Origin: Ktedonobacter sp.
GTDB taxonomy: Bacteria > Chloroflexota > Ktedonobacteria > Ktedonobacterales > Ktedonobacteraceae
DNA: 64,000 nt
Direction: 5' to 3'
Assembly (NCBI GenBank): GCA_041156125.1
Contig: JBEVTI010000008.1
Coordinates: 63,659 to 127,658, forward strand
In this document: positions 1 to 64,000 of the stretch, one piece after another
Numbering within the stretch: position 1 is the first letter of the stretch
Layout: the number at the start of each line of letters is the position of its first letter
Program-made: the position numbers and the translations under genes
Notes under the pieces: model-generated
Seen by the model: the letters and a program-made list of their open reading frames with translations, nothing else
Told to the model about the DNA's origin: nothing
Databases searched by the model: none

Positions 1-120
1 AAAAGCCGCCGCCAACATTCTCTGCTTGAGCTCATAATTAGAGCGGCCTGGAAGGCCGCGAGATCTGGCTTGTCACCATCTTGTTGACTTCCACCACTAT
101 GGCGTCGAGGGGAGTTTTTG

Positions 121-540
121 TTAAAGGAAGATTACGCCAGTAGCCGGACTGAAAACTGACGCGCAATTGCTCCGCGATATAGCTGGCTGCCTGACGAGTG
201 ACCAGTAGGGTATATACCGATTTATATCCAGCGAGAAGAACGCTATCAGGCCGATGTACAAACAACTCAGCAGGCCGGTGATCAACGCCGCAGATGGCGG
301 CAACAAGGCTCCAGCGAGAATTATCGAAATTGTAAAAATACCGAAAAGTGGAACTAGTGCGGAAGTAAGTGGATTGGTAACCAGCGGTCCTGTCACGGAC
401 AAAAAAGTGATAGCGAGAATACAGATTGCTGAAAATCTCTGATAACCTCTGCGCCCGGCAAACCAGGAGATAGTCAAGATGCAGATCAGGACAAAGGCAA
501 CTGGTCGAGCCGATTGGCTGCCTGGTGAGAAGAAAAGCAT
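121..540 (-). CDS. hypothetical multi-pass membrane protein; may be partial or frameshifted with overlapping ORF 38..265
   Basis: 139-aa ORF dominated by hydrophobic helices; no recognisable catalytic motif; gene may continue beyond window start. Confidence 0.35.
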   Translation of the reverse strand: MLFFSPGSQSARPVAFVLICILTISWFAGRRGYQRFSAICILAITFLSVTGPLVTNPLTSALVPLFGIFTISIILAGALLPPSAALITGLLSCLYIGLIAFFSLDINRYIPYWSLVRQPAISRSNCASVFSPATGVIFL

Positions 541-907
541 TATCAGAATAAGTGGGAACTAATGCTACCGTACAAAAATAAAAAAACCGCGGTCAAGCGA
601 GCATAGCGCTCTTGCTCCCTCTCTGAGGGAGTCGTCGCCTGTGGACGAGAGGGAAGAGCGATTTTGTACCACCAGTCAAGAAGCCTTTTCATCGCATTCC
701 TCTTTCTCTTTAGGAAATCCTTTATTCAATCAAATCAAGTTCGCGTAACTCGCTTAAAGCAGCTTCAATATCCATGGAGGAGAATGGAAGCTGCGTTTTG
801 ATTTCCTCGATGTTACGCCTGCCATTGATCAGCGAAAAGACAGAGCACACAATCAAACGCTCCCGCATCGATAGGTTCTGCAAGAGAGTTGGATCGAGCG
901 GCCTCTT

Positions 908-1267
908 CTATCTCAAAGGGTAAACATACCAGGCATTGCCGGTGGAAGAGGGAAGCTTTCCTGAAGGTGAAAAAGGCTGCGTTGGCGAGGGTGGTAAAGA
1001 GGGCGTCTTCTCCTTTTTGTCGCGCGCTTCTAATTCTACCTGCCACTGCGTACATGTCTCAAGCTTCTTATATGCCTGTTCTCCATTGATTTGCATACCA
1101 TTCTGAAGCACGAGTTGACAGCTCATAATTGTGCCCTTTTCAAGCACAATAGAGCCTCTGGCGGCTTTGCCCGAGATCTTTAATTCTGTCGTCAATTCAC
1201 AAGACTGACCCCGGAGATAGGTAAGCAACGTTGGCAGATCCCAAAAATAGGTTCTTTGATCACGCAT
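908..1267 (-). CDS. hypothetical protein with DUF4388-like N-terminal domain
   Basis: N-terminal segment (YFWDLPTLLTYLRGQSCELTTELKISGKAARGSIVLEKGTIMSCQL) resembles DUF4388 fold; low-complexity P/S-rich tail. Confidence 0.4.
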   Translation of the reverse strand: MRDQRTYFWDLPTLLTYLRGQSCELTTELKISGKAARGSIVLEKGTIMSCQLVLQNGMQINGEQAYKKLETCTQWQVELEARDKKEKTPSLPPSPTQPFSPSGKLPSSTGNAWYVYPLR

Positions 1268-1404
1268 TTACCTGCCTTTATTCCCCCTATACTACAGGTT
1301 CTTTGGGATAGATCACAAATACACAAGCTATTGTACATTCTCTTTTATAAAATTGCTATTAAAATCGCCTTAAAGAGCCATTCATAAAAGATCCGAGTTA
1401 TGTA

Positions 1405-1470
1405 ATATCAAATTTCGCGAGGCAGATAAGCATGCTCCCACCTCTGGTCAGAGGTGGGAGCATGCTTATC
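1405..1470. terminator. long perfect hairpin (about 31-bp arms) immediately 3-prime of the BON-domain gene
   Basis: tcgcgaggcagataagcatgctcccacctctg / cagaggtgggagcatgcttatctgcctcgcga read directly; sits 24 nt past the stop of 1494..2354(-). Confidence 0.55.
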
Positions 1471-1493
1471 TGCCTCGCGAGACGCGCAAATGT

Positions 1494-2354
1494 CTAGATA
1501 CGCGCAATCCTGTTAGTTGTCCTGCCAAGATTGCCAGGAATATCTGTATTTAATCCGATATGGTTGACCACCACACGGGCACCCGGAACACCAGAGATCT
1601 CGCGCTCCAGGAGAGACTTCATTAAATCGTTGGGCACATTGCCATAGAGGCTGACAATGCCGTTTTCGACCAGCACCGAGAGATCGGTCGCGCCATTCAG
1701 TTTGTTGGCAGACTTCAGGCCATCGATAACTGCATTGACTGCATTCAGCAATTCATCCTCAGCTACCAGGAAGTTCATTACATCAAGCACGCCTGGAATC
1801 TGCCGCACTGCCGCTTCAACCTCCTGCTTCTGGGCCTCCAATTCGACTTTGCCATAGAGTGAGAGCACTACACCCTCGCGCTCCACAAAGACCTTCACTG
1901 GATGAGCGCTCCAGGCGGTGCTAGCAATTGTCACAGTGCTCTCCACTGTGGCTTCGGCCTGATCCAGAACTTGATCAGCGAAAACGGTCGGCTTGCCGGT
2001 AATGGCGGAGTCCGCGAATGAAGTCGCGTAGCGACCACCACGCGTCTGCGCTCCATGCGCCGCGCCGTGTGGATTCTCCAGGGCCCAACCCATAATACCA
2101 ATAAGGACACATGGAAGACCAATAAAAATAAACCAGGGTGCAAAAGGCGCCGTCTGGTCATGATTGGGCGTCCCAAAGAGGATCAGGCCAATAAAAACTA
2201 GCCCCATAGCCACAGTCAACAGAACCGGCCACAGGCTCGGACCTGGCAAATGAATATGGGCTTCCTCTTCTTCTAAAAATTCTTCCTCAGTAATCGCATC
2301 AGAAGCGCCCAGCTCTTCCTCAGTCATACTGGTACTTGCCAGAGGAGTATTCAT
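1494..2354 (-). CDS. membrane protein: acidic N-terminus, two TM helices, two BON domains
   Basis: Two hydrophobic helices (LWPVLLTVAMGLVFIGLILFG; WFIFIGLPCVLIGIMGWAL) then two BON-like repeats (VVLSLYGKV...GVLDVMNFLV; IVSLYGNV...GARVVVNHI). Confidence 0.6.
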   Translation of the reverse strand: MNTPLASTSMTEEELGASDAITEEEFLEEEEAHIHLPGPSLWPVLLTVAMGLVFIGLILFGTPNHDQTAPFAPWFIFIGLPCVLIGIMGWALENPHGAAHGAQTRGGRYATSFADSAITGKPTVFADQVLDQAEATVESTVTIASTAWSAHPVKVFVEREGVVLSLYGKVELEAQKQEVEAAVRQIPGVLDVMNFLVAEDELLNAVNAVIDGLKSANKLNGATDLSVLVENGIVSLYGNVPNDLMKSLLEREISGVPGARVVVNHIGLNTDIPGNLGRTTNRIARI

Positions 2355-2540
2355 CAGATCTCGCTTTCCTTCGAGAGTGGTTTACGATCTGTCGGGATGC
2401 TATTCCCAAGAGTAGATCCCTTGCATGTAGCATACCAGGAATGTTCCAATTTGACAAGGCATTGTTGCCAGGGCATTGCAGAAGTCTTTACAGGGGTCTT
2501 ACAAAGCGAGAAGGCGACTTTGAAACAGCCCTGGAAGTCT

Positions 2541-3179
2541 TTACTCCGCCAGGAGCACCTGGAGATCGCTCTGCAACTGATTGGCTGTAAAGCCGTCGCT
2601 AAAAAGGACACGCTCGCGGCCTACTTTATCGATGATGTAGATCGCGGAGGTGTGCATGCTGGTCGAACCGGTCGAGGGCTGAGCATAGATGCTATAGGAG
2701 TTCCAGACAGGGGCTAGCTCACTTTGCGTACCGATGAGGTAATGCCAGTTGCTGCCAAGTTTGTGCTCGCTAGAAAAGTTTTGTACGGCTGCAGGGGTGT
2801 CGCCTTTGGGATCAACACTGACCGCGAGCATCATTACATGCGCGGCGTTTTTACCTAAAAGCGTCTGGGTCTTATGCAAGATCTCTGCGGTCAGTGGGCA
2901 TACATCAGGACAATGGGCATAGAGAAAGGTCAGCACAACTGGCTCGCCGCGAAATTGGGAAAGTGTGATCGGTTTGCCGAACTGATCGCTCAGATGGAAA
3001 TCGGGCGCGGTAGTGCTGCCCAGATCAGTGCCTTGCAGACCAGATAAGGGACTTGTTCCCGCGTCCGCATTCTGACTCCCGCCAGTATTACGCAATCCCC
3101 AGAGCGCTACGATCACCACAATCAGTAGCGCCATAGTAATTACAGAGAGGCGAGATGCCAGACGCCAGCTCATTTTCAT
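2541..3179 (-). CDS. SCO1/SenC family copper chaperone for cytochrome c oxidase
   Basis: N-terminal TM anchor, thioredoxin-like fold with CPDVCP (CxxxC) motif, conserved downstream His region. Confidence 0.85.
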   Translation of the reverse strand: MKMSWRLASRLSVITMALLIVVIVALWGLRNTGGSQNADAGTSPLSGLQGTDLGSTTAPDFHLSDQFGKPITLSQFRGEPVVLTFLYAHCPDVCPLTAEILHKTQTLLGKNAAHVMMLAVSVDPKGDTPAAVQNFSSEHKLGSNWHYLIGTQSELAPVWNSYSIYAQPSTGSTSMHTSAIYIIDKVGRERVLFSDGFTANQLQSDLQVLLAE

Positions 3180-3220
3180 TGTCTTCGCCTTTTGCCTTAT
3201 CTCTAATGCTTGCTCTGTCT

Positions 3221-4129
3221 TTAATGAATCACTCTGTCCAAGACCATTACGGCAAAAATAAGCGTTAAATAACAGTTAGAATACCAGAAAATCGTGCGAG
3301 CCCATTTGCGGGTGGTGTCTAGCCACAAACGGATCGCCATATAGATAAAGATACCACCTAACGCAAGCGCGCCGATCAGGTACAGAGTGCCCATAGCCTG
3401 CATGGCGAACAAGACCAGCGTCACTGCTACTAACATCAGGGAATAGAGCAGGATCTGCTTTTTGGTCTCGCGCTCACCCATAACTACGGGTAACATAGGC
3501 ACATTCACGCGCGCATAATCCTTCTCAATCAGCAGTGAGAGCGCCCAGAAATGTGGCGGTGTCCAATAAAAGACAATTGCGAACAACCAGATTGCTGCTA
3601 GCGGCACGCTATTCGTTACCGCCGCCCAACCTATCAGCACAGGTGCTGCTCCAGCGGCCCCACCGATGACGATGTTCTGCGTCGAGGTGCGCTTTAACCA
3701 GGCTGTATAAATAAAGACGTAGAAAAGGATGGCTGCAAGACTTAGTAGCGCGCACAGCAGGTTTACAAAGACGCTGAATACTATTACCGAACCCACCCCT
3801 AAGACCAGCCCAAAAATCAACGCCCGCCTGGGCTGCACTTTGCCGGATGGTAACGCGCGCCGCTGGGTACGCGTCATAATCTGATCAATGTCGCGATCAA
3901 TATAACAATTGATGCAATTCGCGCTGCCCGCGGACATCAGCCCGCCGAGCAGGGTAGCCAGAATTAATCCCAGATCTGGTAGCCCCTGCCTGGCAATCGA
4001 CATAGTTGCTACAGTGATACCCAGCAAAAGTACTGTTACATGCGGCTTGATCAAATTAATATAGCTAGAGATGGTCTGACGCAAGAGACCAGGCTCGTGA
4101 CGAACTTCTTGATGGTCTAATATCTTCAT
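3221..4129 (-). CDS. ctaB: protoheme IX farnesyltransferase (heme O synthase), UbiA family
   Basis: NCYIDRDIDQIMTRTQRRALPSG UbiA/CyoE signature; 8-9 TM helices; start chosen at MKILDHQ (ATG 4127-4129) with GAGAGGG upstream instead of ORF-track start 4195. Confidence 0.85.
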   Translation of the reverse strand: MKILDHQEVRHEPGLLRQTISSYINLIKPHVTVLLLGITVATMSIARQGLPDLGLILATLLGGLMSAGSANCINCYIDRDIDQIMTRTQRRALPSGKVQPRRALIFGLVLGVGSVIVFSVFVNLLCALLSLAAILFYVFIYTAWLKRTSTQNIVIGGAAGAAPVLIGWAAVTNSVPLAAIWLFAIVFYWTPPHFWALSLLIEKDYARVNVPMLPVVMGERETKKQILLYSLMLVAVTLVLFAMQAMGTLYLIGALALGGIFIYMAIRLWLDTTRKWARTIFWYSNCYLTLIFAVMVLDRVIH

Positions 4130-4320
4130 CGGACGTATGAACCCTCTCTGTTCCGAATTCCGTGCAAGTGGGAAGAAGTTACCTTCTGTTTTCAAATAAT
4201 CTGACAGCTTTTATTCTCAAGGAAGCGCTCTGCCGCCTTCCTTGCAAGCCTGTAAGCTTACCTTACAACTACCTGAACAGAGATAGACAGGACGCAGGCG
4301 CGAAACAGTCCCTTTCTCTC

Positions 4321-4371
4321 AAGTCATTTTTTTGACCAGCGTGCAGAGCATGCTGGTCAAAAAAATGACTT
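4321..4371. promoter_or_regulatory. perfect 20-bp inverted repeat in divergent ctaB/ctaG intergenic region
   Basis: aagtcatttttttgaccagc ...11 nt... gctggtcaaaaaaatgactt; lies between divergently transcribed ctaB (start 4129) and ctaG (start 4450). Confidence 0.4.
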
Positions 4372-4449
4372 GTCTACTTATTCAAGGTTTGCTATAGTTA
4401 AAGGCGAACCCAGCAAATTCTGACTTATTGCTCTTGAAAGGCATGCGCT

Positions 4450-5304
4450 ATGGCCGCGAATATAGATTTTAGTTTCTGGCTAACTGAATGGAATCTGGCT
4501 CCGTCGCTGTTGCTTGGAGGCCTGGTGGTTGTGGCGCTCTATTGTTACGCGCTTGGCCCCTATCACAGACGCTACTATGCCACGGTGCCGCTAAAACGGG
4601 GCCAGACAATAGCGTTCTTCTGTGGCGTGGCGCTTATGTTGCTCGCTCTGATTTCGCCGCTAGATGCGTTGGGCGATGACTACCTTTTTAGCGCGCATAT
4701 GCTACAACATCTCTGCCTGACTACCTTTGGTCCTCCGCTGCTACTGATCGGTACACCAGAATGGATGTTGGAGCGCTTACTCAATATCCGTCTCCTCTTC
4801 CGCGTGCTGAAAATCCTGACGTGGGCGCCGCTGGCCTTCGCGCTCTATAACGCGGATTTCCTGATCTGGCATATACCTTCGCTCTACAATACGACTCTGG
4901 AGAACGAGACAATCCATATTTTTGAGCACATAACCTTTATTGTCCTGGGCATTCTGAGCTGGTGGCCGATCCTCAGCCCATCCTCAAAACTACCGCGCCT
5001 CTCACTTGGTGGCCAGGTGCTCTATATCTTTCTGAATGGCATGCCCGCGGTCCTGCTAGGAGCCGGTCTGACCTTTATGCCGCCTCTCTACGCGCCCTAT
5101 CTCTCCCAACCTCTTGTCTGGGGCATCTCTCACGGAGTAGATCAACAACTGGGCGGTCTGATTATGTGGATACCCGTCAATCTCTTCTATATCGTGATTA
5201 TGAGCGCGCTCTTCATTCGCTGGATGCAAAAGCAGGAGGCAAAACAGCTCGAGGCCGAGCGCGCAGGCGATGCGATCAATAATGATGTAGGAATTGTTTC
5301 CTGA
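4450..5304 (+). CDS. ctaG: cytochrome c oxidase assembly factor CtaG (Caa3_CtaG family)
   Basis: Polytopic membrane protein with conserved FSAHMLQH and histidine-rich helices typical of Caa3-type CtaG; located in cox biogenesis cluster. Confidence 0.7.
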   Translation: MAANIDFSFWLTEWNLAPSLLLGGLVVVALYCYALGPYHRRYYATVPLKRGQTIAFFCGVALMLLALISPLDALGDDYLFSAHMLQHLCLTTFGPPLLLIGTPEWMLERLLNIRLLFRVLKILTWAPLAFALYNADFLIWHIPSLYNTTLENETIHIFEHITFIVLGILSWWPILSPSSKLPRLSLGGQVLYIFLNGMPAVLLGAGLTFMPPLYAPYLSQPLVWGISHGVDQQLGGLIMWIPVNLFYIVIMSALFIRWMQKQEAKQLEAERAGDAINNDVGIVS

Positions 5305-5431
5305 GAAACGCTTTCTCACAGATCACACAAAGACATATGAGCATGCTATAATCACCCTGGATGTTTCCGCTTTTTGCGCCAGCAAAAGAATGGCAAAGAC
5401 AACAATCTGTTTCGATGTAGAGGATGTTAGC

Positions 5432-8400
5432 ATGCTCATCACGCGTCTTGAATTAGAAAATATTAAAAGCTATAAGCAGGTCACGATCAATTTTCAGCGC
5501 GGCACCACGGCCATCAGCGGCTCTAATGGCGCGGGCAAAACAACACTTGTTGAAGCGATTGGTTTTGCCCTTTTTGATTCGATGCCCTATAAACAGGATC
5601 AGTTTGTGCGCGAGGGCGAGAAATACGGGCGCGTGGTGGTCCATCTAATCGGCAGCGATGATCGACCATATATTGTAGAGCGCCGTTGCGGCTCTGGCGC
5701 GCTCTGGACACTCTACGACAGCGAAGCTAACCTGCGCCTGGAGCAGCGCGCCGATGTACAGGATAAGCTGCACGAACTCTTTGGCATCGAACGCGAGCGC
5801 TCGCTGGAGAATCTTTTCCGCGATGCGCTGGGTGTCCCTCAGGGCACGTTTACTTCGATCTTTTTGCAAAAGCCGGCCATGCGCAAGCAGACGTTCGATG
5901 CCCTGCTGCAGATTGAAGATTACCGCACTGCGTTCGAGTATCTTTTAGAGGCCCAGAAGCAGTATAAAGAGCAATTATTTACGCAAGAGCGCGAGATCCA
6001 GCGCCTGACCTTTGAGACACGCGATCTGGAGCCATGGCGCGCTTCCCTCAAGGCCGAGCGCGCGCGGGATCAAGAACTCAAAGCGCGCAATGTCGAGGCA
6101 ACACAACGCTTGAGCAAGCAGCAGGTGTATGCCGCGGTGCTGAAGCAGCGCCAACTCCATCTCCAACAATGCCAGAGCCAGTATAATCAGAGCGTTATCA
6201 TCCATGAGAGCACACGCAAGCAACTTGAGCTTGCCGATCAGACCCTCAATGATGCCCGCGCCTCTCACCAGGCTGTAGCGGAGAGCGGGCCTGACTTCGA
6301 GCGCTATCGGCTGGCCGAAACCGTGTTAACACGCCTGCGCCTTGATGAGCGCAAGCGCAACACATTGCGCCAGCAACAGGCTGATCTCAACAATGCGCTG
6401 GCCACCACCAGCGCTAATCTTCAGCATATTCAGTTCCGCCTGGACGAAGTCGCGTACAATCGCCAGCTCATCCTGGATCTATTGCCTGCCGTGGAGCGAC
6501 AGAGCGCGCTGGATACGCAGATCGCGATACTTAATCAGGATATGCGGCGCTACGAAGAATTGCGCGAGGCAGGCGTGAAGATCTATCGAGCGCGCGAAAA
6601 GAGCCAGCATGAGTTGGTCGGGGTGCGCCAACGCATCGCCGAAATTGAGCCACTCCTGCCCCTGGCGGATCTGCTTAGCGAGCGCCTCGCCCGCGTCACT
6701 CTTTTGAAAAATCAGAGCGAGCAGCGCCAGGATAAGCGCCTGCAACTTGAAGAGAAGCAGCAGGCTATGCTGGAGAAACAAAACGAACTGAAGCAGGCTC
6801 TGGCGAAACTGAATAAGGCTGAGCGAGCCATTGAAAGCATCGAGGCACACCGTCACGAGGGCGAGAAGTACGCGCTTGTGCTTAAAAGCCAGCAGAGCCT
6901 GGAAAATCAGCAGCACCACCTGCGCGGCAATATCGAGAGCTACGCAGATTCCCGCAGCCGCTCAGCGGGTGGTCAGTGTCCGTTGCTTCACCAGACTTGC
7001 CTGAACATTCAGCAACAGGGTCAGTTAAGCCTGGAGGCGTATTTTGATGGGGTGCTCATACAGGAACAGGAGCACCTGACGAGTCTTGAACAGCAGCTCA
7101 CGCTCATGGCTGAGCAGGGGAGCGCGTTAAGGAAACATGCCGAGGGGCTGGAGAAGTTGGGCCAATATATTGAGCAGCGCGACGGCAACGCGGAACGCAT
7201 TGAGCGTCTGAATGTGGAGATGCGCCGGATGGAGCGAGATGCTGAGCGACTGCGTAACGAGTGGGAAGGTTTCCAGCAAATCGACCAGGAGATTAGTCGG
7301 GCCAGAATACTCCACGCGGAGAGCGAGAGCGCTGATCGACTGACCCGGCAATTGCCAGGTTTTTATAGCCAGATAAAACAGCTCCTGGAGCGCATACAGC
7401 AATATGATGCCGAATTTGAGGAGCGCAAGAGCGAGAGCGAGCCGCTCAAACATAGTCGTGCTCAACTGGAGGAGTGCGCGCGTGAACTGGCCGCGCTCAA
7501 TAATCCGCGTCAAAGCAGTCAGACCGCGCAAGAGATCATCAAGCCAGAAGCAACCTATCGTCAGCAATTGCAGGAAGCCCAGCAGTCCTGGCAAGAGCTT
7601 ACATACCAGCTCAACCAGTTATGCACAGCACTGGAGGTCTACTCTCATCTCGATCAGTCTATCGCTGCTCAAGAGTTGCTGCGCGAACAGGCCGCGCCGG
7701 GTCATCAGAGGTATCTGCAAAATCTGGATGTTGCCGCCCGCTTGCCCGAAAAAGAGCTGGCCTGGGCAGAGGCGCGGGCCAGTATGGAGCAGGCTGAGCG
7801 CGAGCTCGCTCAGGCACATCAGGCATACCAACTGGCCGCTACAGCTTTTAGTGAGTATGAATTCCAGGTCGTTGAGGCAGAGATTAAGAGCCTGGGCGAG
7901 GAAATCGCTGGCCTGGCTGTCGAGATGAATAAACTCCAGAAAGATATCGATGCCCTGGAGCACAAGATTATTGCCGCTGAGGCTTTGCTGCTGGAACTGG
8001 AGACGGTACAAAAGGAAAAACAGACCCTGGAAGAACTGGGAACTATGATGGAGCAGTTCCGCAAGCTGATCAAGGATGCCGCGCCATATGTGCTGCACGC
8101 TATGCTCAGCGATATTTCAGCCGAGGCTAATCGCATCTTTGGCGAGATCATGGGCGATCGGAGCGCGCAGTTGAGTTGGAGCGACGATTACGAGATTACC
8201 CTGTTACGCCAGGGCGTCAAGCGTTCGTTTGCCCAGTTGAGCGGAGGCGAACAGATGAGCGCGGCCCTGGCTCTACGCCTGGCTTTACTCAAGAAGCTTT
8301 CCACGCTCAATCTGGCCTTCTTTGACGAACCCACGCAAAATATGGATGAACAGCGGCGCAGCAATCTGGCTGAACAGATTCGGCGTGTACGCGGCTTCGA

Positions 8401-8527
8401 TCAGTTGATCGTTATCAGCCACGATGATACCTTTGAACAGGGCCTGGATGCCCTGATCCGCCTGCGCAAGCAGGATGGTCAGACGTGCCAGTTAGATGAA
8501 AATGATGATTTAAATGATGCGGCTTGA
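5432..8527 (+). CDS. sbcC: Rad50/SbcC-like SMC-family ATPase (long coiled coil, hook-like Cys pair, ABC signature)
   Basis: N-terminal LELENIKSYK...ISGSNGAGKTTLVEAIGFALF Walker A; about 700 aa of coiled coil with central CPLLHQTC; C-terminal LSGGEQMSAALALRLAL signature, LAFFDEPTQNMD Walker B, VISHD H-loop. Start set at ATG 5432 (GAGGA 8 nt upstream), not ORF-track 5294. Confidence 0.8.
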   Translation: MLITRLELENIKSYKQVTINFQRGTTAISGSNGAGKTTLVEAIGFALFDSMPYKQDQFVREGEKYGRVVVHLIGSDDRPYIVERRCGSGALWTLYDSEANLRLEQRADVQDKLHELFGIERERSLENLFRDALGVPQGTFTSIFLQKPAMRKQTFDALLQIEDYRTAFEYLLEAQKQYKEQLFTQEREIQRLTFETRDLEPWRASLKAERARDQELKARNVEATQRLSKQQVYAAVLKQRQLHLQQCQSQYNQSVIIHESTRKQLELADQTLNDARASHQAVAESGPDFERYRLAETVLTRLRLDERKRNTLRQQQADLNNALATTSANLQHIQFRLDEVAYNRQLILDLLPAVERQSALDTQIAILNQDMRRYEELREAGVKIYRAREKSQHELVGVRQRIAEIEPLLPLADLLSERLARVTLLKNQSEQRQDKRLQLEEKQQAMLEKQNELKQALAKLNKAERAIESIEAHRHEGEKYALVLKSQQSLENQQHHLRGNIESYADSRSRSAGGQCPLLHQTCLNIQQQGQLSLEAYFDGVLIQEQEHLTSLEQQLTLMAEQGSALRKHAEGLEKLGQYIEQRDGNAERIERLNVEMRRMERDAERLRNEWEGFQQIDQEISRARILHAESESADRLTRQLPGFYSQIKQLLERIQQYDAEFEERKSESEPLKHSRAQLEECARELAALNNPRQSSQTAQEIIKPEATYRQQLQEAQQSWQELTYQLNQLCTALEVYSHLDQSIAAQELLREQAAPGHQRYLQNLDVAARLPEKELAWAEARASMEQAERELAQAHQAYQLAATAFSEYEFQVVEAEIKSLGEEIAGLAVEMNKLQKDIDALEHKIIAAEALLLELETVQKEKQTLEELGTMMEQFRKLIKDAAPYVLHAMLSDISAEANRIFGEIMGDRSAQLSWSDDYEITLLRQGVKRSFAQLSGGEQMSAALALRLALLKKLSTLNLAFFDEPTQNMDEQRRSNLAEQIRRVRGFDQLIVISHDDTFEQGLDALIRLRKQDGQTCQLDENDDLNDAA

Positions 8528-8568
8528 GACTGCTCGGCACCTGTGGCGCCTCGCATAAAGTCTCTTTT

Positions 8569-8619
8569 GTGGTGACTGTCAGGTTAATTGGTCGCGAGCC
8601 AGTTAACCTGACAGCCACT
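8569..8619. other. imperfect hairpin (12 bp perfect core, 17 bp total, 15-nt loop) between sbcC-like and nurA-like genes
   Basis: tggtgactgtcaggttaa ... ttaacctgacagccacta; no U-tract follows. Confidence 0.4.
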
Positions 8620-8637
8620 ACAGGACAGGACGTGTAT

Positions 8638-9906
8638 ATGCTACATAAGGGAAAATTGCTGGCAGCCCTGCACGCGAAACGGGGACAGTTTAGCGCTTAT
8701 GATGGATCGTTTGGCGACCAGTTGAACGCGTATCGCCACGCGTTAGAGACGCTTTATCTGGAATATCCTTCAGGAGAGCAACTGGCTTTTGTGCTGCCGC
8801 CGGATCGCAAGGGTTTACCGCCTGCCGGAGCGCGTCCCAGTGTGGAGTTTGACCGCTGGCTGGTCTACGCTCCACATCACGACTATCATGGCCCGCTCTT
8901 TCCATTTAATCATGAGTTTGCCAATCATGAACAGGCCCGGCATTGGGCCGAGTGTATCGAGGGCGTGACGACGATTGCTGTCGATGGCAGTCAGCTCCAG
9001 CCCTGGCGCGATGCCTCGATTCCTGTGGCCTTGATCCAGGTGGGCCTCTTTGTCAATCCGCACGCCCGCGGCAAGCCCTATACCAAAGATGTGTTTATAG
9101 AGGTGCTTTCTCCTGACGAAATCGCCGAGGCGTCAAGCACGGAAAGCGAGGACCCGGATAGCTATCCTTATTCCGAGATGCAGGTCAACCTGCGGCGCTA
9201 TCAGTTGGAAGTGGAGACACTGCGCCGCCAGATGGAGCAACACGCCCATAGTCGGCGCGAGGGCGAACCAACTCACAGCCCTGTCGTCTTCTTCGACGGT
9301 TCGCTTGTCGTTTCTTTCGCGGTGACTATGCCCGAACCATACCGCAGCGAATATATCCAGGCCGCGAAATCCCTGCTACAAACCTCGGAGGAGCAGCGTG
9401 TGCCGCTGGTGGGCTTTATCGATACCAGCTATGCTCGTGATATGATTACTATGTTACGCCGCCTGGACGCGAACCAGGCCAGGCCGGCTTTACGCGAAAC
9501 CAAGCGTATTCACGACGCGATACTCTGGCAGGGCCAAATGCGTTGGGGCGACCGCACGCCAGCTATGATCTGCGCGCGTGGCGATATTCTGGAGGACTAT
9601 GGCCCCTATCGCGAAAGTGTCGCATTTTGCTATATGCAAACCACCGCTCGCCGTCCGCCTGCCCGTCTGGAATTTCCGCGCTGGCTACTCGATGATGGCC
9701 TGCTTGAACCCATGCTGGATGCCGTGCGCGCCGAACTAATCGCTGGCAATGGCTACCCTTACGCCATCGAAACTGCCGACGCGGTAGCTGTGATCACAAT
9801 GCAGGATCGCCAGGAATTCTATGCCCAATTCCAGGAGTTTATGCTGCGCCAGGGCATGAAGTTCACTTTCTCGAATAAATCTGTCAGTAAAAGCAGAAGA
9901 CGCTAA
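8638..9906 (+). CDS. nurA: NurA-like 5-prime to 3-prime nuclease (RNase H-like fold)
   Basis: Two DGS motifs characteristic of NurA (IAVDGSQL and VVFFDGSLVV) plus C-terminal GYPYAIETADAVAVI resembling the NurA YPYxLxxA[HD]xxA motif; start set at ATG 8638. Confidence 0.65.
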   Translation: MLHKGKLLAALHAKRGQFSAYDGSFGDQLNAYRHALETLYLEYPSGEQLAFVLPPDRKGLPPAGARPSVEFDRWLVYAPHHDYHGPLFPFNHEFANHEQARHWAECIEGVTTIAVDGSQLQPWRDASIPVALIQVGLFVNPHARGKPYTKDVFIEVLSPDEIAEASSTESEDPDSYPYSEMQVNLRRYQLEVETLRRQMEQHAHSRREGEPTHSPVVFFDGSLVVSFAVTMPEPYRSEYIQAAKSLLQTSEEQRVPLVGFIDTSYARDMITMLRRLDANQARPALRETKRIHDAILWQGQMRWGDRTPAMICARGDILEDYGPYRESVAFCYMQTTARRPPARLEFPRWLLDDGLLEPMLDAVRAELIAGNGYPYAIETADAVAVITMQDRQEFYAQFQEFMLRQGMKFTFSNKSVSKSRRR

Positions 9907-10034
9907 TTGCTTTTGAAAAGCAGGCCAAAACAGCTTTTGCCTCGTTTATAGCGGGAAAGATTCCATGTGTTATACTTGTTTGTATACGAGAAACGATTTT
10001 GTTGATTAGCCTTAATGGTCAGAGAAGAAGACCC

Positions 10035-10682
10035 ATGATGTCTCGCGCGATTACACACACATTCAACTGTCCCTGTGGGGAACAGTTCGAACATACAATT
10101 TACAACTATGTCAATATCACCAGGGAGCCACGCCTGCGCTATATTGTCTTGAGTGGTCTGCTCAATGTCGCGACCTGCCCACATTGCGGGCGCAAGGCTG
10201 CGATTGGGCGACCCTTTATCTATTCCGATCCTGAACATAAGTTGCTCGCTTATGTTCATCCACGCAACGACGCTCCCGAAGAGGCCCGACTGATGATTCT
10301 CGAACAATTGCGCAATGTCTACGAGACTATTGTCAGCGAGGGTGAAGCGCCAGAATGTTCCGCGGACGAGCCCATCTCAGAAAGCTCCGCGGAACAAATC
10401 ATGGCCACGCCACCGCTTCAGGTGGTCTTCGGCAACGATCAGTTGCACGGGTTGATCAATGCTACGCTCAGCCAGCATGAGCGCCTGGGCAAGCTCGCGC
10501 TCAGCACCAGGAGTCATGCCGAAGCCGAACGTGGGCAAATGCTGGATATTGCGCGCAAACTCGCCAGCGAGATGAACTGCCAGATCGAGGTAGAGAATCT
10601 GGAGGATGAGTATACTGTGTGGATCTTTGGTCCACGTCGCCAGATCGGCGCTCTTATGCGCGAACTGTCGGCCATACATTAG
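10035..10682 (+). CDS. CpXC domain protein (hypothetical)
   Basis: Two CPxCG motifs ([17 protein letters not shown]) spaced as in CpXC domain; function unknown. Confidence 0.5.
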
Positions 10683-10726
10683 CAACCAGAACACATGCTG
10701 GCAACAAAAAAGGTGGGGCTACTGGG

Positions 10727-11212
10727 ATGATTACAATTGGCGTGCTGACCATTAGCGATGGCGGGGCACGTGGCGAGCGCGTAGATACCAGCGGCGAGAC
10801 GATTCGCGCCATGGTCGCGGATTTACCAGACGCGGTTGTAAGCGCTGGCGCGCTTGTGCCCGACGAGCGCCCGCTGATCGAAGCCACGCTACGCGAGTGG
10901 TGTGACGACAAACACCTCAACCTGATTCTGACAACCGGCGGAACCGGCCTGGCTCCCCGCGATGTCACCCCCGAAGCCACGCGCGCGTTAATCGAGCGCG
11001 AGGCTCCCGGTATTGCCGAGGCTATGCGCGCGGAGAGCCTGCGCCACACACCCTTTGGCATGCTCTCGCGCGGTGTAGCTGGCACACGCGGGCATACGCT
11101 GATCATTAACCTGCCCGGTAGTCCCAAAGCCGTCAAAGAATGCCTGCAATGCATCCTGCCAGTCCTACCTCACGCTATCAATCTGCTTATCGAAGGTCCA
11201 CGTGAACATTAA
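10727..11212 (+). CDS. mogA: molybdenum cofactor biosynthesis protein MogA/MoaB (MoCF_biosynth domain)
   Basis: [11 protein letters not shown]...[19 protein letters not shown]...[14 protein letters not shown] conserved MogA motifs; AAAGGTGG RBS 9 nt upstream of ATG 10727. Confidence 0.8.
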
Positions 11213-11359
11213 GCTGGCTAGCTCTCCACCTTCTCCTGTGAACATAAACGCGACTTTCTGCTACTCTTCTTATGAAGCATAATGACAATAGAGACCAGCC
11301 TGACTATCTTAAAATTACTTTGAAGAAGCTAAGCTATGCTCTCAGGAGAGATATCACAT

Positions 11360-12115
11360 ATGACGCCAAATTTTTATCTCATTCAACCGCTCAATCTGAT
11401 GATCGTGAGCATTCTTTTACTACCATTGATGGGCAGTGCCTGCCTGTTTTCCGTGGTCACAGTCGGTCTGCTTTTTGCGCGGGCCAAAATTTTTAAGCAG
11501 CGGGTGTATAAGCCGATGCTCTTCAATCTCTTTCTGGCCTGGCTTCCTATGGTCTGCGTGGGCATCGCGACACTGGCTTTTCTGGCAGCCGCGCTCAAAG
11601 GTCTGAGCCTGCTCTGGGTGACGATCGTGCTGCTGGGCATCTGGTTTGTCTTCTTCCCCAACTCTACCTACCTGGTGACTGAATTTCATCATCTGAGAGA
11701 TGAGAAAGCCGATATTCCTTACTGGTTCGATACGATTGTCATTCTTTCCCTGGCTCTCTGCGGACTGCTCCTGGGCAGTTTCTCGCTGCTCTTAGTCCAC
11801 CAGTTGTTGCTGATCTATCTGCCTGGCCCGCTGACCTGGACAATTTTTATCGCTTACCTTTTCTTATCAAATGTTGGTATCTATATCGGGCGCTTTCTGC
11901 GTTTCAATAGTTGGGATGTATTGACCAATCCACTCAAGCTGTTGGCCCGGCTAAAGGAGCTTTTTCAGGTCAAACAGACCAGACGCCAACTGCTGCTCTT
12001 CGCCAGCCTCTTTACGCTCTTTTTGCTGACGTTCTACATTTTTTTGTATAGCGCGGTAGCGCCTGTGGCATCATTATTGATCGTTGTCTTACAGCATTCT
12101 GGAGCGCTTAAATAA
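11360..12115 (+). CDS. multi-pass integral membrane protein (DUF1361-like), hypothetical
   Basis: About 8 predicted TM helices; AGGAGAGA RBS 6 nt upstream of ATG 11360; family assignment tentative. Confidence 0.55.
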   Translation: MTPNFYLIQPLNLMIVSILLLPLMGSACLFSVVTVGLLFARAKIFKQRVYKPMLFNLFLAWLPMVCVGIATLAFLAAALKGLSLLWVTIVLLGIWFVFFPNSTYLVTEFHHLRDEKADIPYWFDTIVILSLALCGLLLGSFSLLLVHQLLLIYLPGPLTWTIFIAYLFLSNVGIYIGRFLRFNSWDVLTNPLKLLARLKELFQVKQTRRQLLLFASLFTLFLLTFYIFLYSAVAPVASLLIVVLQHSGALK

Positions 12116-12166
12116 GCTCAGCACTGCTGTCACAGTTCGCTGGTCGCCAGTTGTGAGAGGTGTTCG

Positions 12167-13072
12167 ATGGTGGGGCCTGATCCCCTGCTAATCTATCGTG
12201 GTCACGAGGATAACGTGTTCGCGCTAAGCTGGTCACCCGATGGCACGCGGCTGGCCTCAGCTGGACGCGATCGTGTAGTGCGCGTCTGGCAGCCCTCAAA
12301 TGGCGCGGACCTCTACGTGTACCATAAACACAGCAGCCCGGTGCTTGCCCTGTCCTGGTCACCTGACGGTACACTGCTAGCTTCCGGCGATACCGCTGGC
12401 GAAGCCCATATCTGGCATGCTCAGACTGGCGCGCAGGTCACTGTCTACCGTGGCCATAAACGCTTTGTCCGCTCTCTGGCCTGGTCGCCTGATGGCGCTC
12501 TACTCGTTTCTGGCGGTGACTTTGGTGACGGTACAGTGCAACTCTGGCAGGCCACGACGGGTCAGCACCTCGCGACCCACACTGGCCTGGAGCGGGTCCT
12601 GGCCGTGGTCTGGTCACCGGACGGACAGCGCCTCGCAGCCTGCGGCTTCTCTGGCCGCGCGCAAACCTGGGACGCGCGCGCCAATACCCGGCTTTTCACC
12701 TACACAGGCCATAGCTGCCGACTTTACGCCCTGGCCTGGTCGCCAACTGGCCCGGCCCTTGCCTCAGCCGGCGAAGATGGCGCCATCCACATCTGGCAGG
12801 ACCTCACCGGTAAGCTGCTCTACTCAGCCAATTTTCACACGCGCGCGGTAAAGGCGCTGGCCTGGTCGCCTGACGCCAGCGCGCTTGCCTCCGGCGGTGA
12901 AGATCTGCTCCTGCGCGTCTGGCAACCCGCGACCGCTGGCGTTCCACTTGGCTATACCGGCCATACTCAATGGATACGCGCGCTCTGCTGGTCCCCTGAT
13001 GGACGCTTTCTGGCCAGCGCGAGCGCGCATACAGTGCATCTCGTCAGCCTCCACTCTCTCATTGTTGCTTAA
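12167..13072 (+). CDS. WD40 repeat protein (7 repeats)
   Basis: Seven tandem repeats of xLSWSPDGxxLASxxxDxxVRVWQ pattern. Confidence 0.85.
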   Translation: MVGPDPLLIYRGHEDNVFALSWSPDGTRLASAGRDRVVRVWQPSNGADLYVYHKHSSPVLALSWSPDGTLLASGDTAGEAHIWHAQTGAQVTVYRGHKRFVRSLAWSPDGALLVSGGDFGDGTVQLWQATTGQHLATHTGLERVLAVVWSPDGQRLAACGFSGRAQTWDARANTRLFTYTGHSCRLYALAWSPTGPALASAGEDGAIHIWQDLTGKLLYSANFHTRAVKALAWSPDASALASGGEDLLLRVWQPATAGVPLGYTGHTQWIRALCWSPDGRFLASASAHTVHLVSLHSLIVA

Positions 13073-13154
13073 AACCGATTCGTGCGATAATCTGGTTATC
13101 CGTGGCGCGGGTTCGTTGTAGTTCCTGGCGCGGATCGGCGGACATTTTTCAGAT

Positions 13155-14525
13155 ATGGGAAAGGTTCCAGCAAAGATGAGCACAGTTTTGAGCATAATCA
13201 GTCTCGCGCAGGCAGGAAACGGACAGGATGCTTTGCGCAGTACGGAGATCCTGGTAATTCTGTTGACAATCACGCTGGTGGTCTCGCTGCTGGCTCGACG
13301 GCTACGCTTGCCCTATACGCTGGTGCTGGTACTGGTGGGACTGGGCATCGGCTTTAGCCCGCTGGCCAATGGGGTGATTCTCAATCCTGACCTGGTGCTT
13401 TTTCTCTTTTTGCCAGCGCTCCTCTTCGAGGGAGCGTGGAGCACAGACGCGCGCCAACTGGTCGCGAACTGGCTACCGATCTTTTTGCTGGCGGTGCCGG
13501 GTCTGCTAATCGCGCTGGCACTGCTGATGGTGGTGCTGCACCTGGGCATTGGACTACCATGGATGCTGGCGGCGCTGGCGGCGGCGATTGTCTCGCCAAC
13601 CGATCCTATCGCGGCCCTGGCCCTGTTAAAACGCCTGGGACTCTCTGAACGGCTGCGCATCATTATTGAGGGGGAAAGCCTGTTTAACGATGGTGTGGGC
13701 GTAGCGGTCTTTGAGGTGGTACGCCAGCTATTATTGCCCTCACTGGGCCTGGCGACGGTCTCAATAGCTTTTCAGGGCGTTTCGTTGCTCCAACTCAATC
13801 TGCAGGTGCTCTGGTTGCTGATCGGCGGACCGTTATTGGGGATAGCTACAGGGTGGATCTGTTCGCGTTTTTTGCGCCTGGTGGATGATCATCTCTTTGA
13901 GACTGTGCTGACGCTCTGCGTGGCCTATGCCGCGTATCTTTGCGGCACGCTGTTACACACCTCTGGCCTGCTGGCGGTAGTCTGCGCCGGCCTTGTTATG
14001 GGCAGCTATGGCAAGGATCTGGGCATGTCGCAACGCTCGCAAGAGGCGGCTGAGGATGTCTGGGAGTTTATCGGCTACCTGGCTAATTCGCTGCTCTTTT
14101 TGTTGCTGGGCATTCAGATTGGTGCTTCTAACTTTCTCCAGGCTGTGCCAGGCATTCTCTGGGCCGTGCTGGGCGTGCTTGCTGGCCGCGCGGTAATTGT
14201 CTACACGCTTATGCCGCTCCAGGATCTGCTGGCGCGCCGCCTGGCAAATCGCGCTCGCTGGTGGGCATGGCTGCCACGCCCGCGCCCACTGAGTGCCGCG
14301 TGGCGCCCCGTGCTGACCCTGACTGGACTGCGCGGGGCGCTCTCGATTGCCCTGGTGCTGAGTCTGCCCGACAAATTTAGCCAGCGCAATCTGCTGGAGA
14401 GCATTGTCTACGGGGTCGTGCTGGTCACTCTGCTCGGCCAGGGCCTGGGGCTGCGTTTTCTCCTACCCCACTGGTCCGGCGACCAGACAAACGAGAGCGA
14501 GATCCAGGAGAGCGAGGCTCACTAA
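13155..14525 (+). CDS. Na+/H+ antiporter, CPA1 family (NhaP-type)
   Basis: 12 TM helices with conserved FLFLPALLFEGAW and ESLFNDGVGV motifs of Na_H_Exchanger family. Confidence 0.8.
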   Translation: MGKVPAKMSTVLSIISLAQAGNGQDALRSTEILVILLTITLVVSLLARRLRLPYTLVLVLVGLGIGFSPLANGVILNPDLVLFLFLPALLFEGAWSTDARQLVANWLPIFLLAVPGLLIALALLMVVLHLGIGLPWMLAALAAAIVSPTDPIAALALLKRLGLSERLRIIIEGESLFNDGVGVAVFEVVRQLLLPSLGLATVSIAFQGVSLLQLNLQVLWLLIGGPLLGIATGWICSRFLRLVDDHLFETVLTLCVAYAAYLCGTLLHTSGLLAVVCAGLVMGSYGKDLGMSQRSQEAAEDVWEFIGYLANSLLFLLLGIQIGASNFLQAVPGILWAVLGVLAGRAVIVYTLMPLQDLLARRLANRARWWAWLPRPRPLSAAWRPVLTLTGLRGALSIALVLSLPDKFSQRNLLESIVYGVVLVTLLGQGLGLRFLLPHWSGDQTNESEIQESEAH

Positions 14526-14884
14526 CCGTCATGCATGCCCTTTCTCAATTCGCGCACAAAGCCGAAGACGCCCTGCATCCAGGTTAATTCAGGCTCGCGC
14601 TCTGGCTCTGGCTTGCTCGGCTCCTGGCTACGCTGGCGCTCCCGCTCGGCCAGGATTTCCTCGGCACGTTCACGAGCCTCGCGCAATAACTTGTCGTAAG
14701 CCATACGTTTGCGCGCGTCGCTGAGAATCTCGTAGGCTTCATTCAGCCGTTTAATCTGCTCATCGCGCGTCGAAGCATGCAGATCGGGATGGTACTGGCG
14801 CGCCAGGCGACGGTATGCCTTTTTGATTTCCGCCGCGTTAGCACCGCTTGCTACACCCAATAGCTTGTAGTAATCGAGAATCAT
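14522..14884 (-). CDS. J-domain (DnaJ-like) co-chaperone, small
   Basis: DYYKLLGV...AEIKKAYRRLARQYHPD J-domain with HPD tripeptide; ATGA overlap with dut. Confidence 0.7.
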   Translation of the reverse strand: MILDYYKLLGVASGANAAEIKKAYRRLARQYHPDLHASTRDEQIKRLNEAYEILSDARKRMAYDKLLREARERAEEILAERERQRSQEPSKPEPEREPELTWMQGVFGFVRELRKGMHDG

Positions 14885-15330
14885 TCTCCTGTACTCCCAA
14901 AACCTCCACGCCCTTTTCCAAGCGTCTCGACCTCTTCCCAAACAACGCGCATTACCGGCAAAAAGAGTCCCTGAGCAATTCGTTCACCCTTCTTAACTAG
15001 CACAGCCTCTTCCCCAAAGTTAAAGACCTGAACTTTAAGCTCGTCCCCTTCACCAGAATAATCTTGATCGATAATGCCAACGCCGTTGGGAATAAGCAGA
15101 TGCTTCCGGCGAGGAGTACTACTGCGTAACGTGAGCATCAAAAAATAGCCCGCAGGAATCCGCACAATCACATTGCCAGGGATTAATTCAATCCTCTTCG
15201 GCAGAATCTCTACAGTCTCCCGGCACACTAAATCGAAGCCTACTGAACCCTCTGTCGCATAAACTGGTAGCGGCAGGCTTTTGTCAACGCGCTTAATGGC
15301 GACTTTGAGATGTTGCACTTGACTATCCAT
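14881..15330 (-). CDS. dut: dUTP diphosphatase (trimeric dUTPase)
   Basis: ATEGSVGFDL, GVGIIDQDYSGE and RGGFGSTG dUTPase motifs. Confidence 0.85.
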   Translation of the reverse strand: MDSQVQHLKVAIKRVDKSLPLPVYATEGSVGFDLVCRETVEILPKRIELIPGNVIVRIPAGYFLMLTLRSSTPRRKHLLIPNGVGIIDQDYSGEGDELKVQVFNFGEEAVLVKKGERIAQGLFLPVMRVVWEEVETLGKGRGGFGSTGE

Positions 15331-15564
15331 TCTGCTATTCTATTGGAGTAGATCGGTCGCGTCAAGTAGCTTCATCAAATGACAGAATGATGGCAAAAGT
15401 TGCTTGCAGCGAGATCGCAAAAGCTAGCTCGTCCTGGCCAGGATTGCTATTTCCCAGGCAGACAGGCATAGAGCGAGATAGCATCTCTTTTCAGAGCGGG
15501 CAGCGATCATTTTTAGACTGTTTTGATTGAGCGGCAGGTCTCAGTATAAAGGAAATTAAGCGGC

Positions 15565-15999
15565 TTGAAAACTCGCGTCAAGTTTATTTACACCAGCCTT
15601 CTCCTGTGCCTGGCCTTGATCTTGACCTTTTTCACGGCCACCAGTACAATCCAGGCTTACCAGCACTTTCAACAGGATCACCAGAGTGTTCAGAATGGTG
15701 ATGCAACAACGGTAAGACCATGGATGACGCTTCCATATATTTCTCACCTCTATAAAATCCCGGAACCCTGTTTCACCACAGCCCTGCGCCTGAAAGATCA
15801 CTGGTTGGTCGAACACGCAACCCTGCGCGTCATCGCTGACCATGATCATCAGTCACTTAGCCAGTTGATCCAGGATGTTCAGTCCACGATTCAGGGATAT
15901 CGACACAAACAACTCGCCTGTGGACCCCCGCTGCAAAGCACTCCGTCCACCAGTCCAAGCGCGTTTTCTGCTCCTCCACGGAAAGGGAAACTGCAATGA
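15565..15999 (+). CDS. hypothetical membrane-anchored protein, translationally coupled (ATGA) to dedA
   Basis: N-terminal signal/TM helix; no recognisable domain; 4-nt overlap with downstream gene. Confidence 0.4.
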   Translation: MKTRVKFIYTSLLLCLALILTFFTATSTIQAYQHFQQDHQSVQNGDATTVRPWMTLPYISHLYKIPEPCFTTALRLKDHWLVEHATLRVIADHDHQSLSQLIQDVQSTIQGYRHKQLACGPPLQSTPSTSPSAFSAPPRKGKLQ

Positions 16000-16781
16000 A
16001 TAGTCTTCTACCCTACCTGTTGACTCTACTCCAGGAATATGGCTACCCTATTCTCTGGCTCAGTATTTTTATCGGCGCGCTCGGTATTCCGCTACCCAAT
16101 ACGCTGGTGCTTCTGGCCGCGGGCGCTTTTGCCGCTTTAGGAAATTTCAACTTCGCCTTGCTGACACTAGTCGCGCTCAGCGCCTTTGTGGCTGGAGACA
16201 ATGCTGGCTACTGGATTGGACGGCGCTGGGGGAGCAAGATACTGCATTGGCTGGAGGGTCGGCTGATCAAACAGACGACCCTTGAGCGTTCGCGTAGCTA
16301 TTTCGACCGGCTTGGCGGCTGGGCAGTTTTTAGCAGCCGCTTTCTCGTGTCCGCCCTGGGTGGCGCTATTAATCTGCTCGCTGGCGCGCAGCTCTACCCC
16401 TACCGGCGCTTCGTCGTTTACGATACCGCGGGTGAAACGCTGGGCGCCCTCCTGCCGCTTACGCTGGGCTATATCTGCGGCGCAAGTTGGGACGCGCTAG
16501 GAGACGTGCTTGGTTCATTCTCGTTTTTTATCGTCGCTCTACTGATTGCGTTATTTCTCAGCGCTCAAACCACCCGCCTGTTCCTCCGTATGCGCAAAAC
16601 CGCTCAGGCCAGGCGGGCACTCACCGAGGAAAGACTGGCTCCCGGCGCGCAGCAAAAACGACCTGGCGCGCCAGCAAAAAAACCAGCTGCCTATGAAAAT
16701 TCTCTTGACGTGAACGCGGTTCTACCGGGCCTCTCCTCGTCAGAGGCGCCGTCATCACCGGCAGGAGATCTGCCACTTTAA
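15996..16781 (+). CDS. DedA/TVP38 (VTT domain) family membrane protein
   Basis: LLQEYGYPILWLSIFIGALGIPLP...GDNAGYWIGRRWG typical DedA signature. Confidence 0.75.
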   Translation: MNSLLPYLLTLLQEYGYPILWLSIFIGALGIPLPNTLVLLAAGAFAALGNFNFALLTLVALSAFVAGDNAGYWIGRRWGSKILHWLEGRLIKQTTLERSRSYFDRLGGWAVFSSRFLVSALGGAINLLAGAQLYPYRRFVVYDTAGETLGALLPLTLGYICGASWDALGDVLGSFSFFIVALLIALFLSAQTTRLFLRMRKTAQARRALTEERLAPGAQQKRPGAPAKKPAAYENSLDVNAVLPGLSSSEAPSSPAGDLPL

Positions 16782-17214
16782 TTGACCTGTAACGTATTAT
16801 AGATAGTAGGATGTTAATCGTCCTATTAATAAGGTCTGCGCAACAAACCTGGCCAGCGTAAATTCCGGCAAAGAGCGCGCAACTCTGGTGAACAGGCTCT
16901 TTGTCCGAGCCAGAACAGAAAAGAGCGGCATACAAAAGTATTATCGCAACCATTTTTCTAACAGTCTCAATCAAGGGACTAGATGAAAGGGGGCTTTTCG
17001 GTTATAATTAGGAGTGGAGAAGGAATATTTTCTGGTCTCTCCGTGTTTGTAGAGATAGAAACACGGATTGCGATGCGTCTTTGACTTCCTCCCACTCGGT
17101 TTGCGGACACAGTATCCGATCGCAGAATTGCTTTCCTTGAGTGTGTAGAGCTGAACCGACGGAAGATACTGCTATCTTGCTGCTAAAGATACTACTGTTC
17201 ACGGAGGGCGCAAA

Positions 17215-18435
17215 ATGATTGAATTAGAACGTGGCACGGCAGGCACAATTTCATCCCGCCATGGCACCGATACGGAAAATCTTGATCTTGTTGAGAAACA
17301 ATATGACGAAATTTTGGGTCATTTGCTCAACAAGGACCTTACATACACTGACGATGGTGAATGCAATAGTAAGGATGAACCAGAGTTGGAAGAGGACCTG
17401 CCAGGTCTTGACACTGGCCCCCTGGAATTAGATGAAATGGCTGACATCCACGAGGAACTGGCTGCGTTGCCAGGCACTTCTGATCTCGAACCTTCTTCGC
17501 TTTTAACTCTGCCTGCGTTGACTACCGATGACGCCCAGCATGCGCGGCGCGTGCATCCCCGCCGCAGACGCTCGGAAGATGCAGAAGAAAATTCAGTCCA
17601 TAACTCCGATGCTGGTGAGTCGGACGCAGTAATGACCTATCTACGCGAAATCGGTCGCGTGCCCATGATTACTCATGAGCGCGAAATCGAACTGGCTCAA
17701 CGCATTGAGATGGGCGATCGCGCGGCGCAAAAACAATTTATTCTGGCAAATTTACGCCTGGTAGTGAGCATCGCGAAACGCTATGTTGGCCGCGGCCTGA
17801 CCCTGCTTGATCTTATTCAAGAAGGCAATATCGGCCTGATTCGCGCGGTTCAGCGCTATGACTGGCGGCGTGGGCATCGTTTCTCAACTCACGCGACATG
17901 GTGGATTCGCCAGGCAATCAGTAGAGCCGTCGCCGATAAAGGTCGGACCATTCGCTTACCTGTGTATGTAAACACCGCTCTGAACCGCATTCGCCGCGAA
18001 CGCCAGCGCCTGCTCCAGGAACTGGGACGCGAACCTACAGAGTTGGAGCTGGCCGAGGCTACGGGTCTCGATCCCATTCGTATGGTCGAACTCCAGGCCG
18101 CGCCTGGAGCGCCCGTCTCCCTTGAACTACCTGTTGGCGAAGATGAAGAACAGGAACTGGGCGACGTACTGGCTGATACAGAATCAGCCTCACCCGAAGA
18201 TATCGCGACCACTCAGACTCTAAAAGACGAAGTTCAGCGCGTCCTGGAATCCGTACTTACTCCCCGTGAACGCCTTGTCCTACAATTGCGCTTTGGTCTG
18301 AACAATAGTCAGGCCCATCCCCTTGAACAAGTTGGTCGCGAGCTGGGTATTACGCGCGAGCGCGTACGCCAGATCGAGGCAGGCGCACTGGCCAAACTAC
18401 GTCAACCACCCGTGCTGGACCGCTTACGCGGCTAA
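17215..18435 (+). CDS. RNA polymerase sigma-70 family factor (RpoD/SigA-like, regions 1.2-4 present, acidic N-terminus)
   Basis: AVMTYLREIGRVPMIT (1.2), NLRLVVSIAKRYVGRGLTLLDLIQEGNIGLIRAVQRYD (2.x), RTIRLPVY, and region 4 HTH LEQVGRELGITRERVRQIE. Confidence 0.9.
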   Translation: MIELERGTAGTISSRHGTDTENLDLVEKQYDEILGHLLNKDLTYTDDGECNSKDEPELEEDLPGLDTGPLELDEMADIHEELAALPGTSDLEPSSLLTLPALTTDDAQHARRVHPRRRRSEDAEENSVHNSDAGESDAVMTYLREIGRVPMITHEREIELAQRIEMGDRAAQKQFILANLRLVVSIAKRYVGRGLTLLDLIQEGNIGLIRAVQRYDWRRGHRFSTHATWWIRQAISRAVADKGRTIRLPVYVNTALNRIRRERQRLLQELGREPTELELAEATGLDPIRMVELQAAPGAPVSLELPVGEDEEQELGDVLADTESASPEDIATTQTLKDEVQRVLESVLTPRERLVLQLRFGLNNSQAHPLEQVGRELGITRERVRQIEAGALAKLRQPPVLDRLRG

Positions 18436-18520
18436 GCAAATAGCGCAGTCAGCAGAAAAATGCTGAACAAATGAGTTGCACTCGTTTGTTCAGCATTTTT
18501 CTGCTGACTGCGCTATTTGC
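18436..18520. terminator. 36-bp perfectly paired hairpin; candidate bidirectional terminator between convergent sigma factor and rel genes
   Basis: gcaaatagcgcagtcagcagaaaaatgctgaacaaa / 13-nt loop / tttgttcagcatttttctgctgactgcgctatttgc read directly; begins 1 nt after sigma stop and overlaps last codons of 18513..(-). Confidence 0.7.
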
Positions 18521-20909
18521 GCTTGCCTAAATCGCGCTCGACGTGGCTCACATCTTTGATGCGCGCCAGTTTCTGCAATACAATACGCATCTGCTCCAGG
18601 TTCTCAATTTCCAGCATGAGCGTGACCACTGCCTGCTCACGGCTACTAGAAATATGGGAACTAACAGAAGTTATGTTAACACCCGCCTCGGAGACGATAG
18701 CCGCGATGTCGTGAATCAGTCCCGAGCGATCGCGCGCAGTAATCACAACCGGCGCGAGGTAGCGCTGCTGGTCCATCGTGGTCCAATTGACATTGATCAG
18801 CCGTTCGCGCTCGCGCTCACGATAACGCTCAATATTTTTACAGTCAGCGCGGTGAATAATCGCTCCTTTACCCCGGCTGATAAAGCCCACAATCTCATCG
18901 CCGGGCAGCGGACAGCAACAGTTCGCCAGTGAGGTAAGCAAACCGCTCACCCCTGCCACCTGCAACTGCGGCGCGGGCGTGCTACGCGTGACCACGGTCA
19001 GAGTGCGCTCTTCTTTGATCTCGACGCCATAAAGCTCTTGAACCTTGACCACTACGGCGCGCGGACGCAGTTCGTCGCAGCCAATACTCGCCAGCACATC
19101 CGCGAATGCCTCTTTGGCAAAGAACTTGCACAGCGCCTCCTGCGCGTCTTCGCCAATCTCTTCAACATCACGTATCGCCAGACCCTTCAGCTCGCGCTCC
19201 TGATTTTTCAGCTCACGCTCCAGGCGCTCGCGTCCGATCTGTATATTAATATCGCGCTCATAGACCTTTAAGTAGCGGCGAATCTTGCTCTTGGTCGCGG
19301 CAGTGCGCGCGAAATTTAACCAGTCGCGTGTTGGGTGAGCCGTACGTGTGGTAATGATATCGACAATATCGCCGCTCTGCAACTCGTAGTCCAGTGGCAC
19401 CATACGAGTGACCATATGTTTACCATCGCCATTGCCACTCTCGGTCGTCACGCGCGCGCCCGCGCAATGATCGCCGACCTGTGTATGCACGCGGTAAGCA
19501 AAGTCTAGCGGCGTCGAGCCAACAGGCAGATCTTTGACCTCGCCTTTAGGCGTAAAGACGAAAATCTGCTCTTCCAGAAATTCGTCGCGTACAGCTCTGA
19601 CAAACTCGCTATCACTGGAGGTGGTAGCATGCAGTTCGCGCTGCCATTCAGCCAATTGGCGCAGCCAGGAAAGTAACTCCCTGGCCGAGGCCGAGGCATG
19701 ATCGCCGATATCTTTATAGTGCCAGTGCATCGCGACACCATATTCGGCCTGCTCGTGCATCCCATGAGTGCGAATCTGCACCTCTACCAGCTGATCCTCC
19801 AGACAGAAGATCGTTGTGTGTAAAGCCTGGTAACCGTTGGGCTTAGGATTGGCAATAAAATCCTTGATACGCCCCTCTTTCGGCCTCCAGAGACTATGAA
19901 CATGTCCCAGAGCCAGGTAACAATCTGAGGTTGTATCGACCAGGATACGAAAGGCAATAAGGTCATGGATCTGGCTCAAATCAGCCTGGCTGAGAGCCTC
20001 AATCCGTCCATCATCGCTCATCGAGCGCTTAAGTTTTTGATAAAAACTGTAGAGATGCTTGACCCTGCCCGAAACTTCAGTTTGCAAACCCAATTTGCCC
20101 ATCTCGTCGCGCAAAATTGTGCAGACACGCTCGACATAAGCTCGCCACTGCTTGCGTTCTTCTTCGATCACGCTTAGCAGCCAGGTGTATTTCTCTGGCT
20201 CTAACACAGCGAAGGCCATGTCCTCCAGCTCGCTCTCCAGGCGCGACATACCCAGGCGACCGGCCAGCGGCGCGTAAATCTCCTGCGTCTCCCGCGCCAT
20301 CGTCAACAATTCCTGCGCATCCACAGCATAGCTCTTTGCGTAACCTACGCGCATCAAATGCAGTCGATAGGCCAGTTTTAAGAGCACAACGCGCGGATCT
20401 TCCGCCATCGCGAAGAACATCTTGCGTATCGTTTCCGCCTGGCGACGACGCTGATTTTCACGAATACGCTGCTTTTTGGGATCGTTGTTCTCTGCCTCAG
20501 CCTGACTAAGCTGAACTTGCGTCATACTTTGTTGCTTACGCTCCAAAATATTCATACGCAGCATACTATCCACGACACGCGCTACTGCTATCCCCAGCTC
20601 TTCCTCAACTTGCTCTAACGTCACCAGAGCGGCATCCACTGCTTCAAAAATCAGACCAGACGAGATCCCGATCGCGTCAATATGCATTTGCGCCAGAATA
20701 TTGGCTACAGCTAACGCGTACTCTAAAGGGGGGATCAAACGCAAACCACGCACACCTTCGCAGGTCTGTCGCGCGAGTTGGAGAGCATTTCGCACCTGCT
20801 CCTGTTCCACAGGCGGCATATAGCTTGCGATAAACTGGAGTAATTTTTGAACCGCGTCCCCAACAGGCTCCTTCTCTGCCGGCTCTTCACTAGTTGGCAT
20901 TTTTATCAT
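18513..20909 (-). CDS. RelA/SpoT homolog (HD-like, synthetase, TGS, ACT); hydrolase HD domain degenerate, synthetase motifs intact
   Basis: Synthetase motifs GRVKHLYSFYQK, GRIKDFIANPKPNGYQALHTT, EVQIRT, AEYGVAMHWHYKD present; HD region reads IPPLEYA...LIFEAVDAA...LAYRLHL (HP, HD and ADRLHN residues substituted). Start set at MIKMPTSEE. Confidence 0.85.
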   Translation of the reverse strand: MIKMPTSEEPAEKEPVGDAVQKLLQFIASYMPPVEQEQVRNALQLARQTCEGVRGLRLIPPLEYALAVANILAQMHIDAIGISSGLIFEAVDAALVTLEQVEEELGIAVARVVDSMLRMNILERKQQSMTQVQLSQAEAENNDPKKQRIRENQRRRQAETIRKMFFAMAEDPRVVLLKLAYRLHLMRVGYAKSYAVDAQELLTMARETQEIYAPLAGRLGMSRLESELEDMAFAVLEPEKYTWLLSVIEEERKQWRAYVERVCTILRDEMGKLGLQTEVSGRVKHLYSFYQKLKRSMSDDGRIEALSQADLSQIHDLIAFRILVDTTSDCYLALGHVHSLWRPKEGRIKDFIANPKPNGYQALHTTIFCLEDQLVEVQIRTHGMHEQAEYGVAMHWHYKDIGDHASASARELLSWLRQLAEWQRELHATTSSDSEFVRAVRDEFLEEQIFVFTPKGEVKDLPVGSTPLDFAYRVHTQVGDHCAGARVTTESGNGDGKHMVTRMVPLDYELQSGDIVDIITTRTAHPTRDWLNFARTAATKSKIRRYLKVYERDINIQIGRERLERELKNQERELKGLAIRDVEEIGEDAQEALCKFFAKEAFADVLASIGCDELRPRAVVVKVQELYGVEIKEERTLTVVTRSTPAPQLQVAGVSGLLTSLANCCCPLPGDEIVGFISRGKGAIIHRADCKNIERYRERERERLINVNWTTMDQQRYLAPVVITARDRSGLIHDIAAIVSEAGVNITSVSSHISSSREQAVVTLMLEIENLEQMRIVLQKLARIKDVSHVERDLGKRK

Positions 20910-21323
20910 GGCACGTTTCCAGTCAACAACATAAGAGGGCTTCCTCGCTGAGTAAACAGATAAACAGGCACTACACTCGCGGCACCCATTCACCCGCTCA
21001 GCATGAGGCGCGCTATGCGTTGTAAGCATAGATAGGCTCTGGTTACTAATCCTCGATCACTCTATTTCTTTCACGCCCATTACAGATAATACGTAGACCG
21101 CAGAAAAAATTCCCCTTTCCCGGCCAGGTTTTATCCATAACCCACTGCGCTTCTGCATCACTCTATTTAGACGATCGTGAATGTTTCGCGAATAAAGCGC
21201 AAAAAAAACGCACTACATAATCCAGACATATCAGTACGCGGCGCCAACGTCAGCGGCCCGGCGCCGTACACAAGCAGCCAGTTATGACTCATGATCTAGC
21301 GTGAAGAACGCACTGCACAGGCT

Positions 21324-23639
21324 CTAGCTGGTGTGGCGCCCCAGATCACGCGCCACGCTGACTACATTTTTGACCTGTTTAAGCTTCTCGTAGACGGGAT
21401 CAATCTGGTCAAGCTGGGTGATTTCAAGTGTAGCAGTAATCGTAGCACGTTGGAGCGAGCTTCTAGTCGTAGAAGCCATTGCGGTTATGTTAATACCAGC
21501 GTCGGAAACTACCGCGGCTACGTCGCGCAGCAGACCAGGCCGATCGCGCGCGACTACTATTGTGGGAACCAGAAAATGCTGTATCTCTATCTGGAGCCAG
21601 TTGACATCAATCAAGCGCTCACTCTCCTGATTACGATAACGGCGCAGAGTGCGACAGTCACTACGATGCACAATAATTCCCCGATTGGGGTTGACCGTGC
21701 CAGTAATCGCATCTCCAGGCAAGGGGCAACAGCAGTGAGCCAGGTTGACGACAATCAATGGCGCTTCATTCTTTTCAGAACTCTGCGTCAGACTCTGTTT
21801 GCGACTTTCAATACTCTCACTGGTCTTGAAGTCTCCGCGACTTTGCAGGATGGGGGCCAGATGATTGATCAGAGCCATCACCGGGAATTCCGCGCGGCCT
21901 AGCGCGAGATAGAGGTCATCCACTGTGATGTATTTCTTACTAGCAAGAAACTTTGTCAGATCTTCATCCTGGACGATCCCAATGCCGTTGGCTCCCATAG
22001 CCTTTAATGCCAGATCAACGCGCTCACGTCCCAGTTGCAAGTTGACTTCTCGCTCGTACGTTTTGAGATAGCGGCGGATCTTGTTCTTGGCCGAAGACGT
22101 ATGGGCAAAGTTTAACCAGTCACGAGTTGGATGCATCTTTGGATTAACAATGATATCTACAATCTCACCGCTTTTGAGTTCGTAGTCCAGCGGAGCAAAG
22201 CGCGTCACCAGACGCCCACTATCCTCCATATTGGTAACGATGCGCGCGCCAGCGCAGTGATCGCCAATATCGCTATGAACACGATAGGCCAGATCCAACG
22301 GCGTCGAGCCACGCGGCAGGTCTTTGACCTCGCCCTTGGGCGTAAAGACAAAGATCTGCTCCTGAAAAATATCCCCTTTGACCGCTTCAACAAACTCATC
22401 CGCGTTTTGCGGCAACTCACGCTGCCAATCTCGCAGTTGTTCGATCCAGGCAATCATCTCATTGGTAGAGAGGCGCGCACCGCCGCGATCCTTCATATAC
22501 CAGTAACTGGCAATGCCATAGTCCGCGGTACGTTGCATCTCGTGCGTGCGAATCTGAATCTCGGTCAGACGATTATCCAGACCAAAAACGGTGGTGTGCA
22601 GCGACTGATAGCCATTGACTTTCGGAATAGCGATGAAATCCCTGATGCGCCCATCAGTTGGACGCCAGAGCGCATGAATATAGCCCATCGCCAGGTAACA
22701 ATCGTGAACCGAGTTCACCAGAATGCGGAACGAAACCAGGTCGTGAATCTGCTCAATCTCGCCATTGTTCTGTTTCAACTTGCCGTACAGGCTGGACAGG
22801 TGCTTCTGCCAGGAATACACCTCAGCTTTAATACCGGCGTTCTGCATTTCTTGTCGCAACATCTGACAAACTCCCTCAGTGTGCGACTCGCGTTTTACGC
22901 GCTCTTCCTCAACTTCGCGAGCCAGCCAGGTGTATTGTTCAGGTTCCAGATAACTAAAGACGAGATCCTCCAGTTCAGCCTGCACAAGGATCATGCCCAG
23001 CCGCCTGGCCAGTGGCGCGTAGATCTCGCGCGTCTCGCGCGCCTTACTCTGCTGCTGCGTGGGATTCATCGCGCTCAGTGTACGCATGTTATGCAAGCGA
23101 TCTGCCAGCTTCAAGACCACTACACGTGGATCTTCGGCCATGGCCAGCAACATTTTGCGCACAGTTTCGCTCAACTGACGACGCTTCAGGTCACGCACCT
23201 GGCGCTGACGTTGCTCCATCTGCTCGGGCGTCTCAGGTATGCCTGGCGCTGGTTTCTCTTTGCTACCCTTGGATTTCAGCGCCAATGCGTCAAACTTGGT
23301 GACACCATCGACAATGTTGGCCACAGCTTCCCCAAAGCGCGTGCGCAATTCCTCCAGTGTAAAATCTGTATCCTCTACCACATCGTGGAGTAGCGCCGAG
23401 GCAATCCCATCCGCGTCAATACGCATATCCGCCAGCAAGAGCGCCACCTCCAATGGATGCAGGATGTACGGTTCCCCTGAACTGCGCGCAACTCCGGTAT
23501 GGGCTTGTTGTGCAAGTTCAAAGGCATCTTGAATCTTCTGCAGATCCTCTAGAGATAGGTACTCTGATGTCTCAGCCAGGAGATGCTCAAGCGTTATCTG
23601 AGATAATGCGATCGCTTCATTAGAATTAATGGCTACCAT
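21324..23639 (-). CDS. RelA/SpoT homolog with intact HD hydrolase domain; synthetase motifs partly substituted
   Basis: HPLEVA...LLHDVVEDT...LADRLHNMRTL intact; synthetase region SWQKHLSSLYGK (R to W), GRIRDFIAIPK (K to R), ADYGIASYWYMKD (H to Y). Start set at MVAINSNE with GAGGTG upstream. Confidence 0.85.
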   Translation of the reverse strand: MVAINSNEAIALSQITLEHLLAETSEYLSLEDLQKIQDAFELAQQAHTGVARSSGEPYILHPLEVALLLADMRIDADGIASALLHDVVEDTDFTLEELRTRFGEAVANIVDGVTKFDALALKSKGSKEKPAPGIPETPEQMEQRQRQVRDLKRRQLSETVRKMLLAMAEDPRVVVLKLADRLHNMRTLSAMNPTQQQSKARETREIYAPLARRLGMILVQAELEDLVFSYLEPEQYTWLAREVEEERVKRESHTEGVCQMLRQEMQNAGIKAEVYSWQKHLSSLYGKLKQNNGEIEQIHDLVSFRILVNSVHDCYLAMGYIHALWRPTDGRIRDFIAIPKVNGYQSLHTTVFGLDNRLTEIQIRTHEMQRTADYGIASYWYMKDRGGARLSTNEMIAWIEQLRDWQRELPQNADEFVEAVKGDIFQEQIFVFTPKGEVKDLPRGSTPLDLAYRVHSDIGDHCAGARIVTNMEDSGRLVTRFAPLDYELKSGEIVDIIVNPKMHPTRDWLNFAHTSSAKNKIRRYLKTYEREVNLQLGRERVDLALKAMGANGIGIVQDEDLTKFLASKKYITVDDLYLALGRAEFPVMALINHLAPILQSRGDFKTSESIESRKQSLTQSSEKNEAPLIVVNLAHCCCPLPGDAITGTVNPNRGIIVHRSDCRTLRRYRNQESERLIDVNWLQIEIQHFLVPTIVVARDRPGLLRDVAAVVSDAGINITAMASTTRSSLQRATITATLEITQLDQIDPVYEKLKQVKNVVSVARDLGRHTS

Positions 23640-24065
23640 CCAACACCTCGGCGTTTCGGGAAGAATATCTTGCACCTAGTTTAAACCACAAACGCGTACA
23701 ATGCAACGAAAATGTCAGGCGTTCTCGATATAGTATCTTACGGATAACGAACAAGTAATGTCACGAATCCGCGCCTGGCCCGTATATTTAACGCTCTCTA
23801 GGGCCTGGACCGGCTTAGCAAGACCGATCCCGCGCAACGCCGCGCTCCTGATAGAGGGTTCCCTCGCTGGAACAAATTTCTCTCGCTCTTAAAATACATT
23901 CCCCCTAATAAGGACGTAATGTCAAGAGGCTTCTTAAAAGATGTGGCAAATTTGGGGAAAAGGAAAACCCCTATCCAACCATACACTCAGGTAAGGCTGA
24001 ATAGGGAGTGAAAACGGCTCTTCTAATTAACATCATCAGAAGGCCGATTAAGAACATTCGCTTAG

Positions 24066-24431
24066 CTAACTGCGGGCCACGCGAATCTTATCGTAGCAGG
24101 AGCTGCAATAGACAGGTCGGTCGTTCTTGGGCAGGAAAGGTACCTGCGTCTCCACACCGCACTCCGCGCAAGTGACAGTATGCATCTCGCGAGGCGCACG
24201 CTCAGAACGTCCGCCAGATCCAGCTTCCGAGCGGTGGCGCGCACGACAACTCGAACAACGGCTAGGCTGATTCAACAGACCTTTTTGCTGGTAAAACTCC
24301 TGTTCGCCTGCGGTAAAAATGAAATCATTTCCGCAATCACGGCATTTAAGGGTCTTGTCAACGAAACTCAAACCAGAGACCTCCTTGTGATATGATGGTA
24401 TTCCTCCGGGTCCATATCCTTGCAGAGTCAC
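24066..24431 (-). CDS. tandem CxxC zinc-ribbon protein (zf-trcl-like)
   Basis: Two modules CxxC-x(17-20)-CxxC: KCRDCGNDFIFTAGEQEFYQQKG...CSSCR and CAECG...CSSCYDK. Confidence 0.55.
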   Translation of the reverse strand: MTLQGYGPGGIPSYHKEVSGLSFVDKTLKCRDCGNDFIFTAGEQEFYQQKGLLNQPSRCSSCRARHRSEAGSGGRSERAPREMHTVTCAECGVETQVPFLPKNDRPVYCSSCYDKIRVARS

Positions 24432-24714
24432 CAGTCGTCTGTCACCTCTAGCAGCGCGGGACTAATTGTTCTGGACGAACACTGTATACCAGACCGAGAT
24501 CGGATACCGTTGGAAAGCATACACTATACTTTAGCGATTAGCAAGACTTTTTCTTTTAAAAGCAGGGGCTTCTTCACATTTTAATAAAATTTTTATGTGT
24601 ACTCTGTCTATATAGGAATTTTAAATGCTTAAACTGTATTTAGTAAGGCTGCCAAACAGAACCAGTGCTCTGTCAAGCTTCAGTTGAGGAATGCGAGAGA
24701 ATGGAAGTGCAGTC

Positions 24715-25049
24715 TGAGTCATCCCTGATTTTGCAAAATCAGACCAAAACAGGTTTTGCCTCCCCGCCCCCTTGTGTTTTGCAGAGGTTTGGCGGGCGTT
24801 GCAGCGCACGCCAAACCTCTGCAAAACACAAGGGGTGGGGAGGACAACGCGCTCATGCTGCTTCAGAAAAATTGGATACCGTTGGCGAACTCCTTTTATG
24901 AGCCTCTGGCACCTCGCACCTGTTCTTGTGTGGCTGGTGAGCGGCCTGGCCGCTCACCAGCCACACAAGAACAGGTGCGAGGTGCCAGAGGCGCCGAGGA
25001 GTCCAGAAGAAGCGTGCGCCAACGGTATCAAAAATTGGGGATGACTCAT
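24715..25049. mobile_element. MITE-like palindromic repeat element, copy 1 (about 335 bp) with inverted termini CTGAGTCAT / ATGACTCAT
   Basis: Contains 86-nt near-perfect palindrome 24905-24990 nested inside gataccgttggcg...cgccaacggtatc; second copy at 57418-57679 in opposite orientation. Confidence 0.6.
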
Positions 25050-25198
25050 AGTGCCCCAGCCTTCTCCCCCCTCCAGGGATGTAGGGAGGTTTCGTCAAAC
25101 AAAGTTTGACCGAGTACCAGTAAATCTACAGCTTGACGCTGGTGAGAAAATGAGGGCAGCAATTTGCTCAATCAGTAGAATGGTATTCAAAGAAATAA

Positions 25199-26383
<1,185 letters not shown>

Positions 26384-26400
26384 GTAAGGGGAGATCAGTT

Positions 26401-27222
26401 ATGAGCGAGACATATCGTTTTATTGATAGCGGAATACAGGATGCCGCGCTGAATATGGCTATCGACGAGGCCATCCTGGTGCGCCATCTACAGGGACAGG
26501 TGCCCCCCACGCTGCGCGTCTTTCGCTGGTCGCGACCCTCAATCTCGCTGGGCCGCTTCCAGCAGGTGGAGCGCGAAATACTTAGTGAACTCTGTCAGCA
26601 GCAGCAGATCACCCTGGTGCGCCGTCCCACAGGCGGACGCGCGGTCTACCATCGCGACGAGTTCACCTATAGCTTTGTGAGCAGCAAAGCCTATGGCATT
26701 CCCTCCGGCATTGTCGCGGCCTACGCTCATCTCGCGCAGAGCCTGATCGCCGCGCTGGCCCTGCTGGGCGTTCCCGCTGAATTAAGTGAAGGGCGCGTCA
26801 GCAAACAGCCGTCCGCGGCCTGCTTTGCCTCCGCCACCCAGGCAGACCTGACCAGTGGCGGCTTTAAATTGATTGGTAGCGCCCAGGTCTGGAAAGAGGA
26901 CGCGCTGCTACAGCAAGGCTCGCTGCCGCTCGCAGATCGCTCCGCTGAATTTTACTCACTGCTAAGCTTTCCCGACGAAGAAGCACGGGCAGCAGCGCTG
27001 GAACTCTACCGCGAGATGACCACGCCACTGCGCACTTTCGTACCCGCGATCACCTGGGCAGAGGTAGCACAATCTTTCCAGACTGGTTTCGCGAGCGCCC
27101 TGCAAGTTGATTTCCAGGTGACCGACCTGAGCGCCGAAGAATGGGCGCTGGCCCGCGAACTCGCGCACGAAAAATACAACCATCTGACCTGGCAGAACGA
27201 GCGCGTCAAGCTAGTCAAGTAG
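26401..27222 (+). CDS. lipoate-protein ligase / octanoyltransferase family protein (BPL_LplA_LipB domain)
   Basis: RRPTGGRAVYHRDEFTYSF motif and downstream K-containing GFKLIGSAQ; GGGAGA RBS before ATG 26401. Confidence 0.7.
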   Translation: MSETYRFIDSGIQDAALNMAIDEAILVRHLQGQVPPTLRVFRWSRPSISLGRFQQVEREILSELCQQQQITLVRRPTGGRAVYHRDEFTYSFVSSKAYGIPSGIVAAYAHLAQSLIAALALLGVPAELSEGRVSKQPSAACFASATQADLTSGGFKLIGSAQVWKEDALLQQGSLPLADRSAEFYSLLSFPDEEARAAALELYREMTTPLRTFVPAITWAEVAQSFQTGFASALQVDFQVTDLSAEEWALARELAHEKYNHLTWQNERVKLVK

Positions 27223-27230
27223 CTAGCTAG

Positions 27231-27818
27231 CTAACGGCCTCCACTGCCACTTTCGCGATATTGATTGTTTGACGATGGTCCATCGCCATAGGGGTTTTCC
27301 CGGCTATTGAGTTCATCTGCCATATCCAGATTGACAGTTCCCAGAGGATGTTCGGGCACCGGTGAGTGAGGAATTGGGGTCCGCCCGGGTTGAGGTACGT
27401 AGCGCACGGCTTCTACAATCGTCAGGCCAGCGCGCGCGATATCATCATCGCGCCCGGCGGCATTGCCACCGCTTACCCCAATACCACCAATCGTCGCACC
27501 ATTTAAACGAATTGGCCAACCACCAGCGGCCATCACAAACTTACCATCGCTCATCGCAGCCATGCTTGAGGCAAAACCAGGAATCTGTGCCCCCCAGCGC
27601 GCCACTGCGTCCGTAGATTGGTTAAACATGACTGCCGTTGTAGCCTTGGCAATACTGATCTGAATAGTAGCCCAACCATAGGGGGCCATCATACGTTCAG
27701 CAAGGACAAGATGACCACCAGCATCGACAATCGCGATGCTCACCGGGCTGCGCAATTCATGGGCTCGCTGCTTGCTGGCCTCCAATACCCTCCGAGCAAG
27801 ATCTATTGTTAAGCTCAC
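27231..27818 (-). CDS. GlcG/HbpS-like (DUF336) protein
   Basis: GATIGGIGVSGGNAAGRDDDIARAG signature; GTG start with AAGGAG RBS 6 nt upstream. Confidence 0.7.
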   Translation of the reverse strand: MSLTIDLARRVLEASKQRAHELRSPVSIAIVDAGGHLVLAERMMAPYGWATIQISIAKATTAVMFNQSTDAVARWGAQIPGFASSMAAMSDGKFVMAAGGWPIRLNGATIGGIGVSGGNAAGRDDDIARAGLTIVEAVRYVPQPGRTPIPHSPVPEHPLGTVNLDMADELNSRENPYGDGPSSNNQYRESGSGGR

Positions 27819-28236
27819 GAAACACTCCTTTTTGACGGCTTCACTGCTGAAATGCCGCTCAGAAATTCTCCACACGAGATGGCTGGCCCAAGTATAACAT
27901 AGCTAAAACGGAGAAACAAATGATAGTATGCAAAAGTCACTTGACCTTTTCGGCTTTCTGATGTACCATTCCTCAAGGTGGGAGCGGCCTGTCGCTTGTT
28001 TGATCACGATCCGCTTAAGGATACTGAAATTTTTAGGGATCAGGAGTATGCTTGCTTCCATCTGTAGGGGGCGACTCCACTCAAGACCTTGCTGTAGTCC
28101 ACTTGAGAGTACTGAAATGAGCAGCGAGCTGGTTAAGTACTATAGGGCAGGACATCGTAGAGTGCAGTTAGAGAACGCCCTTTGGTGATGGACCCGCAGC
28201 ATCTGTTCAATATAGTGAAAACAGCGGAGGCCGCTC

Positions 28237-29064
28237 ATGAACTTAGAGTCCACTTCAAAGATACAAAGGACTCAATCCAGCAAACCTGCATCTTATAAAC
28301 GCGCGCATCGTGCAAACCGCCCGGTTCTGGTCACAAGCCAGAATACCGTGGCCAGCGCCACAGAACCCGCTCTGGATCTCGTGGAGCCGACATCCGATGC
28401 CCCGGTCGCACTCGAAGAGAAGGTGAGCAGTGAAGCAGAGACTGTTCGCAGGCGGGGGCCACGTTTCTTCTCCAGTGTGGGTAAAGCTGAGATGGTCTCA
28501 GATCAGCCCAAAACTGACCCCATAGCTGCGCGCCTCACGCGGGCATTACGTGGCAAAGGCGTTGAGAACACACCAGCCAAAGAGACGGTTAAAGAGAAAA
28601 AGACTGCCAGCGTTGCGAGCACACCTGCTACAAGCGCAGCAGTTCGCCCCAAATCTGGCTTTAAGATGAAATACATCTGGGGCATGATGAGCTATCTGCT
28701 GATCGCTGACTTTCTGGGTGTCTGGATTCAAAATTGGATGAAGGCTCAGGGTGTGGACGGGCTAGTCTTCACTTTAGGCGCCTTCCAGGCCAGCCGCTCA
28801 ACGCTAGTCTTCCTGGCCCTGCTCATCGTTATTCTGGTTTTGATGGCGCGTTTTGACCTGATTCCGCGCAGCTTCGGAGCGGCGCTAGGTGGCCCATCGT
28901 CACAGCGCAAAGACGGCCCCAACTCCAGCTCGCGCCAGGCTACTTTTGATACCAGAGAACCTCAGCCAACCATCAAGCAGGGCATCAAAGGTTCCAACGA
29001 CGAACTGTATCGGGAATATCGCGAAAACCAGCGCTATTTCCAGAAACGCGACCGCAAGCGCTAG
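28237..29064 (+). CDS. hypothetical protein, low-complexity N-terminal half and C-terminal TM helices
   Basis: ORF with S/T/A/K-rich N-terminus, two hydrophobic helices near C-terminus; no family recognised. Confidence 0.45.
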   Translation: MNLESTSKIQRTQSSKPASYKRAHRANRPVLVTSQNTVASATEPALDLVEPTSDAPVALEEKVSSEAETVRRRGPRFFSSVGKAEMVSDQPKTDPIAARLTRALRGKGVENTPAKETVKEKKTASVASTPATSAAVRPKSGFKMKYIWGMMSYLLIADFLGVWIQNWMKAQGVDGLVFTLGAFQASRSTLVFLALLIVILVLMARFDLIPRSFGAALGGPSSQRKDGPNSSSRQATFDTREPQPTIKQGIKGSNDELYREYRENQRYFQKRDRKR

Positions 29065-29068
29065 AGAT

Positions 29069-29133
29069 AATTTCTCATGCCTGCGCGGCATAGTGCTCCC
29101 AGGGAGCGCTATGCCGCGCAGGCATGAGAAATT
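29069..29133 (+). terminator. 32-bp near-perfect hairpin 4 nt after stop of 28237..29064
   Basis: aatttctcatgcctgcgcggcatagtgctccc a gggagcgctatgccgcgcaggcatgagaaatt (one T-G wobble). Confidence 0.55.
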
Positions 29134-29412
29134 AGATGTGGTTCTCCGTTACAGCAACTGACAATCCTCATAGCGCAGGATGGACTGCGCTTCACCCAGG
29201 TAGCACGACGAGGTGAACGAAGGACTCCACGGCCCGCCTGATTGCTCAGAAAGAGCGGCTTGCGCCATCTCTTGCTCACTAGTGTATCGACTCATCGGAT
29301 ATCGATATGGTATACTAGCGATGTCCAGCACTTATCATAACGGTAATCTGAGAACCGATCGTACCCTATCGTTACTGCACTGAAACAGTGACGACATTCA
29401 AAAGGGAACTCT

Positions 29413-29985
29413 ATGCCTACACGCATTATTATTGCCGACGACGAAACAATCCAGCGCATGGATTTAAAAGATGTCTTAACGCGCCAGGGCTACCTGGTAA
29501 TTGGTGAAGCTGGCGATGGGGTGAGTGCCGTTAACCTGGCCCGTGAACTGCGCCCGGACCTTGTGATCATGGATATTCGCATGCCTGATATGGATGGCAT
29601 TGCCGCGGCTGAAACATTGACCGAGGAGAAAATTGCTCCAGTCCTCTTGCTGACGGCCTTCGGCGATCAGCCCCTGGTGGAACGCGCCAAAGAGGCCGGC
29701 GTGGTGAACTATATCGTCAAGCCCCTTCGCGAAAGCGAGGTCACGCCAGCGATCGAAGTCGCCCTGGCTCGCTACGGCGAATTCCGCGCCCTGGAAGAGA
29801 AGACGCGCACCCTGACCGAACAACTGGAGACCCGCAAAGTGGTTGAGCGCGCTAAAGGTCTGTTGATGGACAAACAGGGCTTGAGCGAGCAAGAAGCCTT
29901 CCGCAAAATCCAGAAGGCCAGCATGAACAACCGCAAATCGATGCGCGAGGTTGCGGAAGCCATTCTATTGACCAACGAAATGTAA
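29413..29985 (+). CDS. ANTAR-domain response regulator (REC + ANTAR, AmiR/NasT-like)
   Basis: REC domain with phospho-acceptor D in LVIMDIRMPDMDG; C-terminal ANTAR helices VERAKGLLMDKQGLSEQEAFRKIQKASMNNRKSMREVAEAIL. Confidence 0.85.
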   Translation: MPTRIIIADDETIQRMDLKDVLTRQGYLVIGEAGDGVSAVNLARELRPDLVIMDIRMPDMDGIAAAETLTEEKIAPVLLLTAFGDQPLVERAKEAGVVNYIVKPLRESEVTPAIEVALARYGEFRALEEKTRTLTEQLETRKVVERAKGLLMDKQGLSEQEAFRKIQKASMNNRKSMREVAEAILLTNEM

Positions 29986-30113
29986 TTGAAATGTAATTGA
30001 TAAAGGAAAAGGAAGTCGAGGGTTGTGAACAGCGTGGCCACCTGACCATGGCCACATCATTCCCGGCCCACAAACAACTCCCTTCTCCTGGGGTCTAGCA
30101 AGGATCGACACCT

Positions 30114-31115
30114 ATGTCTCTAGCCATGAGTGCGGAGAACAGTGTAACCATCGTGGGCATTCGATTTCGCCCTGCCGGACGTATCTATTACTTTGATCCT
30201 CAAGCAATGCTCTATACCACGGGCCAGTACGTCATAGTAGAAACTGTACGCGGCGTGGAGGCCGGGCGCGTGGTAATTGCCGCCAAAAAAGTTGTGGAAA
30301 GCGACCTCAGCGATCCACTTAAACCAGTTGTGCGCGTGGCCACTGAGGACGAATTACGCATGATGCTCTCGTTTAAAAGTAAAGAGAAAGATGCTCTGGT
30401 TCAATGCGCGCATCATGTCGGACAGCACAAACTTCCTATGAAGCTAGTAGAGGCGGAGTATACTTTCGATGGGAGTCGTTTGACCTTTTATTTCACCGCC
30501 GACGAACGCGTTGACTTTCGCGCCCTGGTGCGCGACCTGGCTGCGACCTTCCGCACACGCATTGAACTGCGCCAGATTGGTGCGCGTGACCAGGCAAAAT
30601 TGCAAAGTGGGGTCGGACCCTGCGGGAAAACGCTGTGTTGTAGCTCGTGGATCAATGACTTTGGCGTGGTCTCTATCAAGATGGCCAAAGAGCAAGATCT
30701 ACCACTCAACCCGGCTAAAATCTCTGGAGTCTGCGGTCGTTTGCTCTGCTGTCTCTCGTATGAAAACGACAATTATATCCAGGCCAAACAGCATATGCCG
30801 CAGGTGGGCACCTTTCTGGATACCCCCAGCGGGTCCGGCAAGGTTGTCTCTGTGAATGTGCCGCGCTCTTCTGTTGAGGTCATGCTGGAAAGTGGCGCAA
30901 CTGTTCAGGTACCAATCGCTCAGGCAGCGCTCGCAAGCGGATGTAGTTCGTGCAACTCGCGGGGAAGTTGCTGTAGTAGCAGCAATGAGACCAGCAGCAC
31001 GGGCTCAGCATGCAGCACATGTGGTTCTGGCGGTGGGTGTAGTACCTGTGGCACGGGTGGCGGATGTGGAACAAAACGCAAAACAACTCCTCGGACTGAA
31101 AAAACTGTAGATTAG
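30114..31115 (+). CDS. PSP1 C-terminal domain protein (YaaT/RicT-like), Cys/Gly/Ser-rich tail
   Basis: VTIVGIRFRPAGRIYYFDP ... GPCGKTLCCSSWINDFGVVSIKMAKEQDLPLNP...CGRLLCCLSYE PSP1 signature. Confidence 0.8.
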   Translation: MSLAMSAENSVTIVGIRFRPAGRIYYFDPQAMLYTTGQYVIVETVRGVEAGRVVIAAKKVVESDLSDPLKPVVRVATEDELRMMLSFKSKEKDALVQCAHHVGQHKLPMKLVEAEYTFDGSRLTFYFTADERVDFRALVRDLAATFRTRIELRQIGARDQAKLQSGVGPCGKTLCCSSWINDFGVVSIKMAKEQDLPLNPAKISGVCGRLLCCLSYENDNYIQAKQHMPQVGTFLDTPSGSGKVVSVNVPRSSVEVMLESGATVQVPIAQAALASGCSSCNSRGSCCSSSNETSSTGSACSTCGSGGGCSTCGTGGGCGTKRKTTPRTEKTVD

Positions 31116-31235
31116 TCAGGAAAAGTGCTCTTCCTTTTATCGGGTGTAGTCTGAGCCTGGCACATCCTATAACAGGCGCAAGTACTGTAAAAACAGAGGG
31201 TTCGCGACCTGGCCGCGAACACGAGAGGAGGGCTT

Positions 31236-32765
31236 ATGCCGTCAGATCAGGAAGAAAATCGCGCGGTATCGCAACATACTAACATACCAGAATGGCCAGT
31301 GCCAGTGGCACAGGTTCCGTCAATTGTTGATATTTTACCCGCTGACAATAAAGAATTCTCAGATGGCGAATTCAGTATGGATCAATTCGCGGCTGATCAA
31401 CTGGCAGATGAGGCAATCAACACAGATGACCTCGTTACGCCAGATACTGAGAGCGATCTCCTCCAATGGTCCAGCCCTCCCCCTCTGGTCAGCAAAGAAG
31501 CTCTCAGCACGTTCTGGCGCCAATCCATACCTTTTTCTGTGCCGCTGCTCTCAGGCCTACTCGTTTTTGTCGCGACGCTGCCCGTGACTCTGCAAGCATT
31601 ACCCACTCGTCCTCTTTCTGTGTTGCTGATGGCTATTATGCTGCTTGTTCTCATGGTTATTGAGGGTACACTGCTTTATTTCGCGGGTTCAAACGATACG
31701 CTTATGGCGCTGTATGTCGTCGGTGGCTCGGTGCTATTTATCGTTGCGGGTGTTTACATCGCTTTCAGCTTTGTGGCTGCGTTGCTTGTCTTTGGTGGCC
31801 TGCTGATCATTGGTTTGCTGCTTGCCAAACGCAGCGTTCACAATACCAACCTTGGGCACGTCGATATCGTGACCTCATTCGGTAAATACTCGCAAACCCT
31901 TGAGCCAGGCCTGAACCTGCTGCTACCCTGGGAGCATGTGGTATATAGTTTGAATATCCAGGAAGATACCTGGACTACCCCCAGAATGGAGATACCGACC
32001 TCACGTGAGCAGAAGGTGGAATTAGCCGCCACCATCTCCTATCAGTTGATGCCGGAAGATGCCTACCTGGCGGCTACCAGCGTCAAAGATTGGGAAGGTA
32101 GCCTGAAAAATCTCTTTCGTGGCACTGTACAGAGCGTCGTTAATGAACTGACGCTGGCCGATTTTGTCACCTGGACGCAGAGCATCTATACACGCTCAGT
32201 TAATAGTGACGCCAATTCATTCAATCCTGCTTCCGCCACGCGCTGGGATCGCATCAACAATACTCTGGCCCGGCGTATGCAGGACGAGGTCGCGGCCTGG
32301 GGAGTGCAAATCAACTGGGTGCGCATCGAGGATCTGACTCCACTGCCCAGCGTAAGCGGGGGCAACATTCCGCGTCTCAATGGCGGAAATACAACACATA
32401 TTATGAAACATGAAGAGGTGCTTGCCGCGACCCCTGGCGCAGTGCAGCAACTCTCAAAGACAGAGACCCTGCCTATGCCTGTGGAAGCGGCCAGCCCCAA
32501 ACCCGCGCCAGCCGCTCTTCCCACCACACCTAAAGCGCAACCAGCCGGTAAACCACCCAGAGTTGAAACACTGATCGATACCTATAGCGCTGTACGCGAG
32601 GGCAAGATTAGTGATCCAGCACTCATTCTGGCTCTCGCGGAACACTTCGATACGTTGGCAAATGATCGGGTCGCCAACAAAACTATCGATTTCGACGCCG
32701 GGCGCGCGGCTGCTACACTGCGCCTGCGAGCCCAGAGGCTGCAGGAAATAGCGAGCACCGAATAG
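31236..32765 (+). CDS. SPFH/band-7 domain membrane protein with long N- and C-terminal extensions
   Basis: Two TM helices followed by SPFH-like core (HVDIVTSFGKYSQTLEPGLNLLLPWEHVV...). Confidence 0.65.
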   Translation: MPSDQEENRAVSQHTNIPEWPVPVAQVPSIVDILPADNKEFSDGEFSMDQFAADQLADEAINTDDLVTPDTESDLLQWSSPPPLVSKEALSTFWRQSIPFSVPLLSGLLVFVATLPVTLQALPTRPLSVLLMAIMLLVLMVIEGTLLYFAGSNDTLMALYVVGGSVLFIVAGVYIAFSFVAALLVFGGLLIIGLLLAKRSVHNTNLGHVDIVTSFGKYSQTLEPGLNLLLPWEHVVYSLNIQEDTWTTPRMEIPTSREQKVELAATISYQLMPEDAYLAATSVKDWEGSLKNLFRGTVQSVVNELTLADFVTWTQSIYTRSVNSDANSFNPASATRWDRINNTLARRMQDEVAAWGVQINWVRIEDLTPLPSVSGGNIPRLNGGNTTHIMKHEEVLAATPGAVQQLSKTETLPMPVEAASPKPAPAALPTTPKAQPAGKPPRVETLIDTYSAVREGKISDPALILALAEHFDTLANDRVANKTIDFDAGRAAATLRLRAQRLQEIASTE

Positions 32766-32837
32766 CGCAGGCAGACATAGAGAGGCGGGAGAGTGATGAG
32801 CGCGGTTGTACTCATCACTCTCCCGCCTCTCCATAGG

Positions 32838-34610
32838 CTAGCCGATGCGCTCAATGGTCTGGCCGATAGTATAGACTTCATTCTCCATGGCAGTGATGCC
32901 GATCAGGGCTGTATTGGTACGATTCTGCTCGGCGCGCACAAAACGCGTGTACGGCGCGATCGCATCCTGCAAGCGTGTCGTCGAGTTATTAAGTTCTTTG
33001 TGGAACTGGTCCGACATGGCCTGATGCAAGCGTGTACGCAATTCATCCATCTTTGCGTTAAATTCGCGCTTGGCTCGCGTGCGTTTGGCGGGAATGATAT
33101 AAAAGCCTACTCCCAGCAGCAGAATACCGGTCAGGACGCCCGTAATATCGAGCGCGGCAATCGTTGTCGCCGCGACCACTGCCGCGCCCAGACCAATTCC
33201 ACCGACGCTGACAAGCCCTGCCTGCACGACTGAGACACGCAGACTTTGCGATAACTCGGCTGCCTCGACTTCCCGGTCGTAAGTGCGCAGAATGTTCTCG
33301 GCGCCACGCGCGACCTCTTGCAGCAGGGTGCGCCGACTATGGTCAAAACGTCGATCAACTGAACCAATCATTTCACTTTCCCGGCGCGCGCTGACCTCCC
33401 TGCGCTTATCCAGGTATTCCATGATGTCCTGCCAGAAGCGCTGCTCCTGTTCTACCATCCAGTCAATCAACTGCTGTATGGTCTGATCTATGAGTTTCTC
33501 GCTATCCCCAATGACTTTCTCATGAAATTCGTTTTTGACGCGCTCAGGGTGCAGCAGATCAAAGACACGCCCCAGGCGAATGGTGTCGTCAAAAAAGCGG
33601 TCTCCGCGCTCGCGCATCTCCAGAATAAGCTTCTCGATTTCGTTAAGACGGTAAGCAAAATTGCGCTCCATATCCTCGCGGTAGAGTTGCTGCTGATTCT
33701 CAATCGCCTTGAGTGTACGCGCGTCTTCCTCCAACAAAGCGGCGCGCCGAGTTACCACATCGCGTGTCTCTCCCAGCAGGCGTCGCATCACTCCCAGCGG
33801 CGTACTCAGCTTGAGGCGAACGCGCTCGGTCTCGTCAAGGGTCTCAAAAAGATAGTGCTCAAACGCCTCAAAGCCGCTCTGCTTCCATAAAGTACTGACC
33901 TCCGCCTCTCCCGCGCTCGGTTGCTGAGACTGCTGAGCCTTGTGGGCGGAGACTGGAAAGATCTGTGGCGTAAAACCCAGGAGTTCTTTGCATTTATCGC
34001 GCACAAAGTCCAGCACCTCCTGTAACTCCTGGGGACCTGGCAGGAGATCGATCTTATTGACGACTATTACGATTTTTTTGCCCCACAGGCGCATGCGCTC
34101 CAGAAAGGCGCGCTCACTTTCGGTAAACGGACGATCCGCCGAGGCAATAAACAGCACAAGGTCGCTGCGTGGGATAAATTCCTCGGTGAGCCGCTCGTGC
34201 TCGCGTAGTACTGCATTTACACCCGGCGTATCCACAATCGTGATATCGCGCAAGAAATCCGCCGGGTAGCGCACATCTGCCATCCCCTGCTCGTTGATCT
34301 GCTGTTGCGCTTCCGTGCCGTAGCGCAGGAGCGTGATGACCTGAGTTGTGGGTATGACTCCCTCTTTTAAGACAGAGGCGCGTAGCAGGGCGTTAATGGC
34401 CGCTGACTTACCAGCATTAAATTCGCCGACAATGACCAGCAAGAACAACTCGTCAAGAGCGGTCATCACCTGGCTCAAGGTTACAACATGGGTAGGATCG
34501 ATCTCGGCAAACTGGACAAGGCTGGTTTGCAACTGGTTGACCAGCCTGCGCTCCTGGCTCAGTAATGCTCGCTGCTGTTCTTGCAGGATAGAACCTGTCG
34601 TCATAGCCAT
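32838..34610 (-). CDS. dynamin-family GTPase (bacterial dynamin-like protein)
   Basis: G1 GEFNAGKSAAINALL, G2 T, G3 DTPG, G4 NKID; C-terminal hydrophobic paddle GLVSVGGIGLGAAVVAATTIAALDITGVLTGILLLGVGFYIIP. Confidence 0.8.
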   Translation of the reverse strand: MAMTTGSILQEQQRALLSQERRLVNQLQTSLVQFAEIDPTHVVTLSQVMTALDELFLLVIVGEFNAGKSAAINALLRASVLKEGVIPTTQVITLLRYGTEAQQQINEQGMADVRYPADFLRDITIVDTPGVNAVLREHERLTEEFIPRSDLVLFIASADRPFTESERAFLERMRLWGKKIVIVVNKIDLLPGPQELQEVLDFVRDKCKELLGFTPQIFPVSAHKAQQSQQPSAGEAEVSTLWKQSGFEAFEHYLFETLDETERVRLKLSTPLGVMRRLLGETRDVVTRRAALLEEDARTLKAIENQQQLYREDMERNFAYRLNEIEKLILEMRERGDRFFDDTIRLGRVFDLLHPERVKNEFHEKVIGDSEKLIDQTIQQLIDWMVEQEQRFWQDIMEYLDKRREVSARRESEMIGSVDRRFDHSRRTLLQEVARGAENILRTYDREVEAAELSQSLRVSVVQAGLVSVGGIGLGAAVVAATTIAALDITGVLTGILLLGVGFYIIPAKRTRAKREFNAKMDELRTRLHQAMSDQFHKELNNSTTRLQDAIAPYTRFVRAEQNRTNTALIGITAMENEVYTIGQTIERIG

Positions 34611-35171
34611 GCTTTCGCAGCCTCCCTTCTACAAAAAACAGAAAATTCGCAAGTAGCTGCTTATATTTCTATATTACTCTGTGTAGAAACTCATCTTTGC
34701 TAAAAGTCCAGTGAGGTCACAATCTGTAACTGTCTTTGTCTGCCATAAGATGAGAATTATTGACCGTTTGTTGCGTATTATAATACATAACTCGTCGCAA
34801 ACGGTCTGATTAGTAGAGATCTCGGTAACTCTTCTTTCTCTCAGTCATCATGTTTGCTTTTTCTTTAGACAACAAAGGTGATCTATGGATCATTCATTAC
34901 ACGCGCTTTCACCTGGCACAGGTTCAGCATCATTGCCGGCAAGCATGACGCTGGCTTTTCAGCGCCTGGTGAACTTCGCCGCCCTGCGTGCTCTGGGTGC
35001 TTCACCTCTCCAGATCGTCATTCCTACTGTGCTCTGGATCGCGCTGAGAAGGCTGATTGTACTTTGTTTTCTCGCCCTGGTCATGATGGTGCGCATCGTC
35101 TGACGCCCCTCTATTGCCCAGGTGCTACGTTTAAATGCAGACTGATAGGAGTCCTGAATGGAGAAAGAAGT

Positions 35172-36119
35172 ATGGCGGAACAATTGATTATCTGTGATAA
35201 TCTCGTCAAAATTTACAAAGTGGCAGATCTGGAGGTGGTGGCCCTGCAGGGTCTGGATCTAGAGGTGATGCCGGGCGAAATGCTCGCCATTGTTGGCGCT
35301 TCCGGCTCAGGCAAGAGCACGTTAATGAACATCCTGGGTGGCCTGGACATCCCTAGCGCCGGTAAATGTATTGTTGGAGGGCATGAGCTAACGCGCCTGA
35401 GCGAGGCGTAGCGCATTCGCTATCGCCGTTTCGAGGTGGGCCATGTCTGGCAGCAAAGTGGACGCAATTTGTTTCCTGAGCTAAGCATTGCCGTGAATGT
35501 CGAGGAACCTCAGATGCTGCGCGGGGCCAGTTTTAAGCACAGACGGCAACACGCGCGCCAGTTGCTAGCACTGGTCGGCCTGGCCGGTAAAGAGAAGAAG
35601 CGGCCCACGCAACTCTCCGGTGGCGAGCAGCAACGCGCCTCGATCGCGGTCGCCCTGGCCAATCAGCCGCGTATCCTGCTCGCTGATGAACCAACTGGTG
35701 AACTTGACTCGCTAACGGCGGGTGAGATTATGCAATTGTTGCGTACTCTCAATCGCGATCTCGGCCTGACGATCCTGATCGTGACGCACGATGCTACAGT
35801 TGCAGCCGAAGTGGACCGCACGATCGCTATTCGCGATGGGCGCACGAGTACTGAGACAATACGCCGCGCGACTCCGCTAGAGGAAAAACACGCCCAGACG
35901 CAGGCCAGCAGCGCTATTATCGGCCTTTCCACCCAGACCCATCGCGAGTCCATTCTCATTGATCGCGTAGGTCGCTTGCAATTGCCCAAGGAAGCACTTG
36001 AAGAGTATCCCTTCCACGGACGCGCCGAGGTGCGCTTCGCCGAGGGACATATCCAGCTCTGGCCTCTGAGCGGCAGGACAGTAGAGGCCGAGGGGAATGA
36101 ACCCGAGTCTACACCTTAA
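35172..36119 (+). pseudogene. ABC transporter ATP-binding protein (MacB/LolD-like) interrupted by an in-frame TAG at 35409-35411
   Basis: Walker [11 protein letters not shown] in 34878-frame ORF, Q-loop/signature LSGGEQQRASIA, Walker B ILLADEPTGELD and H-loop VTHD in 35436 ORF; both ORFs in the same frame separated only by TAG (..LTRLSEA*RIRYRRFEVGHV..). Confidence 0.6.
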
Positions 36120-36145
36120 CTACATATTTAAGAAGGGCAGCGCTT

Positions 36146-38885
36146 ATGGCTTCGTCAGTACAAACACAGCCCCCATCCGCGGGGCAAACGCTTTTACCGC
36201 CTACATTGATGCTGGCTGGACAGCGAGCACGCAAAACCTGGAGTTTGCTCTTGTTGATCGAGCTTGGCTTGCTAGGCGCAGTGCTGCTAGCCTGCGTCGT
36301 GCCATTATACACCAATATTACCCTGACCGCTGCGCTGCGCACGATGTTAAATGGACAGGATTCCGCGCTCGTTGTGAGCACTACGCCTCGTTTGCTCTCA
36401 GCGTCGATCATTGCCCAGGCGGGACAGATGCTCAATAAAGAGATAACGCGCACACTGGGCACTGATGTGGACGTGATGCAGTTTGCTATTCACACTCAGC
36501 AGTTACCGCTTTTATCCGCCGGTCCTCATGGCTCTTTACAAGCAGTCCCGGCGGACATGAACCTGGTTAGCGCGGACTTAAAGCAGGCTACTGCCCATCT
36601 CAAGCTAGTCGCGGGCCACCTGCCAGATCCCGCCAATCCAGAGCTTGAAGTCGCGCTTACGCCCACGACCGCCCAGGCGCTGCATGTCAATATTGGTGAT
36701 ACGCTGTATATGCACGTTGACTTTACCGATGTCTATACAACTATCTATTCACAGATTCTGAAACTGCATCTGAGCGGCCTGTTTACGCCTGACGCGAATG
36801 ACGCTTCATTCTGGCATGGCAATGATTTCGCGCCATCATATCAACAAGGGACACATTTTTATGCTTTGATGCCTGATGAAACCCTGCTTAATACATTCAC
36901 CAGTTTTTCTAATGCCGCAGGCACACAGCATCACGTCTTTGCCTCTCCACCCACCGTGCTATGGTATTATCACTTTAATTCAGCACATCTAACCATTAAC
37001 GACCTGAATGCATTTTTCTCCGGCATTCAGCAGGTGCAGTTTGACAACGCCAATAACTCCAATCTGCAACAAGATCCTTATCTTCTGCAGACTCAGACCT
37101 TTCTCTCTTTGCCAGATACGCTTAATGGGCTGGTCCAGCGGGCTACGGTGATTGCTGGCAGATGTTTGCGGGACGCGATCAGGGCGCGCTGAACAGCTTT
37201 ATTGAAGATCCTGTAGGGATAGCGCAGCTTGCCGGTCCTTATGCTCTGCTGGCTATCGCGGTCGCGTTAATCACGCTGGTCGTGTCCATCTGGACAGCCG
37301 CCAGGCGCGATATTGTCTCACTACGCCAGTCCAGCGCTCGTTCGACACAGCGTCCGCTCTGGCAGCGCCTGCGCCTGGATGTTATAGCCGCAGTCATAGC
37401 ACTGGTGGGCTTTGGTGCCTCGCTCTACCTGCTCAACTCAAACACGCTGGATAGCCAGCTCTACTTAATGCTTCTCTCGCCGCTAGCCCTACTTCAAACC
37501 CTCTTTCTCTTGCTGGCCGCGCTATTGATCTTCTTCCGCTTCTATCCACAGATCATGCGCTTTGGCACATGGCTGGCAGAACGCCGGCGCGGCGCGCCTC
37601 CCATCCTGGCGCTGGCCCAGATTGCTCGCGCGCCGCGCCAGCCAATCAACATGACCATGTTGCTCGCCCTGACCAGCGCTTTCGCAATCTTCTCGCTGGT
37701 CTTTACCGCCTCGCAGACGCAGCGCGTCCAGGATGTGGCCAGCTACCAGGTCGGCGCGGACTTCAGCGGCGCTATCCCCACTCCCAGCTTCTCTGCGCGA
37801 GATTTACAGGGCATGACGCAACGCTATAATCAGTTGCCGGGCGTGCTTGCCAGTTCAGCAGGCTTTATACACCAGGCCCAGGCTACGGCTGGCCTTCATC
37901 TCTCCATCGCTTTCCAGGCCATCGATAGCAGCACCTTTGCCGCAGCCGCCACCTGGTCCGCGCAGGACAGTCAACAGTCACTCGCCAGCCTGACACAGCA
38001 GCTCCAGCAGCAGAGCAGCGTGGCCGATCCGCAAGGAGCCATTCCGGCCATCGTTGATGCCAATACCTGGAACACCTTGCGCAGGGCGCGATTTTTATCC
38101 TGCAATTCCCAGATATCAAGCTCGACCGTTCATTCACTTTGCGAGTGCTTGGCGAGGTGCAACATATGCCTACTTCTAGCAATAGCGCGCTACCTGGCGT
38201 GCTTGTGGACTACACTGCCTTTGCCCATGCTTACGCAAACGGTATCACACTGAGCGGCACAGGTATCGCGCTCAATTATGTCTGGCTACATACACGCACT
38301 GACGCGCATTCCCTGGCCACTATACGCGCTCTGCTGAGTACTGGCGATCTGCGCCTGGCGCCTCTCTACGATCGCAGTGCCATTGAGGCCGCGCTCTACG
38401 CCGACCCGGTCTACCTGGCGCTGAGTGGAGAACTGGAGTTGGGCGCGTTTACAGCTCTATTTCTGGCATTGCTCGGCTGTCTTGTGGCTTCCTGGCAAAG
38501 CGCGCGCGCCCGCCTGAGCAACTTTGCCACCCTGCGCGCCCTTGGTGCCACTCCGCGCCAGGTTACAGGCACCCTGGCCTGGGAACAGGCCATCATCTAT
38601 ACCACGGCGCTTCTGCTGGGTATTCTCATTGGTTCTCTGTTAGCCGCGCTCAGTCTGCCCTCGCTCGTGCTAACCAGCGTTCTGCCCAGCCAGCTCAGCG
38701 GCAGCATTAGCAACGCCAGCTTCTACGCCGCGCCGTTCATTCCACCACTGCAAATCGCCATCCCCCTCTCGCTCTGGCTGATCCTGGCTGCTCTACTTCT
38801 CAGCTGTCTGCTTGCACTTAGCCTGATGGTCACAAAAATCGCGCGCTCCTCGCTCAGTCTGGTGCTCAGGTTGAGCGAAGATTAG
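36146..38885 (+). pseudogene. FtsX-family ABC permease (double FtsX/MacB-like) split across three reading frames
   Basis: ORFs 36146..37192, 37162..38253 and 38139..38885 each carry FtsX-like TM/ECD segments, lie in frames 2, 1 and 0, and overlap by 31 and 115 nt, implying at least two frameshifts. Confidence 0.5.
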
Positions 38886-39290
38886 CCAGTTCACACAGGA
38901 AACGACTATGCTAACTACCCATGACCCCTTTATAGGGGACGTAAAAACCGATAAAAGCCGAAGAGGCAGTCACTGTAGAACAGCCGCTAACGCCGCCTAT
39001 CACCTTGCGCCCACCTGTTTCCGAAGAGGAGAGAAACAAGGTCATTGAAGCTTATACCCAGGGCATTCCCCGGCGCGAAATCTGTGCCTACCTTCGCTGG
39101 GGAGCCGCGAAATACACCCCTCTAGCACAAACCCGCCAAGCCTTCTCATATGATAAGATAGGCTGACAGAAAACCAGCACCGTCTAAAAAAGAGCAAGAT
39201 ATGATAAACGAGTATCAGATGCAATATTTCAATTTCTGCTCTTTTTTGTCGGAATGGGAGTAGCCCTGATACAATACAACGAGGTGGATT

Positions 39291-40754
39291 ATGCCTTATC
39301 AGATGTGGATTAACGGCGCGTACACAGCAAGCAGTTCAGGCAAGGTCATTGAAGTACAGAACCCTGCATCGGAAGAGATCATTGATACTGCACCAGCGGC
39401 CAACGCCGCCGATGTTGAGCGCGCGGTAACGGCGGCTCAGACTGCTTTCCCTGCATGGAAACGAATTCCAGCTGGTGAGAAGGCAGAAATGTTACATGAA
39501 GTTGCCAGAAAATTGACTGAGCGTACTGAAGAAATCGCGCGTCTCTTGACCCTGGAAGGCGGCAAGCCACTGGTCGAAAATAGGGATGAGATGGGCTGGT
39601 CGGCTGCCTGTTTCCGCTATTATGCGGAACTTGGTAGAAATTCTCGCGGCAGGGTTGTCCCATCCATCGAAGAAAGTCAATTGGCGATGGTGCTGAAAGA
39701 GCCGTATGGGGTGGTCGGCGTGATTGTTCCCTGGAACTATCCTATTTTGCTGATGGCCTGGAAGGTAGCACCGGCTCTGGCCGCAGGCAATACGGTAGTA
39801 CTTAAACCTTCAGAAATGACACCCCTCTCAACACTGCTCTTTGCTGAAATATTTGAGCACCTACCGCCTGGAGTGGTGAATATTATTAGCGGCTACGGCG
39901 CGGATTGTGGCGAGCCTCTAGTGCTTGATCCTCGTGTGCGGGTGATCGCTTTTACAGGCTCGCTAGCAACGGGACAACGCATCGCACAGCTAGCCGCGCC
40001 TATGATGAAAAAATTGCACCTGGAACTAGGTGGAAAAGATGCTTTTGTCGTAGCTGAGGATGCTAACCTGGACGTTGCTGTTCCCGGTGTGGCCTGGGCC
40101 AGCCTGCTTAATACAGGTCAAGTATGTACTTCAACGGAACGTGTATATGTTCACGAGTCTATCGCGCCCGAATTTATTGAGCGCATTGTAGCCTATACTC
40201 GCGCACTCCGCCTTGGGCCTGGAATGGAAGCCACAACAGATTTAGGCCCGCTGATTGGCGAACGCTATAGAGCAAAGGTCGAAGCTCAGATCGCAGAGGC
40301 GCGGAGTCAAGGGGCGCGTATTCTCACTGGCGGGCAGCGTCCTCCCCAATTTGAGCGCGGCTACTTCTATGAGCCAACTGTTATAACGCATGTTTCCCAC
40401 TCCATGCCGATTATGCGTGAAGAAACCTTTGGCCCAACCATTCCAATTATGACCTATCGTGATTTCAGTTCAGCAATCGAAATGGCAAATGACAGCGATT
40501 TTGGTCTTGGTGCCAACCTCTATACCTATGATCCCCTGAAAGCCAAACGCTTCTTTGAGGAGGTTCAGGCAGGTACCCTCTGGATTAACGATCCCCTGAC
40601 GGATAACGATGCAGCTCCCTTTGGTGGCTTTAAGTTCAGTGGCGGCAGCCGCGAACTAGGCGAAGAGGGTCTGGAAGAGTTCCGCGCAACCAAACACGTT
40701 CACTGGGACTTTGAAGGTGGCCCGAAGTCCTGGTGGTATCCCTACGGGAAATAA
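39291..40754 (+). CDS. NAD(P)-dependent aldehyde dehydrogenase
   Basis: ELGGKDAFVV and catalytic Cys in GQVCTSTERVYVHE; PWNYP and GNTVVLKPSE motifs. Confidence 0.85.
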   Translation: MPYQMWINGAYTASSSGKVIEVQNPASEEIIDTAPAANAADVERAVTAAQTAFPAWKRIPAGEKAEMLHEVARKLTERTEEIARLLTLEGGKPLVENRDEMGWSAACFRYYAELGRNSRGRVVPSIEESQLAMVLKEPYGVVGVIVPWNYPILLMAWKVAPALAAGNTVVLKPSEMTPLSTLLFAEIFEHLPPGVVNIISGYGADCGEPLVLDPRVRVIAFTGSLATGQRIAQLAAPMMKKLHLELGGKDAFVVAEDANLDVAVPGVAWASLLNTGQVCTSTERVYVHESIAPEFIERIVAYTRALRLGPGMEATTDLGPLIGERYRAKVEAQIAEARSQGARILTGGQRPPQFERGYFYEPTVITHVSHSMPIMREETFGPTIPIMTYRDFSSAIEMANDSDFGLGANLYTYDPLKAKRFFEEVQAGTLWINDPLTDNDAAPFGGFKFSGGSRELGEEGLEEFRATKHVHWDFEGGPKSWWYPYGK

Positions 40755-40784
40755 CGCCGGTTACTCAAGTGAGTATCTCTAAAA

Positions 40785-43700
40785 CTATGTCATTATGTCT
40801 GTTTCATTATCCTGCTCTTCGGTAGAAGGCTGAGACGAGATCATAGCGGCAAGGCGATCTCGGGTTATTTGTGTGTCCATATGCTCTGGCCCCAGCACAC
40901 GCTCCTGGAGAGCGAGGATACGTTTGTAGATAGAGCTTTTTTCATTCTCTCGATGTTGACGGTGGTAGAGCATTGCCAGAGCGTTGAGGGAGTATATGAG
41001 AGCAGGATGATCGAGGCCGAGAATGCGTTCTTGCGCTTTTATTCCCTGCTGAAGCACGCTTTCAGCTTGTTCATACTGACCTTGTTCTATATACAACCTG
41101 CCGAGTTGGCTGAGCGTTCGCAATGTGTCGGGATGCTCGTGTCCGAGAAGACGTTTCTGGATGCTGAGGGTTTGCTCAAGCAGGTTCGCGGCCTGTTCAT
41201 ATTGTCCCTGCTCAGTATAGAAACTGCCAAGGTCGCTCATGCTACGTAGGGTATCAGGGTGTTCATTTCCTTGAGCGACCTGGCTCATGGCCAGTGCCCT
41301 CTTATAAAGCATCTCTGCGTTCTCAAGGCGTCCCTGATCGTGGGCTAGCCTGGCCAGATTATGCACAGTTTGCGCGGTGAGAGGATGTTCTGGTCCCAAA
41401 AATTGTTCGCGGATAAGCAATGCACGTTCATATAATTGTCTGGCTTGCTCGTATTTCCCTTGTGCTCGATACATCCCGGCAAGGTTGTTTAAACTCTGGG
41501 CTGTATCGGGATGGGTGTTGCCAAGGACTCGCTCCCGTACTGCCAACACTCGTTCATATAACGGTTGAGCTTTCTCAAACTGTCCTTGTTCCCGATAGAG
41601 ACCAGCCAGATTATTTAAACCACGCAACGTATGTGGGTGTTCCCCGCCAAGCGTTTGTTCCCAGAGTTGATTGGCTTGCTGAATTAACGGTTCTGCTTCC
41701 ACATATCTGCCTTGTTCTCGATAAAGCCCTGCCAGTGTGTGAAGTGTTTGGACATGGTCGGGATATTCTGGTCCTCGTATGTGTTGCCAGATTGCCATTG
41801 CCCGAAGCAGTAAGGTCTCGGCTTCCTGATATTGCCCCTGTTTGCGCGCCAGGAAAGCCAGATGCCCAAGGCTACGAGCTGTCTCAGGATGCTCAGGGCC
41901 TAAGATCTGCTCTCTTAATGCCAATACGTGCTCTAGAAGCTGTCGTGCTCGTTCGTAGTTTCCCTGTTCGCGATAGAGCCTTCCGAGCGTCATCATCGTT
42001 TGTATGGTTTCAAGATGGGCTTTTCCCAGGACTCGTTCACGAATAGCCAATGCTCTTGCGTAAAGCGTTTCTGCCTGTTCATAATCTCCCTGAGCTGCTG
42101 TCAGTTCAGCAAGATTATGGATGGTTTGTGCTGTTTCTTTCTGTTCTGTGCCTAAAACCCGTTCGTAGAGAGCAAGTGACTGGCGCAGTAAAGGCTGTGC
42201 TTCCTCAAAACGTGCTCGCCTGAGAAGAAAGTAGCCTGCTTGATTGAGAAGATAGGCTAGATCTGCCGTTGCCTGTACCGTGTCATGCCTGCTCCACTGG
42301 GCAGCCAGAAGCACATGGGGAAGCAAGCGTTCACAACGGTCCCAGTTGCTGACTTCTATGATGACGGGAAAGGCTCGCGCAAGCAGGAGCGTGACTCTCT
42401 GTACCCAGTTTTGTTGCTCCTCCATATGCAGTGATGTTCGTACCACACTCTGAACAAGCCGATGGATGCCAAGAGTCTGGTGGAATGCGTCACGAGTGAT
42501 AAGCGAGTAGGCTCGTAAGGCTTCTATGGCTTTTTCAAAGAGAAAACGATTGCTTACCACTGGTGAGAGCAACGGACCCAGCATCTCTCCTCCTTGCATA
42601 AGAAGGGCTTCATCAATGGCATCGGGATGCAAGAACGCGCAGACCTGGAGAAGGGCAACAGCGGCGGGATTGCGAGCTTCGACGCGTTGAAAGGCGAGTT
42701 GCCAGGTCGTCGCTACTGGTGCAGGATGATATTGTTCTTGCCCACGATGCTCGGCAAGCAAGTCAAGTTGATACTGATGATAGATTTGTATGTATACATC
42801 TAGATTCATGCCTGTGGCTTCCAGATAGGCACCCGCCTGGTCGAGCGCCAGCGGCAATACCCCCAATTCCTGCGCTAACTGTAGGGCCAGATGTTGCTCC
42901 TCGGCAGGGGCGTTTTCAAGGGGATCGTCGGGGAGGAGGCGTCCAGCACGTCTGAGGAGCAGCAGAGTAGCCTGAGCAGGCGTGAGACCTTCGAGCGTGA
43001 GGATATGAGCAATGCCGAGACGACGCAATGCTGTTGCCTGGGTGGTAAGCAAAATGTGTCCAAGAAGGAGAGAGGGAAGAAAGGGGAGACAGAGATCTGG
43101 CTCGTTGGCATTGTCCAGGATCAAAAGCCAGTGCTCATGATTCTGTAACCAGGTTTTCACTGCTCGAACAACGATTTCCTGCCTGGGGTCTTTTTGCTGT
43201 GGCAGATCGAGTACTCGTGCTATTTCCGCATATGATGCATACAAGGTCTCGGCATTTTCTGCTGAGACCCAGAACACGGCCTGATAGTGCTGACGAAAGC
43301 GATACGCATATTCAATCGCAAGTTGTGTTTTGCCAATGCCACTCAATCCTGTAAGCGCCTGTGCAGCGTGCGAGCCATTCGCGAGCTTTGCTTGAAACCA
43401 GGTATGTAGACGGTTCAGTAACTCTTCCTGACCAAGAAAAAAGGGATTGCGTGCAAAAGGGAGATGCCAGATGAGAGTAGATGTGTTCTGTGGCAGGCGC
43501 AGGGTGAGAAGGAAGAGATCTGCGAGCATGCGGCGCAAACCGGCTGTAATTTCAGCAAAGGCACGATCAATATTTGTCCATTCTGTCAAAAACGTTGCAT
43601 CAGATGGCAAGGGATGGAGGCGAGCAAAAGGAGCATCTTCCCAGTCAACAGGTCGAAGCAAGATAGGAACGACACGCACGCCATTTGTTTGTTCTCGTGC

Positions 43701-43967
43701 CAACGCCTGTTTCATTTGAGTGCTATAGCAATAATCGGATGCGAGGAAATCGGGACTAATCAGTAACAGAATAACAGAAGCACTTTGTAAGTAGCTATCA
43801 ACAATCTTTTCCCAGTCTTCCCCTGCCTGGATAAGTCGAGGATGCCAGGTGGTAATCAGGTTTTGCCGTTGAAGCAATGCGAGATGTTTCTCTAGTTCTA
43901 GCGCCCAGGAGGTATCCTCTTGTGCATACGCATAAAAAATAGCAATGGGTTGGTGTTGTTCTGGCAT
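40785..43967 (-). CDS. TIR - NB-ARC (STAND P-loop NTPase) - TPR repeat protein
   Basis: N-terminal TIR-like IAIFYAYAQEDTSWALELEKHL...ASVILLLISPDFLASDYC; P-loop GLSGIGKTQLAIEYA and Walker B WLLILDNANEP; more than 10 C-terminal TPR repeats. Confidence 0.8.
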   Translation of the reverse strand: MPEQHQPIAIFYAYAQEDTSWALELEKHLALLQRQNLITTWHPRLIQAGEDWEKIVDSYLQSASVILLLISPDFLASDYCYSTQMKQALAREQTNGVRVVPILLRPVDWEDAPFARLHPLPSDATFLTEWTNIDRAFAEITAGLRRMLADLFLLTLRLPQNTSTLIWHLPFARNPFFLGQEELLNRLHTWFQAKLANGSHAAQALTGLSGIGKTQLAIEYAYRFRQHYQAVFWVSAENAETLYASYAEIARVLDLPQQKDPRQEIVVRAVKTWLQNHEHWLLILDNANEPDLCLPFLPSLLLGHILLTTQATALRRLGIAHILTLEGLTPAQATLLLLRRAGRLLPDDPLENAPAEEQHLALQLAQELGVLPLALDQAGAYLEATGMNLDVYIQIYHQYQLDLLAEHRGQEQYHPAPVATTWQLAFQRVEARNPAAVALLQVCAFLHPDAIDEALLMQGGEMLGPLLSPVVSNRFLFEKAIEALRAYSLITRDAFHQTLGIHRLVQSVVRTSLHMEEQQNWVQRVTLLLARAFPVIIEVSNWDRCERLLPHVLLAAQWSRHDTVQATADLAYLLNQAGYFLLRRARFEEAQPLLRQSLALYERVLGTEQKETAQTIHNLAELTAAQGDYEQAETLYARALAIRERVLGKAHLETIQTMMTLGRLYREQGNYERARQLLEHVLALREQILGPEHPETARSLGHLAFLARKQGQYQEAETLLLRAMAIWQHIRGPEYPDHVQTLHTLAGLYREQGRYVEAEPLIQQANQLWEQTLGGEHPHTLRGLNNLAGLYREQGQFEKAQPLYERVLAVRERVLGNTHPDTAQSLNNLAGMYRAQGKYEQARQLYERALLIREQFLGPEHPLTAQTVHNLARLAHDQGRLENAEMLYKRALAMSQVAQGNEHPDTLRSMSDLGSFYTEQGQYEQAANLLEQTLSIQKRLLGHEHPDTLRTLSQLGRLYIEQGQYEQAESVLQQGIKAQERILGLDHPALIYSLNALAMLYHRQHRENEKSSIYKRILALQERVLGPEHMDTQITRDRLAAMISSQPSTEEQDNETDIMT

Positions 43968-44299
43968 ACTTCGGCCTCCCTCTCATTACAAGCCGCTCTC
44001 CTGGCCTTTGGTCTAGCTGCATCCAGATGAAAAAAGATGAAATGCTTGTATTTTGTTTGTTTTATTTATATAGATTATAAACAAGAATATGTCTGCCGTC
44101 CAGTTTGATGTCTTTTGTGTTTTCTTTGCGTTTCTCAAAAGGAGAATTGATGGCAGCTTTGTCCTATCCATTGGGTACTGGCAAGAAAGGCCTTGAAGGA
44201 GAACAGAGTAAACAAATGTTATTCATTTTTAATGATATACTATTTAAGCGACACGGAAGGAATGAGTTTTCCGCGGGAGAGACGAGAAGAAAGAAGTTT

Positions 44300-45676
44300 A
44301 TGAATCGGCATCCTTATAAAGATCGCATCCCTGAAATTATCTGGGAGCTTGTGTTTGGCTCATTGCGTAAGGCAGGACCGCTTCTTCCTGGTCCTGATTC
44401 ACGTACCCGACATATCAGCTATACGCACGAATTATTGATGCTCTTAGATATAGATTTTCATCGTTGGCCTCGCGTGACAGTAACGGGGAGCAAAGGGAAA
44501 GGCTCCACGGCGGTTTTATTGGCAAGTATTCTGCAAGGGAGTGGCGAGCGTGTGGGATTGGTGAGTAGTCCAGAAATGCGTCGTTTCAATGAACGTATCA
44601 GGATTGATGGGACGTGCGTTTCTGACGATATGTTGGTGTGGGCTGCAAACCGGATTGCCCCTGCCGTCAGATCCCTGATAGAGCGTATTCAACCACCTCA
44701 TTACCTGGGTTCAGGAGGAGTTGTGCTTGCTCTGGCAGCCACCCTTTTCGCGGAAGCAGGCGTATCAGCCGTGGTTGTGGAGGCAGGACGTGGAGGAGAG
44801 TATGATGAGGCACGGCTGATTGAAGCGAATGTTTCCGTACTTACACCTATCATGTTAGAGCATGCCGATAAGTTAGGATCAACGACGCAGGCCATCGCCC
44901 ACACCAAAGCATTGATTACGTTTCCAGGGAGTCCTCTCGTCACCGCGCCACAAATAGAAGAAGTCCAGAAAGTGATTGAGGATGTTGGGAAAGAGCTTCA
45001 GAGTGAGGTCCACTCGGTCGTCCAGGAGATGAGCCTGGAACATGTCACGAATGAGCGCATGGGTGTTCGTTGTGATCTCCAGTTTGGTGAGCATGCCTTT
45101 CAGAATCTCTTGATCTCTCTCCCAGGATTACATCAGGCTGAGAATGCAGCTACTGCGATCCTGGCTGCATTCCAACTCAAACGTATTGCCGGAACAAACT
45201 GGACCACTGAGGGTATCAGCCAAGGATTACAAGAGGTTTCCTGGCCAGGTCGAGCGCATATGCTTCAGCAGGAGCCCTGGGTTCTCCTTGATGGAGCAAT
45301 CAATCGAGAGGCCGCTGAACAAATTGCCACAATTGTGCATGTGCATCCGGCAAAGAGGCTGACGGCGGTCGTGTGCGTGCCTAAACCGAAGGATCTGGAA
45401 GGTCTGTGTGCAATCATTGGTCCGCTTGTCACCACGCTGATCCTCACCAAAGTTCCTGTGCATCATCTGGCATGGTACGAGAATGCCTCTGCAATCGCCT
45501 CCCAATGGTGTACTGATGTCAGAACCATCGATGTTCCCGAAACAGCTTTCCACTATGCCCTCTCACAGGCTGGACCAGACGAAGGGGTGCTCTTGCTCGG
45601 GACTCAATCATTCCTGGGAACAGCATTGACGTTTTGGGATGTTGATACCTGTCGCGTTTGGCAAAAGCACGCGTGA
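44300..45676 (+). CDS. FolC-like Mur ligase family protein (folylpolyglutamate/dihydrofolate synthase-like)
   Basis: VTGSKGKGSTA P-loop, SPEMRRFNERIRIDG, DGAINREAAE; start uncertain (ORF track 44105; ATG 44300 gives canonical N-terminal length). Confidence 0.6.
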   Translation: MNRHPYKDRIPEIIWELVFGSLRKAGPLLPGPDSRTRHISYTHELLMLLDIDFHRWPRVTVTGSKGKGSTAVLLASILQGSGERVGLVSSPEMRRFNERIRIDGTCVSDDMLVWAANRIAPAVRSLIERIQPPHYLGSGGVVLALAATLFAEAGVSAVVVEAGRGGEYDEARLIEANVSVLTPIMLEHADKLGSTTQAIAHTKALITFPGSPLVTAPQIEEVQKVIEDVGKELQSEVHSVVQEMSLEHVTNERMGVRCDLQFGEHAFQNLLISLPGLHQAENAATAILAAFQLKRIAGTNWTTEGISQGLQEVSWPGRAHMLQQEPWVLLDGAINREAAEQIATIVHVHPAKRLTAVVCVPKPKDLEGLCAIIGPLVTTLILTKVPVHHLAWYENASAIASQWCTDVRTIDVPETAFHYALSQAGPDEGVLLLGTQSFLGTALTFWDVDTCRVWQKHA

Positions 45677-45901
45677 TCCATGCATCCAACAACATGTCCC
45701 ACATCTTGCGTCACCTGAGCGTACCAGGGACGCAACTCAGTAGAAGTGCCGCAGGGTTGTTTCCACGATTGTCGAGCCTGCTCAGATCCCGACATCTCAG
45801 GAAGTCAGACAGCGCATCTGTAAGCACTTTGGCTGTGAATAAGTCGAGTGGCTGACGTAAAGGGCTGCGTCCTACGCTAATACAGCCTTCTCCTTCAGCT
45901 C

Positions 45902-46138
45902 TTATGCCTCAGGTTTTTCTTGTCTCTCTGGTAGTAACGCCTCATCATCATAATACAGATCTTCCATTGGGACGTTGAGATACGCTGCTACTTTGGCGAG
46001 TGTCGCGAACGTGGGTGTGTAGGTAGGATCGTTGACCATGCGTCGAGCAAGAGTAATAGGCACATCTGCGGCACGCGAAAGCTTTCCTATGCTCACGCCC
46101 TTGTCTTTCAGAACGTCTTTTACCCTTAATCGGTACAT
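45902..46138 (-). CDS. small XRE-family HTH transcriptional regulator
   Basis: HTH_3-like LKDKGVSIGKLSRAADVPITLARRMVND; AAGGAAGAG RBS before ATG. Confidence 0.7.
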   Translation of the reverse strand: MYRLRVKDVLKDKGVSIGKLSRAADVPITLARRMVNDPTYTPTFATLAKVAAYLNVPMEDLYYDDEALLPERQEKPEA

Positions 46139-46250
46139 ACTTCTCTTCCTTCTTTCTCTCAGCAGCTTCATTATACCTGGACGCGGCGTTCGGAGAGTAG
46201 TCCCGCTTGGTATGCGCCTTGACCTGGACGCAAAGCAATGATAGTCTCTT

Positions 46251-46283
46251 TCTAGATATCTAGATCTAGTCTAATATCAGACT
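46251..46283. promoter_or_regulatory. cluster of overlapping palindromes (candidate operators) between divergent XRE genes
   Basis: TCTAGATATCTAGA (14-bp perfect palindrome), CTAGATCTAG (10 bp), AGTCTaatatcAGACT inverted repeat, read directly. Confidence 0.45.
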
Positions 46284-46391
46284 CAAAGAGTGACTAATTT
46301 TCTCGCATCACAGAAGCTATGTACTGAGCGGAAAGTAGAGAGTGAGCTTGATCTACAAGTATCAGCGCGTTTTTTCTTTTCGCGTTATTTT

Positions 46392-46444
46392 CTGCTCGAC
46401 AAAGGCGATATTGTCATGGTATGCTCTAGAACATAGAGCGTAGG
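46392..46444 (+). promoter_or_regulatory. 53-bp promoter-like element (TCGACA-18 nt-TATGCT), copy 1, upstream of XRE gene
   Basis: ctgctcgacaaaggcgatattgtcatggtatgctctagaacatagagcgtagg; near-identical copy (3 mismatches) at 50588-50640. Confidence 0.5.
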
Positions 46445-46484
46445 CCAGAATCGTTACTGAGCAGAGTTGAAGAGGGTAGATAAG

Positions 46485-47174
46485 ATGGAACGGGCACAGC
46501 TATCAACGGCCAGGGGCAAGGAACGGACGCTACTCATTGCAGCGCGACATGCCTGTCATTTCTCTCAGGATGAGGTAGCGGCGAAGATCCAGGTGAGCAA
46601 GGTGACAGTGCATCGATGGGAGAGGGAGGGAGATATCCCCCAACCGTTACACCTTCGGAAACTTTGCACGCTTTACGGCAAGACTGCGCAGGAACTTGGT
46701 TTCGCGCGACAAGAGCCAGAGCCTGACGAGGCAGTCGTTGATGTACAGACCATCGACAAGACAGAGCACAATGAGGCTGAGGAGTGCGCGCTGACGATCT
46801 TTCGCCAGCACAACCTGATCTCACGCCTGATGCGCCTTCTCTGGAACTGGCCTTCTGGTGATGCCCGTTATCATCTTGGAATGTCACAACAGGCACTTGC
46901 TTGCTTTGTCAAAATTGACCAGCTTCCCATCGCCCATGAAACCAACCGTGTCGCATCTCTTCTTCACCAGGTCATGGCCGAAGTCAATCGCGGAGACAAA
47001 ACGCACGACCTGGACTTTTGTCTTGAGCGCTGGCAACGGGGCATCCAGGGAGCCATCGCCATGCGGAGCGAACAGACGCTGACAGAAGCAATCCACGCAT
47101 ATACTGCGCTATGCATTGCCTGGCCCGGCGAGAAACGGGTAAAACAGTTGCGCGAGTCGATTATTCGCTGGTAG
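46485..47174 (+). CDS. XRE-family HTH regulator with about 150-aa C-terminal domain of unknown function
   Basis: HTH_3-like FSQDEVAAKIQVSKVTVHRWEREGDIPQPLHLRKLCTLYG; ATG 46485 preceded by GAGGG. Confidence 0.65.
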   Translation: MERAQLSTARGKERTLLIAARHACHFSQDEVAAKIQVSKVTVHRWEREGDIPQPLHLRKLCTLYGKTAQELGFARQEPEPDEAVVDVQTIDKTEHNEAEECALTIFRQHNLISRLMRLLWNWPSGDARYHLGMSQQALACFVKIDQLPIAHETNRVASLLHQVMAEVNRGDKTHDLDFCLERWQRGIQGAIAMRSEQTLTEAIHAYTALCIAWPGEKRVKQLRESIIRW

Positions 47175-47445
47175 CAGCCAATTTATCAACCCAGCAGGGT
47201 CTCTGATTGCCCTGCTGAGTTTTTCTTTACATGCTGTTACTCGCTATTCCTCGCGAGGGGAACAAGATGTAAAGCGAGTAACACAATAACGGTGCGTTGT
47301 ATATCTTCCATCAAAGTGATTTAAGATCCCTTTAAATTACTCTGAGCTAGAAAAAAATACTTGCTATGAAGTATTTGTTATGTTAATATAAGTCTATCTA
47401 TAAATAAAATACAGAGCAGAAGCGAGTTTTGCATAGGTCATCTCC

Positions 47446-50400
47446 ATGAAGAATTTTCAAGAAGGCCAGATATTTGGGAATTATCGACTGATCGAGCTTA
47501 TCGGTAAAGGTGGCTTTGCCAGCGTCTGGAGATGTGAGCATATTCATCTTGGCGTCAAAGTGGCGATAAAGTTTCTGAGCGACATGGATAGCTTCGGAAG
47601 GGTGAGTTTTCTCCAGGAAGCAAAGATCATAGCCACACTTCGTCATCCAAACATTGTTCGCTTATTGGATTACTCGGTGCAAGACAATCAGGCGTACCTG
47701 GTTATGGAATATGCTCTTGGTAGCCTGGGCCAACGACAAAGCACACAAGAATTGTTGGATCTCGCAACTGTTGTTTCCTATGTGAAGCAAATGGCTGCGG
47801 CACTTCAGTATGCTCATAAGCAAAATATCATTCATCGTGATGTCAAACCACAGAATATGCTTATAAGTGAGAGCGGTAATATCTTGCTCAGTGATTTCGG
47901 CATTGCGATTGCAAGCGCTAATACGAGCGAGAGCGGTGAATTAAACACGGGTTCTATGGTTGGCACTGCTCATTTTATAGCCCCTGAACAGATTCTGGGT
48001 AAACCCCGCCGGGCGAGTGACCAGTACTCTCTGGCCATTTGTGCCTATTTCTGGCTATGCGGAACCTATCCTTTTCAAGGATCAATCTCTGCACTGATTG
48101 CTCAGCACATGCATACACCACCCCGCCCGCCGCTAGAATTCAACCCGGCTCTACCCTCTTCTGTAGGAGATGTGTTGCTGAAAGCACTGGCTAAGAAGCC
48201 CGAAGATCGTTTTAGCAGTGTGGAAGATTTTGCCAAATCTTTAGAATTGGCCTGTTCTGGCCAGGGTATCATCCCTCAAGTTCCCGCAACTACTCCGTAT
48301 CAGGCTACTGGGATAGCCACACACTATTATTCACGAAGCACCAATATTGGACCGATAAATGTTTCAATAATACCTACTTCCGCTAGTCTTAATGCCACAA
48401 AACCAGTACAAGTATCTACAATCTCAGCACCAGCCAGACAGCATTCAAACTTAGGCTTACGCTTCTTTACTTATCTGTTAGTAATGCCACTACTTATACT
48501 GCTCACACCGTTTCTACTGCTTTATCATTATTCTATGCAAATTTGGCGTTCGACAAGAAGAGCTCATCGTCCCAATCCCATACAGCCAGGGCGGGTAATA
48601 GCCATCCTGGAGCTACTTCCGCTACCACAAAATTTCTGGCCAGCCAGGCTATTGAGCGGGAAAGCAGCATCTCTAGCACCACCATTACCAGGTGATGCTA
48701 TTCAGAACTCCTCCCGGCTAGCCAGCGTACCATTATTGGCCAGTGGTCAGCATAATGCTTCTTGGGCGAAAGCCGCGTGGATGCATACAGCATCTTTTCT
48801 AACAAAGGGGCCACCTTCTTTATCCACTTTAGCAGATCAGAGTACGCTCGTGCAAACATTGCCTGGCAAGGATGGCTTTCTTGACGAGTCACTTCAAAAC
48901 CCGGACGCGCAGCCCCCAGAATTGGCCAGTGTAGACAAGCAGGCACCTCCAATCTATCACTCGCCCGAAAGTTTACAACCCGAGGAACGACCAGATAGGT
49001 GGAGCAGGGCATCCGCGCGCAAAAACTTTTGCATTCTGCATCATGACAAAGATCGCAGTTGGGCTGAATGGATTGCCTGGTTGCTTGAAGATGACGGGCT
49101 TAGTAGCATCTTGCCGGAATGGGACTTCCGCCCGGGTTACAGAGTTGACCGGGAGACACGCAACGCTATGAGTCAGGCAGAGCGGATAATTGTGATTATC
49201 TCACCCGATTATCTGGATGTGAGCAATGATCAATGGGGAATCGTCTTTAATAGAGAGAGAGTCCGCCGAGAAGGGATGATATTGCCCATCATTGTAAGAG
49301 AATGCAACTCTCCCTTAAAAAAGCCACTCGATACACTTGTCTCCATCAACCTCGTCGGTCGAGGTGTGTTTCACACAAGCGAGAAGCTGCTCAAAGCTGT
49401 GCGCCTGAATCGCAGTAAACCGACATTGGCGCCGGCCTTTCCATTACCCAACCAGGATGATAGCTCGCTAGCAACTCGCAAGCTGGATCGCGCGGACAAC
49501 CAGCAAGATACCCCGCCACGCGGGCTTGATATTATAAGTAGCTCTAATCCTAAAGTTACAACTACGCCTACTGAGCGCTTTGATACAGGTATCTCATCTC
49601 CTCAAATAATCGAGCAAATTAAAACCGCTTTCAGTCAGGAAGACTGGTTAGATGTCATTCGCAAAGTCCGTCTTCTCATTCAAGACTCGACACCTACAGG
49701 TATTTCCTGGCAGATTTATCGTATGCAAGCGCTTGCTTATCATTCTTTGGGGCAGATGGCAGAGGCACATGGCGCTCTAGAAGCTGCTCTCGCCATGGTG
49801 AACGATAAGAAAGAACGTCTCGCCCTTCTCGACGAGTATACAAATAAGCTTGCTTCGCTGAAACACTGGTCAGAAATGCTTCCATATGCGAAGGAGGCAT
49901 TAACTCTTGCACCTGAGGATATCCGTTGGCAAGTATTACACGAACACATTACCACTCATCTACAACGAGAAGCCTTCGGCCTGGAAAGGAGCCAGGGATT
50001 TGACCAAGCGCTCCAGCAGAGTGATGACAAACAAAATCATCAGAAAACGTCCGCAGAACATATAATATCCTTTCATACACAGTTTTCTAACCCTGAGGAT
50101 ATGAAAACTATGATTATATCTGATAAGACAATTAACATTTTTATTGCCTACGCTCTTGATGACAAAGAATTATGCACTCGTTTAAAGCATCAATTGATTC
50201 CACTAGCCAATCAATCTCCATTAATCATCTGGTATGACCATGAAATAGTTCCAGGTAAAGAGCGTGTAAAGATTATGGAGAAGCGCCTTACATCGTCTCA
50301 AATCGTCATTCTGTCCATAAGCGCGGCCTTCCTGGCTTCAGAATACCATCAGAGAGAAATGAGGCTCGCATTAGAAAGGTACGAGGCGAACACAGCAAGC

Positions 50401-50574
50401 ATAATTCCCGTTCTCTTACGACCCAGCGACTGGGAGAAAACTTCACTGGGCAATTTCCAACCGCTTCCCCAAAGTGGTCTACCAGTTACGACCTGGCCCA
50501 ATACTGATGAGGCTCTATTAGATATTGTCAAAGGTATTCGCCAGGCAGTCGAAGAACTTCAAAATACTCTTTGA
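47446..50574 (+). CDS. Ser/Thr protein kinase - TM - TIR - TPR-like - TIR multidomain protein
   Basis: Kinase: GKGGFASV, VAIK, HRDVKPQN, DFG, APE. Hydrophobic LLVMPLLILLTPFLLLY. TIR-like 1 around CILHHDKDRSWAEWIAWLLED...IIVIISPDYL. C-terminal TIR-like 2 IFIAYALDDKELCTRLKHQL...IVILSISAAFLASEYHQRE. Confidence 0.8.
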   Translation: MKNFQEGQIFGNYRLIELIGKGGFASVWRCEHIHLGVKVAIKFLSDMDSFGRVSFLQEAKIIATLRHPNIVRLLDYSVQDNQAYLVMEYALGSLGQRQSTQELLDLATVVSYVKQMAAALQYAHKQNIIHRDVKPQNMLISESGNILLSDFGIAIASANTSESGELNTGSMVGTAHFIAPEQILGKPRRASDQYSLAICAYFWLCGTYPFQGSISALIAQHMHTPPRPPLEFNPALPSSVGDVLLKALAKKPEDRFSSVEDFAKSLELACSGQGIIPQVPATTPYQATGIATHYYSRSTNIGPINVSIIPTSASLNATKPVQVSTISAPARQHSNLGLRFFTYLLVMPLLILLTPFLLLYHYSMQIWRSTRRAHRPNPIQPGRVIAILELLPLPQNFWPARLLSGKAASLAPPLPGDAIQNSSRLASVPLLASGQHNASWAKAAWMHTASFLTKGPPSLSTLADQSTLVQTLPGKDGFLDESLQNPDAQPPELASVDKQAPPIYHSPESLQPEERPDRWSRASARKNFCILHHDKDRSWAEWIAWLLEDDGLSSILPEWDFRPGYRVDRETRNAMSQAERIIVIISPDYLDVSNDQWGIVFNRERVRREGMILPIIVRECNSPLKKPLDTLVSINLVGRGVFHTSEKLLKAVRLNRSKPTLAPAFPLPNQDDSSLATRKLDRADNQQDTPPRGLDIISSSNPKVTTTPTERFDTGISSPQIIEQIKTAFSQEDWLDVIRKVRLLIQDSTPTGISWQIYRMQALAYHSLGQMAEAHGALEAALAMVNDKKERLALLDEYTNKLASLKHWSEMLPYAKEALTLAPEDIRWQVLHEHITTHLQREAFGLERSQGFDQALQQSDDKQNHQKTSAEHIISFHTQFSNPEDMKTMIISDKTINIFIAYALDDKELCTRLKHQLIPLANQSPLIIWYDHEIVPGKERVKIMEKRLTSSQIVILSISAAFLASEYHQREMRLALERYEANTASIIPVLLRPSDWEKTSLGNFQPLPQSGLPVTTWPNTDEALLDIVKGIRQAVEELQNTL

Positions 50575-50587
50575 ACGAGCGGCATCC

Positions 50588-50640
50588 TGCTCGACAAAGG
50601 CGATACTGTCATGGTATGCTTTGGAACATAGAGCGTAGGT
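50588..50640 (+). repeat. 53-bp promoter-like element, copy 2, 13 nt after kinase-TIR stop
   Basis: ctgctcgacaaaggcgatactgtcatggtatgctttggaacatagagcgtagg. Confidence 0.5.
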
Positions 50641-50918
50641 GAAAAATCTACGCGAGTATATCATCCAGTAAAGGGTGGTACCAAAGAAACGCGGCATAGC
50701 CTTCACAGGTTATGCTGTTTTTTGTTCCCGCTCGTTCTATTTTGTTACTCGCTCTGCCTCTGGCGGGTAACAAAATGTAAATCAGTAACATAATGATTAT
50801 AAGCTGAATATAGTCCGCAATCGCTATTTCTGGGTATTTTCATCTATACTCTCTCATGGTGCTACTTACCAGTCAAGTCTGTTTGATTGGCAGGTAGATC
50901 TCGCAGCGATGGCTGCCC

Positions 50919-51352
50919 ATGCCGTCGCTTCGTTCGGGAGAGATCTGTGAAAGAGGGAAATTCTTGAGCGAGCAGAATGGTTTAGCTGGTCCCTCTCCAA
51001 TTCTGTGGCGTCTTATCCGAAGAGCTTTCCATCGGCCTCAGCTCTCTCCAGACTTTGTTGAGTCTCACACACGAATCGCTACACAAAGGATGAAGAGCGT
51101 CAAAGTGAACAATAACCAGAAGACTCTTATCGAGCAGATACGCAAGGAACTCGGAGCCTCTGAAGACACGGAGCATCTCGTTGATTGGCTCATCGATCTC
51201 TGGTCCACATTTGAAATCCTCAGCGACCGCTTTGGAAAAATCAGAGCGCTCCAGATCGTCATTGCGTCTGATCCGTTGCCGCAGATGAGGACGCAAGAGG
51301 CGCGACGTTCGCGTGAGGACTGTCTCCCACTTCTCATGGAAAGGATATTCTT
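50919..51352 (+). CDS. hypothetical small protein (only the N-terminal part of ORF-track 50919..51590 looks protein-like)
   Basis: MKSVKVNNNQKTLIEQIRKELG...ILSDRFGKIRALQIV looks globular; the 3-prime part overlaps the methyltransferase in another frame and is R/S-rich. Confidence 0.2.
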
Positions 51353-51895
51353 ATGGCATTCCTGCAGTGGCCGTTGCGCGGCAAGAAATCTGTCTCACAG
51401 CCTCAAGTGTGGGTGCGCACAGAAGCAGCGCAAACCCGGCGTCGTTACCTGGAAGAGACAGACTATCCGCTTCCCAAAGACGAGGGGGAAAAAAGTCGGC
51501 TGGACTTTCAACATCACGCGCTCAATCTCACGCCTGGCAACCAGTATCTCGCGCCTCTTCCGCAAAAAGTGCGTACGATCCTTGATGTAGGAAGTGGGAC
51601 AGGTATCTGGCCAGCAGACATGGCACGCCTCTTTCCTGAATCGCTGGTCCTCGGGTTGGATCTGGATACCGAACTGTTCAGCAAAAACGTACCAGCTAAC
51701 TGCCTGCTTCGCGCGGGCAATATCCTCACAGGATTGCCATTACCAGATGCCATTATAGAGTTCACTCATCAACGTTTCCTCGTGCTGGCCATCCCCGACG
51801 AACATTGGCCAAAGGTCGTACGTGAACTGCGGAGATCATCAAATGTGACGGAGTTCCAAAATTGGGGTAAAATCACAGTTTTACCGTTGCAGTAA
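51353..51895 (+). CDS. class I SAM-dependent methyltransferase (UMTA/LaeA-like N-terminal region)
   Basis: RRYLEETDYPLPKDEGEKSRLDFQHH then motif I ILDVGSGTGIW and LGLDLD. Confidence 0.65.
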   Translation: MAFLQWPLRGKKSVSQPQVWVRTEAAQTRRRYLEETDYPLPKDEGEKSRLDFQHHALNLTPGNQYLAPLPQKVRTILDVGSGTGIWPADMARLFPESLVLGLDLDTELFSKNVPANCLLRAGNILTGLPLPDAIIEFTHQRFLVLAIPDEHWPKVVRELRRSSNVTEFQNWGKITVLPLQ

Positions 51896-51995
51896 GAGAA
51901 CAAAGCGTTCTGACAGAAGAATGAAGGCTTCACGCCACTCGCATTCCCACGCATCTAGATCAGGAATCCTCCTGGTACTCACAGGCAATAGGCCT

Positions 51996-52093
51996 GTTCC
52001 AATCTCTACCGAGAAGCCGCCCCTCTATCCACCGTTATTGGAACGCCGTTTCAACATCCTTATCACAAGTTCCAATCTCTACCGAGAAGCCGC
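51996..52093. repeat. two identical 25-bp direct repeats separated by a 48-nt spacer
   Basis: gttccaatctctaccgagaagccgc at 51996-52020 and 52069-52093; spacer contains inverted partial copy attggaac. Confidence 0.5.
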
Positions 52094-52337
52094 TCCTCCT
52101 CGTAGCATCGCGCAGTAACTTTGTTTGACTCGCGTTCCAATGCAGCGGAGTATACATGCTCGCAGTTCACAGCGTCTTTCAACGCCAATCGCCCAGCGGC
52201 ATGACATACATCACGCGAGATTGCAGCGTCCCTCTCCATCCATCGTGAGGCTAGCGGGGTATCCCTTATAGCAAATGAGCATCTTTAAGTCAGGTATTCT
52301 ACAGCAGTTTCCAGTTGTAGAAGTATCCCGCCTGGCA

Positions 52338-52835
52338 TTATAAACCTCTGATCTGCATCAGCGCCGCTTTTAATTGCAGGTAGACATTATCCAGGTGATC
52401 TGGCATAACCTTGATATCGGCAATGACTGGCATAAAATTGGTGTCGCCATTCCAGCGAGGTACGACGTGGAGGTGCATATGATCGGCGAAGCCGGCTCCG
52501 GCAACTTTGCCTTCGTTAATGCCCATATTGAAGCCATCGGGCTTCATAGCCAGGCGCAGGACGCTAAGGGCCAGTTGGGTCTGCGACATTAGCTCCGCCA
52601 GGGTTTCAGCGTCAAGCAGTGAGATACTGCCAGCATGCTTGTAAGGGGCAATTAACAGGTGGCCGTTATTGTAGGGGTAAAGATTGAGCATAATAAAACA
52701 TCGCTCACCGCGATAGAGAATACGGAATTCCTCATCTGTGTACGCGTCCGGTTGCGTACAAAAAATGCATGCGTCTGATCGTGGAGTCTGCGGCGTAATA
52801 AAAGCCATACGCCAGGGCGCCCATAGATTTTCCAT
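52338..52835 (-). CDS. HIT (histidine triad) family protein
   Basis: HMHLHVVPR histidine triad and upstream NNGHLLIAP. Confidence 0.75.
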   Translation of the reverse strand: MENLWAPWRMAFITPQTPRSDACIFCTQPDAYTDEEFRILYRGERCFIMLNLYPYNNGHLLIAPYKHAGSISLLDAETLAELMSQTQLALSVLRLAMKPDGFNMGINEGKVAGAGFADHMHLHVVPRWNGDTNFMPVIADIKVMPDHLDNVYLQLKAALMQIRGL

Positions 52836-52861
52836 GACTCCAGTATAACATAGATGCTACC

Positions 52862-53251
52862 CTATTGAGCAGCTCCCTCTTGCACCAGGACCCCTACCGC
52901 CTCAGCTTCTTCCCCTGGCAGAGGAATCCATTTCTCGGCCCAATCGTGAATAGCCGCGACCACTGGCTGTAAATCGAGTCCCTTAGCGGTCAGACGATAT
53001 TCGACGCGCACAGGTATCTGTGGATAAACAATGCGCTCGATTATCCCCTCCGTTTCCAGCTCGCGCAGGCGATCGCTCAAGACGCGGTCCGAGAGTCCTT
53101 CTACCGCCGCGGTCATCTCGCAGAAACGCTGGGGACCATGCATAAGGGCGTCCAGGATCAAGCCGGTCCAGCGCTTGCCCAGCAATTGAATTGCATGCTC
53201 AAAACGCGGGCACATACGATTATTTGGTACTTCAGCCGGCTTCATCGCCAA
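52862..53251 (-). CDS. HxlR-family winged-helix transcriptional regulator
   Basis: CPRFEHAIQLLGKRWTGLIL...RFCEM...GLSDRVLSDRLRELETEGII typical HxlR. Confidence 0.8.
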   Translation of the reverse strand: MAMKPAEVPNNRMCPRFEHAIQLLGKRWTGLILDALMHGPQRFCEMTAAVEGLSDRVLSDRLRELETEGIIERIVYPQIPVRVEYRLTAKGLDLQPVVAAIHDWAEKWIPLPGEEAEAVGVLVQEGAAQ

Positions 53252-53532
53252 TCCTTATCTTGCTGATCTCAGGCTCCAGCAACAGCCAGTAGGTATCAAT
53301 CACTTGTAATGATAACAGTATAACATAAATCCCTGTACTAAGACAATCACTGAAACTATATTAAAGTAAGTAGAAGATAGCCGCTATTTTTAAGACTATC
53401 TATCATAAGTAATGTAGCACACAGAGCAATTTCCCTGAGCAATTCGTAGGAGCTACAAGCTTGCCTGACTGAGGACTGATCTAATAGGGACAGGCTGGAT
53501 GTCAAACGAGCGCGCAAGGGCGGCGAGCCAGT

Positions 53533-54042
53533 TCAATCGTGGACGGTCTCGCTCAACCATTCGCAAGTCTCCGGGATAGCATCTTTGAGGGCCAGGGCCA
53601 GCGCATCGATATCAGTTACATCGTCACGGTATACAGCCCAGGCTTTAGCCTTTTCCTGTGGGGAAGCGGGTTTGCGATAAGCAGTAATACCGATGCGTTT
53701 CCCATTATGGAAAAATTCTTCTTTTACCCGCGTCAGATTCTCCCAGCGCACCTCAATAACCTCGCCCTTTTGGTTGCGTTTAAGCAACGCCTCCTGCCCC
53801 AGTTCGATCACAAAAGGGACTGGAGCGATCAGGCGCAGATAATAGATAAAACCCAGCACAAAGAGGAGAGCCACAATCGTGCTGCCAATGGCCGAGCCAC
53901 CCTGTAGGAAGCCTTGATAGGTACCAATCCAGAGAATCAGAGCCAGCAAAAAGATCACTCCCAGGATAGTGATCAAACGTTTAAAAAGGCTGAGGCCAGG
54001 GCCAATAAAGACTCTGACCTGGGCGGTCGCCGATGCTGCCAT
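53533..54042 (-). CDS. hypothetical membrane protein (3 TM helices plus soluble C-terminal domain)
   Basis: Start set at MAASATAQV (GGAG upstream); no family recognised. Confidence 0.5.
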   Translation of the reverse strand: MAASATAQVRVFIGPGLSLFKRLITILGVIFLLALILWIGTYQGFLQGGSAIGSTIVALLFVLGFIYYLRLIAPVPFVIELGQEALLKRNQKGEVIEVRWENLTRVKEEFFHNGKRIGITAYRKPASPQEKAKAWAVYRDDVTDIDALALALKDAIPETCEWLSETVHD

Positions 54043-54367
54043 AATAATGCTCCAAGCATATAAAGATAGATGCTTCTTGTACTTCTGTGCTATTGTAGCA
54101 CAGAAGTACAAGAAAATCTTCTTCTTTTGAGATCCTCACAGGGCAATGGAAACAGCCTTTCTACCCCGCTCACCTGGAAGAAAAAAGACTTTTGTCTGGC
54201 TGGAAACAGCCTTGAAATATAGCTTCTAAAGGCTTTATATGATATACTGGCGTAGCTACTTAACCTGTTTCTGCAAAAAAGAAGAGATCTGTTTGACAGA
54301 AGAACTTCCCGCTTCAGCGACTAAAGCGCTAGCGCCATAGGGTAAGCAAAAGAGGGAGACCGGCAGT

Positions 54368-55468
54368 ATGGTTACATCTAAGACACCGGAGCGTTCAGAA
54401 AAGTCGCCGTTTATGCAACGGCAATCTGGCCCCCTGACGACTACGAGAACGACGGGCAAATTGCTGGCCACTCAAGGCTATGTGGTAGGCATCGAGATCA
54501 GCGGCAGTGGCTCTCGGCAAACGGTCGCACTGGCCAACCTGGAAGGCAAGGTTCTGCACAAAGTGCGTCGTCCACTCGACTATGTCCCGGATACTCAAAG
54601 TGTATTGAAGCTCATAGATGAAATGTTAGAGGAAGTAGCGGGACCAGAGCGTTTGCAGGATGGGCGTATTTTGCGGGTTGGAGTGGCGGTGGGAGGTCTG
54701 GTCGATGCCAGGCGAGGCGTTGTGCGCCGCTTACACCACGCGCGCGAATGGAATAATTTCCCACTCCAGGACTATATGGCTGAAAGGCTTGAAGCACCTT
54801 GTATAATAGACAACAATGCCAATGCGGCAGCATTGGCGGAAGTTGAGTATGGTGTGCTGGGCGAACGTGAAAATGGCAATCGGCGGGGTGAGCAGGTTGT
54901 GCTCTACGTGGGAATGGGGCGAGGGATTGGTGGAGCATTGGTGGTGAACGGGCGTATTTATCATGGCTTCTCTTCCACCGCTGGCGAGATCGGCCATATG
55001 ATCGTCAAAGAGCATGGTCCCAAATGCTCGTGTGGGTGCTTTGGGCACCTTGAAGCTATCGCGTCCGCGCAAGCAATTGTGCGACGTATGATTGGTCTCT
55101 CCATCGAATACCCGCAGACTTTCGAGGCTATGAGCCAGCTTACGGGTGCGCGGGCAGAACGCATCACGATAGATCAGATTTTCAAATTAGCCACGGACGG
55201 CGACAAAGTGGCTTGCCAGGTGGTAGAAGAGGTAGAAAACTATCTGGGCATCGCCCTGGCGAATATCATTCACCTTGTCAATCCCAGCGTGATTATCTTA
55301 GGTGGACCGGTCGCGCAAGCGGGGGATCTGCTAATTACTCCCTTGCAAGCCCGCGTTCAGGCTCTATGCATGGAAGAAGCACGTGAGGCAATGTATATTG
55401 TTCAGGGTAAACTGGGTGCCGAAGCAAACATTATCGGAGCGATTACGTTGGCGCTTCAAGATATATAA
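54368..55468 (+). CDS. ROK family sugar kinase (no N-terminal HTH)
   Basis: VVGIEISGSGSR, DNNANAAALAE, zinc motif GHMIVKEHGPKCSCGCFGHLEA; AAGAGGGAGA RBS. Confidence 0.8.
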   Translation: MVTSKTPERSEKSPFMQRQSGPLTTTRTTGKLLATQGYVVGIEISGSGSRQTVALANLEGKVLHKVRRPLDYVPDTQSVLKLIDEMLEEVAGPERLQDGRILRVGVAVGGLVDARRGVVRRLHHAREWNNFPLQDYMAERLEAPCIIDNNANAAALAEVEYGVLGERENGNRRGEQVVLYVGMGRGIGGALVVNGRIYHGFSSTAGEIGHMIVKEHGPKCSCGCFGHLEAIASAQAIVRRMIGLSIEYPQTFEAMSQLTGARAERITIDQIFKLATDGDKVACQVVEEVENYLGIALANIIHLVNPSVIILGGPVAQAGDLLITPLQARVQALCMEEAREAMYIVQGKLGAEANIIGAITLALQDI

Positions 55469-55512
55469 CTAGAAACTCCTTTGTGCTTTAACAGGCGCTT
55501 CCTTCAGCGTGG

Positions 55513-56655
55513 GTGGTGTTAGAGCGCAATCAAGAGGGTAAGAGGCAAATTGTGGAAACAGGTCGGGTTATTCATGGGCGTTATTTGCTACAACGCCTGA
55601 TTAAGCAGACAGCTTTTTGCTGCGTTTACCAGGGCATGGACCAGAGGCTTAAGCGCGCGATAGCTGTTAAATCGGTGTTTCCCGCCCATATCACGGTCTA
55701 TCGTACAGCCATGAAGATGACGGCAAATTTCTCCCACCAGCATATTCTCGGCCTCTATGACCTGGTAATTGAGCCTGAAGCTCTATATGTGGTGCAAGAA
55801 TATGTTGAAGGGGAGAGCTTTGAGACGCTGCTTCAAGCCCAGCTAAGTCCTTTCGAGATCGCCGAGGCCGGCTGGCAAATGTGCCTGGCCCTGATGTACG
55901 CAGGCAGTTCATCGCGCCGCGTCTGCCATGGAGATCTTACGCCTTCCGTGATTATCCGCGAATCCTCCGGGACGATTAAAATCAATGATTTTGCTTTGCC
56001 TACCGACGCAGTCTATTTTGAGAAATGGAGCAGCATGGGCGGAGAAGGAGTCGCCTTGCTGGAAACGGAGATGGCCTGGGGTCAGCAAAGCGAGGAGCGC
56101 AAGGCTGATGATACGCGCGCTGTGGGCTTGCTACTCTACCAGTTGCTCACCGGTATGCTGGAACCCCAGGTTGATGGACGCCTGCGCTTTTCACGCGGCA
56201 CGCCACCAGAGTTATGCGAAACTCTCGCCCGCGCTATCGTTCGCCAGCATCCTCAGAATATCAATACACCAGAAACACTTTACGCCCAACTCAAGGTGCT
56301 CGCAGAGGCGCTAGAACCGGCTCCAGCCACAGTAGAAGAACCATTGATACGTCAGTTCTCACCCGCCGGCGCAGGTAAGATGGGCTCCCCATCCCCCCTG
56401 CCATCTAGAGATGCCGAGCGTAACGCGCGCAATCTCTCTTCCTACAGCGGTCAACTCCCCCGCATTGAAGCGTTATCCTCAGATCCCACGGTCGCTAATG
56501 TTCCCTTCATCGCTTCCAGGCAACCGCTGCAGAAGCCTTTCGCGACCAATTTCAATAAACCTTCACCGATGCTGATTATCCTGCTGCTCGGCCTGATAGC
56601 TTTTGGCTTCTTTTTCGCAGTTGGCTACTTTCTAGGCCATATGCTGATTCCTTAA
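55513..56655 (+). CDS. protein kinase-like protein with degenerate catalytic motifs (likely pseudokinase), C-terminal TM anchor
   Basis: Kinase fold cues (GRYLLQRL, AIAVKSV, HGDLTPSVII in place of HRDLKPxN, NDF in place of DFG); no Gly-rich loop; C-terminal LIILLLGLIAFGFFFAVGYFLG helix. Confidence 0.6.
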   Translation: MVLERNQEGKRQIVETGRVIHGRYLLQRLIKQTAFCCVYQGMDQRLKRAIAVKSVFPAHITVYRTAMKMTANFSHQHILGLYDLVIEPEALYVVQEYVEGESFETLLQAQLSPFEIAEAGWQMCLALMYAGSSSRRVCHGDLTPSVIIRESSGTIKINDFALPTDAVYFEKWSSMGGEGVALLETEMAWGQQSEERKADDTRAVGLLLYQLLTGMLEPQVDGRLRFSRGTPPELCETLARAIVRQHPQNINTPETLYAQLKVLAEALEPAPATVEEPLIRQFSPAGAGKMGSPSPLPSRDAERNARNLSSYSGQLPRIEALSSDPTVANVPFIASRQPLQKPFATNFNKPSPMLIILLLGLIAFGFFFAVGYFLGHMLIP

Positions 56656-56815
56656 CGCCAAATTTGCTCAGAATATGTCATGGAACAGGGCAATTATCCA
56701 AAAGGGCTATTTTACATGTGTCTATACGATTTGCAAATTGCCAGTCGTTTGATACAATAGACGTGTTCTGGGAAGAACCAGAACAGGCATTTAGCATTTA
56801 GAGAGGTAAATTTAT

Positions 56816-56998
56816 ATGAAAATTATTTCCCTGGTCGTGGCCGTAATAGGTCTCGCAGGCATTGCCGCTGGTGTGTATTGGGATTTCTTGAAACACGATC
56901 ATCCCGCCCGCGGCCTGGTAGCTCTGATCGTTGGTATTGTCTTCTTGATTGCTGGCATCGTTGGCGCCTTCGTTCTCAAACCACGAGTCGCTGCTTAA
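56816..56998 (+). CDS. small two-TM membrane protein (60 aa)
   Basis: GAGAGG RBS 9 nt upstream; two hydrophobic helices. Confidence 0.5.
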   Translation: MKIISLVVAVIGLAGIAAGVYWDFLKHDHPARGLVALIVGIVFLIAGIVGAFVLKPRVAA

Positions 56999-57018
56999 GC
57001 GCCAGTTGCTTAACAGGC

Positions 57019-57043
57019 AGGCTCTTCTTCTAAAGAAGAGCCT
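57019..57043 (+). terminator. hairpin plus T-rich tail after 56816..56998
   Basis: aggctcttc ttctaaa gaagagcct followed by actttgctgttacttcc. Confidence 0.5.
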
Positions 57044-57131
57044 ACTTTGCTGTTACTTCCTCGATGTGCAGTTGCCTGGTCCCGGTGCAGTTGACGCCTG
57101 GCCAGTTTTCCGATATATTCGTCCACAAACT

Positions 57132-57359
57132 ATGTTAAGAAAGGGAACTCCTTTGAAAAACCCGGCTCTTTTCTTTGGTGGGATTATTCTGACACTTCTG
57201 GGCATCGCGCTCGGCGTTTTCTTCCTGGTTCCGAATATTCCCCATGTTATTGTTGATTCCGCGGTACACACAAAGCACGCGATCGCATGTTTTGTCGTAG
57301 CTGCCCTGGGAATCATCGTGGCTCTGGTCAATCGCCCCAAAGCTGCTGAAGTCTCCTAA
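57132..57359 (+). CDS. small two-TM membrane protein, paralogue of 56816..56998
   Basis: Internal ATG of ORF 56949..57359; shares architecture (FFGGIILTLLGIALGVFFLV / FVVAALGIIVALVNRPKAA vs LVVAVIGLAGIAAGVYW / IAGIVGAFVLKPRVAA). Confidence 0.35.
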   Translation: MLRKGTPLKNPALFFGGIILTLLGIALGVFFLVPNIPHVIVDSAVHTKHAIACFVVAALGIIVALVNRPKAAEVS

Positions 57360-57371
57360 GAACAGACAAGT

Positions 57372-57416
57372 TTAATGCATCATGCCTGATGCGAAACATC
57401 AGGCATGATGCATTAA
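57372..57416. terminator. 20-bp perfect hairpin with 5-nt loop directly abutting MITE copy 2
   Basis: ttaatgcatcatgcctgatg cgaaa catcaggcatgatgcattaa. Confidence 0.5.
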
Positions 57417-57417
57417 T

Positions 57418-57679
57418 ATGAGTCATCCCCAATTTGATACCGTTGGCGAACTCCTTTTATGAGCCGCTGCGCGGCTCATGGCTTCCTGTTCTGGTGTGGC
57501 TGGTGAGCGGTCAGGCCGCTCACCAGCCACACCAGAAAGAACAGGTGCGAGGTGCCAGAGGCGCCGAGGAGTCCAGAAGAAGCGTGCGCCAACGGTATCC
57601 AATTTTTCTGAAGCAGCACAAGCGCGTTGTCCTCCCCACCCCTTGTGTTTTGTAGAGGTTTGGCCTGATGATGACTCAT
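57418..57679. mobile_element. MITE-like palindromic repeat element, copy 2 (262 bp) with perfect 9-bp inverted termini ATGAGTCAT / ATGACTCAT
   Basis: Same core palindrome and subterminal modules as 24715-25049, opposite orientation, about 70 bp shorter. Confidence 0.65.
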
Positions 57680-57702
57680 AATTAAAGTCTGTTCAGGCCA
57701 TC

Positions 57703-58686
57703 TTATTCCAGGCTTTCTCCTACGATTCCACCATAGCCACGCAAAAATTCCTCGACACTCATGGCCTTTTTGCCCTCCAAGTGGACCTGCTCAACCAGCA
57801 AGCTTCCCTGACCAGTCGCGATACGCAGAACTTTGTGCATCCTGTTATCGCTGTTAAGTGTCTCAAGTGCCACCTGGCCTGGCTTTGCGGCGTCGATGGT
57901 AGCTGACTGAGCGTGTGCTACGAGAATTTTGAGGGCTTTGCCACGCCAGATGGTGCTGGCGTGTGGCCAGGGAATATAGGCGCGCACCTCGCGTGCCAAC
58001 TGCTCGGCGGGCTTCGACCAGTCGAGACGCCCATCCTCTTTCTGAAGCATGCGCGTATGCGTGGCCTGCGTGTGATCCTGCGCCTGGGGAACTAGCTGGC
58101 CGCTGATCCAGAGCGGCAATGCCTCCAGCAGTGCAGAGGCGCCAAGTTCCGCCAGTTGAGGAGTCAGGCTCGCTGTGGTCTCTTCTTGCGCCAGGGGTAT
58201 CGCCCGTTTGAGCAAGATCGGGCCGGTATCTATGCCCGCGTCAAGCAGCATAATCGAGATCCCCGTTTCGTCGTCGCCACGCAAAATGGCTGCGGAGATA
58301 GGCGAGCTGCCGCGATACTTTGGTAATAGCGAGGCATGGATATTGAGGGTGCCATAGCGCGGCAGATCTAAAACTGCCTGGGGCAGAATCTGGCCAAAAG
58401 CGGCCACGATAAAGAGATCGGCTTGATAGGTCGCCAGCGCTTGTTGATTCTCCACTTTCTTAAACGAACCTGGCTGCCAGACGCTCAGACCGTGGGCCAG
58501 CGCCGCCTGTTTCACAGGAGAATAGACAATCTCCTGCTGGCGTCCCACCGGCTTGTCAGGTCGCGTCACTACAGCCACAATCTCATAACCTGCGGACAAT
58601 ACATCTCCAGGAGCCATTCCACGCACCAGCGCCTCAAGCGCCGGCACAGCAAACTGAGGGGTACCCATATAGATAATTCGTAACAT
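57703..58686 (-). CDS. fmt: methionyl-tRNA formyltransferase
   Basis: RIIYMGTPQFAVPAL, NIHASLLPKYRGSSPI, HxxD-type motifs of Fmt N- and C-domains. Confidence 0.9.
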   Translation of the reverse strand: MLRIIYMGTPQFAVPALEALVRGMAPGDVLSAGYEIVAVVTRPDKPVGRQQEIVYSPVKQAALAHGLSVWQPGSFKKVENQQALATYQADLFIVAAFGQILPQAVLDLPRYGTLNIHASLLPKYRGSSPISAAILRGDDETGISIMLLDAGIDTGPILLKRAIPLAQEETTASLTPQLAELGASALLEALPLWISGQLVPQAQDHTQATHTRMLQKEDGRLDWSKPAEQLAREVRAYIPWPHASTIWRGKALKILVAHAQSATIDAAKPGQVALETLNSDNRMHKVLRIATGQGSLLVEQVHLEGKKAMSVEEFLRGYGGIVGESLE

Positions 58687-59290
58687 AAGAAGCATCTGTC
58701 CCTTCTACTTATTAGTTAGATACCTGGCTCATTCATAGTAACATATTCTAGTATACGAGCCTTTTTCAGCAGGTGTACTCTCCGGCTGGAAAAACTCGGC
58801 TGGAATGAGGATGAGGAGCGTTCTCTCCTCTCAGATGCACAGGGCGGCTGTGCATACTCCTTTCTCGGCGCTGATGCGTGTCTTGCGCATCAGCGCCGAG
58901 AAAGTTTTGGGGACATGCAAAAGTTCTCACGATGCTTTTACAAGATCAGGGGATTTGCAAATAAAGAATTCCATTGACAACACCCTGACATGCCTGTATG
59001 ATCTGGTAGACAGAGGAAGAAAAGAGCCGAGCACGCCACGAGTATTTGGAGAAGCTCTGGACGCCTTGCCAGTCAGGGTAATTGCCCAACTGCGGAGTTG
59101 GAGCCAATGACACTTCCATTGCATGATGAAGCCATTGAAGAATACGTCGGACAGTAAGAACTGCAATATGAGGGACCAGGGCACAATGCTTAAGTATTTA
59201 GACCCGCGCGCTGGCTCTCATGCTGAAAGCTATTGAGGCTCTGCGAAGAACGGTTTGCCACCTTCTAATGGAGGATTCCAGTACGCATCT

Positions 59291-61378
59291 ATGCAGCAAC
59301 CAGGGTATTTTACGTTTGGCATTCTAACCGATAGACCACCCACGCTTGATTTGCAGAGAACGCTGCCACGCACCGCTGAAGTGAACGAGCTTGTAACTCT
59401 TTTGAGCGATGCGCAGACGCGTACTGTGCTCCTCACAGGGAACGCGGGCGTGGGTAAATCGACGCTGGCCATGCTTGTCTTTGCTCAACTCCAGAGCCAT
59501 ACATTTGAGGGCCTGCCGGAGTTTCGTCACTACATCTGGTTAAGGATCGGCCCGCGCGCGACATGGCCAGATATCGTTAGCGCGCTCCTGAACAGCTTGC
59601 AAAATACAGCATCCACCGGGGGCATGAACCTCTCACAGCAGACAAGCATGAAGCAGCTCTATGAACTGTTGCGCCAACCCGGTCAGGGCGCTCTGATTGT
59701 GCTAGATCAGTGTGAAGAGCTATTCGATCGCGCTATCGAGGCGCGCAATGAGGATACGCCCTATACAGTTGGCGTGGGACTCAGCGGGGCTGTGCGTTTC
59801 CTCGAAATCCTGCAACAGGATCTCGCGCAGAGCCGCTTTCTTCTGACCTCTACAAAGTCACCCTTTGGCTCGGGCTATAGCAACATGCCGGGAGTGCATG
59901 AATACGCGGTCGGAAGTCTGACCATAGTCGAAGCGCTCGCTTTGCTTCAGCAGCATGGTGTATTGGGCCTGCAACAGGATCTTTCAGCTATCTGGCAACA
60001 CTGCTCCGGGCATATGTATACCCTGCTTATCTTTAGCGCTTTAAAAAGCCTCAGCGGCCTCTCGCTGCACTATCTGCTGAACTCCCCTATGTATCAAATT
60101 CTCTGGGAGGGCAATATACCGCAGAATCTGCTCGAAGCCATGTTTGGTTTCCTCAATCCTATGCAGATGGCACTGTTACGCGCGCTCTGCCTCTTTCGCG
60201 AGGCACCTCCGCTCGCTGGCATTATTCACGTCGCGCTTAGCGGGCAAGCGCGCCTGGAAACTGATCTCCAGGCCTTTGAACTGGCCACGCGCAGCCTGCT
60301 GGCCCTGGGCATTGTCAAGCAGATCAAACGTCCCGATGGCCAGGACGGCTATCTCCTGCATGCACTGCTTGTGCGCTATCTGCTCAACCACTATCTGGAA
60401 AGCGAGCAACGCAAAACTACTGGCTACCTCACTTCTTCGCTGGGCGTGACTAACCAGCCAGAGGAACTCCTGCTGACAATGGAAGCGCGGCAAGGGGCTC
60501 TGGCAACCGGACATACTTATATCGCTGACTACTACTGGCGCGTCTCTCAGCAAAACAGCCCGCCACGCCAGCAGCGCAGCGGTCCCAACGATGTCACATC
60601 CCTGCTGGCCATGCTTGAACATCTCTGCCTGGGCTGGCACTGGCAAACAGCCTACGACCAGTTGTGTGCATTGGAGCTTGATAAAGACCTCCTGCACTGG
60701 GAAATCTGGCATACATTAATTCGCCTGTATGAAATGATGTTGCCGCCGATTGGCTCACTCATCCGCCGCGACGAAGGGCTGGTGTGTAGTGCATTGGCCA
60801 TGATCTATAGTAGGATAGGCGAATTTGAACAGAGCAGAACATACTATACCAGCGCTCTGGCCATTCAACGCGATATGGAAGACCAGCAGAGCGAGGCGAT
60901 TACCCTGACAAACCAGGGCGAGTTTCTGCGCACCCTGGGCGATATAGAGCAGGCTCGCCAGAATTTTCGCCAGGCACTCGCGCTCATAGAACCACGCGTA
61001 AATCTTGAACTGGCCTGCGTGCTCGCTCACAATATGGCCCTGCTCGCCCAACATCAGCACGACTACCAGCAAAGCCTGCACTATTTTCTGCAAGCGCTAC
61101 AACTTGCCAGGCAAAAGCAAGATTGGGAGCGTGAGGGTCTGATCCTGACCAATATTGGACTCTTTCTCTGCGAACAGCAACGCTACCAGGATGGCCTGGC
61201 ACTACTGCTGCCAGCTCTCCAGATACGCCTGGCTCGCAATGATCCACGCACCGCGACCCTCGTTGCTTTCCTCAATAAACTCGAACAGCGCATGGGCCAG
61301 GCTGCCTTCGCCAGCCTACGCCGCAACGCCCAGGCCGAAGGACAACAGGAGCAAGTGCTGCAAGCACTAAAGTCCTGA
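59291..61378 (+). CDS. STAND P-loop NTPase (NB-ARC/AAA-like) with C-terminal TPR repeats, no TIR
   Basis: VLLTGNAGVGKSTLAMLV Walker A, LIVLDQCEELFD Walker B, TPR-like repeats from about residue 500. Confidence 0.75.
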   Translation: MQQPGYFTFGILTDRPPTLDLQRTLPRTAEVNELVTLLSDAQTRTVLLTGNAGVGKSTLAMLVFAQLQSHTFEGLPEFRHYIWLRIGPRATWPDIVSALLNSLQNTASTGGMNLSQQTSMKQLYELLRQPGQGALIVLDQCEELFDRAIEARNEDTPYTVGVGLSGAVRFLEILQQDLAQSRFLLTSTKSPFGSGYSNMPGVHEYAVGSLTIVEALALLQQHGVLGLQQDLSAIWQHCSGHMYTLLIFSALKSLSGLSLHYLLNSPMYQILWEGNIPQNLLEAMFGFLNPMQMALLRALCLFREAPPLAGIIHVALSGQARLETDLQAFELATRSLLALGIVKQIKRPDGQDGYLLHALLVRYLLNHYLESEQRKTTGYLTSSLGVTNQPEELLLTMEARQGALATGHTYIADYYWRVSQQNSPPRQQRSGPNDVTSLLAMLEHLCLGWHWQTAYDQLCALELDKDLLHWEIWHTLIRLYEMMLPPIGSLIRRDEGLVCSALAMIYSRIGEFEQSRTYYTSALAIQRDMEDQQSEAITLTNQGEFLRTLGDIEQARQNFRQALALIEPRVNLELACVLAHNMALLAQHQHDYQQSLHYFLQALQLARQKQDWEREGLILTNIGLFLCEQQRYQDGLALLLPALQIRLARNDPRTATLVAFLNKLEQRMGQAAFASLRRNAQAEGQQEQVLQALKS

Positions 61379-61493
61379 AAAACTCGCGCTGCTCCTGGCA
61401 GCGCGGGCCACCAGCTAAAAAAGAGCCTGGGGACAGTGACATAGCTGTTTCAAAGTCGCCTTCTCCCTTTGCAAGACCCCCACAGAGTTGTGA

Positions 61494-61539
61494 GAGGGTG
61501 GAGCATGCGGCAGCCGAGGCTGCCGCATGCTCCACCCTC
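61494..61539 (+). terminator. 22-bp perfect hairpin followed by T-rich stretch after the STAND gene
   Basis: gagggtggagcatgcggcagcc gag gctgccgcatgctccaccctc then ttatgttcttt. Confidence 0.55.
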
Positions 61540-61837
61540 TTATGTTCTTTAAGGGCGGGCGGGTGGGGCAAAAAACTTTTGCATCGCTCTGAGGGACAGT
61601 GAAAACACTGATGAGAACACAGACAAGACTATGCTATAATCAAAGCTGAATAGCGACATCCGTCTGCTCCCAAACAGGGCTTTTCCCTTCTGGCACAGAG
61701 CTGTAGCCCGGATAGTGGCCCTTTGCGCGCTCCTGCCAGATCTCTCCTTTTTGGCTAAGTAGGTAGAGAAAAAGAGAACGGGAAGCCCTGGCTCCAGAAT
61801 AGCGGTAAAAAAAGAAGGAAAGTGTAAGCGATACAGT

Positions 61838-64000
61838 TATGTCCACTTCTACGCAATCCGATTCCCATATGCTCAAACAGAGCAAACCTCCTGGCACGCC
61901 AGGTAGCGCGCGCGGTAGCCGGGGCTGGATGTTGATCACGCAGGTTTTTGTAGCTGGAGCCTGTTCGCTGGCACTTGAGGTTTCGGCCTCGCGCTTGCTG
62001 GCTCCATATTTTGGCGATACTCTCTTTGTCTGGGCTAACCTGATCGGCCTGATTCTGCTCTATTTGACCATTGGCTATTACGCTGGCGGGCGCTTTGCTG
62101 ATCGCTTTCCGCTCGCCAGGGTTTTCTATCTGCTAACAGGCACTGCGGCCCTTTTTATCAGCCTGATTCCCCTGCTTGCCCATCCAGTGCTCTCCTGGAC
62201 CCAGGCGATCTTCGCCAGCAATGCGCTGGGGGTCTTTTATGGGTCGCTAGTTTCAGTGCTTCTGCTTTTTGTGGTCCCTACGGTTCTACTGGGTTGCGTC
62301 TCGCCCTTTGCTATTCGCCTGAGCATCGAGCAGGCCGGCAGTTCGGGGCGCATCTCTGGCAAACTTTATGCCATCTCAACTGTGGGCAGTCTGCTTGGAA
62401 CATTCCTGCCTGTGCTCTGGCTCCTACCCAATATCGGCACCTCTAAAACCTTCTTCGCCTGTGGCATCTTGCTCCTACTCACCTCTCTGCTCGGTCTGTG
62501 GATCTCGCGCTCCCCGAAGGAGCTTGCTGCTAGCGCAACGAGCAGTTCAAGTCCAGTCCCTGCCAGCGCGTCAGTTCCGCAAAAGCCCGCGCCCGCCAAC
62601 AGCGAGTCCGCTAAACAGACCCGGCAAGGCACTTCATTCTGGTCAGAAATCTCAGCCTATAGCGCGCAGGATTGGATGTTGATCGCGCTGGTCTTTGTCG
62701 AAGGAGCCTGTACACTGGCGGTCGAGATCGCGGCTTCGCGCCTGCTGGCCCCTTATTTTGGCACCTCGCTCTTTATCTGGGCCATCCTGATCGGCCTGAT
62801 CCTGCTCTACCTGACTATCGGCTACTACGTGGGTGGGCGAGTCGCTGACCGCTATCCACGCCATGGAGTGCTCTATCTGCTGACGATTAGCGCGGCTTTT
62901 CTGATCGCGCTTATTCCACTTGCCGCGCATCCCCTGATGGCGCTCTCGCAGTCGTCCTTTGTCACGTACTCGGTCGGCAACTTTATTGTCTCACTCGGCG
63001 GCACCATTCTGCTTTTCGCCGCGCCTGTGATCCTGCTCAGTTGCGTCTCCCCTTTCGCCATTCGTTTACAGATCGCGCAGGCAAACAAGTTGGGCAGTTC
63101 AGGCAGCATTGCTGGCAAGCTCTACGCTATTTCAACCGCAGGCAGCATTGTTGGCACCTTCCTGCCTGCCCTGGTGCTTATTCCTACCATTGGCACCTAC
63201 CGCACGTTTTTCACCTTTGGCCTGGCGCTGCTGTTGATCTCTATCGTCGGTCTATTTGTGGCGGGCATGGGCAATTCTCACCCTCTGACCTTCCCCAGGA
63301 TGAGCGCGCGTCTGCTCGCGCTGCTCCTACTGATCCCTATGATCTGGTCCACTCTGGCTATTCAGGGACCAATCAAGCGCGCCGATGGTAGCAATGGCGG
63401 CGGGACTCTGATTACCGAGCGCGAATCGCCTTACAACTATATTCAGGTGGTCAAAGTTGGCAATGAGATGCAGCTCATTCTTAACGAAGGAGTGGGCATT
63501 CACTCGATCTATGATCCCAATAATATCCTGACTGGTGGTCCCTGGGATTATTTCGGGGTCGCGCCCTACTTCAATAATCCGCCCTTTACGCAGGCGCAAG
63601 TGCGCTCTATCTGTGTAATCGGCCTTGGCGCGGGCACGATTCCTCGCGAACTGAGCGCGGCCTATGGTCCCATTCCCATTGATGGCGTAGAACTGGATGG
63701 CGCAATCGTCAACCTTGCTCGACAATATTTCCATATGAACGAACCCAATCTGCATGTAATTGTGCAGGATGGCCGTTACTATCTGCAAACAGCGCAGAAA
63801 AAGTACGATGAGATCGCTATCGATGCCTACCAGCAGCCTTACGTGCCTTTCCAACTTGCCACTCAGGAGTTTTTTCAGCTGGTACGCGCGCATCTGACTC
63901 CTACCGGCGTCGCGGTAATCAACGCGGGCCGCACCAATAGCGATTTCCGCCTGGTTGAAGCGCTGGCGCAGACCATGCACGCGGTCTTCCCGAATGTCTA
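61838..64000 (+). CDS. spermidine-synthase-like aminopropyltransferase with tandemly duplicated N-terminal polytopic membrane module; 3-prime end truncated by the window
   Basis: Open frame 61838 to window end not in ORF track (no stop). Membrane module WMLITQVFVAGACSLALEVSASRLLAPYFG...GRFADRFP repeated as WMLIALVFVEGACTLAVEIAASRLLAPYFG...GRVADRYP; C-terminal SpeE-like ICVIGLGAGTIPRELS...DGVELDGAIV...DEIAIDAY. Confidence 0.7.

Follow-up and report, generated by a model that had tools for sequence, protein, structure and literature searches.

A rad50-nurA gene pair in Ktedonobacter, probably derived from an archaeal-type mre11-rad50-nurA-X-herA gene cassette

Two adjacent genes coding for a Rad50-type ATPase and a NurA-type nuclease were found in a stretch of 64 kb from a Ktedonobacter sp. 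contig (hereafter the window). They are probably the Rad50 and NurA of an archaeal-type end-processing machinery, left over from the splitting of an ancestral five-gene cassette. The initial annotation had considered the pair an operon type not described before, a view that we have to abandon: its orthologs sit in full mre11-rad50-nurA-X-herA clusters, and for thermophilic archaea the linkage of nurA to rad50 and mre11 goes back to the original description of the nuclease (Constantinesco 2002, 2004, as cited in PMC12977600). The locus is most likely a remnant of a known gene cluster and not a new type of system; it is unusual in that neither mre11 nor herA is linked any longer and in the Cx6C spacing of the putative Rad50 hook.

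Both annotated open reading frames exist and lie on the + strand; they code for 1031 and 422 aa, where the annotation had 1032 and 423 (Table 1). The domain assignments of the initial annotation (Rad50/SbcC-like and NurA) were correct. The first protein has the layout of a Rad50, i.e., a bipartite ABC head, a long coiled coil and a central Cys hook, with all the head motifs at the expected ends, and matched Pfam SMC_N (9.5e-27), AAA_23 (3e-19) and SbcC_Walker_B (5e-6). Its best PDB sequence matches were the archaeal Rad50 heads 5f3w/3aux (ca. 5e-31), and the top matches (from about 5e-31 to 8e-14) comprised the Rad50 of M. jannaschii, P. furiosus and T. maritima. The top five NCBIfam models were all archaeal Rad50 as well (best PRK03918, 1e-47), with scores of 75–163 bits vs. 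equivalog cutoffs of 700–1087, a degree of similarity that supports membership at the level of the family and not of the equivalog. The putative hook, located centrally in the protein, aligns with CPVC in the Anaerolineae orthologs and with CPTC in the haloarchaeal ones, and the pattern CP[LF]LxxxC was present in 120 of 120 Rad50 homologs from Ktedonobacteraceae. Judging from these alignments, a spacing of Cx6C instead of the CxxC of a zinc hook is an unusual feature of the Rad50 of this family, and a conserved, putative non-canonical hook is thereby brought to light.

Table 1. Coordinates of the two genes and their sequence features within the window.
Feature	Position	Strand	Remarks
rad50-type ATPase gene	5432..8527	+	ATG 5432, stop 8525-8527; 1031 aa
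Walker A GSNGAGKT	5519..5542	+	Rad50 aa 30-37
Variant Cys hook CPLLHQTC (Cx6C), putative	6977..7000	+	Rad50 aa 516-523, coiled-coil midpoint
ABC signature LSGGE	8237..8251	+	Rad50 aa 936-940
Walker B / D-loop AFFDEPT	8315..8335	+	Rad50 aa 962-968
H-loop VISH	8411..8422	+	Rad50 aa 994-997
Strong hairpin in rad50-nurA spacer	8560..8631	+	113-nt spacer, MFE -53.4 kcal/mol, z -5.6
nurA nuclease gene	8638..9906	+	ATG 8638, stop 9904-9906; 422 aa
NurA motif AVDGSQ	8977..8994	+	Within IAVDGSQL; D116 invariant in 26 homologs
NurA RRYQLE	9193..9210	+	E191
NurA second DGS motif FFDGS	9289..9303	+	Within FFDGSLVV; D220
NurA GYPYAIETAD	9751..9780	+	D381 invariant
NurA basic C-terminal tail SKSRRR	9886..9903	+	Conserved

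The second protein matched the full Pfam profile of NurA (PF09376; aa 111-386, 122.7 bits with a cutoff of 21, E 2.4e-35), and its two DGS motifs and the GYPYAIETAD motif are as initially annotated. The start codon is backed by ATGCTNCATAARGG, conserved in close relatives. Residues D116, E191, D220 and D381 were invariant in an alignment of 26 sequences, E191 being the sole residue invariant across all 105 representatives of the family; matched by motif position to the catalytic residues of the archaeal proteins, these four would form the acidic active site. The window protein has the RNase H-like NurA fold, at 10–16% identity to the nearest solved structures, and a phmmer search with it gave no PDB match at E≤1. 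The basic tail at the C-terminus, common to the whole NurA family, may serve to bind a partner.

The surroundings of the pair are those initially annotated, with a gap of 110 nt between the genes, a Caa3_CtaG gene upstream and, downstream, a CpXC gene followed by a MoCF_biosynth (mog-like) gene, i.e., housekeeping flanks devoted to cytochrome oxidase assembly and Mo-cofactor. Instead of the four genes Mre11-Rad50-NurA-HerA together, rad50 and nurA stand alone here: jackhmmer profiles seeded on the Mre11 and HerA of related loci found neither of them among the ORFs of at least 80 aa in the 64 kb, which bears out the annotated local absence of HerA and, at this locus, that of Mre11.

The GYPYAIETAD pattern was used to retrieve 583 related genome loci, 74 of which extended 1.5 kb or more beyond nurA on its upstream side and constituted the census sample. 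In 58 of the 74, rad50 was located directly upstream of nurA, with the two genes overlapping in 24 of these (typically by 11 nt), so that the pair can be taken as a real unit, and 13 further loci had one or two TPR genes in between. Gene order and strand were thus identical in 71 of the 74 loci, belonging to several phyla, and recur on archaeal plasmids, while the genes outside the pair vary from genome to genome. The annotated two-gene unit is therefore conserved, and chance adjacency of unrelated genes is refuted by this census. Every Ktedonobacteria locus with sufficient flanking DNA contained the pair. NurA identity was 68–76% within Ktedonobacteraceae, around 50% in other Ktedonobacterales and around 44% in other phyla; its divergence tracks taxonomy, a vertical, housekeeping-like behavior. 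Rad50 was less conserved than NurA within the family (48–54%).

The nearest relatives outside Ktedonobacteria, from Anaerolineae, Chloroflexia and Rubrobacter, carry the orthologs within a mre11-rad50-nurA-X-herA cassette. In L067, L068, L073-L078 and L081 a Metallophos/Mre11 gene directly precedes rad50, and X and a DUF87/HerA gene follow nurA; the adjacency of mre11 and rad50 holds at the orthologous L067, L068, L073, L077 and L078 and on the plasmids, and herA was two genes downstream of nurA in eight bacterial loci and three plasmids. These plasmids are haloarchaeal megaplasmids with the same five-gene order, all five genes being homologous; jackhmmer retrieved their cassette proteins with E-values no higher than 1e-110. 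The window NurA was 44–45% identical, over its full length, to those of L067, L068 and L077, and the window Rad50 34–57% identical to cassette Rad50 proteins (over the local BLASTP segment), with the same order and orientation; both window genes are orthologous to genes inside these clusters. The best scores of the cassette proteins were to archaeal repair models, pointing to a repair-type affinity: Mre11_Pyroc (2e-31) beats sbcD (3e-15) for Mre11, the HerA of double-strand break (DSB) repair (2e-59) beats antiphage HerA (3e-25), and Rad50 matches the archaeal PRK03918. Gene X codes for an uncharacterized protein of ca. 200 aa and is almost always found before herA; a cross-domain cassette with an uncharacterized fifth protein comes to light. 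The cassette is modular. In L126 and L134 X-herA was found alone within ca. 9 kb of flanking sequence, and in L116, L129 and L147 nurA-X-herA was present without rad50; mre11, rad50-nurA and X-herA are each separable, and the rad50-nurA link is the most persistent one.

The claim that the pair lacks Mre11 does not extend beyond the locus. In the complete Ktedonobacterales genome CP126532.1, an orthologous mre11 is located at ca. 4.03 Mb, with no sbcC adjoining it, and rad50-TPR-nurA at ca. 0.53 Mb, i.e., 3.5 Mb apart. In L086 and L090 mre11 is convergent and comes just after rad50-nurA-TPR. A third Mre11 clade includes HKV01662.1, labeled as Ktedonobacteraceae; this single labeled MAG protein, from a genome other than that of the window, is the evidence at the level of the family. 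By sequence, mre11 has become a stand-alone gene in Ktedonobacteria, at the levels of order and family. Neither herA nor X was found in the window, within ±10 kb of any of ca. 65 Ktedonobacteria rad50-nurA loci or near the ca. 10 mre11 loci examined.

One of the closest characterized systems is the archaeal herA-mre11-rad50-nurA DSB-repair operon (Sulfolobus, Pyrococcus, Thermococcus), which contains the same four families with rad50 immediately before nurA, and whose repair models gave the best scores for three proteins of the related cassettes, Rad50, Mre11 and HerA. In the window, however, the linkage is limited to rad50 and nurA, NurA is 12–14% identical to the solved NurA structures, the hook is Cx6C and the host lives in soil as a mesophilic bacterium, while the intact relatives have the extra gene X and herA in the last and not the first position. 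NurA-HerA is also known from Deinococcus-Thermus (DR_0836/0837 of D. radiodurans, nurA-hepA of Thermus, and Oceanithermus, where sbcDC adjoins hepA). There nurA pairs with herA, in D. radiodurans without a linked rad50, whereas in the window nurA is with rad50 and herA is unlinked; the NurA proteins also belong to different subfamilies. SbcCD and the Mre11-Rad50 of T. maritima share with our locus a Rad50/SbcC-type ATPase that has a coiled coil and, in the window protein, a putative hook at its apex; genes for a Mre11/SbcD-type phosphoesterase also exist in the order and the family to which the window belongs. Nevertheless, the window Rad50 matches archaeal Rad50 models at 1e-47 vs. 6.7e-9 for the TIGR00618 sbcC model, and it has nurA downstream and no adjacent sbcD.

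The preferred scenario is that of an ancestral mre11-rad50-nurA-X-herA unit, which Anaerolineae, Chloroflexia, Rubrobacter and haloarchaeal megaplasmids still carry whole. In Ktedonobacteria it would have broken up, with rad50-nurA kept as a co-transcribed pair, its coding regions usually overlapping, mre11 moved elsewhere as a stand-alone gene, and the linkage to herA and X lost. Going by the biochemistry established for these families, the proteins may form complexes, have the corresponding enzymatic activities and act in break repair. A dimer of Rad50, its head occupied by Mre11, would bind and tether DNA ends, through ATP-driven head engagement and dimerization of the coiled-coil apex via the Cys hook; Mre11 would open or clip the end, and a NurA dimer (RNase H-like fold) would then digest the DNA 5'→3'. 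In characterized systems a HerA hexamer feeds NurA; given that neither herA nor X appears near the Ktedonobacteria loci, this canonical motor is putative for the lineage. Against the scenario count the missing herA and X, the Mre11 evidence at the level of the family and not of the window genome, the NCBIfam scores far below cutoff, the Cx6C hook, the low identity of NurA to any solved structure and the doubts raised about resection by archaeal HerA-NurA (PMC12977600). If it holds, an entire class of filamentous, mesophilic bacteria from soil joins the range of the archaeal-type Mre11-Rad50/NurA-HerA machinery, and the persistence of rad50-nurA hints at a direct functional coupling of the two proteins.

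Such a coupling could go further. HerA and X may have been lost altogether, Rad50 becoming the new ATPase partner of NurA, in charge of its recruitment to DNA ends or its regulation there, in an autonomous Rad50-NurA (or Mre11-Rad50-NurA) nuclease. We regard this as rather unlikely, and hold the same doubts about its variant in which, in Ktedonobacteria, the motor or regulator of NurA is no longer the ring translocase HerA but an ATPase of SMC type, with Mre11 unlinked. In its favor, rad50→nurA is the sole junction surviving every rearrangement, the 11-nt overlap suggests translational coupling, herA and X were never seen near the Ktedonobacteria loci, NurA is better conserved than Rad50 within the family and its basic tail is maintained throughout. 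However, parts of the cassette are dispersed elsewhere, so that missing linkage is weak evidence for the loss of herA and X; mre11 turned out to be merely relocated; and the same NurA architecture and tail are found in HerA-containing cassettes, hence nothing in NurA is specific to the HerA-less state. Were HerA and X indeed lost, the surviving overlap and the Cx6C hook would be signatures of rewiring, and a true absence of HerA from Ktedonobacteria would provide the first natural NurA working without it.

An anti-phage or anti-plasmid defense module, with an SMC-like sensor and a nuclease effector, was suggested by the annotated analogy with Wadjet and Lamassu, and we consider it improbable. 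Lamassu LmuB, Wadjet JetC and MADS mad3 do share an ABC/SMC-like head and an adjacent nuclease gene, and the window Rad50 gave PADLOC matches to mad3 (2.7e-35) and LmuB (3.3e-27), but these are confined to the generic ABC head on which the analogy rests. The defining partners (LmuA/LmuC, JetA/B/D, other mad genes) are missing, NurA, Mre11 and X had no PADLOC match, and no PADLOC model includes NurA among its components. No matches appeared in 50,697 phage records, and those in plasmids were haloarchaeal only. On two of the haloarchaeal plasmids the cassette comes directly after a Shango system (SngB 2.5e-170, SngC 1.5e-272), but the two share synteny and amount to roughly one observation, and the third plasmid has different flanks. 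Some metagenomic nurA-X-herA loci adjoin HsdM or SIR2-CHAT genes. The housekeeping flanks, the presence of the pair in all adequately flanked Ktedonobacteria loci with a divergence that follows taxonomy, and a NurA without PADLOC or phage matches make a defense island unlikely. For archaeal HerA-NurA itself, the role in resection has been questioned and an antiviral one proposed instead (PMC12977600), and the present locus offers a test case for the debate between repair and destruction of foreign DNA.

That the genes were adjacent by accident, or through an annotation artifact, has a negligible probability: the catalytic motifs are intact, the arrangement recurs as described, and nothing beyond the gap and the hairpin between the window genes speaks for it. 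This hairpin is not followed by a T-run, its arm sequence has no second copy within the window, and it is absent from three aligned close relatives (L002, L003, L045). The GC and GC3 of both window genes are similar to those of the neighboring genes.

The Rad50-type ATPase gene and the NurA nuclease gene reported in the initial annotation are both present in the window in the same strand, at the positions given there, and we have carried out a census of the pair in other genomes. A pattern scan for NurA relatives over one genome per GTDB species gave 583 loci, from which the best 80 were taken with 10-kb flanks. These 80 came mostly from Ktedonobacteria (including Ktedonobacter racemifer, Dictyobacter, Thermogemmatispora, Thermosporothrix and Ktedonosporobacter), the remainder being from Rubrobacter, Anaerolineae, Chloroflexia and unclassified Chloroflexota. 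The Rad50 of the window is identical to a protein recorded from a Ktedonobacteraceae MAG, on a contig of 276 kb; homologues within this family were 75-88% identical in NurA and 53-80% in Rad50. Of the loci, 74 had 1.5 kb or more of sequence ahead of nurA; in 58 of these a rad50 homologue was found directly upstream of nurA, in the same strand, so that the co-location in other genomes about which the annotation had asked is indeed common. The two genes overlapped in 24 of these 58 (typically by 11 nt) and were at most 269 nt apart in the other 34. One or two TPR genes intervened between rad50 and nurA in 13 more loci, and no rad50 was found within the flank in three. The pair is kept while the gene content beyond it varies from genome to genome, indicating that it is a selected unit and no coincidence. 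The persistence of the rad50-nurA junction argues for stoichiometric co-production of both proteins, and possibly for direct contact between them.

Every motif required for the predicted activities is present in the window genes. The two halves of the Rad50 head are split by ca. 700 helix-prone residues, at the exact midpoint of which lies CPLLHQTC (aa 516-523). The spacing of this hook is Cx6C, and CP[LF]LxxxC was found in 120 out of 120 homologues versus CPVC/CPTC in orthologues. Rad50 matched SMC_N, AAA_23 and SbcC_Walker_B in Pfam. Its top five NCBIfam models were all archaeal Rad50, with scores far under the equivalog cutoffs, and the top PDB sequences were the Rad50 heads of M. jannaschii and P. 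furiosus (~5e-31 down to 1e-21). For NurA, residues D116, E191, D220 and D381 were invariant in a 26-sequence family alignment, E191 being the sole residue invariant across all 105 NurA representatives. The protein matched no family in PADLOC or NCBIfam and no PDB sequence by phmmer, and its family profile reached at best an E of 0.41 in the PDB, to Sso NurA. These nearly empty PDB searches made a fold comparison necessary.

In several relatives the pair belongs to a five-gene cassette, mre11-rad50-nurA-X-herA. At loci from Rubrobacter (L067), Anaerolineae (L068, L077, L078) and other Chloroflexota (L073-L076, L081), a Metallophos protein of 430-470 aa is encoded immediately before rad50, and nurA is followed by X (ca. 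200 aa, no known domain) and then by a DUF87/HerA ATPase. The models with the best scores for the cassette proteins were those of archaeal double-strand-break repair: Mre11_Pyroc at 2e-31 versus sbcD at 3e-15 for Mre11, helicase_HerA at 2e-59 versus antiphage HerA at 3e-25 for HerA, and PRK03918 at up to 5e-86 for Rad50. NurA had no match in phage records, and a tblastn search of 72,556 plasmids found it in four haloarchaeal megaplasmids only. Three of the four were inspected and carry this five-gene set in the same order, all of its members homologous to the bacterial ones. This stands against the reported lack of apparent nurA and herA in haloarchaea (PMC12977600). One of these cassettes (L098) comes after a phospholipase D family gene.

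The X protein is conserved and is always located between nurA and herA in intact cassettes, in bacteria as in haloarchaeal plasmids. It carries the motifs HxDYVCQV, GPRLS and FSPDYLxE, matched nothing in Pfam, NCBIfam or PADLOC, and is probably a HerA accessory subunit. We carried out a metagenome census anchored on X, in which the number of informative loci differs per junction. X was followed by herA in 49 of 50 loci and preceded by nurA in 25 of 37; rad50 came before nurA in 13 of 18, and mre11 before rad50 in all six. The cassette is modular: X-herA was found by itself in L126 and L134 (ca. 9-kb flanks), and nurA-X-herA without rad50 in L116, L129 and L147.

Features of the window and of related loci (L-numbers), with coordinates in nt unless marked aa
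Feature	Position	Remarks
Rad50-type ORF	5432-8527 (+)	1031 aa
Rad50 Walker A	aa 30-37	
Rad50 signature	aa 936-940	LSGGE
Rad50 Walker B	aa 962-968	AFFDEPT
Rad50 H-loop	aa 994-997	VISH
Spacer hairpin	8560-8631	between rad50 and nurA
nurA	8638-9906 (+)	
CpXC zinc-ribbon protein gene	9999-10682	after nurA
Mog-like MoCF_biosynth gene	10619-11212	after CpXC
Upstream flank		CtaG, UbiA/CtaB, SCO1, BON
Downstream flank		CpXC, Mog-like MoCF_biosynth, DUF1361, WD40, Na/H exchanger
Sigma-70 gene	17215-18435	
RelA/SpoT paralogues	18513-21029 (-); 21324-23675 (-)	HD_4, RelA_SpoT, TGS, ACT
TIR-NB-ARC-TPR protein	40785-43967 (-)	1060 aa
Ser/Thr kinase	47446-50574 (+)	1042 aa, at least two TIR-domain regions
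NB-ARC-TPR protein	59255-61378 (+)	707 aa
130-aa hydrophobic protein genes	L092:312-704; L093:9587-9979; L094:5406-5798; L095:996-1388	
TPR genes (examples)	L048:8364-9974; L052:6840-8585, 8650-9990; L063:6548-8005, 8159-9826; L047:11478-12704	
IS605-flanked nurA region	L090:12705-20865	
X genes	L067:10803-11423; L077:11279-11866; L075:4170-4757; L096:10163-10828; L097:10085-10786; L098:10277-10861	
Haloarchaeal cassette plasmids		L096, NZ_CP084885.1; L097, CP002989.1; L098, NZ_CP119991.1

Profiles seeded on the Mre11 and HerA of related loci matched nothing in the 64-kb window, in agreement with the local absence of both noted initially. Within 10 kb of rad50-nurA, mre11 was found in just one (L047) of ca. 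65 Ktedonobacteria loci. When the Mre11 of this locus was used as query, more than 120 close homologues were retrieved. The complete genome CP126532.1 has mre11 at ca. 4.03 Mb, with neither sbcC nor herA near it, and rad50-TPR-nurA at ca. 0.53 Mb (L048). In other contexts mre11 was also stand-alone, or convergent just past rad50-nurA-TPR. The flanking genes of the mre11-bearing contigs, compared for taxonomic placement, had no orthologues in common. The Mre11 homologues clustered into three main clades that parallel the three NurA lineages, and the third holds HKV01662.1, annotated as "exonuclease SbcCD subunit D [Ktedonobacteraceae bacterium]". The family of the window thus encodes a cassette-type Mre11, unlinked to the pair. 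Third-clade mre11 comes after the gene of a small, putative 130-aa membrane protein and has no adjoining ATPase gene. As no sbcC adjoins the stand-alone Mre11, its partner is likely the NurA-linked Rad50. The 130-aa hydrophobic protein, conserved and with several apparent membrane-spanning helices, is encoded ca. 20 nt upstream of the relocated Ktedonobacteraceae mre11; homologues are also found upstream of mre11 in L047, L086-L088 and L090.

We consider it probable that the window genes encode the Rad50 and NurA subunits of a Mre11-Rad50/HerA-NurA machinery, as parts of a split cassette. It is established for Mre11-Rad50 and HerA-NurA (PMC3326311, PMC9960219, PMC12977600) that ATP controls how Rad50 dimers with Mre11 bind and tether DNA ends, that this complex makes the initial cuts, and that NurA dimers degrade DNA 5'->3', fed in characterized systems by a HerA hexamer. 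The window Rad50 would, with Mre11, carry out this ATP-controlled end binding, tethering and first cutting, and a NurA dimer would degrade the DNA 5'->3', as do its HerA-fed counterparts. Neither herA nor X was found at any Ktedonobacteria locus inspected, around rad50-nurA or around mre11, and it is conceivable, if rather unlikely, that Ktedonobacteria lost HerA and that NurA is run from Rad50.

A dedicated role of the pair in defence appears very improbable. Two haloarchaeal cassettes (L096 and L097) do come directly after a Shango system (TerB-N protein, SngB 2.5e-170, SngC 1.5e-272), and HsdM or SIR2-CHAT genes adjoin some metagenomic nurA-X-herA loci. However, the context in the window is housekeeping, the pair shows a uniform, vertical pattern of distribution across Ktedonobacteria, and the PADLOC matches were confined to the generic ATPase head.

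The operon type, which the initial annotation did not recognize, is of a known kind. The window shares its rad50-nurA adjacency with archaea, where it was the route by which NurA was discovered (Constantinesco 2002 and 2004, as cited in PMC12977600), and bacterial nurA-herA, as well as a four-gene arrangement in Oceanithermus, are on record (PMC5448004). Literature searches on NurA with SMC/SbcC, anti-phage or defence, Chloroflexi, and Ktedonobacter/HerA turned up neither a two-gene rad50-nurA unit nor the five-gene cassette as a described arrangement. Within this literature, it appears undescribed that the cassette was reduced throughout the class to rad50-nurA with mre11 relocated, and that haloarchaeal megaplasmids carry the cassette; the Cx6C hook of Rad50 and the fifth gene X likewise appear undescribed.

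The inserted TPR genes (13 loci within L048-L066) are found in Ktedonobacterales outside Ktedonobacteraceae and code for one or two proteins of ca. 500 aa with weak, sub-threshold CarboxypepD_reg-like matches. A second TPR family is located downstream of nurA in the same group, and these genes may be either accessory or hitch-hikers. In a Ktedonobacterales long-read contig (L090) IS605 OrfB/TnpB-like genes flank nurA and rad50 was called in several fragments, reflecting either IS-driven pseudogenization or assembly frameshift errors. Orthologous NurA with 41-45% identity was also found in L070, L071 and L079, labelled Blastocatellia and Heliobacteriaceae, with no rad50, mre11 or herA near it in L070 and L071 (±10 kb) or in L079 (only 3.2 kb upstream). 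L070 and L071 have PEP carboxylase and peptidase S58 as common neighbors, and may be mis-binned MAGs or a stand-alone NurA arrangement.

In the window, the 113-nt spacer between rad50 and nurA (MFE of the spacer -53.4 kcal/mol, z -5.6) holds a strong hairpin; the two genes overlap in 24 other loci. The hairpin is missing from the three close relatives aligned (L002, L003, L045), is not followed by a T-run, and has an arm sequence that occurs nowhere else in the window. It may act on the translation of nurA or on the stability of the mRNA. A scan for promoters and terminators yielded no more sites than were obtained with shuffled sequence. In Ktedonobacteraceae, CpXC comes after nurA in 33 loci (mostly immediately, at times 2-6 kb off); this was seen in no other lineage, so it is probably family-level synteny and not a system component; as a third component it was set aside, the synteny being limited to one family and interrupted in several loci. 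Farther along the window a sigma-70 gene adjoins two tandem full-length RelA/SpoT paralogues, and three large STAND-/TIR-type proteins, encoded 30-50 kb away from the pair, could be NLR-like signaling or defence genes.

Follow-up and report, generated by a model that had tools for sequence, protein, structure and literature searches.

Two neighbouring genes of a member of the Ktedonobacteria, hereafter P1 and P2, are probably tandem paralogues of a bifunctional Rel gene that was duplicated in the lineage leading to this class of Chloroflexota, the two opposing activities having been divided between the copies. Long RSH (RelA/SpoT homologue) enzymes make and break the starvation signal ppGpp. 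The downstream copy, P1, has lost the catalytic residues of the hydrolase and kept those of the synthetase, and the upstream copy, P2, has an intact hydrolase site and substitutions at two conserved positions of its synthetase.

Both genes lie on the minus strand of the 64-kb stretch of DNA that was analyzed (the window). The host is a soil bacterium of the Ktedonobacteria, and the window comes from a metagenome-assembled genome (MAG). P1 spans positions 18513 to 20909 (798 aa) within an intact open reading frame of 18513–21029, and P2 spans 21324 to 23639 (771 aa) within an intact open reading frame of 21324–23675. The start codons proposed in an earlier, sequence-only reading, 20909 and 23639, are plausible; NCBI places the P1 start at 20900, which gives the 795-aa public protein P0001, 100% identical and named 'RelA/SpoT family protein'. 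P2 is a 100% match to the public protein P0121 (771 aa, from a Ktedonobacteraceae MAG), which NCBI names 'bifunctional (p)ppGpp synthetase/hydrolase'. The same reading had credited both proteins with the full HD-synthetase-TGS-ACT layout. As a matter of fact, HD_4, RelA_SpoT, TGS, RelA_AH_RIS, and ACT_4 were all matched in each (Pfam), P1 matching HD_4 but not the HD family PF01966. Both also passed the TIGR00691 spoT_relA model (561 bits for P1 and 665 for P2, cut-off 499). By domain order and score, P1 and P2 are thus members of the long RSH superfamily, and they are 45% identical to each other across ~780 residues. The CCHC zinc finger of the AH/RIS region and the TGS His were found in both. 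No further RSH domain was found within the 64-kb window, and an Rfam scan of the window returned no family.

Residue states were mapped against RelSeq, whose numbering is used throughout, B. subtilis Rel, M. tuberculosis Rel, and E. coli RelA and SpoT. Conservation was scored in 120 full-length orthologues per paralogue, at ≥65% identity; at least 120 such proteins exist for each. In P1, the segment LIFEAVDA (20631–20654, minus strand), aligned to LLHDVVED, carries H77F, D78E, E81D, and D82A, so that neither the metal ligands of the HD motif nor the ED diad remain. These states were fixed or nearly so among the orthologues, with F77 in 119 of 120 and E78, D81, and A/S82 in all 120. Likewise, KLAYRLHLMR (20349–20378, minus strand), aligned to KLADRLHNMR, carries D144Y and N148L; Y144 was present in 120/120 orthologues, and position 148 was A, L, V, or S in 120/120. 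The changes of HD to FE and of ADRLHN to AYRLHL, which had been noticed from the sequence alone, therefore do fall on catalytic positions (H77D78, D144, and N148). A third one, HP to PP, was off register: H53 aligns with a Tyr (PLEYALA), and the His is still there in 105 of the 120 orthologues.

The synthetase of P1 showed the opposite state. Its motifs GRVKHLYSFYQK, DLIAFR, GRIKD, YQALHT, EVQIRT, and AMHW are canonical, as had been claimed, and all 15 scored synthetase sites were canonical in at least 118 of 120 orthologues, R241 being found in 119 and H342 in 120. The HD core, on the other hand, evolves faster in P1 than in P2 (63.9% vs 80.6% identity among orthologues), P1 being lower in 45/45 species pairs. 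Because the hydrolase residues are replaced class-wide and the HD core is the faster-evolving one in every species pair, the prediction that P1 is a synthetase-only copy is strongly supported. Like RelA, P1 combines a degenerate, presumably non-catalytic HD domain with an intact synthetase. This combination is a common property and not a sign of shared ancestry.

P2 retained the hydrolase. LLHDVVED (23370–23393, minus strand), the intact HD and ED motif, was conserved in 119–120 of 120 orthologues, and all seven sites of the Mn-dependent HD active site (H53, H77, D78, E81, D82, D144, and N148), which SpoT has intact, are canonical in P2 and in 119–120 of 120 orthologues, in agreement with the canonical HD domain noted earlier. 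The differences lie in the synthetase. The segment YSWQKHLSSLYGK (22779–22817, minus strand), aligned to GRPKHIYSIYRK, carries G240S and R241W and keeps K243, S247, and K251, so that GRPK reads SWQK. The R to W change was already part of the sequence-only reading, as was AAHW to ASYW; W241 was found in 119/120 orthologues. In IASYW (22500–22514, minus strand), aligned to VAAHW, a Tyr replaces the His that corresponds to E. coli RelA H354, M. tuberculosis Rel H344, and RelSeq H342, and this Tyr was found in 117/120 orthologues. In the 771-aa numbering of P2 itself, W241 and Y342 are W277 and Y379. Among representatives of other long RSHs, R241 was retained in ~146 of 150 and H342 in ~145 of 150. 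Two further changes were rejected as evidence. G240S bears little weight because G240 is variable in canonical Rel proteins, being S, A, T, Y, N, H, or W in ~20 otherwise canonical representatives. The change of RFKD to RIRD is present in the window as reported earlier, but it is a local and conservative K to R found in 5/120 P2 orthologues, the rest having canonical RIKD, and it carries no weight.

G241E and H344Y abolish synthesis in M. tuberculosis Rel; a search on these two substitutions among the papers available found nothing relevant. In published structural work, the adenine of ATP lies between R241 and R269 (PMC7983052), and R249 of RelTt also binds the α-phosphate of ATP; multi-substituted RelTt variants that include R249A, such as R249A/R277A, have lost most of their synthetase activity (bioRxiv 10.1101/670703). 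In E. coli RelA, H354Y, beside which G251E is cited, reduced synthesis and was not reported to abolish it (PMC4154780). The ATP contacts of the Arg and the E. coli RelA result make a loss of synthetase activity in P2 probable, and P2 as a hydrolase-dominant copy is plausible, although the case is weaker than the one made for P1. The loss is only probable because the domain shows no overall relaxation and D264, E323, and Q325 are kept. P2 of the window also retains R269, RxxD, Y308, and H312. Synthetase domain identity among orthologues was 75.0% for P2 vs 74.3% for P1, and the CTD and synthetase domains are clearly constrained in both copies. Conservation as high in P2 as in P1 would not be expected if the domain were dead, except where it serves in regulation.

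Neither paralogue has all hydrolase and synthetase residues intact in one protein, as a bifunctional Rel[HS] does: P1 departs at five HD sites, and P2 at R241 and H342. A possibility was nevertheless an asymmetric split of the E. coli kind, with a synthetase-only P1 and a fully bifunctional P2 in which W241/Y342 form an ATP site that differs from the usual one but works. The window P2 has every catalytic and G-loop residue, these residues are more than 95% conserved across the 120 orthologues, the domain shows no overall relaxation, P2 retains the zinc finger and the His that senses tRNA, and NCBI itself labels the protein 'bifunctional'. Moreover, an aromatic Trp could in principle still stack on adenine where Arg makes a pi-cation contact, and a Tyr in place of His is conservative. 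On the other side, other long RSHs hardly ever vary at R241 and H342, the α-phosphate contact made by RelTt R249 is beyond a Trp, and H354Y lowers RelA activity. The orthologues also bear on this point. Losses of synthetase residues were sporadic and seen in P2 only, with Q325H in 5, R269 changed in 6, and D264N in 1 of 120, and four of the five Q325H orthologues are 86–87% identical to the window P2, whereas no loss of the catalytic Q325 was seen among the 120 P1 orthologues. At the 12 scored sites other than G240, R241, and H342, non-canonical cells numbered 19/1440 for P2 vs 2/1440 for P1. Finally, a related lineage (L083, see below) has an upstream copy that lacks synthetase catalytic residues. 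On balance, we regard a bifunctional P2 as possible but rather unlikely.

A second possibility is that the P2 synthetase is repurposed and not dead. W241/Y342 would then define an altered nucleotide pocket that uses another pyrophosphate donor, makes another product, or serves as a purely allosteric nucleotide sensor controlling the hydrolase. This reading comes from the fact that W241/Y342 are fixed, the rest of the active site being fully conserved and selected as strongly as that of P1. We hold it to be distinctly unlikely, and if true, it would make the ktedonobacterial pair more than a copy of the RelA/SpoT logic.

L083, a divergent Ktedonobacterales MAG with the same tandem arrangement, shows what a complete split looks like, as judged from residue states. 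Its upstream copy has an intact HD domain and carries E323Q, Q325H, K251D, and H342E, and its downstream copy has the HD replaced by AP and a canonical synthetase. In a neighbour-joining tree, upstream copies of the L083 type grouped with P2 in only 5–9% of bootstraps, which may reflect long-branch behaviour.

The tandem pair was found in 78 of 80 ktedonobacterial species genomes, cultured genera among them, and we saw it in Ktedonobacter, Dictyobacter, Tengunoibacter, Ktedonosporobacter, Ktedonospora, and Thermogemmatispora. The phylogenetic check on a lineage-specific duplication was done by neighbour-joining only, on 170 long RSHs, and placed all ktedonobacterial paralogues in one clade with 87–91% bootstrap; grouping with E. 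coli RelA or SpoT was observed in 0/100 bootstraps, in the case of RelA for every partition. An HD-only tree was uninformative on the sister relationship. The two copies also share an insertion of 9–14 aa in the TGS domain, contained in RIVTNMEDSGRLVTRFAP of P2 (22191–22244, minus strand; 16 residues between anchors) and in RVTTESGNGDGKHMVTRMVP of P1 (19395–19454, minus strand; 18 residues between anchors). The anchors are 6 residues apart in 141/142 other representatives, and the insertion is absent from E. coli RelA and SpoT. An enlarged HD α6-α7 loop is likewise common to P1 and P2, with 43 residues in P2 vs 15 in a typical Rel. We considered the insertion and this loop as co-expanded contact partners and dropped the idea, since the SpoT TGS β-hairpin in contact with α6 is the N-terminal one (residues 379–392) and not the inserted segment. 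A candidate for the nearest single-copy Rel is P0246, which is alone in its locus and lacks the TGS insertion. Taken with the RxKD motif that P1 has instead of ExDD, the bootstrap value and the common insertion argue that the duplication took place inside the ktedonobacterial lineage, independently of RelA/SpoT. This is well supported by the sequences and bears out the independent subfunctionalisation, mirroring RelA/SpoT, that the sequence-only reading had put forward, the activities of the two copies being predicted ones.

The same data speak against one of the genes having arrived by horizontal transfer, for instance as a proteobacterial RelA or SpoT orthologue set beside a resident Rel. 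P1 does resemble RelA in layout and pseudo-hydrolase, and both proteins reach several hundred bits with the equivalog models for RelA and SpoT. However, they fall far under the cut-offs, with 461 (P1) and 457 (P2) bits for RelA NF008124 (cut-off 728) and 469 (P1) and 545 (P2) for SpoT NF008303 (cut-off 947). Neither groups with the E. coli proteins in any bootstrap, P1 has RIKD and not ExDD, and the TGS insertion of both copies occurs in no other lineage sampled. In addition, the nearest non-ktedonobacterial representatives are at most 40–41% identical, below the 45% between P1 and P2, each of which is 47% identical to the cluster representative of the other. We thus consider transfer very improbable. 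That one copy is a decaying pseudogene, or that the differences are assembly or sequencing artefacts of the MAG from which the window derives, is hardly credible, since both ORFs are intact with at least 120 full-length orthologues each at ≥65% identity, isolate genomes carry these substitutions too, both copies show constraint on their CTD and synthetase domains, no frameshifts or stop codons were seen in orthologues of the named genomes, and FE, D[A/S], Y144, W241, and Y342 are each fixed in 117–120 of 120 orthologues, which excludes chance or sequencing error as their source.

P2 and P1 are separated by 414 nt (20910–21323, minus strand), in which inspection and a scan revealed no convincing promoter or terminator; across 17000–24800, promoter and terminator matches were no commoner than in shuffled sequence. 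In 78 related loci, the same spacer was mostly 15–1025 nt long, with a median of 181. Downstream, P1 faces a convergent gene outside the RSH pair (17215–18435, plus strand), which encodes a sigma-70 family factor with regions 1.2, 2, 3, and 4 (Pfam) and is conserved at this place in most loci. The gap between the two is filled by a hairpin (18436–18520) that starts directly after the sigma-70 stop codon (18433–18435) and takes in that of P1 (18513–18515). The sequence-only reading had described it as a shared 36-bp hairpin; the hairpin is real, but its arms (18436–18476 and 18480–18520) are 41 nt long, 98% complementary, and separated by a 3-nt loop, 36 bp being the perfect part of the 41-bp stem. 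Its folding energy is −78.4 kcal/mol (z = −15), and it is unique within the 64-kb window. Long hairpins also occupy this position in other genomes, and their sequences are unrelated to it. An A5 and a T5 tract border the inner stem TGCTGAACAAATGAGT/ACTCGTTTGTTCAGCA, both tracts being themselves paired in the 41-bp stem, and a consensus terminator scan did not call the 18436–18520 hairpin. It is a candidate bidirectional terminator.

In the division of labour that we favour, enzymatic activities and regulation are predictions from gene structure, residue states, conservation, tandem distribution, and phylogenetic placement. P1 would be a synthetase-only protein, RelA-like in function, whose HD domain should be unable to bind the catalytic metal and would persist as a faster-evolving, presumably regulatory pseudo-hydrolase domain. 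With the active site of its synthetase, its zinc finger, and the TGS His by which the CCA end of tRNA is read all intact, it would have kept synthesis and sensing, and we infer that on starved ribosomes it makes (p)ppGpp from ATP and GTP or GDP. P2, with its intact and invariant HD residues, would be the (p)ppGpp hydrolase of the cell, SpoT-like in function. Its synthetase appears weakened at the ATP site, where a Trp takes the place of the Arg that stacks on adenine and binds the α-phosphate and a Tyr that of the AAHW His; synthesis by P2 would be weak or absent, and P2 would be needed to remove the product of P1. Both genes are presumably transcribed in the same direction and end at the putative bidirectional terminator that they have in common with the sigma-70 gene.

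If so, the pair is a further independent replicate of a Rel duplication followed by a partition of synthesis and hydrolysis, already known in beta/gamma-Proteobacteria and, as a complete partition, in Moraxellaceae. This replicate sits in a distant phylum and is still in tandem across a whole class. Since a sister lineage has lost synthetase catalytic residues in its upstream copy, intermediate states form a natural series within the class. It can be tested which substitutions are enough to inactivate either site, whether specialization depends on short loops or on a change from RxKD to ExDD, and whether allostery is the reason why pseudo-domains persist. The annotations would be corrected too, P2 being now labelled 'bifunctional' and P1 merely 'RelA/SpoT family protein'. 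Ktedonobacteria are sporulating, mycelial bacteria with large genomes that are studied for secondary metabolism, and ppGpp control may matter for that metabolism.

The RelA[hS] and SpoT[HS] of E. coli and other beta/gamma-proteobacteria are likewise two long RSH paralogues from a Rel duplication. P1 resembles RelA in its degenerate HD domain and intact synthetase, P2 resembles SpoT in its intact hydrolase, and TGS, zinc-finger, and ACT/RRM domains are kept in every member. However, the ktedonobacterial duplication is a separate event. The HD replacements differ, being FE/DA/Y in P1 and FP/DA/E in E. coli RelA, and P1 retains RxKD (GRIKD) where RelA has ExDD (DEFDD), a distinction stated in PMC4154780. 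The P1 and P2 genes are adjacent, whereas relA and spoT are unlinked; the TGS insertion and the long α6-α7 loop occur in both ktedonobacterial copies, unlike the E. coli pair; and E. coli SpoT keeps R241 and H342, which P2 does not.

The end state that we propose, a synthetase-only and a hydrolase-only long RSH that each keep the dead domain as a pseudo-domain, is that of the Moraxellaceae, with RelA[hS] and SpoT[Hs], the latter including the hydrolase-only SpoT of Acinetobacter baumannii (PMC9974481; Atkinson 2011, PMC3153485). That protein lacks the catalytic D272, Q347, and guanine-stacking Tyr (RelTt numbering) as well as the TGS His, and has short disordered loops (PMC9974481). P2 of the window keeps all the residues lost there and is changed only at R241 and H342 (G240 being variable). 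SpoT[Hs] lacks the Asp and Gln of synthetase catalysis as well as the base-coordinating residues, of all of which P2 has lost only R241. SpoT[Hs] also lacks the TGS His and has short α6-α7 and Core loops, whereas P2 keeps the His and has the long α6-α7 loop; loss of Q325 was found in 5/120 P2 orthologues. The L083 lineage comes nearer to the Moraxellaceae state, its upstream copy having lost synthetase residues of this kind (E323Q and Q325H). Independent Rel duplicates nested within Rel are also known as RshA, RshB, RshC, and RshD (Atkinson 2011), which occur in other phyla than the ktedonobacterial pair; in the parts of that paper available to us, neither a tandem arrangement nor a reciprocal synthetase change is described for them. 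The paper lists Chloroflexi with a single Rel[HS], Ktedonobacteria not being among the organisms sampled (PMC3153485).

The two long RelA/SpoT homologues (long RSHs) of the window follow one another in the same orientation on the minus strand, the downstream one (P1) in an open reading frame at 18513–21029 and the upstream one (P2) in a frame at 21324–23675. With the start codons taken by the sequence-only reading (20909 and 23639), they encode proteins of 798 and 771 amino acids. Identical public proteins, from a Ktedonobacteraceae metagenome-assembled genome, have 795 (start at 20900) and 771 amino acids and are named by NCBI "RelA/SpoT family protein" and "bifunctional (p)ppGpp synthetase/hydrolase," respectively. 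P1 and P2 share 45% identity along their full length. Both matched the Pfam models HD_4, RelA_SpoT, TGS, RelA_AH_RIS, and ACT_4, the general HD model PF01966 being matched by P2 only, and both passed the TIGR00691 long-RSH family model and scored far under the RelA and SpoT equivalog cut-offs. No further RSH domain was found elsewhere in the window.

P1 and P2 were aligned with the solved structures of RelSeq (1vj7), B. subtilis Rel (6yxa), and M. tuberculosis Rel (5xnx), and with RelA and SpoT of E. coli MG1655. In RelSeq numbering, the HD sites of P1 are replaced (H53 to Y, H77D78 to FE, E81D82 to DA, D144 to Y, and N148 to L), and its synthetase domain is canonical at G240, R241, K243, S247, K251, D264, R269, R295/K297/D298, Y308, H312, E323, Q325, and H342. 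P2 has canonical hydrolase residues throughout, and its synthetase domain shows GRPK changed to SWQK (G240S, R241W), RFKD to RIRD, and AAHW to ASYW. The sequence-only reading had described tandem full-length RelA/SpoT paralogues with complementary motif changes, and this was confirmed after correction of two residue calls. Its "HP to PP" change in P1 was off register, H53 aligning with a Tyr where most orthologues have a His, though the replacement of the hydrolase residues holds. In P2, R241W and the His-to-Tyr change of AAHW stand; RIRD was discarded as a mark of inactivation, being a conservative change found in only 5/120 orthologues. P1 orthologues also carry an insertion of 11–20 amino acids directly after K251 (P1 residues 293–304, ~19998–20033), the anchor spacing there being 19–28 residues versus 8 in P2 and other long RSHs.

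These changes were followed in orthologous clusters, at least 120 per paralogue at ≥65% identity, with sites counted in 120 each. P1 orthologues have F at H77 in 119/120 and, in all 120, E at D78, D at E81, A or S at D82, Y at D144, and A, L, V, or S at N148; each of these sites is canonical in 119–120 of the P2 orthologues. Conversely, at least 118 P1 orthologues are canonical at each of the 15 scored synthetase sites, R241 being kept in 119 and H342 in 120, whereas P2 has W at R241 in 119 and Y at H342 in 117. Residue mapping and conservation thus bear out the earlier claim of replaced hydrolase residues beside an intact synthetase in P1, and support its prediction as a synthetase-only enzyme. 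Of 150 representatives from other long RSHs, ~146 keep R241 and ~145 keep H342, and G240 is variable, so that R241W and H342Y are the diagnostic changes of P2.

Comparing P1 and P2 orthologues from the same ten genomes, we found HD core identities of 63.9% for P1 versus 80.6% for P2, P1 being lower in 45/45 species pairs. This pattern fits a pseudo-hydrolase that is still retained. Conservation did not differ between P1 and P2 in the synthetase domain (74.3% versus 75.0%) or in the C-terminal half (63.0% versus 63.4%) in these genomes, and the former indicates that the P2 synthetase is not decaying as a whole. Sporadic active-site losses were confined to P2 orthologues: Q325H in five (four of them 86–87% identical to the P2 of the window), a changed R269 in six, and D264N in one. 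Over 12 scored sites, excluding G240, R241, and H342, non-canonical cells numbered 19/1440 in P2 and 2/1440 in P1, counts that come from related sequences and are not independent events.

What do the P2 changes mean for synthesis? R241 and R269 sandwich the ATP adenine (PMC7983052), and the T. thermophilus equivalent of R241, R249, binds the alpha-phosphate too; variants combining R249A with other substitutions, such as R249A/R277A, lost most activity (bioRxiv 10.1101/670703). E. coli RelA G251 and H354 align with the Gly of GRPK and the His of AAHW, and a statement in PMC4154780 citing Gropp et al. has ppGpp synthesis lost in G251E and reduced in H354Y. Given these roles, P2 has a natural H354Y-type change and no ATP-binding Arg. 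Its catalytic residues D264, E323, and Q325 are still present, as is Y308, which stacks on guanine. On balance, P2 has probably lost (p)ppGpp synthesis.

With one genome per species, P1 orthologues (58–87% identity) were found in 80 loci, all from Ktedonobacteria, including Ktedonobacter racemifer, Ktedonospora, four Dictyobacter species, Tengunoibacter, Ktedonosporobacter, Thermogemmatispora, and strain brp13. In 78 of these loci P2 is the next gene upstream; the remaining two have too little flank. In neighbour-joining trees of ~170 full-length long RSHs, each paralogue group had 100% bootstrap, P1 and P2 together with divergent synthetase-only forms had 91%, and the same clade plus divergent hydrolase-type forms had 87%; no grouping that included E. 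coli RelA or SpoT gained support (0%). Within TGS, the GAR(V/I)–PLDY spacing is 15–20 residues in both paralogue groups (in the window, P1 at 19395–19454 and P2 at 22191–22244) versus 6 in 141/142 other representatives, E. coli RelA and SpoT among them. The corresponding insertion of 9–14 amino acids occurs in every Ktedonobacterial long RSH of both paralogue types and is absent from those 141. The HD alpha6–alpha7 loop spans 37–67 residues in the P1/P2 groups, 41–43 in the window (P1, ~20393–20515; P2, ~23126–23254) and up to 67 in relatives, versus a median of 15 (~15 in typical Rel) and 21 in E. coli RelA. Both rare changes are in line with the trees. The single clade, the lack of grouping with RelA or SpoT, and the shared TGS insertion support the lineage-specific, independent duplication that had been proposed. 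Atkinson et al. 2011 (PMC3153485) give Chloroflexi one Rel[HS] only, Ktedonobacteria being unsampled there, and we found no literature linking Ktedonobacteria with RSH enzymes.

Two representatives from Ktedonobacterales MAGs, P0278 and P0387, branch beside the P1/P2 pair. At the locus carrying P0278 (L083, 3527–8238; GCA_036393135.1), a divergent pair shows the same tandem order, with a 4-nt overlap between the genes. The upstream gene keeps a canonical HD domain and carries K251D, E323Q and Q325H (loss of the catalytic Glu and Gln), and H342E; in the downstream gene the HD motif is changed to AP and the synthetase is canonical. The predicted complementary loss is complete in this lineage, supporting upstream as hydrolase and downstream as synthetase throughout the group, although the trees fail to settle the orthology of this pair to P2 and P1. 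A single-copy long RSH, P0246 (L084, 3713–6082), branches beside the Ktedonobacterial clade. With canonical HD, R241, and H342, a 37-residue alpha6–alpha7 loop, and no TGS insertion, it is a candidate for the nearest unduplicated Rel.

The hairpin said to be shared by P1 and the convergent sigma-70 gene was correctly recognized: a 41-bp stem with a 3-nt loop (18436–18520) fills the gap after the sigma-70 stop codon (18433–18435) and overlaps the P1 stop codon. It is unique within the window, with a folding energy of −78.4 kcal/mol (z = −15), and its inner stem lies between A5 and T5, like bidirectional intrinsic terminators. In other genomes (L004–L081), short P1–sigma-70 gaps mostly hold a long (~15–40 bp), near-perfect hairpin at the same place, conserved in structure and unrelated in sequence. 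We read the hairpin at 18436–18520 as a putative terminator shared by both genes. A separate palindrome nest (24697–25066) separates tgt from a treble-clef zinc-finger gene; it is made up of a perfect 45-bp inverted repeat (24902–24946/24948–24992, 1 nt between arms), a 46-bp one at 85% (24756–24847), and two outer inverted pairs. It matched no Rfam family, and the overlapping ORFs on both its strands are probably palindrome artefacts.

Compared with known splits, P1 keeps RxKD where E. coli RelA has ExDD. Both P1 and P2 retain the CCHC zinc finger and, within TGS, the His that senses the CCA end of the tRNA (E. coli RelA H432). The hydrolase-only SpoT of Acinetobacter has lost the TGS His and has short loops (PMC9974481); P2 keeps this His and thus does not reproduce the Moraxellaceae solution. 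The long alpha6–alpha7 loop of P1 and P2 also runs counter to the short-loop trend reported for hydrolase-specialized long RSHs (PMC9974481). The kind of event is already known and this pair is a further instance of it: the RelA/SpoT split is repeated here independently, in tandem, and across the class, and sister lineages show it in graded states.

Follow-up and report, generated by a model that had tools for sequence, protein, structure and literature searches.

The 335-bp palindromic repeat that forms copy 1 of a duplicated element in the window (the whole 64,000-nt stretch of DNA analysed here) is very probably a composite of two unrelated non-coding MITEs, one nested inside the end of the other. 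The two derive from unrelated DDE-transposase families, parent ISs have been identified for both, and both add new members to a known and ordinary kind of selfish DNA. The composite is bounded by CTGAGTCAT at 24714-24722 and ATGACTCAT at 25041-25049, and it recurs once in the window, at 57418-57679; no copies beyond these two were found in the ~72 kb made up by the window and the contig walked leftwards. An additional ATGACTCAT at 21284 is isolated and was taken as a chance match. No transposase is present inside the composite, and the ORFs that run over it match no Pfam family. The reading frames of the inner element are not kept between the two copies, which differ by indels of 1, 3, 1 and 4 nt; such indels, not all multiples of three, together with the missing Pfam match argue that the repeat has no coding capacity, as the initial annotation had stated. 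That annotation had further described the repeat as a single 335-bp MITE. It was right in seeing non-autonomous TIR DNA, whereas the notion of a single element does not hold, the core having TIRs, TSDs and a parent family of its own. The features of the two copies are as follows.

24714-25049, plus strand: outer MITE, copy 1; ~172 bp without its insert, termini matching the ISs and MITEs of its family; left TIR CTGAGTCATCCCTGATTTT, right TIR CAGAAAAATTGGGGATGACTCAT split by the inner MITE
24756-24847, no strand: palindrome A in the outer MITE; 46-nt arms, 85% complementary; in copy 2 only its right half is present
24867-24874, plus strand: left TSD of the inner MITE, copy 1; AAAAATTG, 8 bp, an exact direct repeat abutting the element
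24875-25029, plus strand: inner MITE, copy 1; 155 bp, IS1182-family type, with TIRs and TSD
24875-24887 and 25017-25029: inner TIR pair, copy 1; GATACCGTTGGCG and CGCCAACGGTATC, exact over 13 nt
24902-24992, no strand: central palindrome of the inner MITE, copy 1; 45-nt arms, 100% complementary, 1 nt between them
25030-25037, plus strand: right TSD of the inner MITE, copy 1; AAAAATTG, 8 bp
25030-25049: tip of the outer right TIR, copy 1
57418-57679, minus strand: outer MITE, copy 2; ~92 bp without its insert, flanks TA...TA; left TIR truncated after ATGAGTCATC
57430-57435 and 57600-57605: TSD of the inner MITE, copy 2; CAATTT, 6 bp
57436-57599, plus strand: inner MITE, copy 2; 164 bp, in the same chromosomal orientation as copy 1 and flipped relative to its own frame
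~57461-57477: small hairpin GAGCCGCTGCGCGGCTC of the inner MITE, copy 2, just upstream of the central hairpin
57489-57537, no strand: central hairpin of the inner MITE, copy 2; 22-nt perfect arms, 5-nt loop

The palindromes and the inverted pair reported earlier are all present, and two of the palindromes turn out to be larger than described: the central one, given as an 86-nt near-perfect palindrome, reaches the 45-nt perfect arms listed above, and the one at 24769-24836 extends to the 46-nt arms of palindrome A. Comparison of the two copies separates the core from its surroundings. Between the 13-nt repeats, 122/138 positions are identical when the copies are aligned +/+ as against 104/144 in +/-, and the asymmetric ends of the core, AACTCCTTTTATGAG... 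and ...GGAGTCCAGAAGAAGCGTG, are identical in both; outside the core the copies align in opposite orientation only, and 74 nt of the outer part are absent from copy 2. Since the core keeps one orientation on the chromosome while the frame is inverted, core and frame are separable units. The earlier description of the second copy as inverted is accordingly correct for the outer frame and incorrect for the core. Both loci are found in independent assemblies, copy 2 at 100% identity (MAG contig L032) and copy 1 at 99.9% (L159).

The opposite orientation of the core relative to the frame in the two copies is also what would be expected of an invertible switch, in which a site-specific recombinase flips the segment between the 13-bp inverted repeats and regulates the neighbouring genes. 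We regard such a switch as scarcely credible: no recombinase or invertase gene lies near either copy, each locus has one orientation in the independent assemblies, the repeats are transposon TIRs with TSDs, and the segment is devoid of promoter-like sites.

The inverted pair gataccgttggcg/cgccaacggtatc, which the initial annotation had treated as an internal feature, is the TIR of a separate IS1182-family MITE with its own 6-8-bp TSDs. When one genome per species was scanned for the TIR pair at a spacing of 125-160 nt, 22 loci were recovered and 21 retained; the locus set aside (L001, Halioglobus), which has neither the AAT extension nor GA/TC at its flanks, probably matched by chance. The 21 loci span the Cyanobacteriota (Nostoc, Moorena, Drouetiella, Phormidium, Anabaena), the Chloroflexota (Anaerolineaceae, Aggregatilineaceae), the Alphaproteobacteria and the Acidobacteriota, those outside the first two phyla being in Acetobacteraceae, Rhodospirillales, Rhodopila and one Acidobacteriaceae MAG. 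The 16-nt TIR block GATACCGTTGGCGAAT is essentially invariant among them and each of its occurrences forms one half of a tight pair, while the interiors (105-135 nt) are unrelated between lineages; the elements are 141-172 bp long. Of 25 copies, 10 have an exact direct repeat of 6 bp or longer immediately outside GATACC...GGTATC, whereas chance would give ~0.006; both window copies, with their 8-bp AAAAATTG and 6-bp CAATTT, are among the ten, and the other 15 have no clean TSD. Positions 14 and 16 of the right TIR of the window's inner copies differ from the 16-bp consensus.

The parents of the inner element are full-length ISs of the IS1182 family. A BLAST search of plasmids with the joined inner TIRs as query led to a 1793-bp IS in Streptomyces that is bounded by GATGCCGTTGGCGAAT and contains a single ORF; the encoded transposase scores 336 bits on the NCBIfam IS1182 equivalog (cut-off 270) and matches Pfam DDE_Tnp_1_6 and DUF772. 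The inner TIR, GATACCGTTGGCG(AAT), matches those that bracket IS1182 transposase genes in Streptomyces, Pseudomonas (variant GATACTGTCGGCGAAT), Deinococcus (GATACTGTCGGCCAAT), Methylobacterium (GACACTGTTGGCGAAG) and Hymenobacter (GATACTGTTGGCGAAT), so that full-length ISs with the inner-type TIR are represented in the Actinomycetota, Gammaproteobacteria, Alphaproteobacteria, Deinococcota and Bacteroidota. Relatives at ~50% identity have TIR variants and abutting TSDs, and among the IS1182-type ISs the TSD measures 7 bp in Pseudomonas sp. K-62 and in Deinococcus psychrotolerans and 6 bp in Methylobacterium radiotolerans. MITE and parent occur side by side on a Hymenobacter plasmid, where a 129-bp MITE lies 220 bp from an 1868-bp IS; the two have identical TIRs and TSDs of 6 bp and are inserted at the same sequence in two copies of a repeat, and the transposase of this IS is split in two ORFs, both of which match the IS1182 model. 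On a plasmid of Methylobacterium nodulans lies a further MITE, of 121 bp, with a TSD of 6 bp. In a protein search for IS1182-clade transposases of Ktedonobacteria the matches listed were taken up by homologues from Streptomyces, and one Streptomyces relative is named ISSdi1-like.

No IS1182-clade transposase is encoded in the window, in the 8.5 kb beyond it or at any of the 22 genome loci; a metagenome scan with a 24-mer specific to the inner core returned no matches, literature searches with the inner TIR strings returned unrelated primer sequences only, and accession numbers looked up in papers yielded nothing. With its TIR, its 6-8-bp TSD, its small size and no transposase gene, the inner element is a MITE of an IS1182-family clade. 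A transposase of this clade, supplied in trans, would bind both TIRs, excise or copy the MITE and insert it at a staggered cut of 6-8 bp.

The outer frame belongs to a different family. Its 18-nt terminus was found at no fewer than 120 metagenome loci, many of them at contig ends, and the matches listed include full-length ISs of 1553-1594 bp and MITEs of 172-258 bp (a 170-260-bp class). The termini of the family read ATGAGTCATCCC(C/T)NATTTT... and ...AAAATTGGGGATGACTCAT, with TIRs of ~25 bp. Flanks were compared for 33 complete, non-redundant elements with both ends, ISs and MITEs together, from among the matches listed: 31/33 are flanked by Y...R, 28/33 by T...A and 27/33 by TA...TA. The signature of the family is hence a Y directly before ATGAGTCAT and an R directly after ATGACTCAT, mostly as TA...TA. 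Both outer copies of the window are flanked by T...A, and in copy 1 the first base of the element is mutated, C for A. Because no longer direct repeat exists at any offset in the 33 elements, the duplication made by the outer family is 2 bp, either TA or AT within YATR. A 3-bp TSD (AGT / AAT) had been entertained and was dismissed as coincidence after the 33 members had been tested at every boundary offset. The TA flanks also hinted at a parent of the IS630/Tc1 type, which was rejected on account of the parent transposase, a DDE_Tnp_1 protein resembling IS4 and IS701.

Full-length ISs of the outer family encode one protein of 475-510 aa that falls in the DDE_Tnp_1 superfamily only and has IS4 and IS701 as its best models. 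It scores 46.5 bits on IS4_1 (cut-off 115), 38 on IS701 (cut-off 170) and 21.7 on Pfam DDE_Tnp_1 (cut-off 23), and matches the Tn5 transposase at E = 0.11; with scores far below every curated family cut-off, the parent IS, though it works in the manner of an IS4/IS701-type IS, cannot be assigned to either family. Homologues of the transposase are annotated in Ktedonobacteraceae MAGs, Reticulibacter mediterranei and Dictyobacter alpinus, and a 1571-bp IS in a Ktedonobacteraceae MAG (L161) has exactly the TIR pair of outer copy 1. Nearly all occurrences of the parent family are in Ktedonobacteria and soil metagenomes. The window, too, comes from a soil member of the Ktedonobacteraceae, the group in which homologues of the outer-family transposase likewise occur; for the taxonomy of this host, a tblastn search of plasmids with RelA gave at most 38% identity. 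The MITE that forms the outer frame belongs to an IS4/IS701-like family, unclassified, that abounds in Ktedonobacteria.

No relative of the outer-family transposase is encoded in the window, and with none for the inner element either, the dependence on a transposase encoded elsewhere that had been proposed for the repeat is borne out. The initial annotation had also suggested a search for an IS with matching termini, reasoning that the existence of these two copies only, together with the absence of such an IS, would favour a duplicated structured-RNA gene over a mobile element; since ISs with matching termini exist, that line of reasoning does not apply.

The site of nesting bears on how the two MITEs came together. 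The inner MITE sits 12-13 bp inside the outer right end, and its TSD covers the motif AAATTG. When the core and one TSD copy are removed, both window copies give the same junction, CTTCAGAAAAATTGGGGATGACTCAT, and the identical junction is found at four independent soil-metagenome loci (L087, L093, L100 and L133) whose outer subfamilies differ. Among ~119 non-redundant outer termini from the metagenome matches listed, these 4 are filled, with a TIR of the IS1182 type adjoining at precisely the same position, and ~89 continue as outer TIR, the remaining ~26 falling outside the simple filled/empty classifier. L093 has a 7-bp TSD, AAAATTG; L133 has a 6-bp TSD, AAATTG, and belongs to a separate outer-MITE subfamily. 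Emptied of its core and one TSD copy, L133 is 82 bp long and aligns without interruption with six unfilled relatives, which constitutes direct filled-versus-empty evidence. The cores of L093 and L133 are diverged homologues of the window cores (interior-only z = 5-8; common block GCCGCTGCGCGGCT). At L087 an IS of the ISAs1 family has inserted into the inner element; the locus had been considered as a full-length IS1182 element at the hot-spot, a reading discarded since its ORF is the transposase of that ISAs1 insertion.

These observations weigh heavily against the reading in which the whole repeat is one 335-bp MITE with the termini CTGAGTCAT/ATGACTCAT, mobilised by one transposase and with all palindromes internal to it. 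The outer termini and the core are indeed common to both window copies. However, the core comes with its own TIRs, TSDs and parent IS family, its orientation to the frame changes from one copy to the other, and the outer termini are far more often empty than filled, with an empty/filled pair documented at L133. We therefore hold a one-element origin to be very improbable and proceed with two nested MITEs.

The AAATTG site appears to be a preferred target that has been hit repeatedly, because the filled outer elements belong to different subfamilies, the TSDs vary between 6, 7 and 8 bp, both orientations occur and the Hymenobacter plasmid documents a double landing. The same would hold within the window: the inner MITE is oriented oppositely relative to the frame in the two copies, and its TSD is 8 bp in one and 6 bp in the other, so that the two nestings probably represent independent insertions. 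A rival account assumes that the inner MITE entered once and that the composite was then spread by the outer-family transposase, in which case the core would have flipped later, when its two 13-bp inverted repeats recombined or served for template switching, and slippage in the A-run would have altered the TSDs. It accommodates the identical position of the junction in every filled case, the homology of the cores in both window copies, L093 and L133, the fact that the differences in TSD length all lie within the A-run, and the probable signs of template switching at the copy-1 locus in a 99.9%-identical strain. On the other hand, the filled outer elements fall in several subfamilies whose interiors are unrelated, and the L133 subfamily also has unfilled members; elsewhere, at unrelated sites, the wider inner family produces TSDs of 6 and 7 bp; in Hymenobacter a MITE and a full IS landed independently at the same sequence in two repeat copies; and only ~4 of the 119 outer termini in the metagenome matches listed are filled. 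A single entry is thus rather unlikely in our judgement, and repeated insertion is the reading that we follow.

At 6/16 empty sites reconstructed outside Ktedonobacteria, the TSD occupies the loop of a hairpin whose perfect stem is 6 bp or longer, compared with 1.9% of random sites; neither of the two insertion sites in the window shows a hairpin-loop placement. The inner-MITE transposase may select its targets by feature and not by chance, in Ktedonobacteria the AAATTG site 12-13 bp from the tip of the unrelated outer family's terminal repeat and in other phyla the loops of short REP-like hairpins, with the palindrome of the element being re-perfected by template switching; to this combined proposal we assign an even chance. 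If it is true, the inner family would be a transposon specialised to live inside other repeats. One further arrangement was met on a MAG contig (L030) in a 'compact' form, in which the outer tip stands on both sides of a third core variant with no TSD. Since another contig of the same MAG has the arrangement of the window, the compact form would have arisen either by recombination, within a mixed population, between copies nested in opposite directions or as a chimera of the assembly.

The composite and its core fold to an unusual degree: compared with shuffled controls, the core as DNA has a folding-energy z of -21 and the whole 335 nt as RNA a z of -26. The perfect palindrome arms of the inner subfamily measure 45 nt in copy 1, 39 nt in L093, 31 nt in L133, 28 nt in L030 and 22 nt in copy 2, and a long, perfect palindrome at the centre is characteristic of this subfamily. 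The five diverged copies share one architecture, in which 19 of 56 pairs have changed on both sides and are still paired; one such compensated change falls in the L133 TIR. In copy 1 the two arms are exactly complementary, and the left one stands where copy 2, L030 and L133 keep a small hairpin; judging from this alignment, the 45-nt-arm palindrome is a derived extension that apparently overwrote the ancestral small hairpin. A clustered change separates the outer right TIR of copy 1 in the window, AAAAATTGGGGATGACTCAT, from its counterpart in the 99.9%-identical strain, AAAATCAGGGATGACTCAT; in that strain the right TIR is thereby the exact complement of the left TIR of the same copy. Such changes suggest that the arms are kept complementary by arm-to-arm intrastrand template switching.

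Paired changes are also the hallmark that would be expected if the core were a structured RNA or a DNA hairpin with a cellular role, be it an sRNA, a terminator or a protein-binding site. The 19 compensated pairs, the extreme folding z-scores and the location of copy 1 in a divergent promoter region, with copy 2 between convergent genes, can all be cited for this view. Yet arm-to-arm templated repair of a DNA palindrome is expected to produce compensated changes, and from lineage to lineage the wider family has unrelated interiors. Rfam gave no match at the gathering score anywhere in the window, and in permissive mode it returned eukaryotic miRNA-hairpin models only, on both strands and at about half their thresholds, which are artefacts. 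A simple scan detected no promoter-like sites in the element, the result not exceeding shuffled expectation; terminator-like sites were likewise no more frequent than in shuffled sequence, and no tail of the U-tract type follows the big hairpin. The suggestion in the initial annotation that the element can supply promoters, terminators or sRNA-like transcripts finds no evidence in these scans, and a regulatory role of the element is not supported. A cellular function of the core is consequently improbable. The overwritten arm in copy 1 and the right-TIR change in the 99.9%-identical strain favour templated conversion over selection for RNA, and nothing seems to indicate that such selection caused the palindromes.

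Several known systems resemble parts of this arrangement. Quasipalindrome correction by intrastrand template switching is known as the Ripley model, with which the window elements share clustered differences of several bases, between near-identical strains or between copies, that render one arm perfectly complementary to the other. REPINs are not known to make target duplications and are lineage-specific. The window elements are, like the REP/REPIN-RAYT systems, short, highly palindromic, intergenic, multi-copy and non-coding, but unlike them they have clear TSDs and DDE-type parent ISs, and no RAYT was found among the ORFs examined. Transposons that land in the ends of others are exemplified by IS231A, which inserts into the termini of Tn4430, and nested MITEs occur in cyanobacteria and plants. 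As in the IS231A/Tn4430 case, insertion of one mobile element into the terminal repeat of another recurs at a set position; here, however, a MITE is the guest, its DDE family differs from that of the host, and outside Ktedonobacteria the guest family tends to land in the loops of short hairpins instead. Integron attC sites, dif/Xer sites and the PATEs of IS200/IS605 were rejected as a mismatch to the pattern of TIR plus TSD.

The target duplication is 4 bp in IS701 and 8-13 bp in IS4. The outer family resembles IS4 and IS701 in the single DDE_Tnp_1 protein of its parent, its ~25-bp TIRs and its 170-260-bp MITEs, and differs from them in its 2-bp duplication, its scores below the cut-offs and its near-confinement to Ktedonobacteria and soil metagenomes. 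For the inner family, IS1182-derived MITEs of similar size have been published, namely the ISMac2-derived elements of 160-169 bp in Methanosarcina acetivorans (PMC3852290), and for the published IS1182 members ISPse1 and the ISMac2 MITEs the TSD is listed as 4 bp or none. The inner element shares with the IS1182 family (ISSdi1-like clade) and the ISMac2 MITEs its IS1182 TIR, a similar size and the absence of an ORF, and here has abutting TSDs; compared with the published members it stands apart by a TSD of 6-8 bp, a long perfect palindrome, recurrent landing in the TIR of another transposon and a TIR that is almost invariant across at least five phyla. Names or descriptions for these two MITE families were not found in the libraries and literature searched.

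For annotation, the consequence is that one seemingly exotic palindromic repeat resolves into two ordinary elements. Ktedonobacteria are a transposon-rich and little-studied soil lineage, and the boundaries, TIRs and TSDs now supplied for two of their MITE families should aid annotation and explain breaks in assemblies; short-read contigs end at or inside the element, which a repeat would lead one to expect. IS1182-family transposases are poorly characterised, and a near-invariant 16-bp TIR found in five or more phyla, combined with a recurrent landing site, offers a testable handle on their DNA recognition and target choice. The templated changes in the arms would furthermore provide a natural example of palindrome maintenance by template switching.

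The genes that neighbour the two window copies encode zf_Tbcl, TGT, LplA and Fmt proteins and an NB-ARC/TPR protein. Copy 2 lies between convergent genes and adjoins a hairpin with 20-bp arms. Copy 1 lies between the divergently transcribed tgt and a treble-clef zinc-finger gene, which starts with TTG at 24371 and is preceded by an AAGGAGG ribosome-binding site.

Nesting of one small element within another recurs at loci from other genomes and metagenomes. One case is a triple nesting (L087, 571-1940), in which the order runs from a terminal inverted repeat (TIR) of the outer, IS4/IS701-like family through an IS1182-type TIR to a complete ISAs1-family IS, which interrupts the inner element and whose transposase, at 200 bits, clears the cut-off of 70. 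In metagenome-assembled genomes (MAGs) of the Anaerolineaceae (L002, L008 and L019-L022) a MITE of the inner type lies within a repeated, GC-rich palindromic frame, with the junctions ...CCGCGCACGC / core / GCACGCGGAGAAAG..., and it occurs in either orientation relative to that frame.

A different arrangement is found in a MAG that carries a third variant of the core:

L030, 1-310 (GCA_036401475.1 contig 48), upstream of tgt: 'compact' arrangement

Here the core variant is flanked on both sides by the outer tip, without a target-site duplication (TSD); to its left lies a 110-nt flank that the window lacks. Contig 153, which comes from this MAG as well, contradicts the compact form, which is therefore a mixture of strains, a recombinant form or a chimera.

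TIRs of the inner type are also carried by plasmids, in one case as nothing more than the joined ends and in the other as a MITE together with a full-length IS:

L024, 4001-4030, Fremyella/Tolypothrix plasmids: bare 30-bp palindrome GATACCGTTGGCAAATTTGCCAACGGTATC
L035, 2891-5108, Hymenobacter psoromatis plasmid: IS1182-type MITE and full IS

The palindrome, which three or more related plasmids share, consists of two joined inner-type TIRs with neither an interior nor a TSD, and it could be a minimal element, the remnant of an internal deletion or the relic of a circle junction. The Hymenobacter plasmid has a host repeat (GTTACAACGGGGCGAAAAATTA) in two copies of opposite orientation, in which the MITE and the full IS occupy the same insertion position; the TSDs of these two elements, CAACGG and CCGTTG, are mutual reverse complements.

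Two further sites in the window resemble parts of its two nested MITEs. At 24499-24515, 360 bp upstream of copy 1, there is a solitary half-site (ATCGGATACCGTTGGAA) that agrees with the inner TIR at 11 of 13 positions and is found in the 99.9%-identical strain (L159) too; it may have been left behind by an older copy or have arisen by chance. The sequence TGCTTTTGAAAAGCAGGCCAAAACAGCTTTTGCCTC (9908-9943) is 86% identical to the stretch on the left of outer copy 1 that holds its two small hairpins (24726-24762), with compensated changes in the first hairpin, and it may represent a third fragment or a hairpin motif in common with that copy.

The window holds other repeats besides:

57372-57416: perfect hairpin with 20-nt arms (TTAATGCATCATGCCTGATG...CATCAGGCATGATGCATTAA), directly adjoining copy 2, between two convergent genes
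46392-46444 and 50587-50639: 53-nt direct repeat (CTGCTCGACAAAGGCGATATTGTCATGG...), 94% identical, 4.2 kb between copies
51996-52025 and 52069-52098: 30-nt repeat, 97% identical, spacing 73 nt

The hairpin looks like a bidirectional terminator, albeit one with a weak T-tail. Neither tRNA genes nor Rfam matches at gathering score were found across the whole 64 kb. Positions 19452-19925 and 22242-22703 share 71-74% DNA identity, and one of these stretches falls within the RelA/SpoT gene (21324-23675); this gene may therefore have a RelA/SpoT-like paralogue at a distance of about 2.8 kb. Finally, the HIP1 motif GCGATCGC occurs six times in the window (1-64000) against 2.3 expected, an excess seen even though the host belongs to the Ktedonobacteraceae rather than to the cyanobacteria.

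Follow-up and report, generated by a model that had tools for sequence, protein, structure and literature searches.

The question raised by this locus is whether a block of immune-type genes, found in a stretch of 64,000 nucleotides (the window) from the chromosome of an uncultured lineage of soil Ktedonobacteraceae (Chloroflexota), constitutes a real island and whether its genes work together as one system. A first-pass annotation had proposed a horizontally acquired defence or signalling island of lower GC content. As described below, the block is a real variable island, with immune-type genes including a rare two-TIR kinase and a spare FolC. With a probability of roughly 60% its conflict-type modules were inherited separately and form a mosaic in a variable hotspot, not one multi-gene system.

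40769–52348, no strand: island of 11.6 kb, an insertion relative to close relatives (blastn, synteny, GC)

The island is flanked by an aldehyde dehydrogenase gene (39291–40754) and a HIT gene on the minus strand (52338–52835). Relatives with aldehyde dehydrogenase or flanking genes 80–93% identical were compared at this junction. In one of them (L017) the blastn match jumps from window position 40768 to 52349, and the aldehyde dehydrogenase directly adjoins HIT in this and five others (L023, L064, L030, L034, and L067). L023 keeps the order Dyn-ABC-hyp-hyp-FtsX-Aldedh|HIT-HxlR-hyp192-ROK-kinase and thus represents an empty site, 13 bp separating its aldehyde dehydrogenase and HIT matches. As the two genes lie side by side in close relatives, window 40769–52348 is a lineage-specific insertion in a variable hotspot. 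Other relatives carry at the same junction a DRT8-like reverse transcriptase (PADLOC 3.8e-102), a Dam-like D12 methylase (PADLOC MTase_II 1.5e-55), an MFS transporter, an IS607-like element, or a GNAT gene together with a small XRE-like one, so that the gene order is variable and non-core, as the first-pass annotation required of an island. The locus resembles core defence hotspots and defence islands in its conserved flanks, its empty sites and the alternative defence cargo in relatives. It differs in its host, an uncultured Ktedonobacteraceae lineage, in a cargo which includes a metabolic-enzyme paralog, FolC, and in its ends, where neither integrase, att-like direct repeats nor a tRNA was found. 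A transposase/resolvase remnant suspected at 38.98–39.15 kb had HTH_23 as its sole match (E = 0.037, below the cutoff) and was not confirmed. The closest homologs of the STAND and FolC proteins are themselves from Ktedonobacteraceae, so that "horizontal" can mean at most movement within the lineage. A further STAND gene and a further kinase lie in the conserved flank.

The shift in base composition was confirmed at a smaller size than proposed, the island having 49.1% GC versus 53.5% elsewhere in the window, where 47–50% versus 55–62% had been claimed. No other block of this length in the window has a lower GC, and mean gene GC3 is 0.50 inside and 0.60 outside (Mann-Whitney p = 0.001). GC3 is not low in the larger XRE gene (0.60) and the methyltransferase-like ORF (0.54). 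Since the FolC copy in a core-gene context of the same metagenome-assembled genome (MAG) is likewise low (0.446), the low GC3 of the island FolC is uninformative on foreign origin.

At the left end of the island lies the first of its two large TIR proteins.

40785–43967, minus strand: TIR-NB-ARC-TPR STAND protein, 1060 amino acids (Pfam, NCBIfam, PADLOC)
43716–43718, minus strand: codon 84 of its TIR domain (CAA, glutamine), at the catalytic-glutamate position (homolog alignment)

This protein was found as first annotated, by Pfam and NCBIfam matches. A TIR domain (residues 8–151, nucleotides 43515–43946) is followed by NB-ARC (194–405) and a TPR array (about 575–1046), with Pfam matches to TIR_2 (10–118), NB-ARC (194–405), DUF7779, and a TPR_10/TPR_12 array, 533 bits to NCBIfam NF040586 (cutoff 300), and a match of the TIR domain to PADLOC ThsB1 at 1.8e-40. 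The NTPase motifs are intact (Walker A GLSGIGKT at residue 207, Walker B LLILDN at residue 281). The position of glutamine 84 is occupied by glutamate in 116 of the 120 closest homologs, and the 74% identical ortholog of L096 reads ASDYCYSTEM with the glutamate present. Because of this glutamine the TIR domain is predicted to be NADase-impaired, and this copy, of which an identical 1060-amino-acid protein is recorded on two contigs, would be either decaying or a scaffold only. Should the protein act as Avs proteins and plant TNLs do, binding of a trigger to the TPR array would be followed by oligomerisation of the NTPase and by cleavage of NAD+ through the clustered TIR domains. The arrangement of N-terminal effector (here TIR), central STAND NTPase (here with Walker A and B intact) and C-terminal TPR-type repeat sensor is common to these families (PMC13581612). 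The present protein differs from them by an NTPase of the NB-ARC/AP-ATPase type, the lack of a match to any PADLOC Avs model, and the glutamine in place of the catalytic glutamate. The same TIR + AP-ATPase + TPR architecture is found in the "FxSxx-COOH system tetratricopeptide repeat protein" (NF040586), and genes of this architecture lie downstream of FxSxx peptide-processing systems (Kaur et al. 2020, PMC7159879). It is a stand-alone family member in this respect, as an FxSxx precursor, a radical-SAM/SPASM enzyme, a zincin peptidase and vWA-MoxR were found neither within about 10 kb nor among the scanned ORFs of the window.

Divergently transcribed from the STAND gene is a ligase gene.

44300–45676, plus strand: FolC (FPGS/DHFS) paralog (TIGR01499, PDB FPGS, phylogeny)

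Its reading frame is open upstream to 44105 or 44150, homologs of 444–462 amino acids begin to align at about residue 51 in the 508-amino-acid call, and the true start is probably 44300. The protein scores 231 bits against TIGR01499 (cutoff 163), matches PDB FPGS at 1e-33 and keeps 57 of the 59 conserved FolC columns. A second FolC of the same MAG (P0351), in the core-gene context mentioned above, is 61% identical, and the island FolC forms a separate clade with P0345. As judged from this profile, clade and column evidence it is a true FolC paralog which looks catalytically intact; the annotation as a "FolC-like Mur ligase" was too cautious in calling it FolC-like. The STAND|FolC pair recurs once, in L096, at 74–75% identity. 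An ortholog of the FolC in another Ktedonobacteraceae MAG has an unrelated gene context, and in front of STAND homologs of 61–65% identity lies an HTH_17 gene instead of FolC. The pairing in two related loci may be inherited synteny only.

The next unit consists of two HTH genes and a set of repeats.

45902–46138 (ORF to 46171), minus strand: small XRE-family HTH protein, 78 amino acids in the NCBI record (Pfam)
46252–46263, no strand: perfect 12-bp palindrome CTAGATATCTAG, a candidate operator in the divergent XRE intergenic region
46392–46444, plus strand: repeat D3, 53 nt, upstream of the larger XRE gene, 94% identical to 50587–50639
46485–47174 (ORF from 46467), plus strand: larger XRE-family protein, 229 amino acids (Pfam HTH_3, 2.1e-9)
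47192–47217, plus strand: terminator-like hairpin with a T-run behind it, downstream of the larger XRE gene
47224–47273, plus strand: repeat D4, 50 nt, candidate operator upstream of the kinase gene, 76% identical to 50732–50781
50587–50781, plus strand: XRE cassette elements repeated without a gene (repeat comparison)

The divergent XRE pair with palindromes had been correctly recognised, as both HTH genes are present together with CTAGATATCTAG and a second palindrome, TATGCTCTAGAACATA, at 46420. The small protein matches Pfam HTH_26 (1.5e-8) and HTH_3. In the larger one HTH_3 lies at the N-terminus, followed by about 150 residues with no family match, and its HTH shares 39% identity with the one in an HTH_3-STAND-TPR gene adjoining a homolog of the kinase-TIR-TIR protein in L010. 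Within repeat D3 lie the palindrome TATGCTCTAGAACATA and a promoter-like site, TCGACA-18-TATGCT; D4 carries the inverted arms TGTTACTCGC / GCGAGTAACA. The cassette would read promoter/operator D3, larger XRE gene, terminator, operator-like D4, effector gene. The gene-less copy downstream of the kinase gene comprises D3' (50587–50639), a terminator-like hairpin (50691–50718), and D4' (50732–50781). From this layout and its repetition we infer that the XRE protein represses the kinase gene; the D3 and D4 repeats may also be duplication scars and not operators.

The gene behind D4 encodes the second large TIR protein.

47446–50574, plus strand: Ser/Thr kinase-TM-TIR1-TPR-TIR2 protein, 1042 amino acids (Pfam, motifs, AF2, family alignment)
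49231–49233, plus strand: TIR1 codon 596 (glutamine), at the conserved-glutamate position of its subfamily (consensus, family alignment)
50356–50358, plus strand: TIR2 codon 971 (glutamate), putative catalytic glutamate (alignment)

The kinase with two TIR-like domains was confirmed by Pfam (Pkinase 2e-47; TIR_2 twice, 6.6e-36). A kinase domain (residues 13–258) is followed by a hydrophobic segment (about 335–362), TIR1 (523–655), a helical domain of three TPRs (718–858), and TIR2 (896–1041). The kinase domain is PknB-like by profile match and looks active from its intact motifs (GxGxxG, VAIK, HRDVKPQN, DFG, APE). The hydrophobic segment forms the protein's one hydrophobic peak and is absent in the homologs P0001 and P0002; a single membrane pass would place the TIR domains outside the cell. 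An AF2 model (pLDDT 81) gave structural matches to TIR and TPR. Each of the three TIR-like regions of the island is recognised by TIR profiles, and in this model two of them adopt a TIR fold.

A single TIR domain out of the three keeps the catalytic glutamate. In a consensus of 67 TIR1-type domains (...SPDYL...PEWAAAF) the glutamate occurs in at least 85%, and all TIR1 copies across the kinase family lack it at the aligned position, glutamine 596 in the present protein; TIR1 is probably a scaffold. Glutamate 971 of TIR2 aligns with the glutamate of "KEL" in PdTIR 3h16 and is kept in P0001, P0002 and 9 of 12 aligned TIR2-type domains. With two of the three TIR domains, including that of the STAND protein, devoid of this residue, NAD+-based killing is arguable only for TIR2, a putative NADase. 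In the mechanism graded most likely the protein, encoded by a monocistronic gene, would be a self-contained sensor-effector: a trigger sensed by the kinase or the TPR would lead to TIR1/TIR2-mediated assembly, and assembled TIR2 would hydrolyse NAD+ or produce a signal, with growth arrest or cell death as the outcome.

Several known defences share parts of this protein. With Thoeris ThsB and bacterial TIR NADases (AbTir, PdTIR, SARM1-type) the likeness lies in the ThsB1 matches of the STAND TIR and TIR2 (1.8e-40 and 1.1e-35), the predicted fold, and the catalytic glutamate of TIR2. The differences are the absence of a ThsA-type partner (SIR2 or Macro-SLOG) and the fusion of the TIR domains to a STAND module or a kinase, two of three without the glutamate. 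The kinase domain matches PD-T4-6 (4e-68) and mad6 (2e-66); these matches to single-gene kinase defences (PD-T4-6, Stk2-type, MADS MAD6) cover the generic Hanks-type kinase domain only, and those families have no counterpart to the TM-TIR1-TPR-TIR2 part. No description of a bacterial kinase-TIR fusion was found in the literature searched, and the whole TIR1-TPR-TIR2 module is rare, being matched by about 5 clusters (50% identity) among 1.84 billion representatives. Its homologs have different neighbours at each locus (TA, TIR-CHAT, STAND, IS genes), none of them conserved.

At the loci where homologs lie, the genes of the island are not found together, and this argues for a mosaic of modules. 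Module A would comprise the STAND gene and FolC paralog, module B the divergent XRE pair with its palindromic operators, module C the monocistronic kinase gene, and module D a degenerate tail, in which the promoter and operator elements of the XRE gene are repeated and a methyltransferase-like remnant is left. A single integrated defence system of several genes would have STAND as its sensor, FolC and methyltransferase as producers or modifiers of a signal, the XRE pair as switch, and kinase-TIR-TIR as executor. It could be suspected from the adjacency of the genes, their shared lower GC3 and the single recurrence of the STAND|FolC pair; moreover, a heteromeric TIR assembly might be hinted at by the dead STAND TIR beside a protein in which one TIR is live. 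Such a system is nevertheless highly improbable, as FolC, this STAND family and the XRE pair are all absent from the four independent kinase-TIR-TIR loci, the neighbours of STAND homologs are different, and the units are separate transcription units split by terminator-like hairpins. The methyltransferase is a short remnant, and PADLOC yielded single-domain matches only (ThsB-type TIR, PD-T4-6, MAD6-type kinase) and no complete system, in agreement with the first impression that the composition was not that of a named system.

For this mosaic of modules a role in defence or cell death is suggested by its domains and its location, and the proposal of a candidate defence/signalling island was supported on GC, gene order and TIR profiles alike. 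The genes might instead belong to an ordinary STAND/TIR/kinase signalling repertoire of mycelial Ktedonobacteria, situated in a recombination-prone spot and used in kin recognition, stress signalling or developmental cell death. Close TIR-NB-ARC-TPR homologs number at least 4479, many of them in Ktedonobacteria, and multicellular bacteria are enriched in such STAND/TIR systems (PMC7159879); these genes may have non-antiviral roles. The PknB-like kinase and the second STAND and kinase genes in the conserved flank point the same way. On the other hand, relatives hold the DRT8-like reverse transcriptase and methylase at the same junction, kinase-TIR-TIR homologs adjoin TA, TIR-CHAT, STAND, and IS genes, and presence or absence differs among close relatives, as is typical of conflict genes. 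A purely non-antiviral repertoire is therefore considered rather unlikely.

The right part of the island is probably poorer in genes than first annotated.

51353–51895, plus strand: short SAM-methyltransferase-like ORF, 180 amino acids (Methyltransf_25)
51996–52098, plus strand: two 30-nt direct repeats (51996–52025 and 52069–52098) with a 43-nt spacer, at the island's right edge

The annotated methyltransferase retains a weak Methyltransf_25 match (29.5 bits, cutoff 27, residues 76–161 only); only motif I aligns with PDB methyltransferases, and the ORF is probably cut short at its C-terminal end. The hypothetical gene at 50919–51590, which overlaps it, is probably not a gene, having no family match, an atypical codon-position GC and no call in the NCBI record. 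Such remnants raise the question whether the block is largely decaying cargo of little present function, in which the STAND effector is inactivated, the methyltransferase truncated, the regulatory cassette orphaned, and the FolC copy redundant. Glutamine 84 replaces a glutamate 97% conserved in the STAND family, the D3'-D4' cassette is without a gene, and the kinase-TIR-TIR homolog of L012 is split, with glutamine in its TIR2. However, the long ORFs of 1060, 458, and 1042 amino acids are uninterrupted, the kinase and NTPase motifs and 57 of the 59 conserved FolC columns are preserved and TIR2 keeps its glutamate, which makes general decay improbable. At the right edge, the spacer between the 30-nt repeats had no match in viral contigs, and the repeat region has a fold z-score of -1.55.

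The block lying between an aldehyde dehydrogenase gene (39291-40754) and a HIT gene (52338-52835, minus strand) is most likely a mosaic defence or cell-death island, for which we infer all functional steps. Metagenome contigs were searched with the aldehyde dehydrogenase of the left flank, and all genes of the window were mapped onto the 80 loci returned. In the relatives' loci L023, L017, L064, L030, L034, and L067 the aldehyde dehydrogenase gene directly adjoins the HIT gene. L023, at 86% amino acid identity, has the order dynamin-like GTPase, ABC, two hypotheticals, FtsX, aldehyde dehydrogenase, HIT, HxlR, hyp192, ROK, and kinase, which is the order of the window except that the aldehyde dehydrogenase and HIT genes are adjacent without the island. 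The aldehyde dehydrogenase of L017 is 93% identical, and because the DNA alignment to this locus covers window positions 39148-40768 and then jumps to 52349-52975, the insertion could be delimited to 40769-52348. Further relatives had other cargo at this junction: a DRT8-like reverse transcriptase, matched by PADLOC at 3.8e-102; an MFS transporter; a D12 Dam-like methylase; GNAT and small XRE-like genes side by side; or an IS607-like element accompanied by a local inversion.

Defence-related cargo at the aldehyde dehydrogenase/HIT junction of relatives
L028 8095-9375, minus strand: DRT8-like defence reverse transcriptase, also in L055 and L040
L044 12931-14055, plus strand: D12 Dam-like methylase

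Conserved flanks with variable cargo are the signature of a variable hotspot collecting conflict genes, and the candidate defence/signalling island of the first-pass annotation was supported, as a variable insertion, by close relatives having either an empty site or other cargo there. Such a hotspot, with its empty site and alternative cargo, is now mapped in Ktedonobacteria, a mycelial lineage with large genomes and few cultured members, on whose immune repertoire there is very little work. A role of the island in developmental signalling of a non-antiviral kind, for which a mycelial host and a kinase gene could speak, is doubtful, the junction also receiving a defence reverse transcriptase. 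Neither direct repeats nor an att site of at least 8 nt were present at the island ends, no tRNA or ncRNA lies at its borders, and no recombinase or integrase occurred among the scanned genes inside the block. The identical sequence is on record in GCA_034437995.1 (contig DAOTTF010000020.1); GCA_036401475.1 and a Logan assembly contain it too.

Several further observations concern the flanks. In L018, where the aldehyde dehydrogenase is 91% identical, the IS607-like element at 5898-7042 lies directly 3' of the aldehyde dehydrogenase gene and consists of a TnpB-like open reading frame and a serine recombinase whose N-terminus bears an HTH; an inverted partial copy of the aldehyde dehydrogenase gene is found upstream, and sugar-transport genes take the place of the HIT flank. 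The intergenic region between FtsX and aldehyde dehydrogenase (window 38887-39277) is about 290 bp longer than that of L023, the extra DNA holding an open frame of 63 codons, and the similarity of L016-L018 to the window begins only at about 39145. A transposase/resolvase remnant had been suspected here at 38975-39163, about 39.0 kb, which was not confirmed: the sole match was HTH_23 with E = 0.037, and there was no similarity to the L018 IS607 recombinase or to any fetched locus. The right flank contains a second STAND protein, which has NB-ARC and TPR but no TIR domain (59255-61378, plus strand), and a second Ser/Thr kinase (55513-56655, plus strand), which is kept in relatives without the island.

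The main reading frames and domains described initially are present: the STAND gene, the FolC ligase, the divergent XRE pair, the kinase with two TIR domains, and the short methyltransferase-like frame.

Genes and candidate regulatory elements of the island
40785-43967, minus strand: STAND gene, 1060 amino acids
44300-45676, plus strand: FolC paralog
45902-46138, minus strand: smaller XRE gene
46392-46444: D3, candidate promoter/operator element
46485-47174, plus strand: larger XRE gene
47224-47273: D4, candidate operator element
47446-50574, plus strand: kinase gene, 1042 amino acids, kinase-transmembrane-TIR1-TPR-TIR2
51353-51895, plus strand: methyltransferase-like frame, 180 amino acids

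The hypothetical gene formerly listed at 50919-51590 found no match in Pfam, NCBIfam, or PADLOC. The reported drop in GC is real and yet modest, with 49.1% inside against 53.5% outside; no other block of this size in the window has a lower GC, and the mean gene GC3 is 0.50 inside and 0.60 outside (p = 0.001). At the right island edge a 30-nt direct repeat occurs in two copies (51996-52025 and 52069-52098), 97% identical and 73 nt apart, and in the spacer between them the first 8 nt of the repeat recur in inverted orientation. The fold of this pair was not significant, and a mini CRISPR array was rejected as there are only two copies and no viral sequence matched the spacer.

The kinase-TIR1-TPR-TIR2 protein is the best-supported effector of the island. 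Its kinase motifs GxGxxG, VAIK, HRDVKPQN, DFG, and APE are intact, and a single hydrophobic segment at about residues 335-362 was found only in this protein and in its homolog P0003. An AF2 model of residues 520-1042 with a mean pLDDT of 81 yielded TIR1 at 523-655, a helical domain of three TPRs at 718-858, and TIR2 at 896-1041, joined by disordered linkers; with a low pTM of 0.39, the model describes the single domains and not their arrangement relative to one another. By Foldseek both modelled TIR domains matched the structures of TLR1, SARM1, MyD88, BtTir, and AbTir, and the TPR domain matched idealised TPR proteins. All three TIR domains of the island, including that of the STAND protein, have TIR_2 matches. 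A search for the catalytic glutamate in them was successful for TIR2, which keeps Glu971, but not for the STAND TIR and TIR1, which have Gln84 and Gln596, respectively. Glu971 aligns with the glutamate of the PdTIR 'KEL' motif and is conserved in the homologs P0001 and P0002; TIR2 and the STAND TIR share 35% identity. TIR1 is of the type which heads many NB-ARC-TPR proteins and whose subfamily consensus has a conserved glutamate ('PEW'). Gln596 stands at the 'EW' glutamate, all TIR1 copies of the kinase family are without glutamate at that aligned position, and the glutamate of TLR15 faces a glycine in aligned TIR1. In the locus L012 the second TIR of P0003 is split into a separate reading frame, with glutamine at the catalytic position.

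To assess how rare this protein is, 1.84 billion representatives were searched exhaustively with HMMER, and about five clusters matched the whole TIR1-TPR-TIR2 module (the protein itself, P0199, P0002, P0202, and partially P0003), besides fragments. In PADLOC, PD-T4-6 and MAD6 models matched only the generic kinase domain, and ThsB1 only TIR. The PD-T4-6 match (4e-68) spans residues 6-284; such kinase models consist for the most part of the generic domain, and the other 750 residues are unrelated to them. A literature search for bacterial kinase-TIR fusions turned up no report of one, and no description of the very rare kinase-TIR-TPR-TIR architecture was found in the searchable literature or in PADLOC. 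Thoeris, to which the ThsB1 matches would point, was rejected as a full system for want of partner genes, since no SIR2, Macro, or SLOG domain of the ThsA type is found in the island.

The second TIR-containing protein, encoded at 40785-43967 on the minus strand, has the domain order TIR_2, NB-ARC, DUF7779, and TPR_10-12 over its 1060 residues. Besides the N-terminal TIR_2 it matched NB-ARC at 2e-6 (27.7 bits, cutoff 23.5), DUF7779, TPR_12 at 6.7e-142, and TPR_10 at 2e-118, and its Walker A (GLSGIGKT) and Walker B (LLILDN) motifs are intact. In its build the protein resembles Avs and TNL receptors: a central NTPase, a C-terminal repeat sensor, and an N-terminal effector domain are common to it and to the Avs/NLR receptors. 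No curated Avs family model matched (in PADLOC only ThsB1, TPR, and two weak unrelated models did), and Avs was rejected as a full system since this match is missing. The family is very large, with at least 4479 matches at E < 1e-10, many of them from Ktedonobacteria. A score of 533 bits on NF040586 (cutoff 300) brings the NCBI name 'FxSxx-COOH system TPR protein', and Kaur et al. have linked the TIR-AP-ATPase-TPR gene of this family to peptide-processing systems (PMC7159879). Among the Pfam-called genes from about 29.4 to 60.5 kb there was no FxsA precursor, FxsB radical-SAM/SPASM enzyme, or peptidase, and no FxSxx component was seen among the other window reading frames scanned, all but about ten smaller ones; FxSxx-COOH as a full system was therefore also rejected, its partner genes missing. 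The Gln84 of the STAND TIR (codon CAA) occupies the position of the catalytic glutamate in the alpha-C region, where 116 of the 120 closest homologs and also the 74%-identical ortholog of L096 have glutamate. TIR NADases are classically inactivated by an exchange of this glutamate to glutamine, and impaired NADase activity is predicted for the STAND protein of this genome. The identical 1060-residue protein is on record on two contigs. A TIR-STAND call in an annotation is thus not the same as NADase competence.

The ligase gene, open from 44105 to 45676 on the plus strand, is clearly a FolC, with 231.5 bits on TIGR01499 (cutoff 162.65) and matches to solved FPGS structures at 1e-33. As the homologs have 444-462 amino acids, the real start is probably 44300. 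It keeps 57 of the 59 columns conserved to at least 95%, including the GSKGKGS P-loop, and because of this the enzyme is probably active. That it is merely the housekeeping gene caught between defence genes was rejected: a second FolC (P0351, 61% identical) occurs in the same two MAGs in a core context, between RuvX/YceG/BacA and TsaD/TsaE genes, and in a neighbour-joining tree the island FolC and its homolog P0345 make up a clade of their own, on a long branch next to the housekeeping clade of Ktedonobacteraceae. A foreign origin deduced from the low GC3 of the island FolC was rejected as well, P0351 having a GC3 of 0.446 too; for this core-context gene (L097 8001-9386, DAOTTF010000065.1, same MAG) the value is unusually low, its neighbours having a mean of 0.58. 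On L096 P0345 adjoins the divergent STAND ortholog, and this recurrence of the STAND-FolC pair at about 75% identity could be due to a functional link or just to shared ancestry. A FolC paralog held beside the gene of a TIR-STAND, NLR-like receptor is an unusual pairing and is testable for a guard/decoy relationship. For FolC in phage defence a literature search gave no relevant paper. Gamma-glutamyl chemistry is linked to TIR domains also in P0200 (1921 amino acids) of the representative search, which has a poly-gamma-glutamate hydrolase domain and five TIR_2 domains.

The intergenic region of the XRE pair contains a perfect palindrome, CTAGATATCTAG, and a second palindrome, TATGCTCTAGAACATA. 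The latter, with a promoter-like site, forms the 53-nt element D3 (46392-46444), which recurs at 94% identity just past the kinase stop at 50587-50639. The 50-nt element D4 (47224-47273), with inverted TGTTACTCGC arms, recurs at 50732-50781. Terminator-like hairpins stand at 47192-47217, past the larger XRE gene, and at 50691-50718, past the kinase gene; a copy of D4 sits 3' of each, and the D3 and D4 repeats bracket the kinase gene. D3 and D4 were absent from the homolog loci. This layout may be read as two tandem cassettes of promoter/operator, XRE gene, terminator, operator, and effector gene, the second of which would have lost its regulator and have nothing but degenerate sequence after it. 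The HTH of the larger XRE protein is 39% identical to that of a STAND gene beside the kinase-TIR-TIR homolog in L010, and from this likeness and the cassette layout the larger XRE protein may be expected to regulate the kinase gene. Its C-terminal part was considered as a truncated STAND, which was rejected as only the HTH aligns. Should the island as a whole be decaying cargo, the degenerate second cassette and the Gln84 of the STAND TIR might be its signs; with the kinase motifs, both Walker motifs, and Glu971 in place, such decay is quite improbable.

The components of the island are not one system and do not travel together, and the terminator-like hairpins past the larger XRE and kinase genes speak for separate transcription units. 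Homologs of the kinase-TIR-TIR protein were found at four independent loci with unrelated neighbours, namely PIN, aminotransferase, LigT, GNAT, and HicB in L006-L009, a divergent HTH_3-STAND-TPR gene and HSP70 in L010, and TIR-CHAT and an IS4 element beside P0003 in L012. STAND homologs of 61-65% identity are each directly preceded by an HTH_17 gene of about 180 amino acids, not by FolC, which suggests that in this family branch the HTH_17 and STAND genes are conserved as a two-gene unit. The FolC ortholog in another Ktedonobacteraceae MAG, the nearest locus in the genome collection, sits among HSP20, ATP-grasp, and nitronate monooxygenase genes.

Neighbours of the kinase-TIR and STAND homologs
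L012 347-1519, minus strand, and 6086-6916, plus strand: TIR-CHAT (caspase-like) gene and IS4 transposase, beside P0003
L099 5246-5785 and L100 5437-5979: HTH_17 gene of about 180 amino acids before the STAND homolog

A single integrated multi-gene system, for which the recurring STAND-FolC pair could be quoted, is very improbable beside these separate neighbourhoods. As to the loci L007, L008, and L009, a LigT/2H phosphoesterase gene (L007 5714-6253) lies 45 nt downstream of P0001; an enzyme of this type could act on cyclic phosphate products.

Within a mosaic island the kinase-TIR1-TPR-TIR2 protein might sense a trigger via its kinase or TPR domain. This would drive TIR-TIR assembly with TIR1 as the non-catalytic partner, upon which TIR2 would cleave NAD+ or make a signal. 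One live and one glutamate-less TIR per polypeptide offer a testable model for the cooperation of tandem TIR domains. Two further readings are rather unlikely. In the first the protein would be a new single-protein abortive-infection or cell-death device, in which a Hanks-type kinase gates an asymmetric intramolecular TIR pair of a glutamate-less scaffold, TIR1, and a catalytic TIR2; the 'TIR plus kinase' logic of Toll/IRAK signalling would here be fused in one bacterial protein. In the second the FolC paralog would be a guarded decoy of the housekeeping FolC, and the TPR array of the STAND protein would watch over this paralog for modification or binding by an invader.

Elsewhere in the window two full-length RelA/SpoT homologs with HD_4, RelA_SpoT, TGS, and ACT domains are found in tandem on the same strand (18513-21029 and 21324-23675, both minus). 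The gene of an SMC_N/SbcC-like ATPase of 1077 amino acids (5294-8527, plus strand) runs into the start of the gene of a nuclease with a NurA domain (8524-9906, plus strand), and the two look like a Rad50/NurA-type operon pair.
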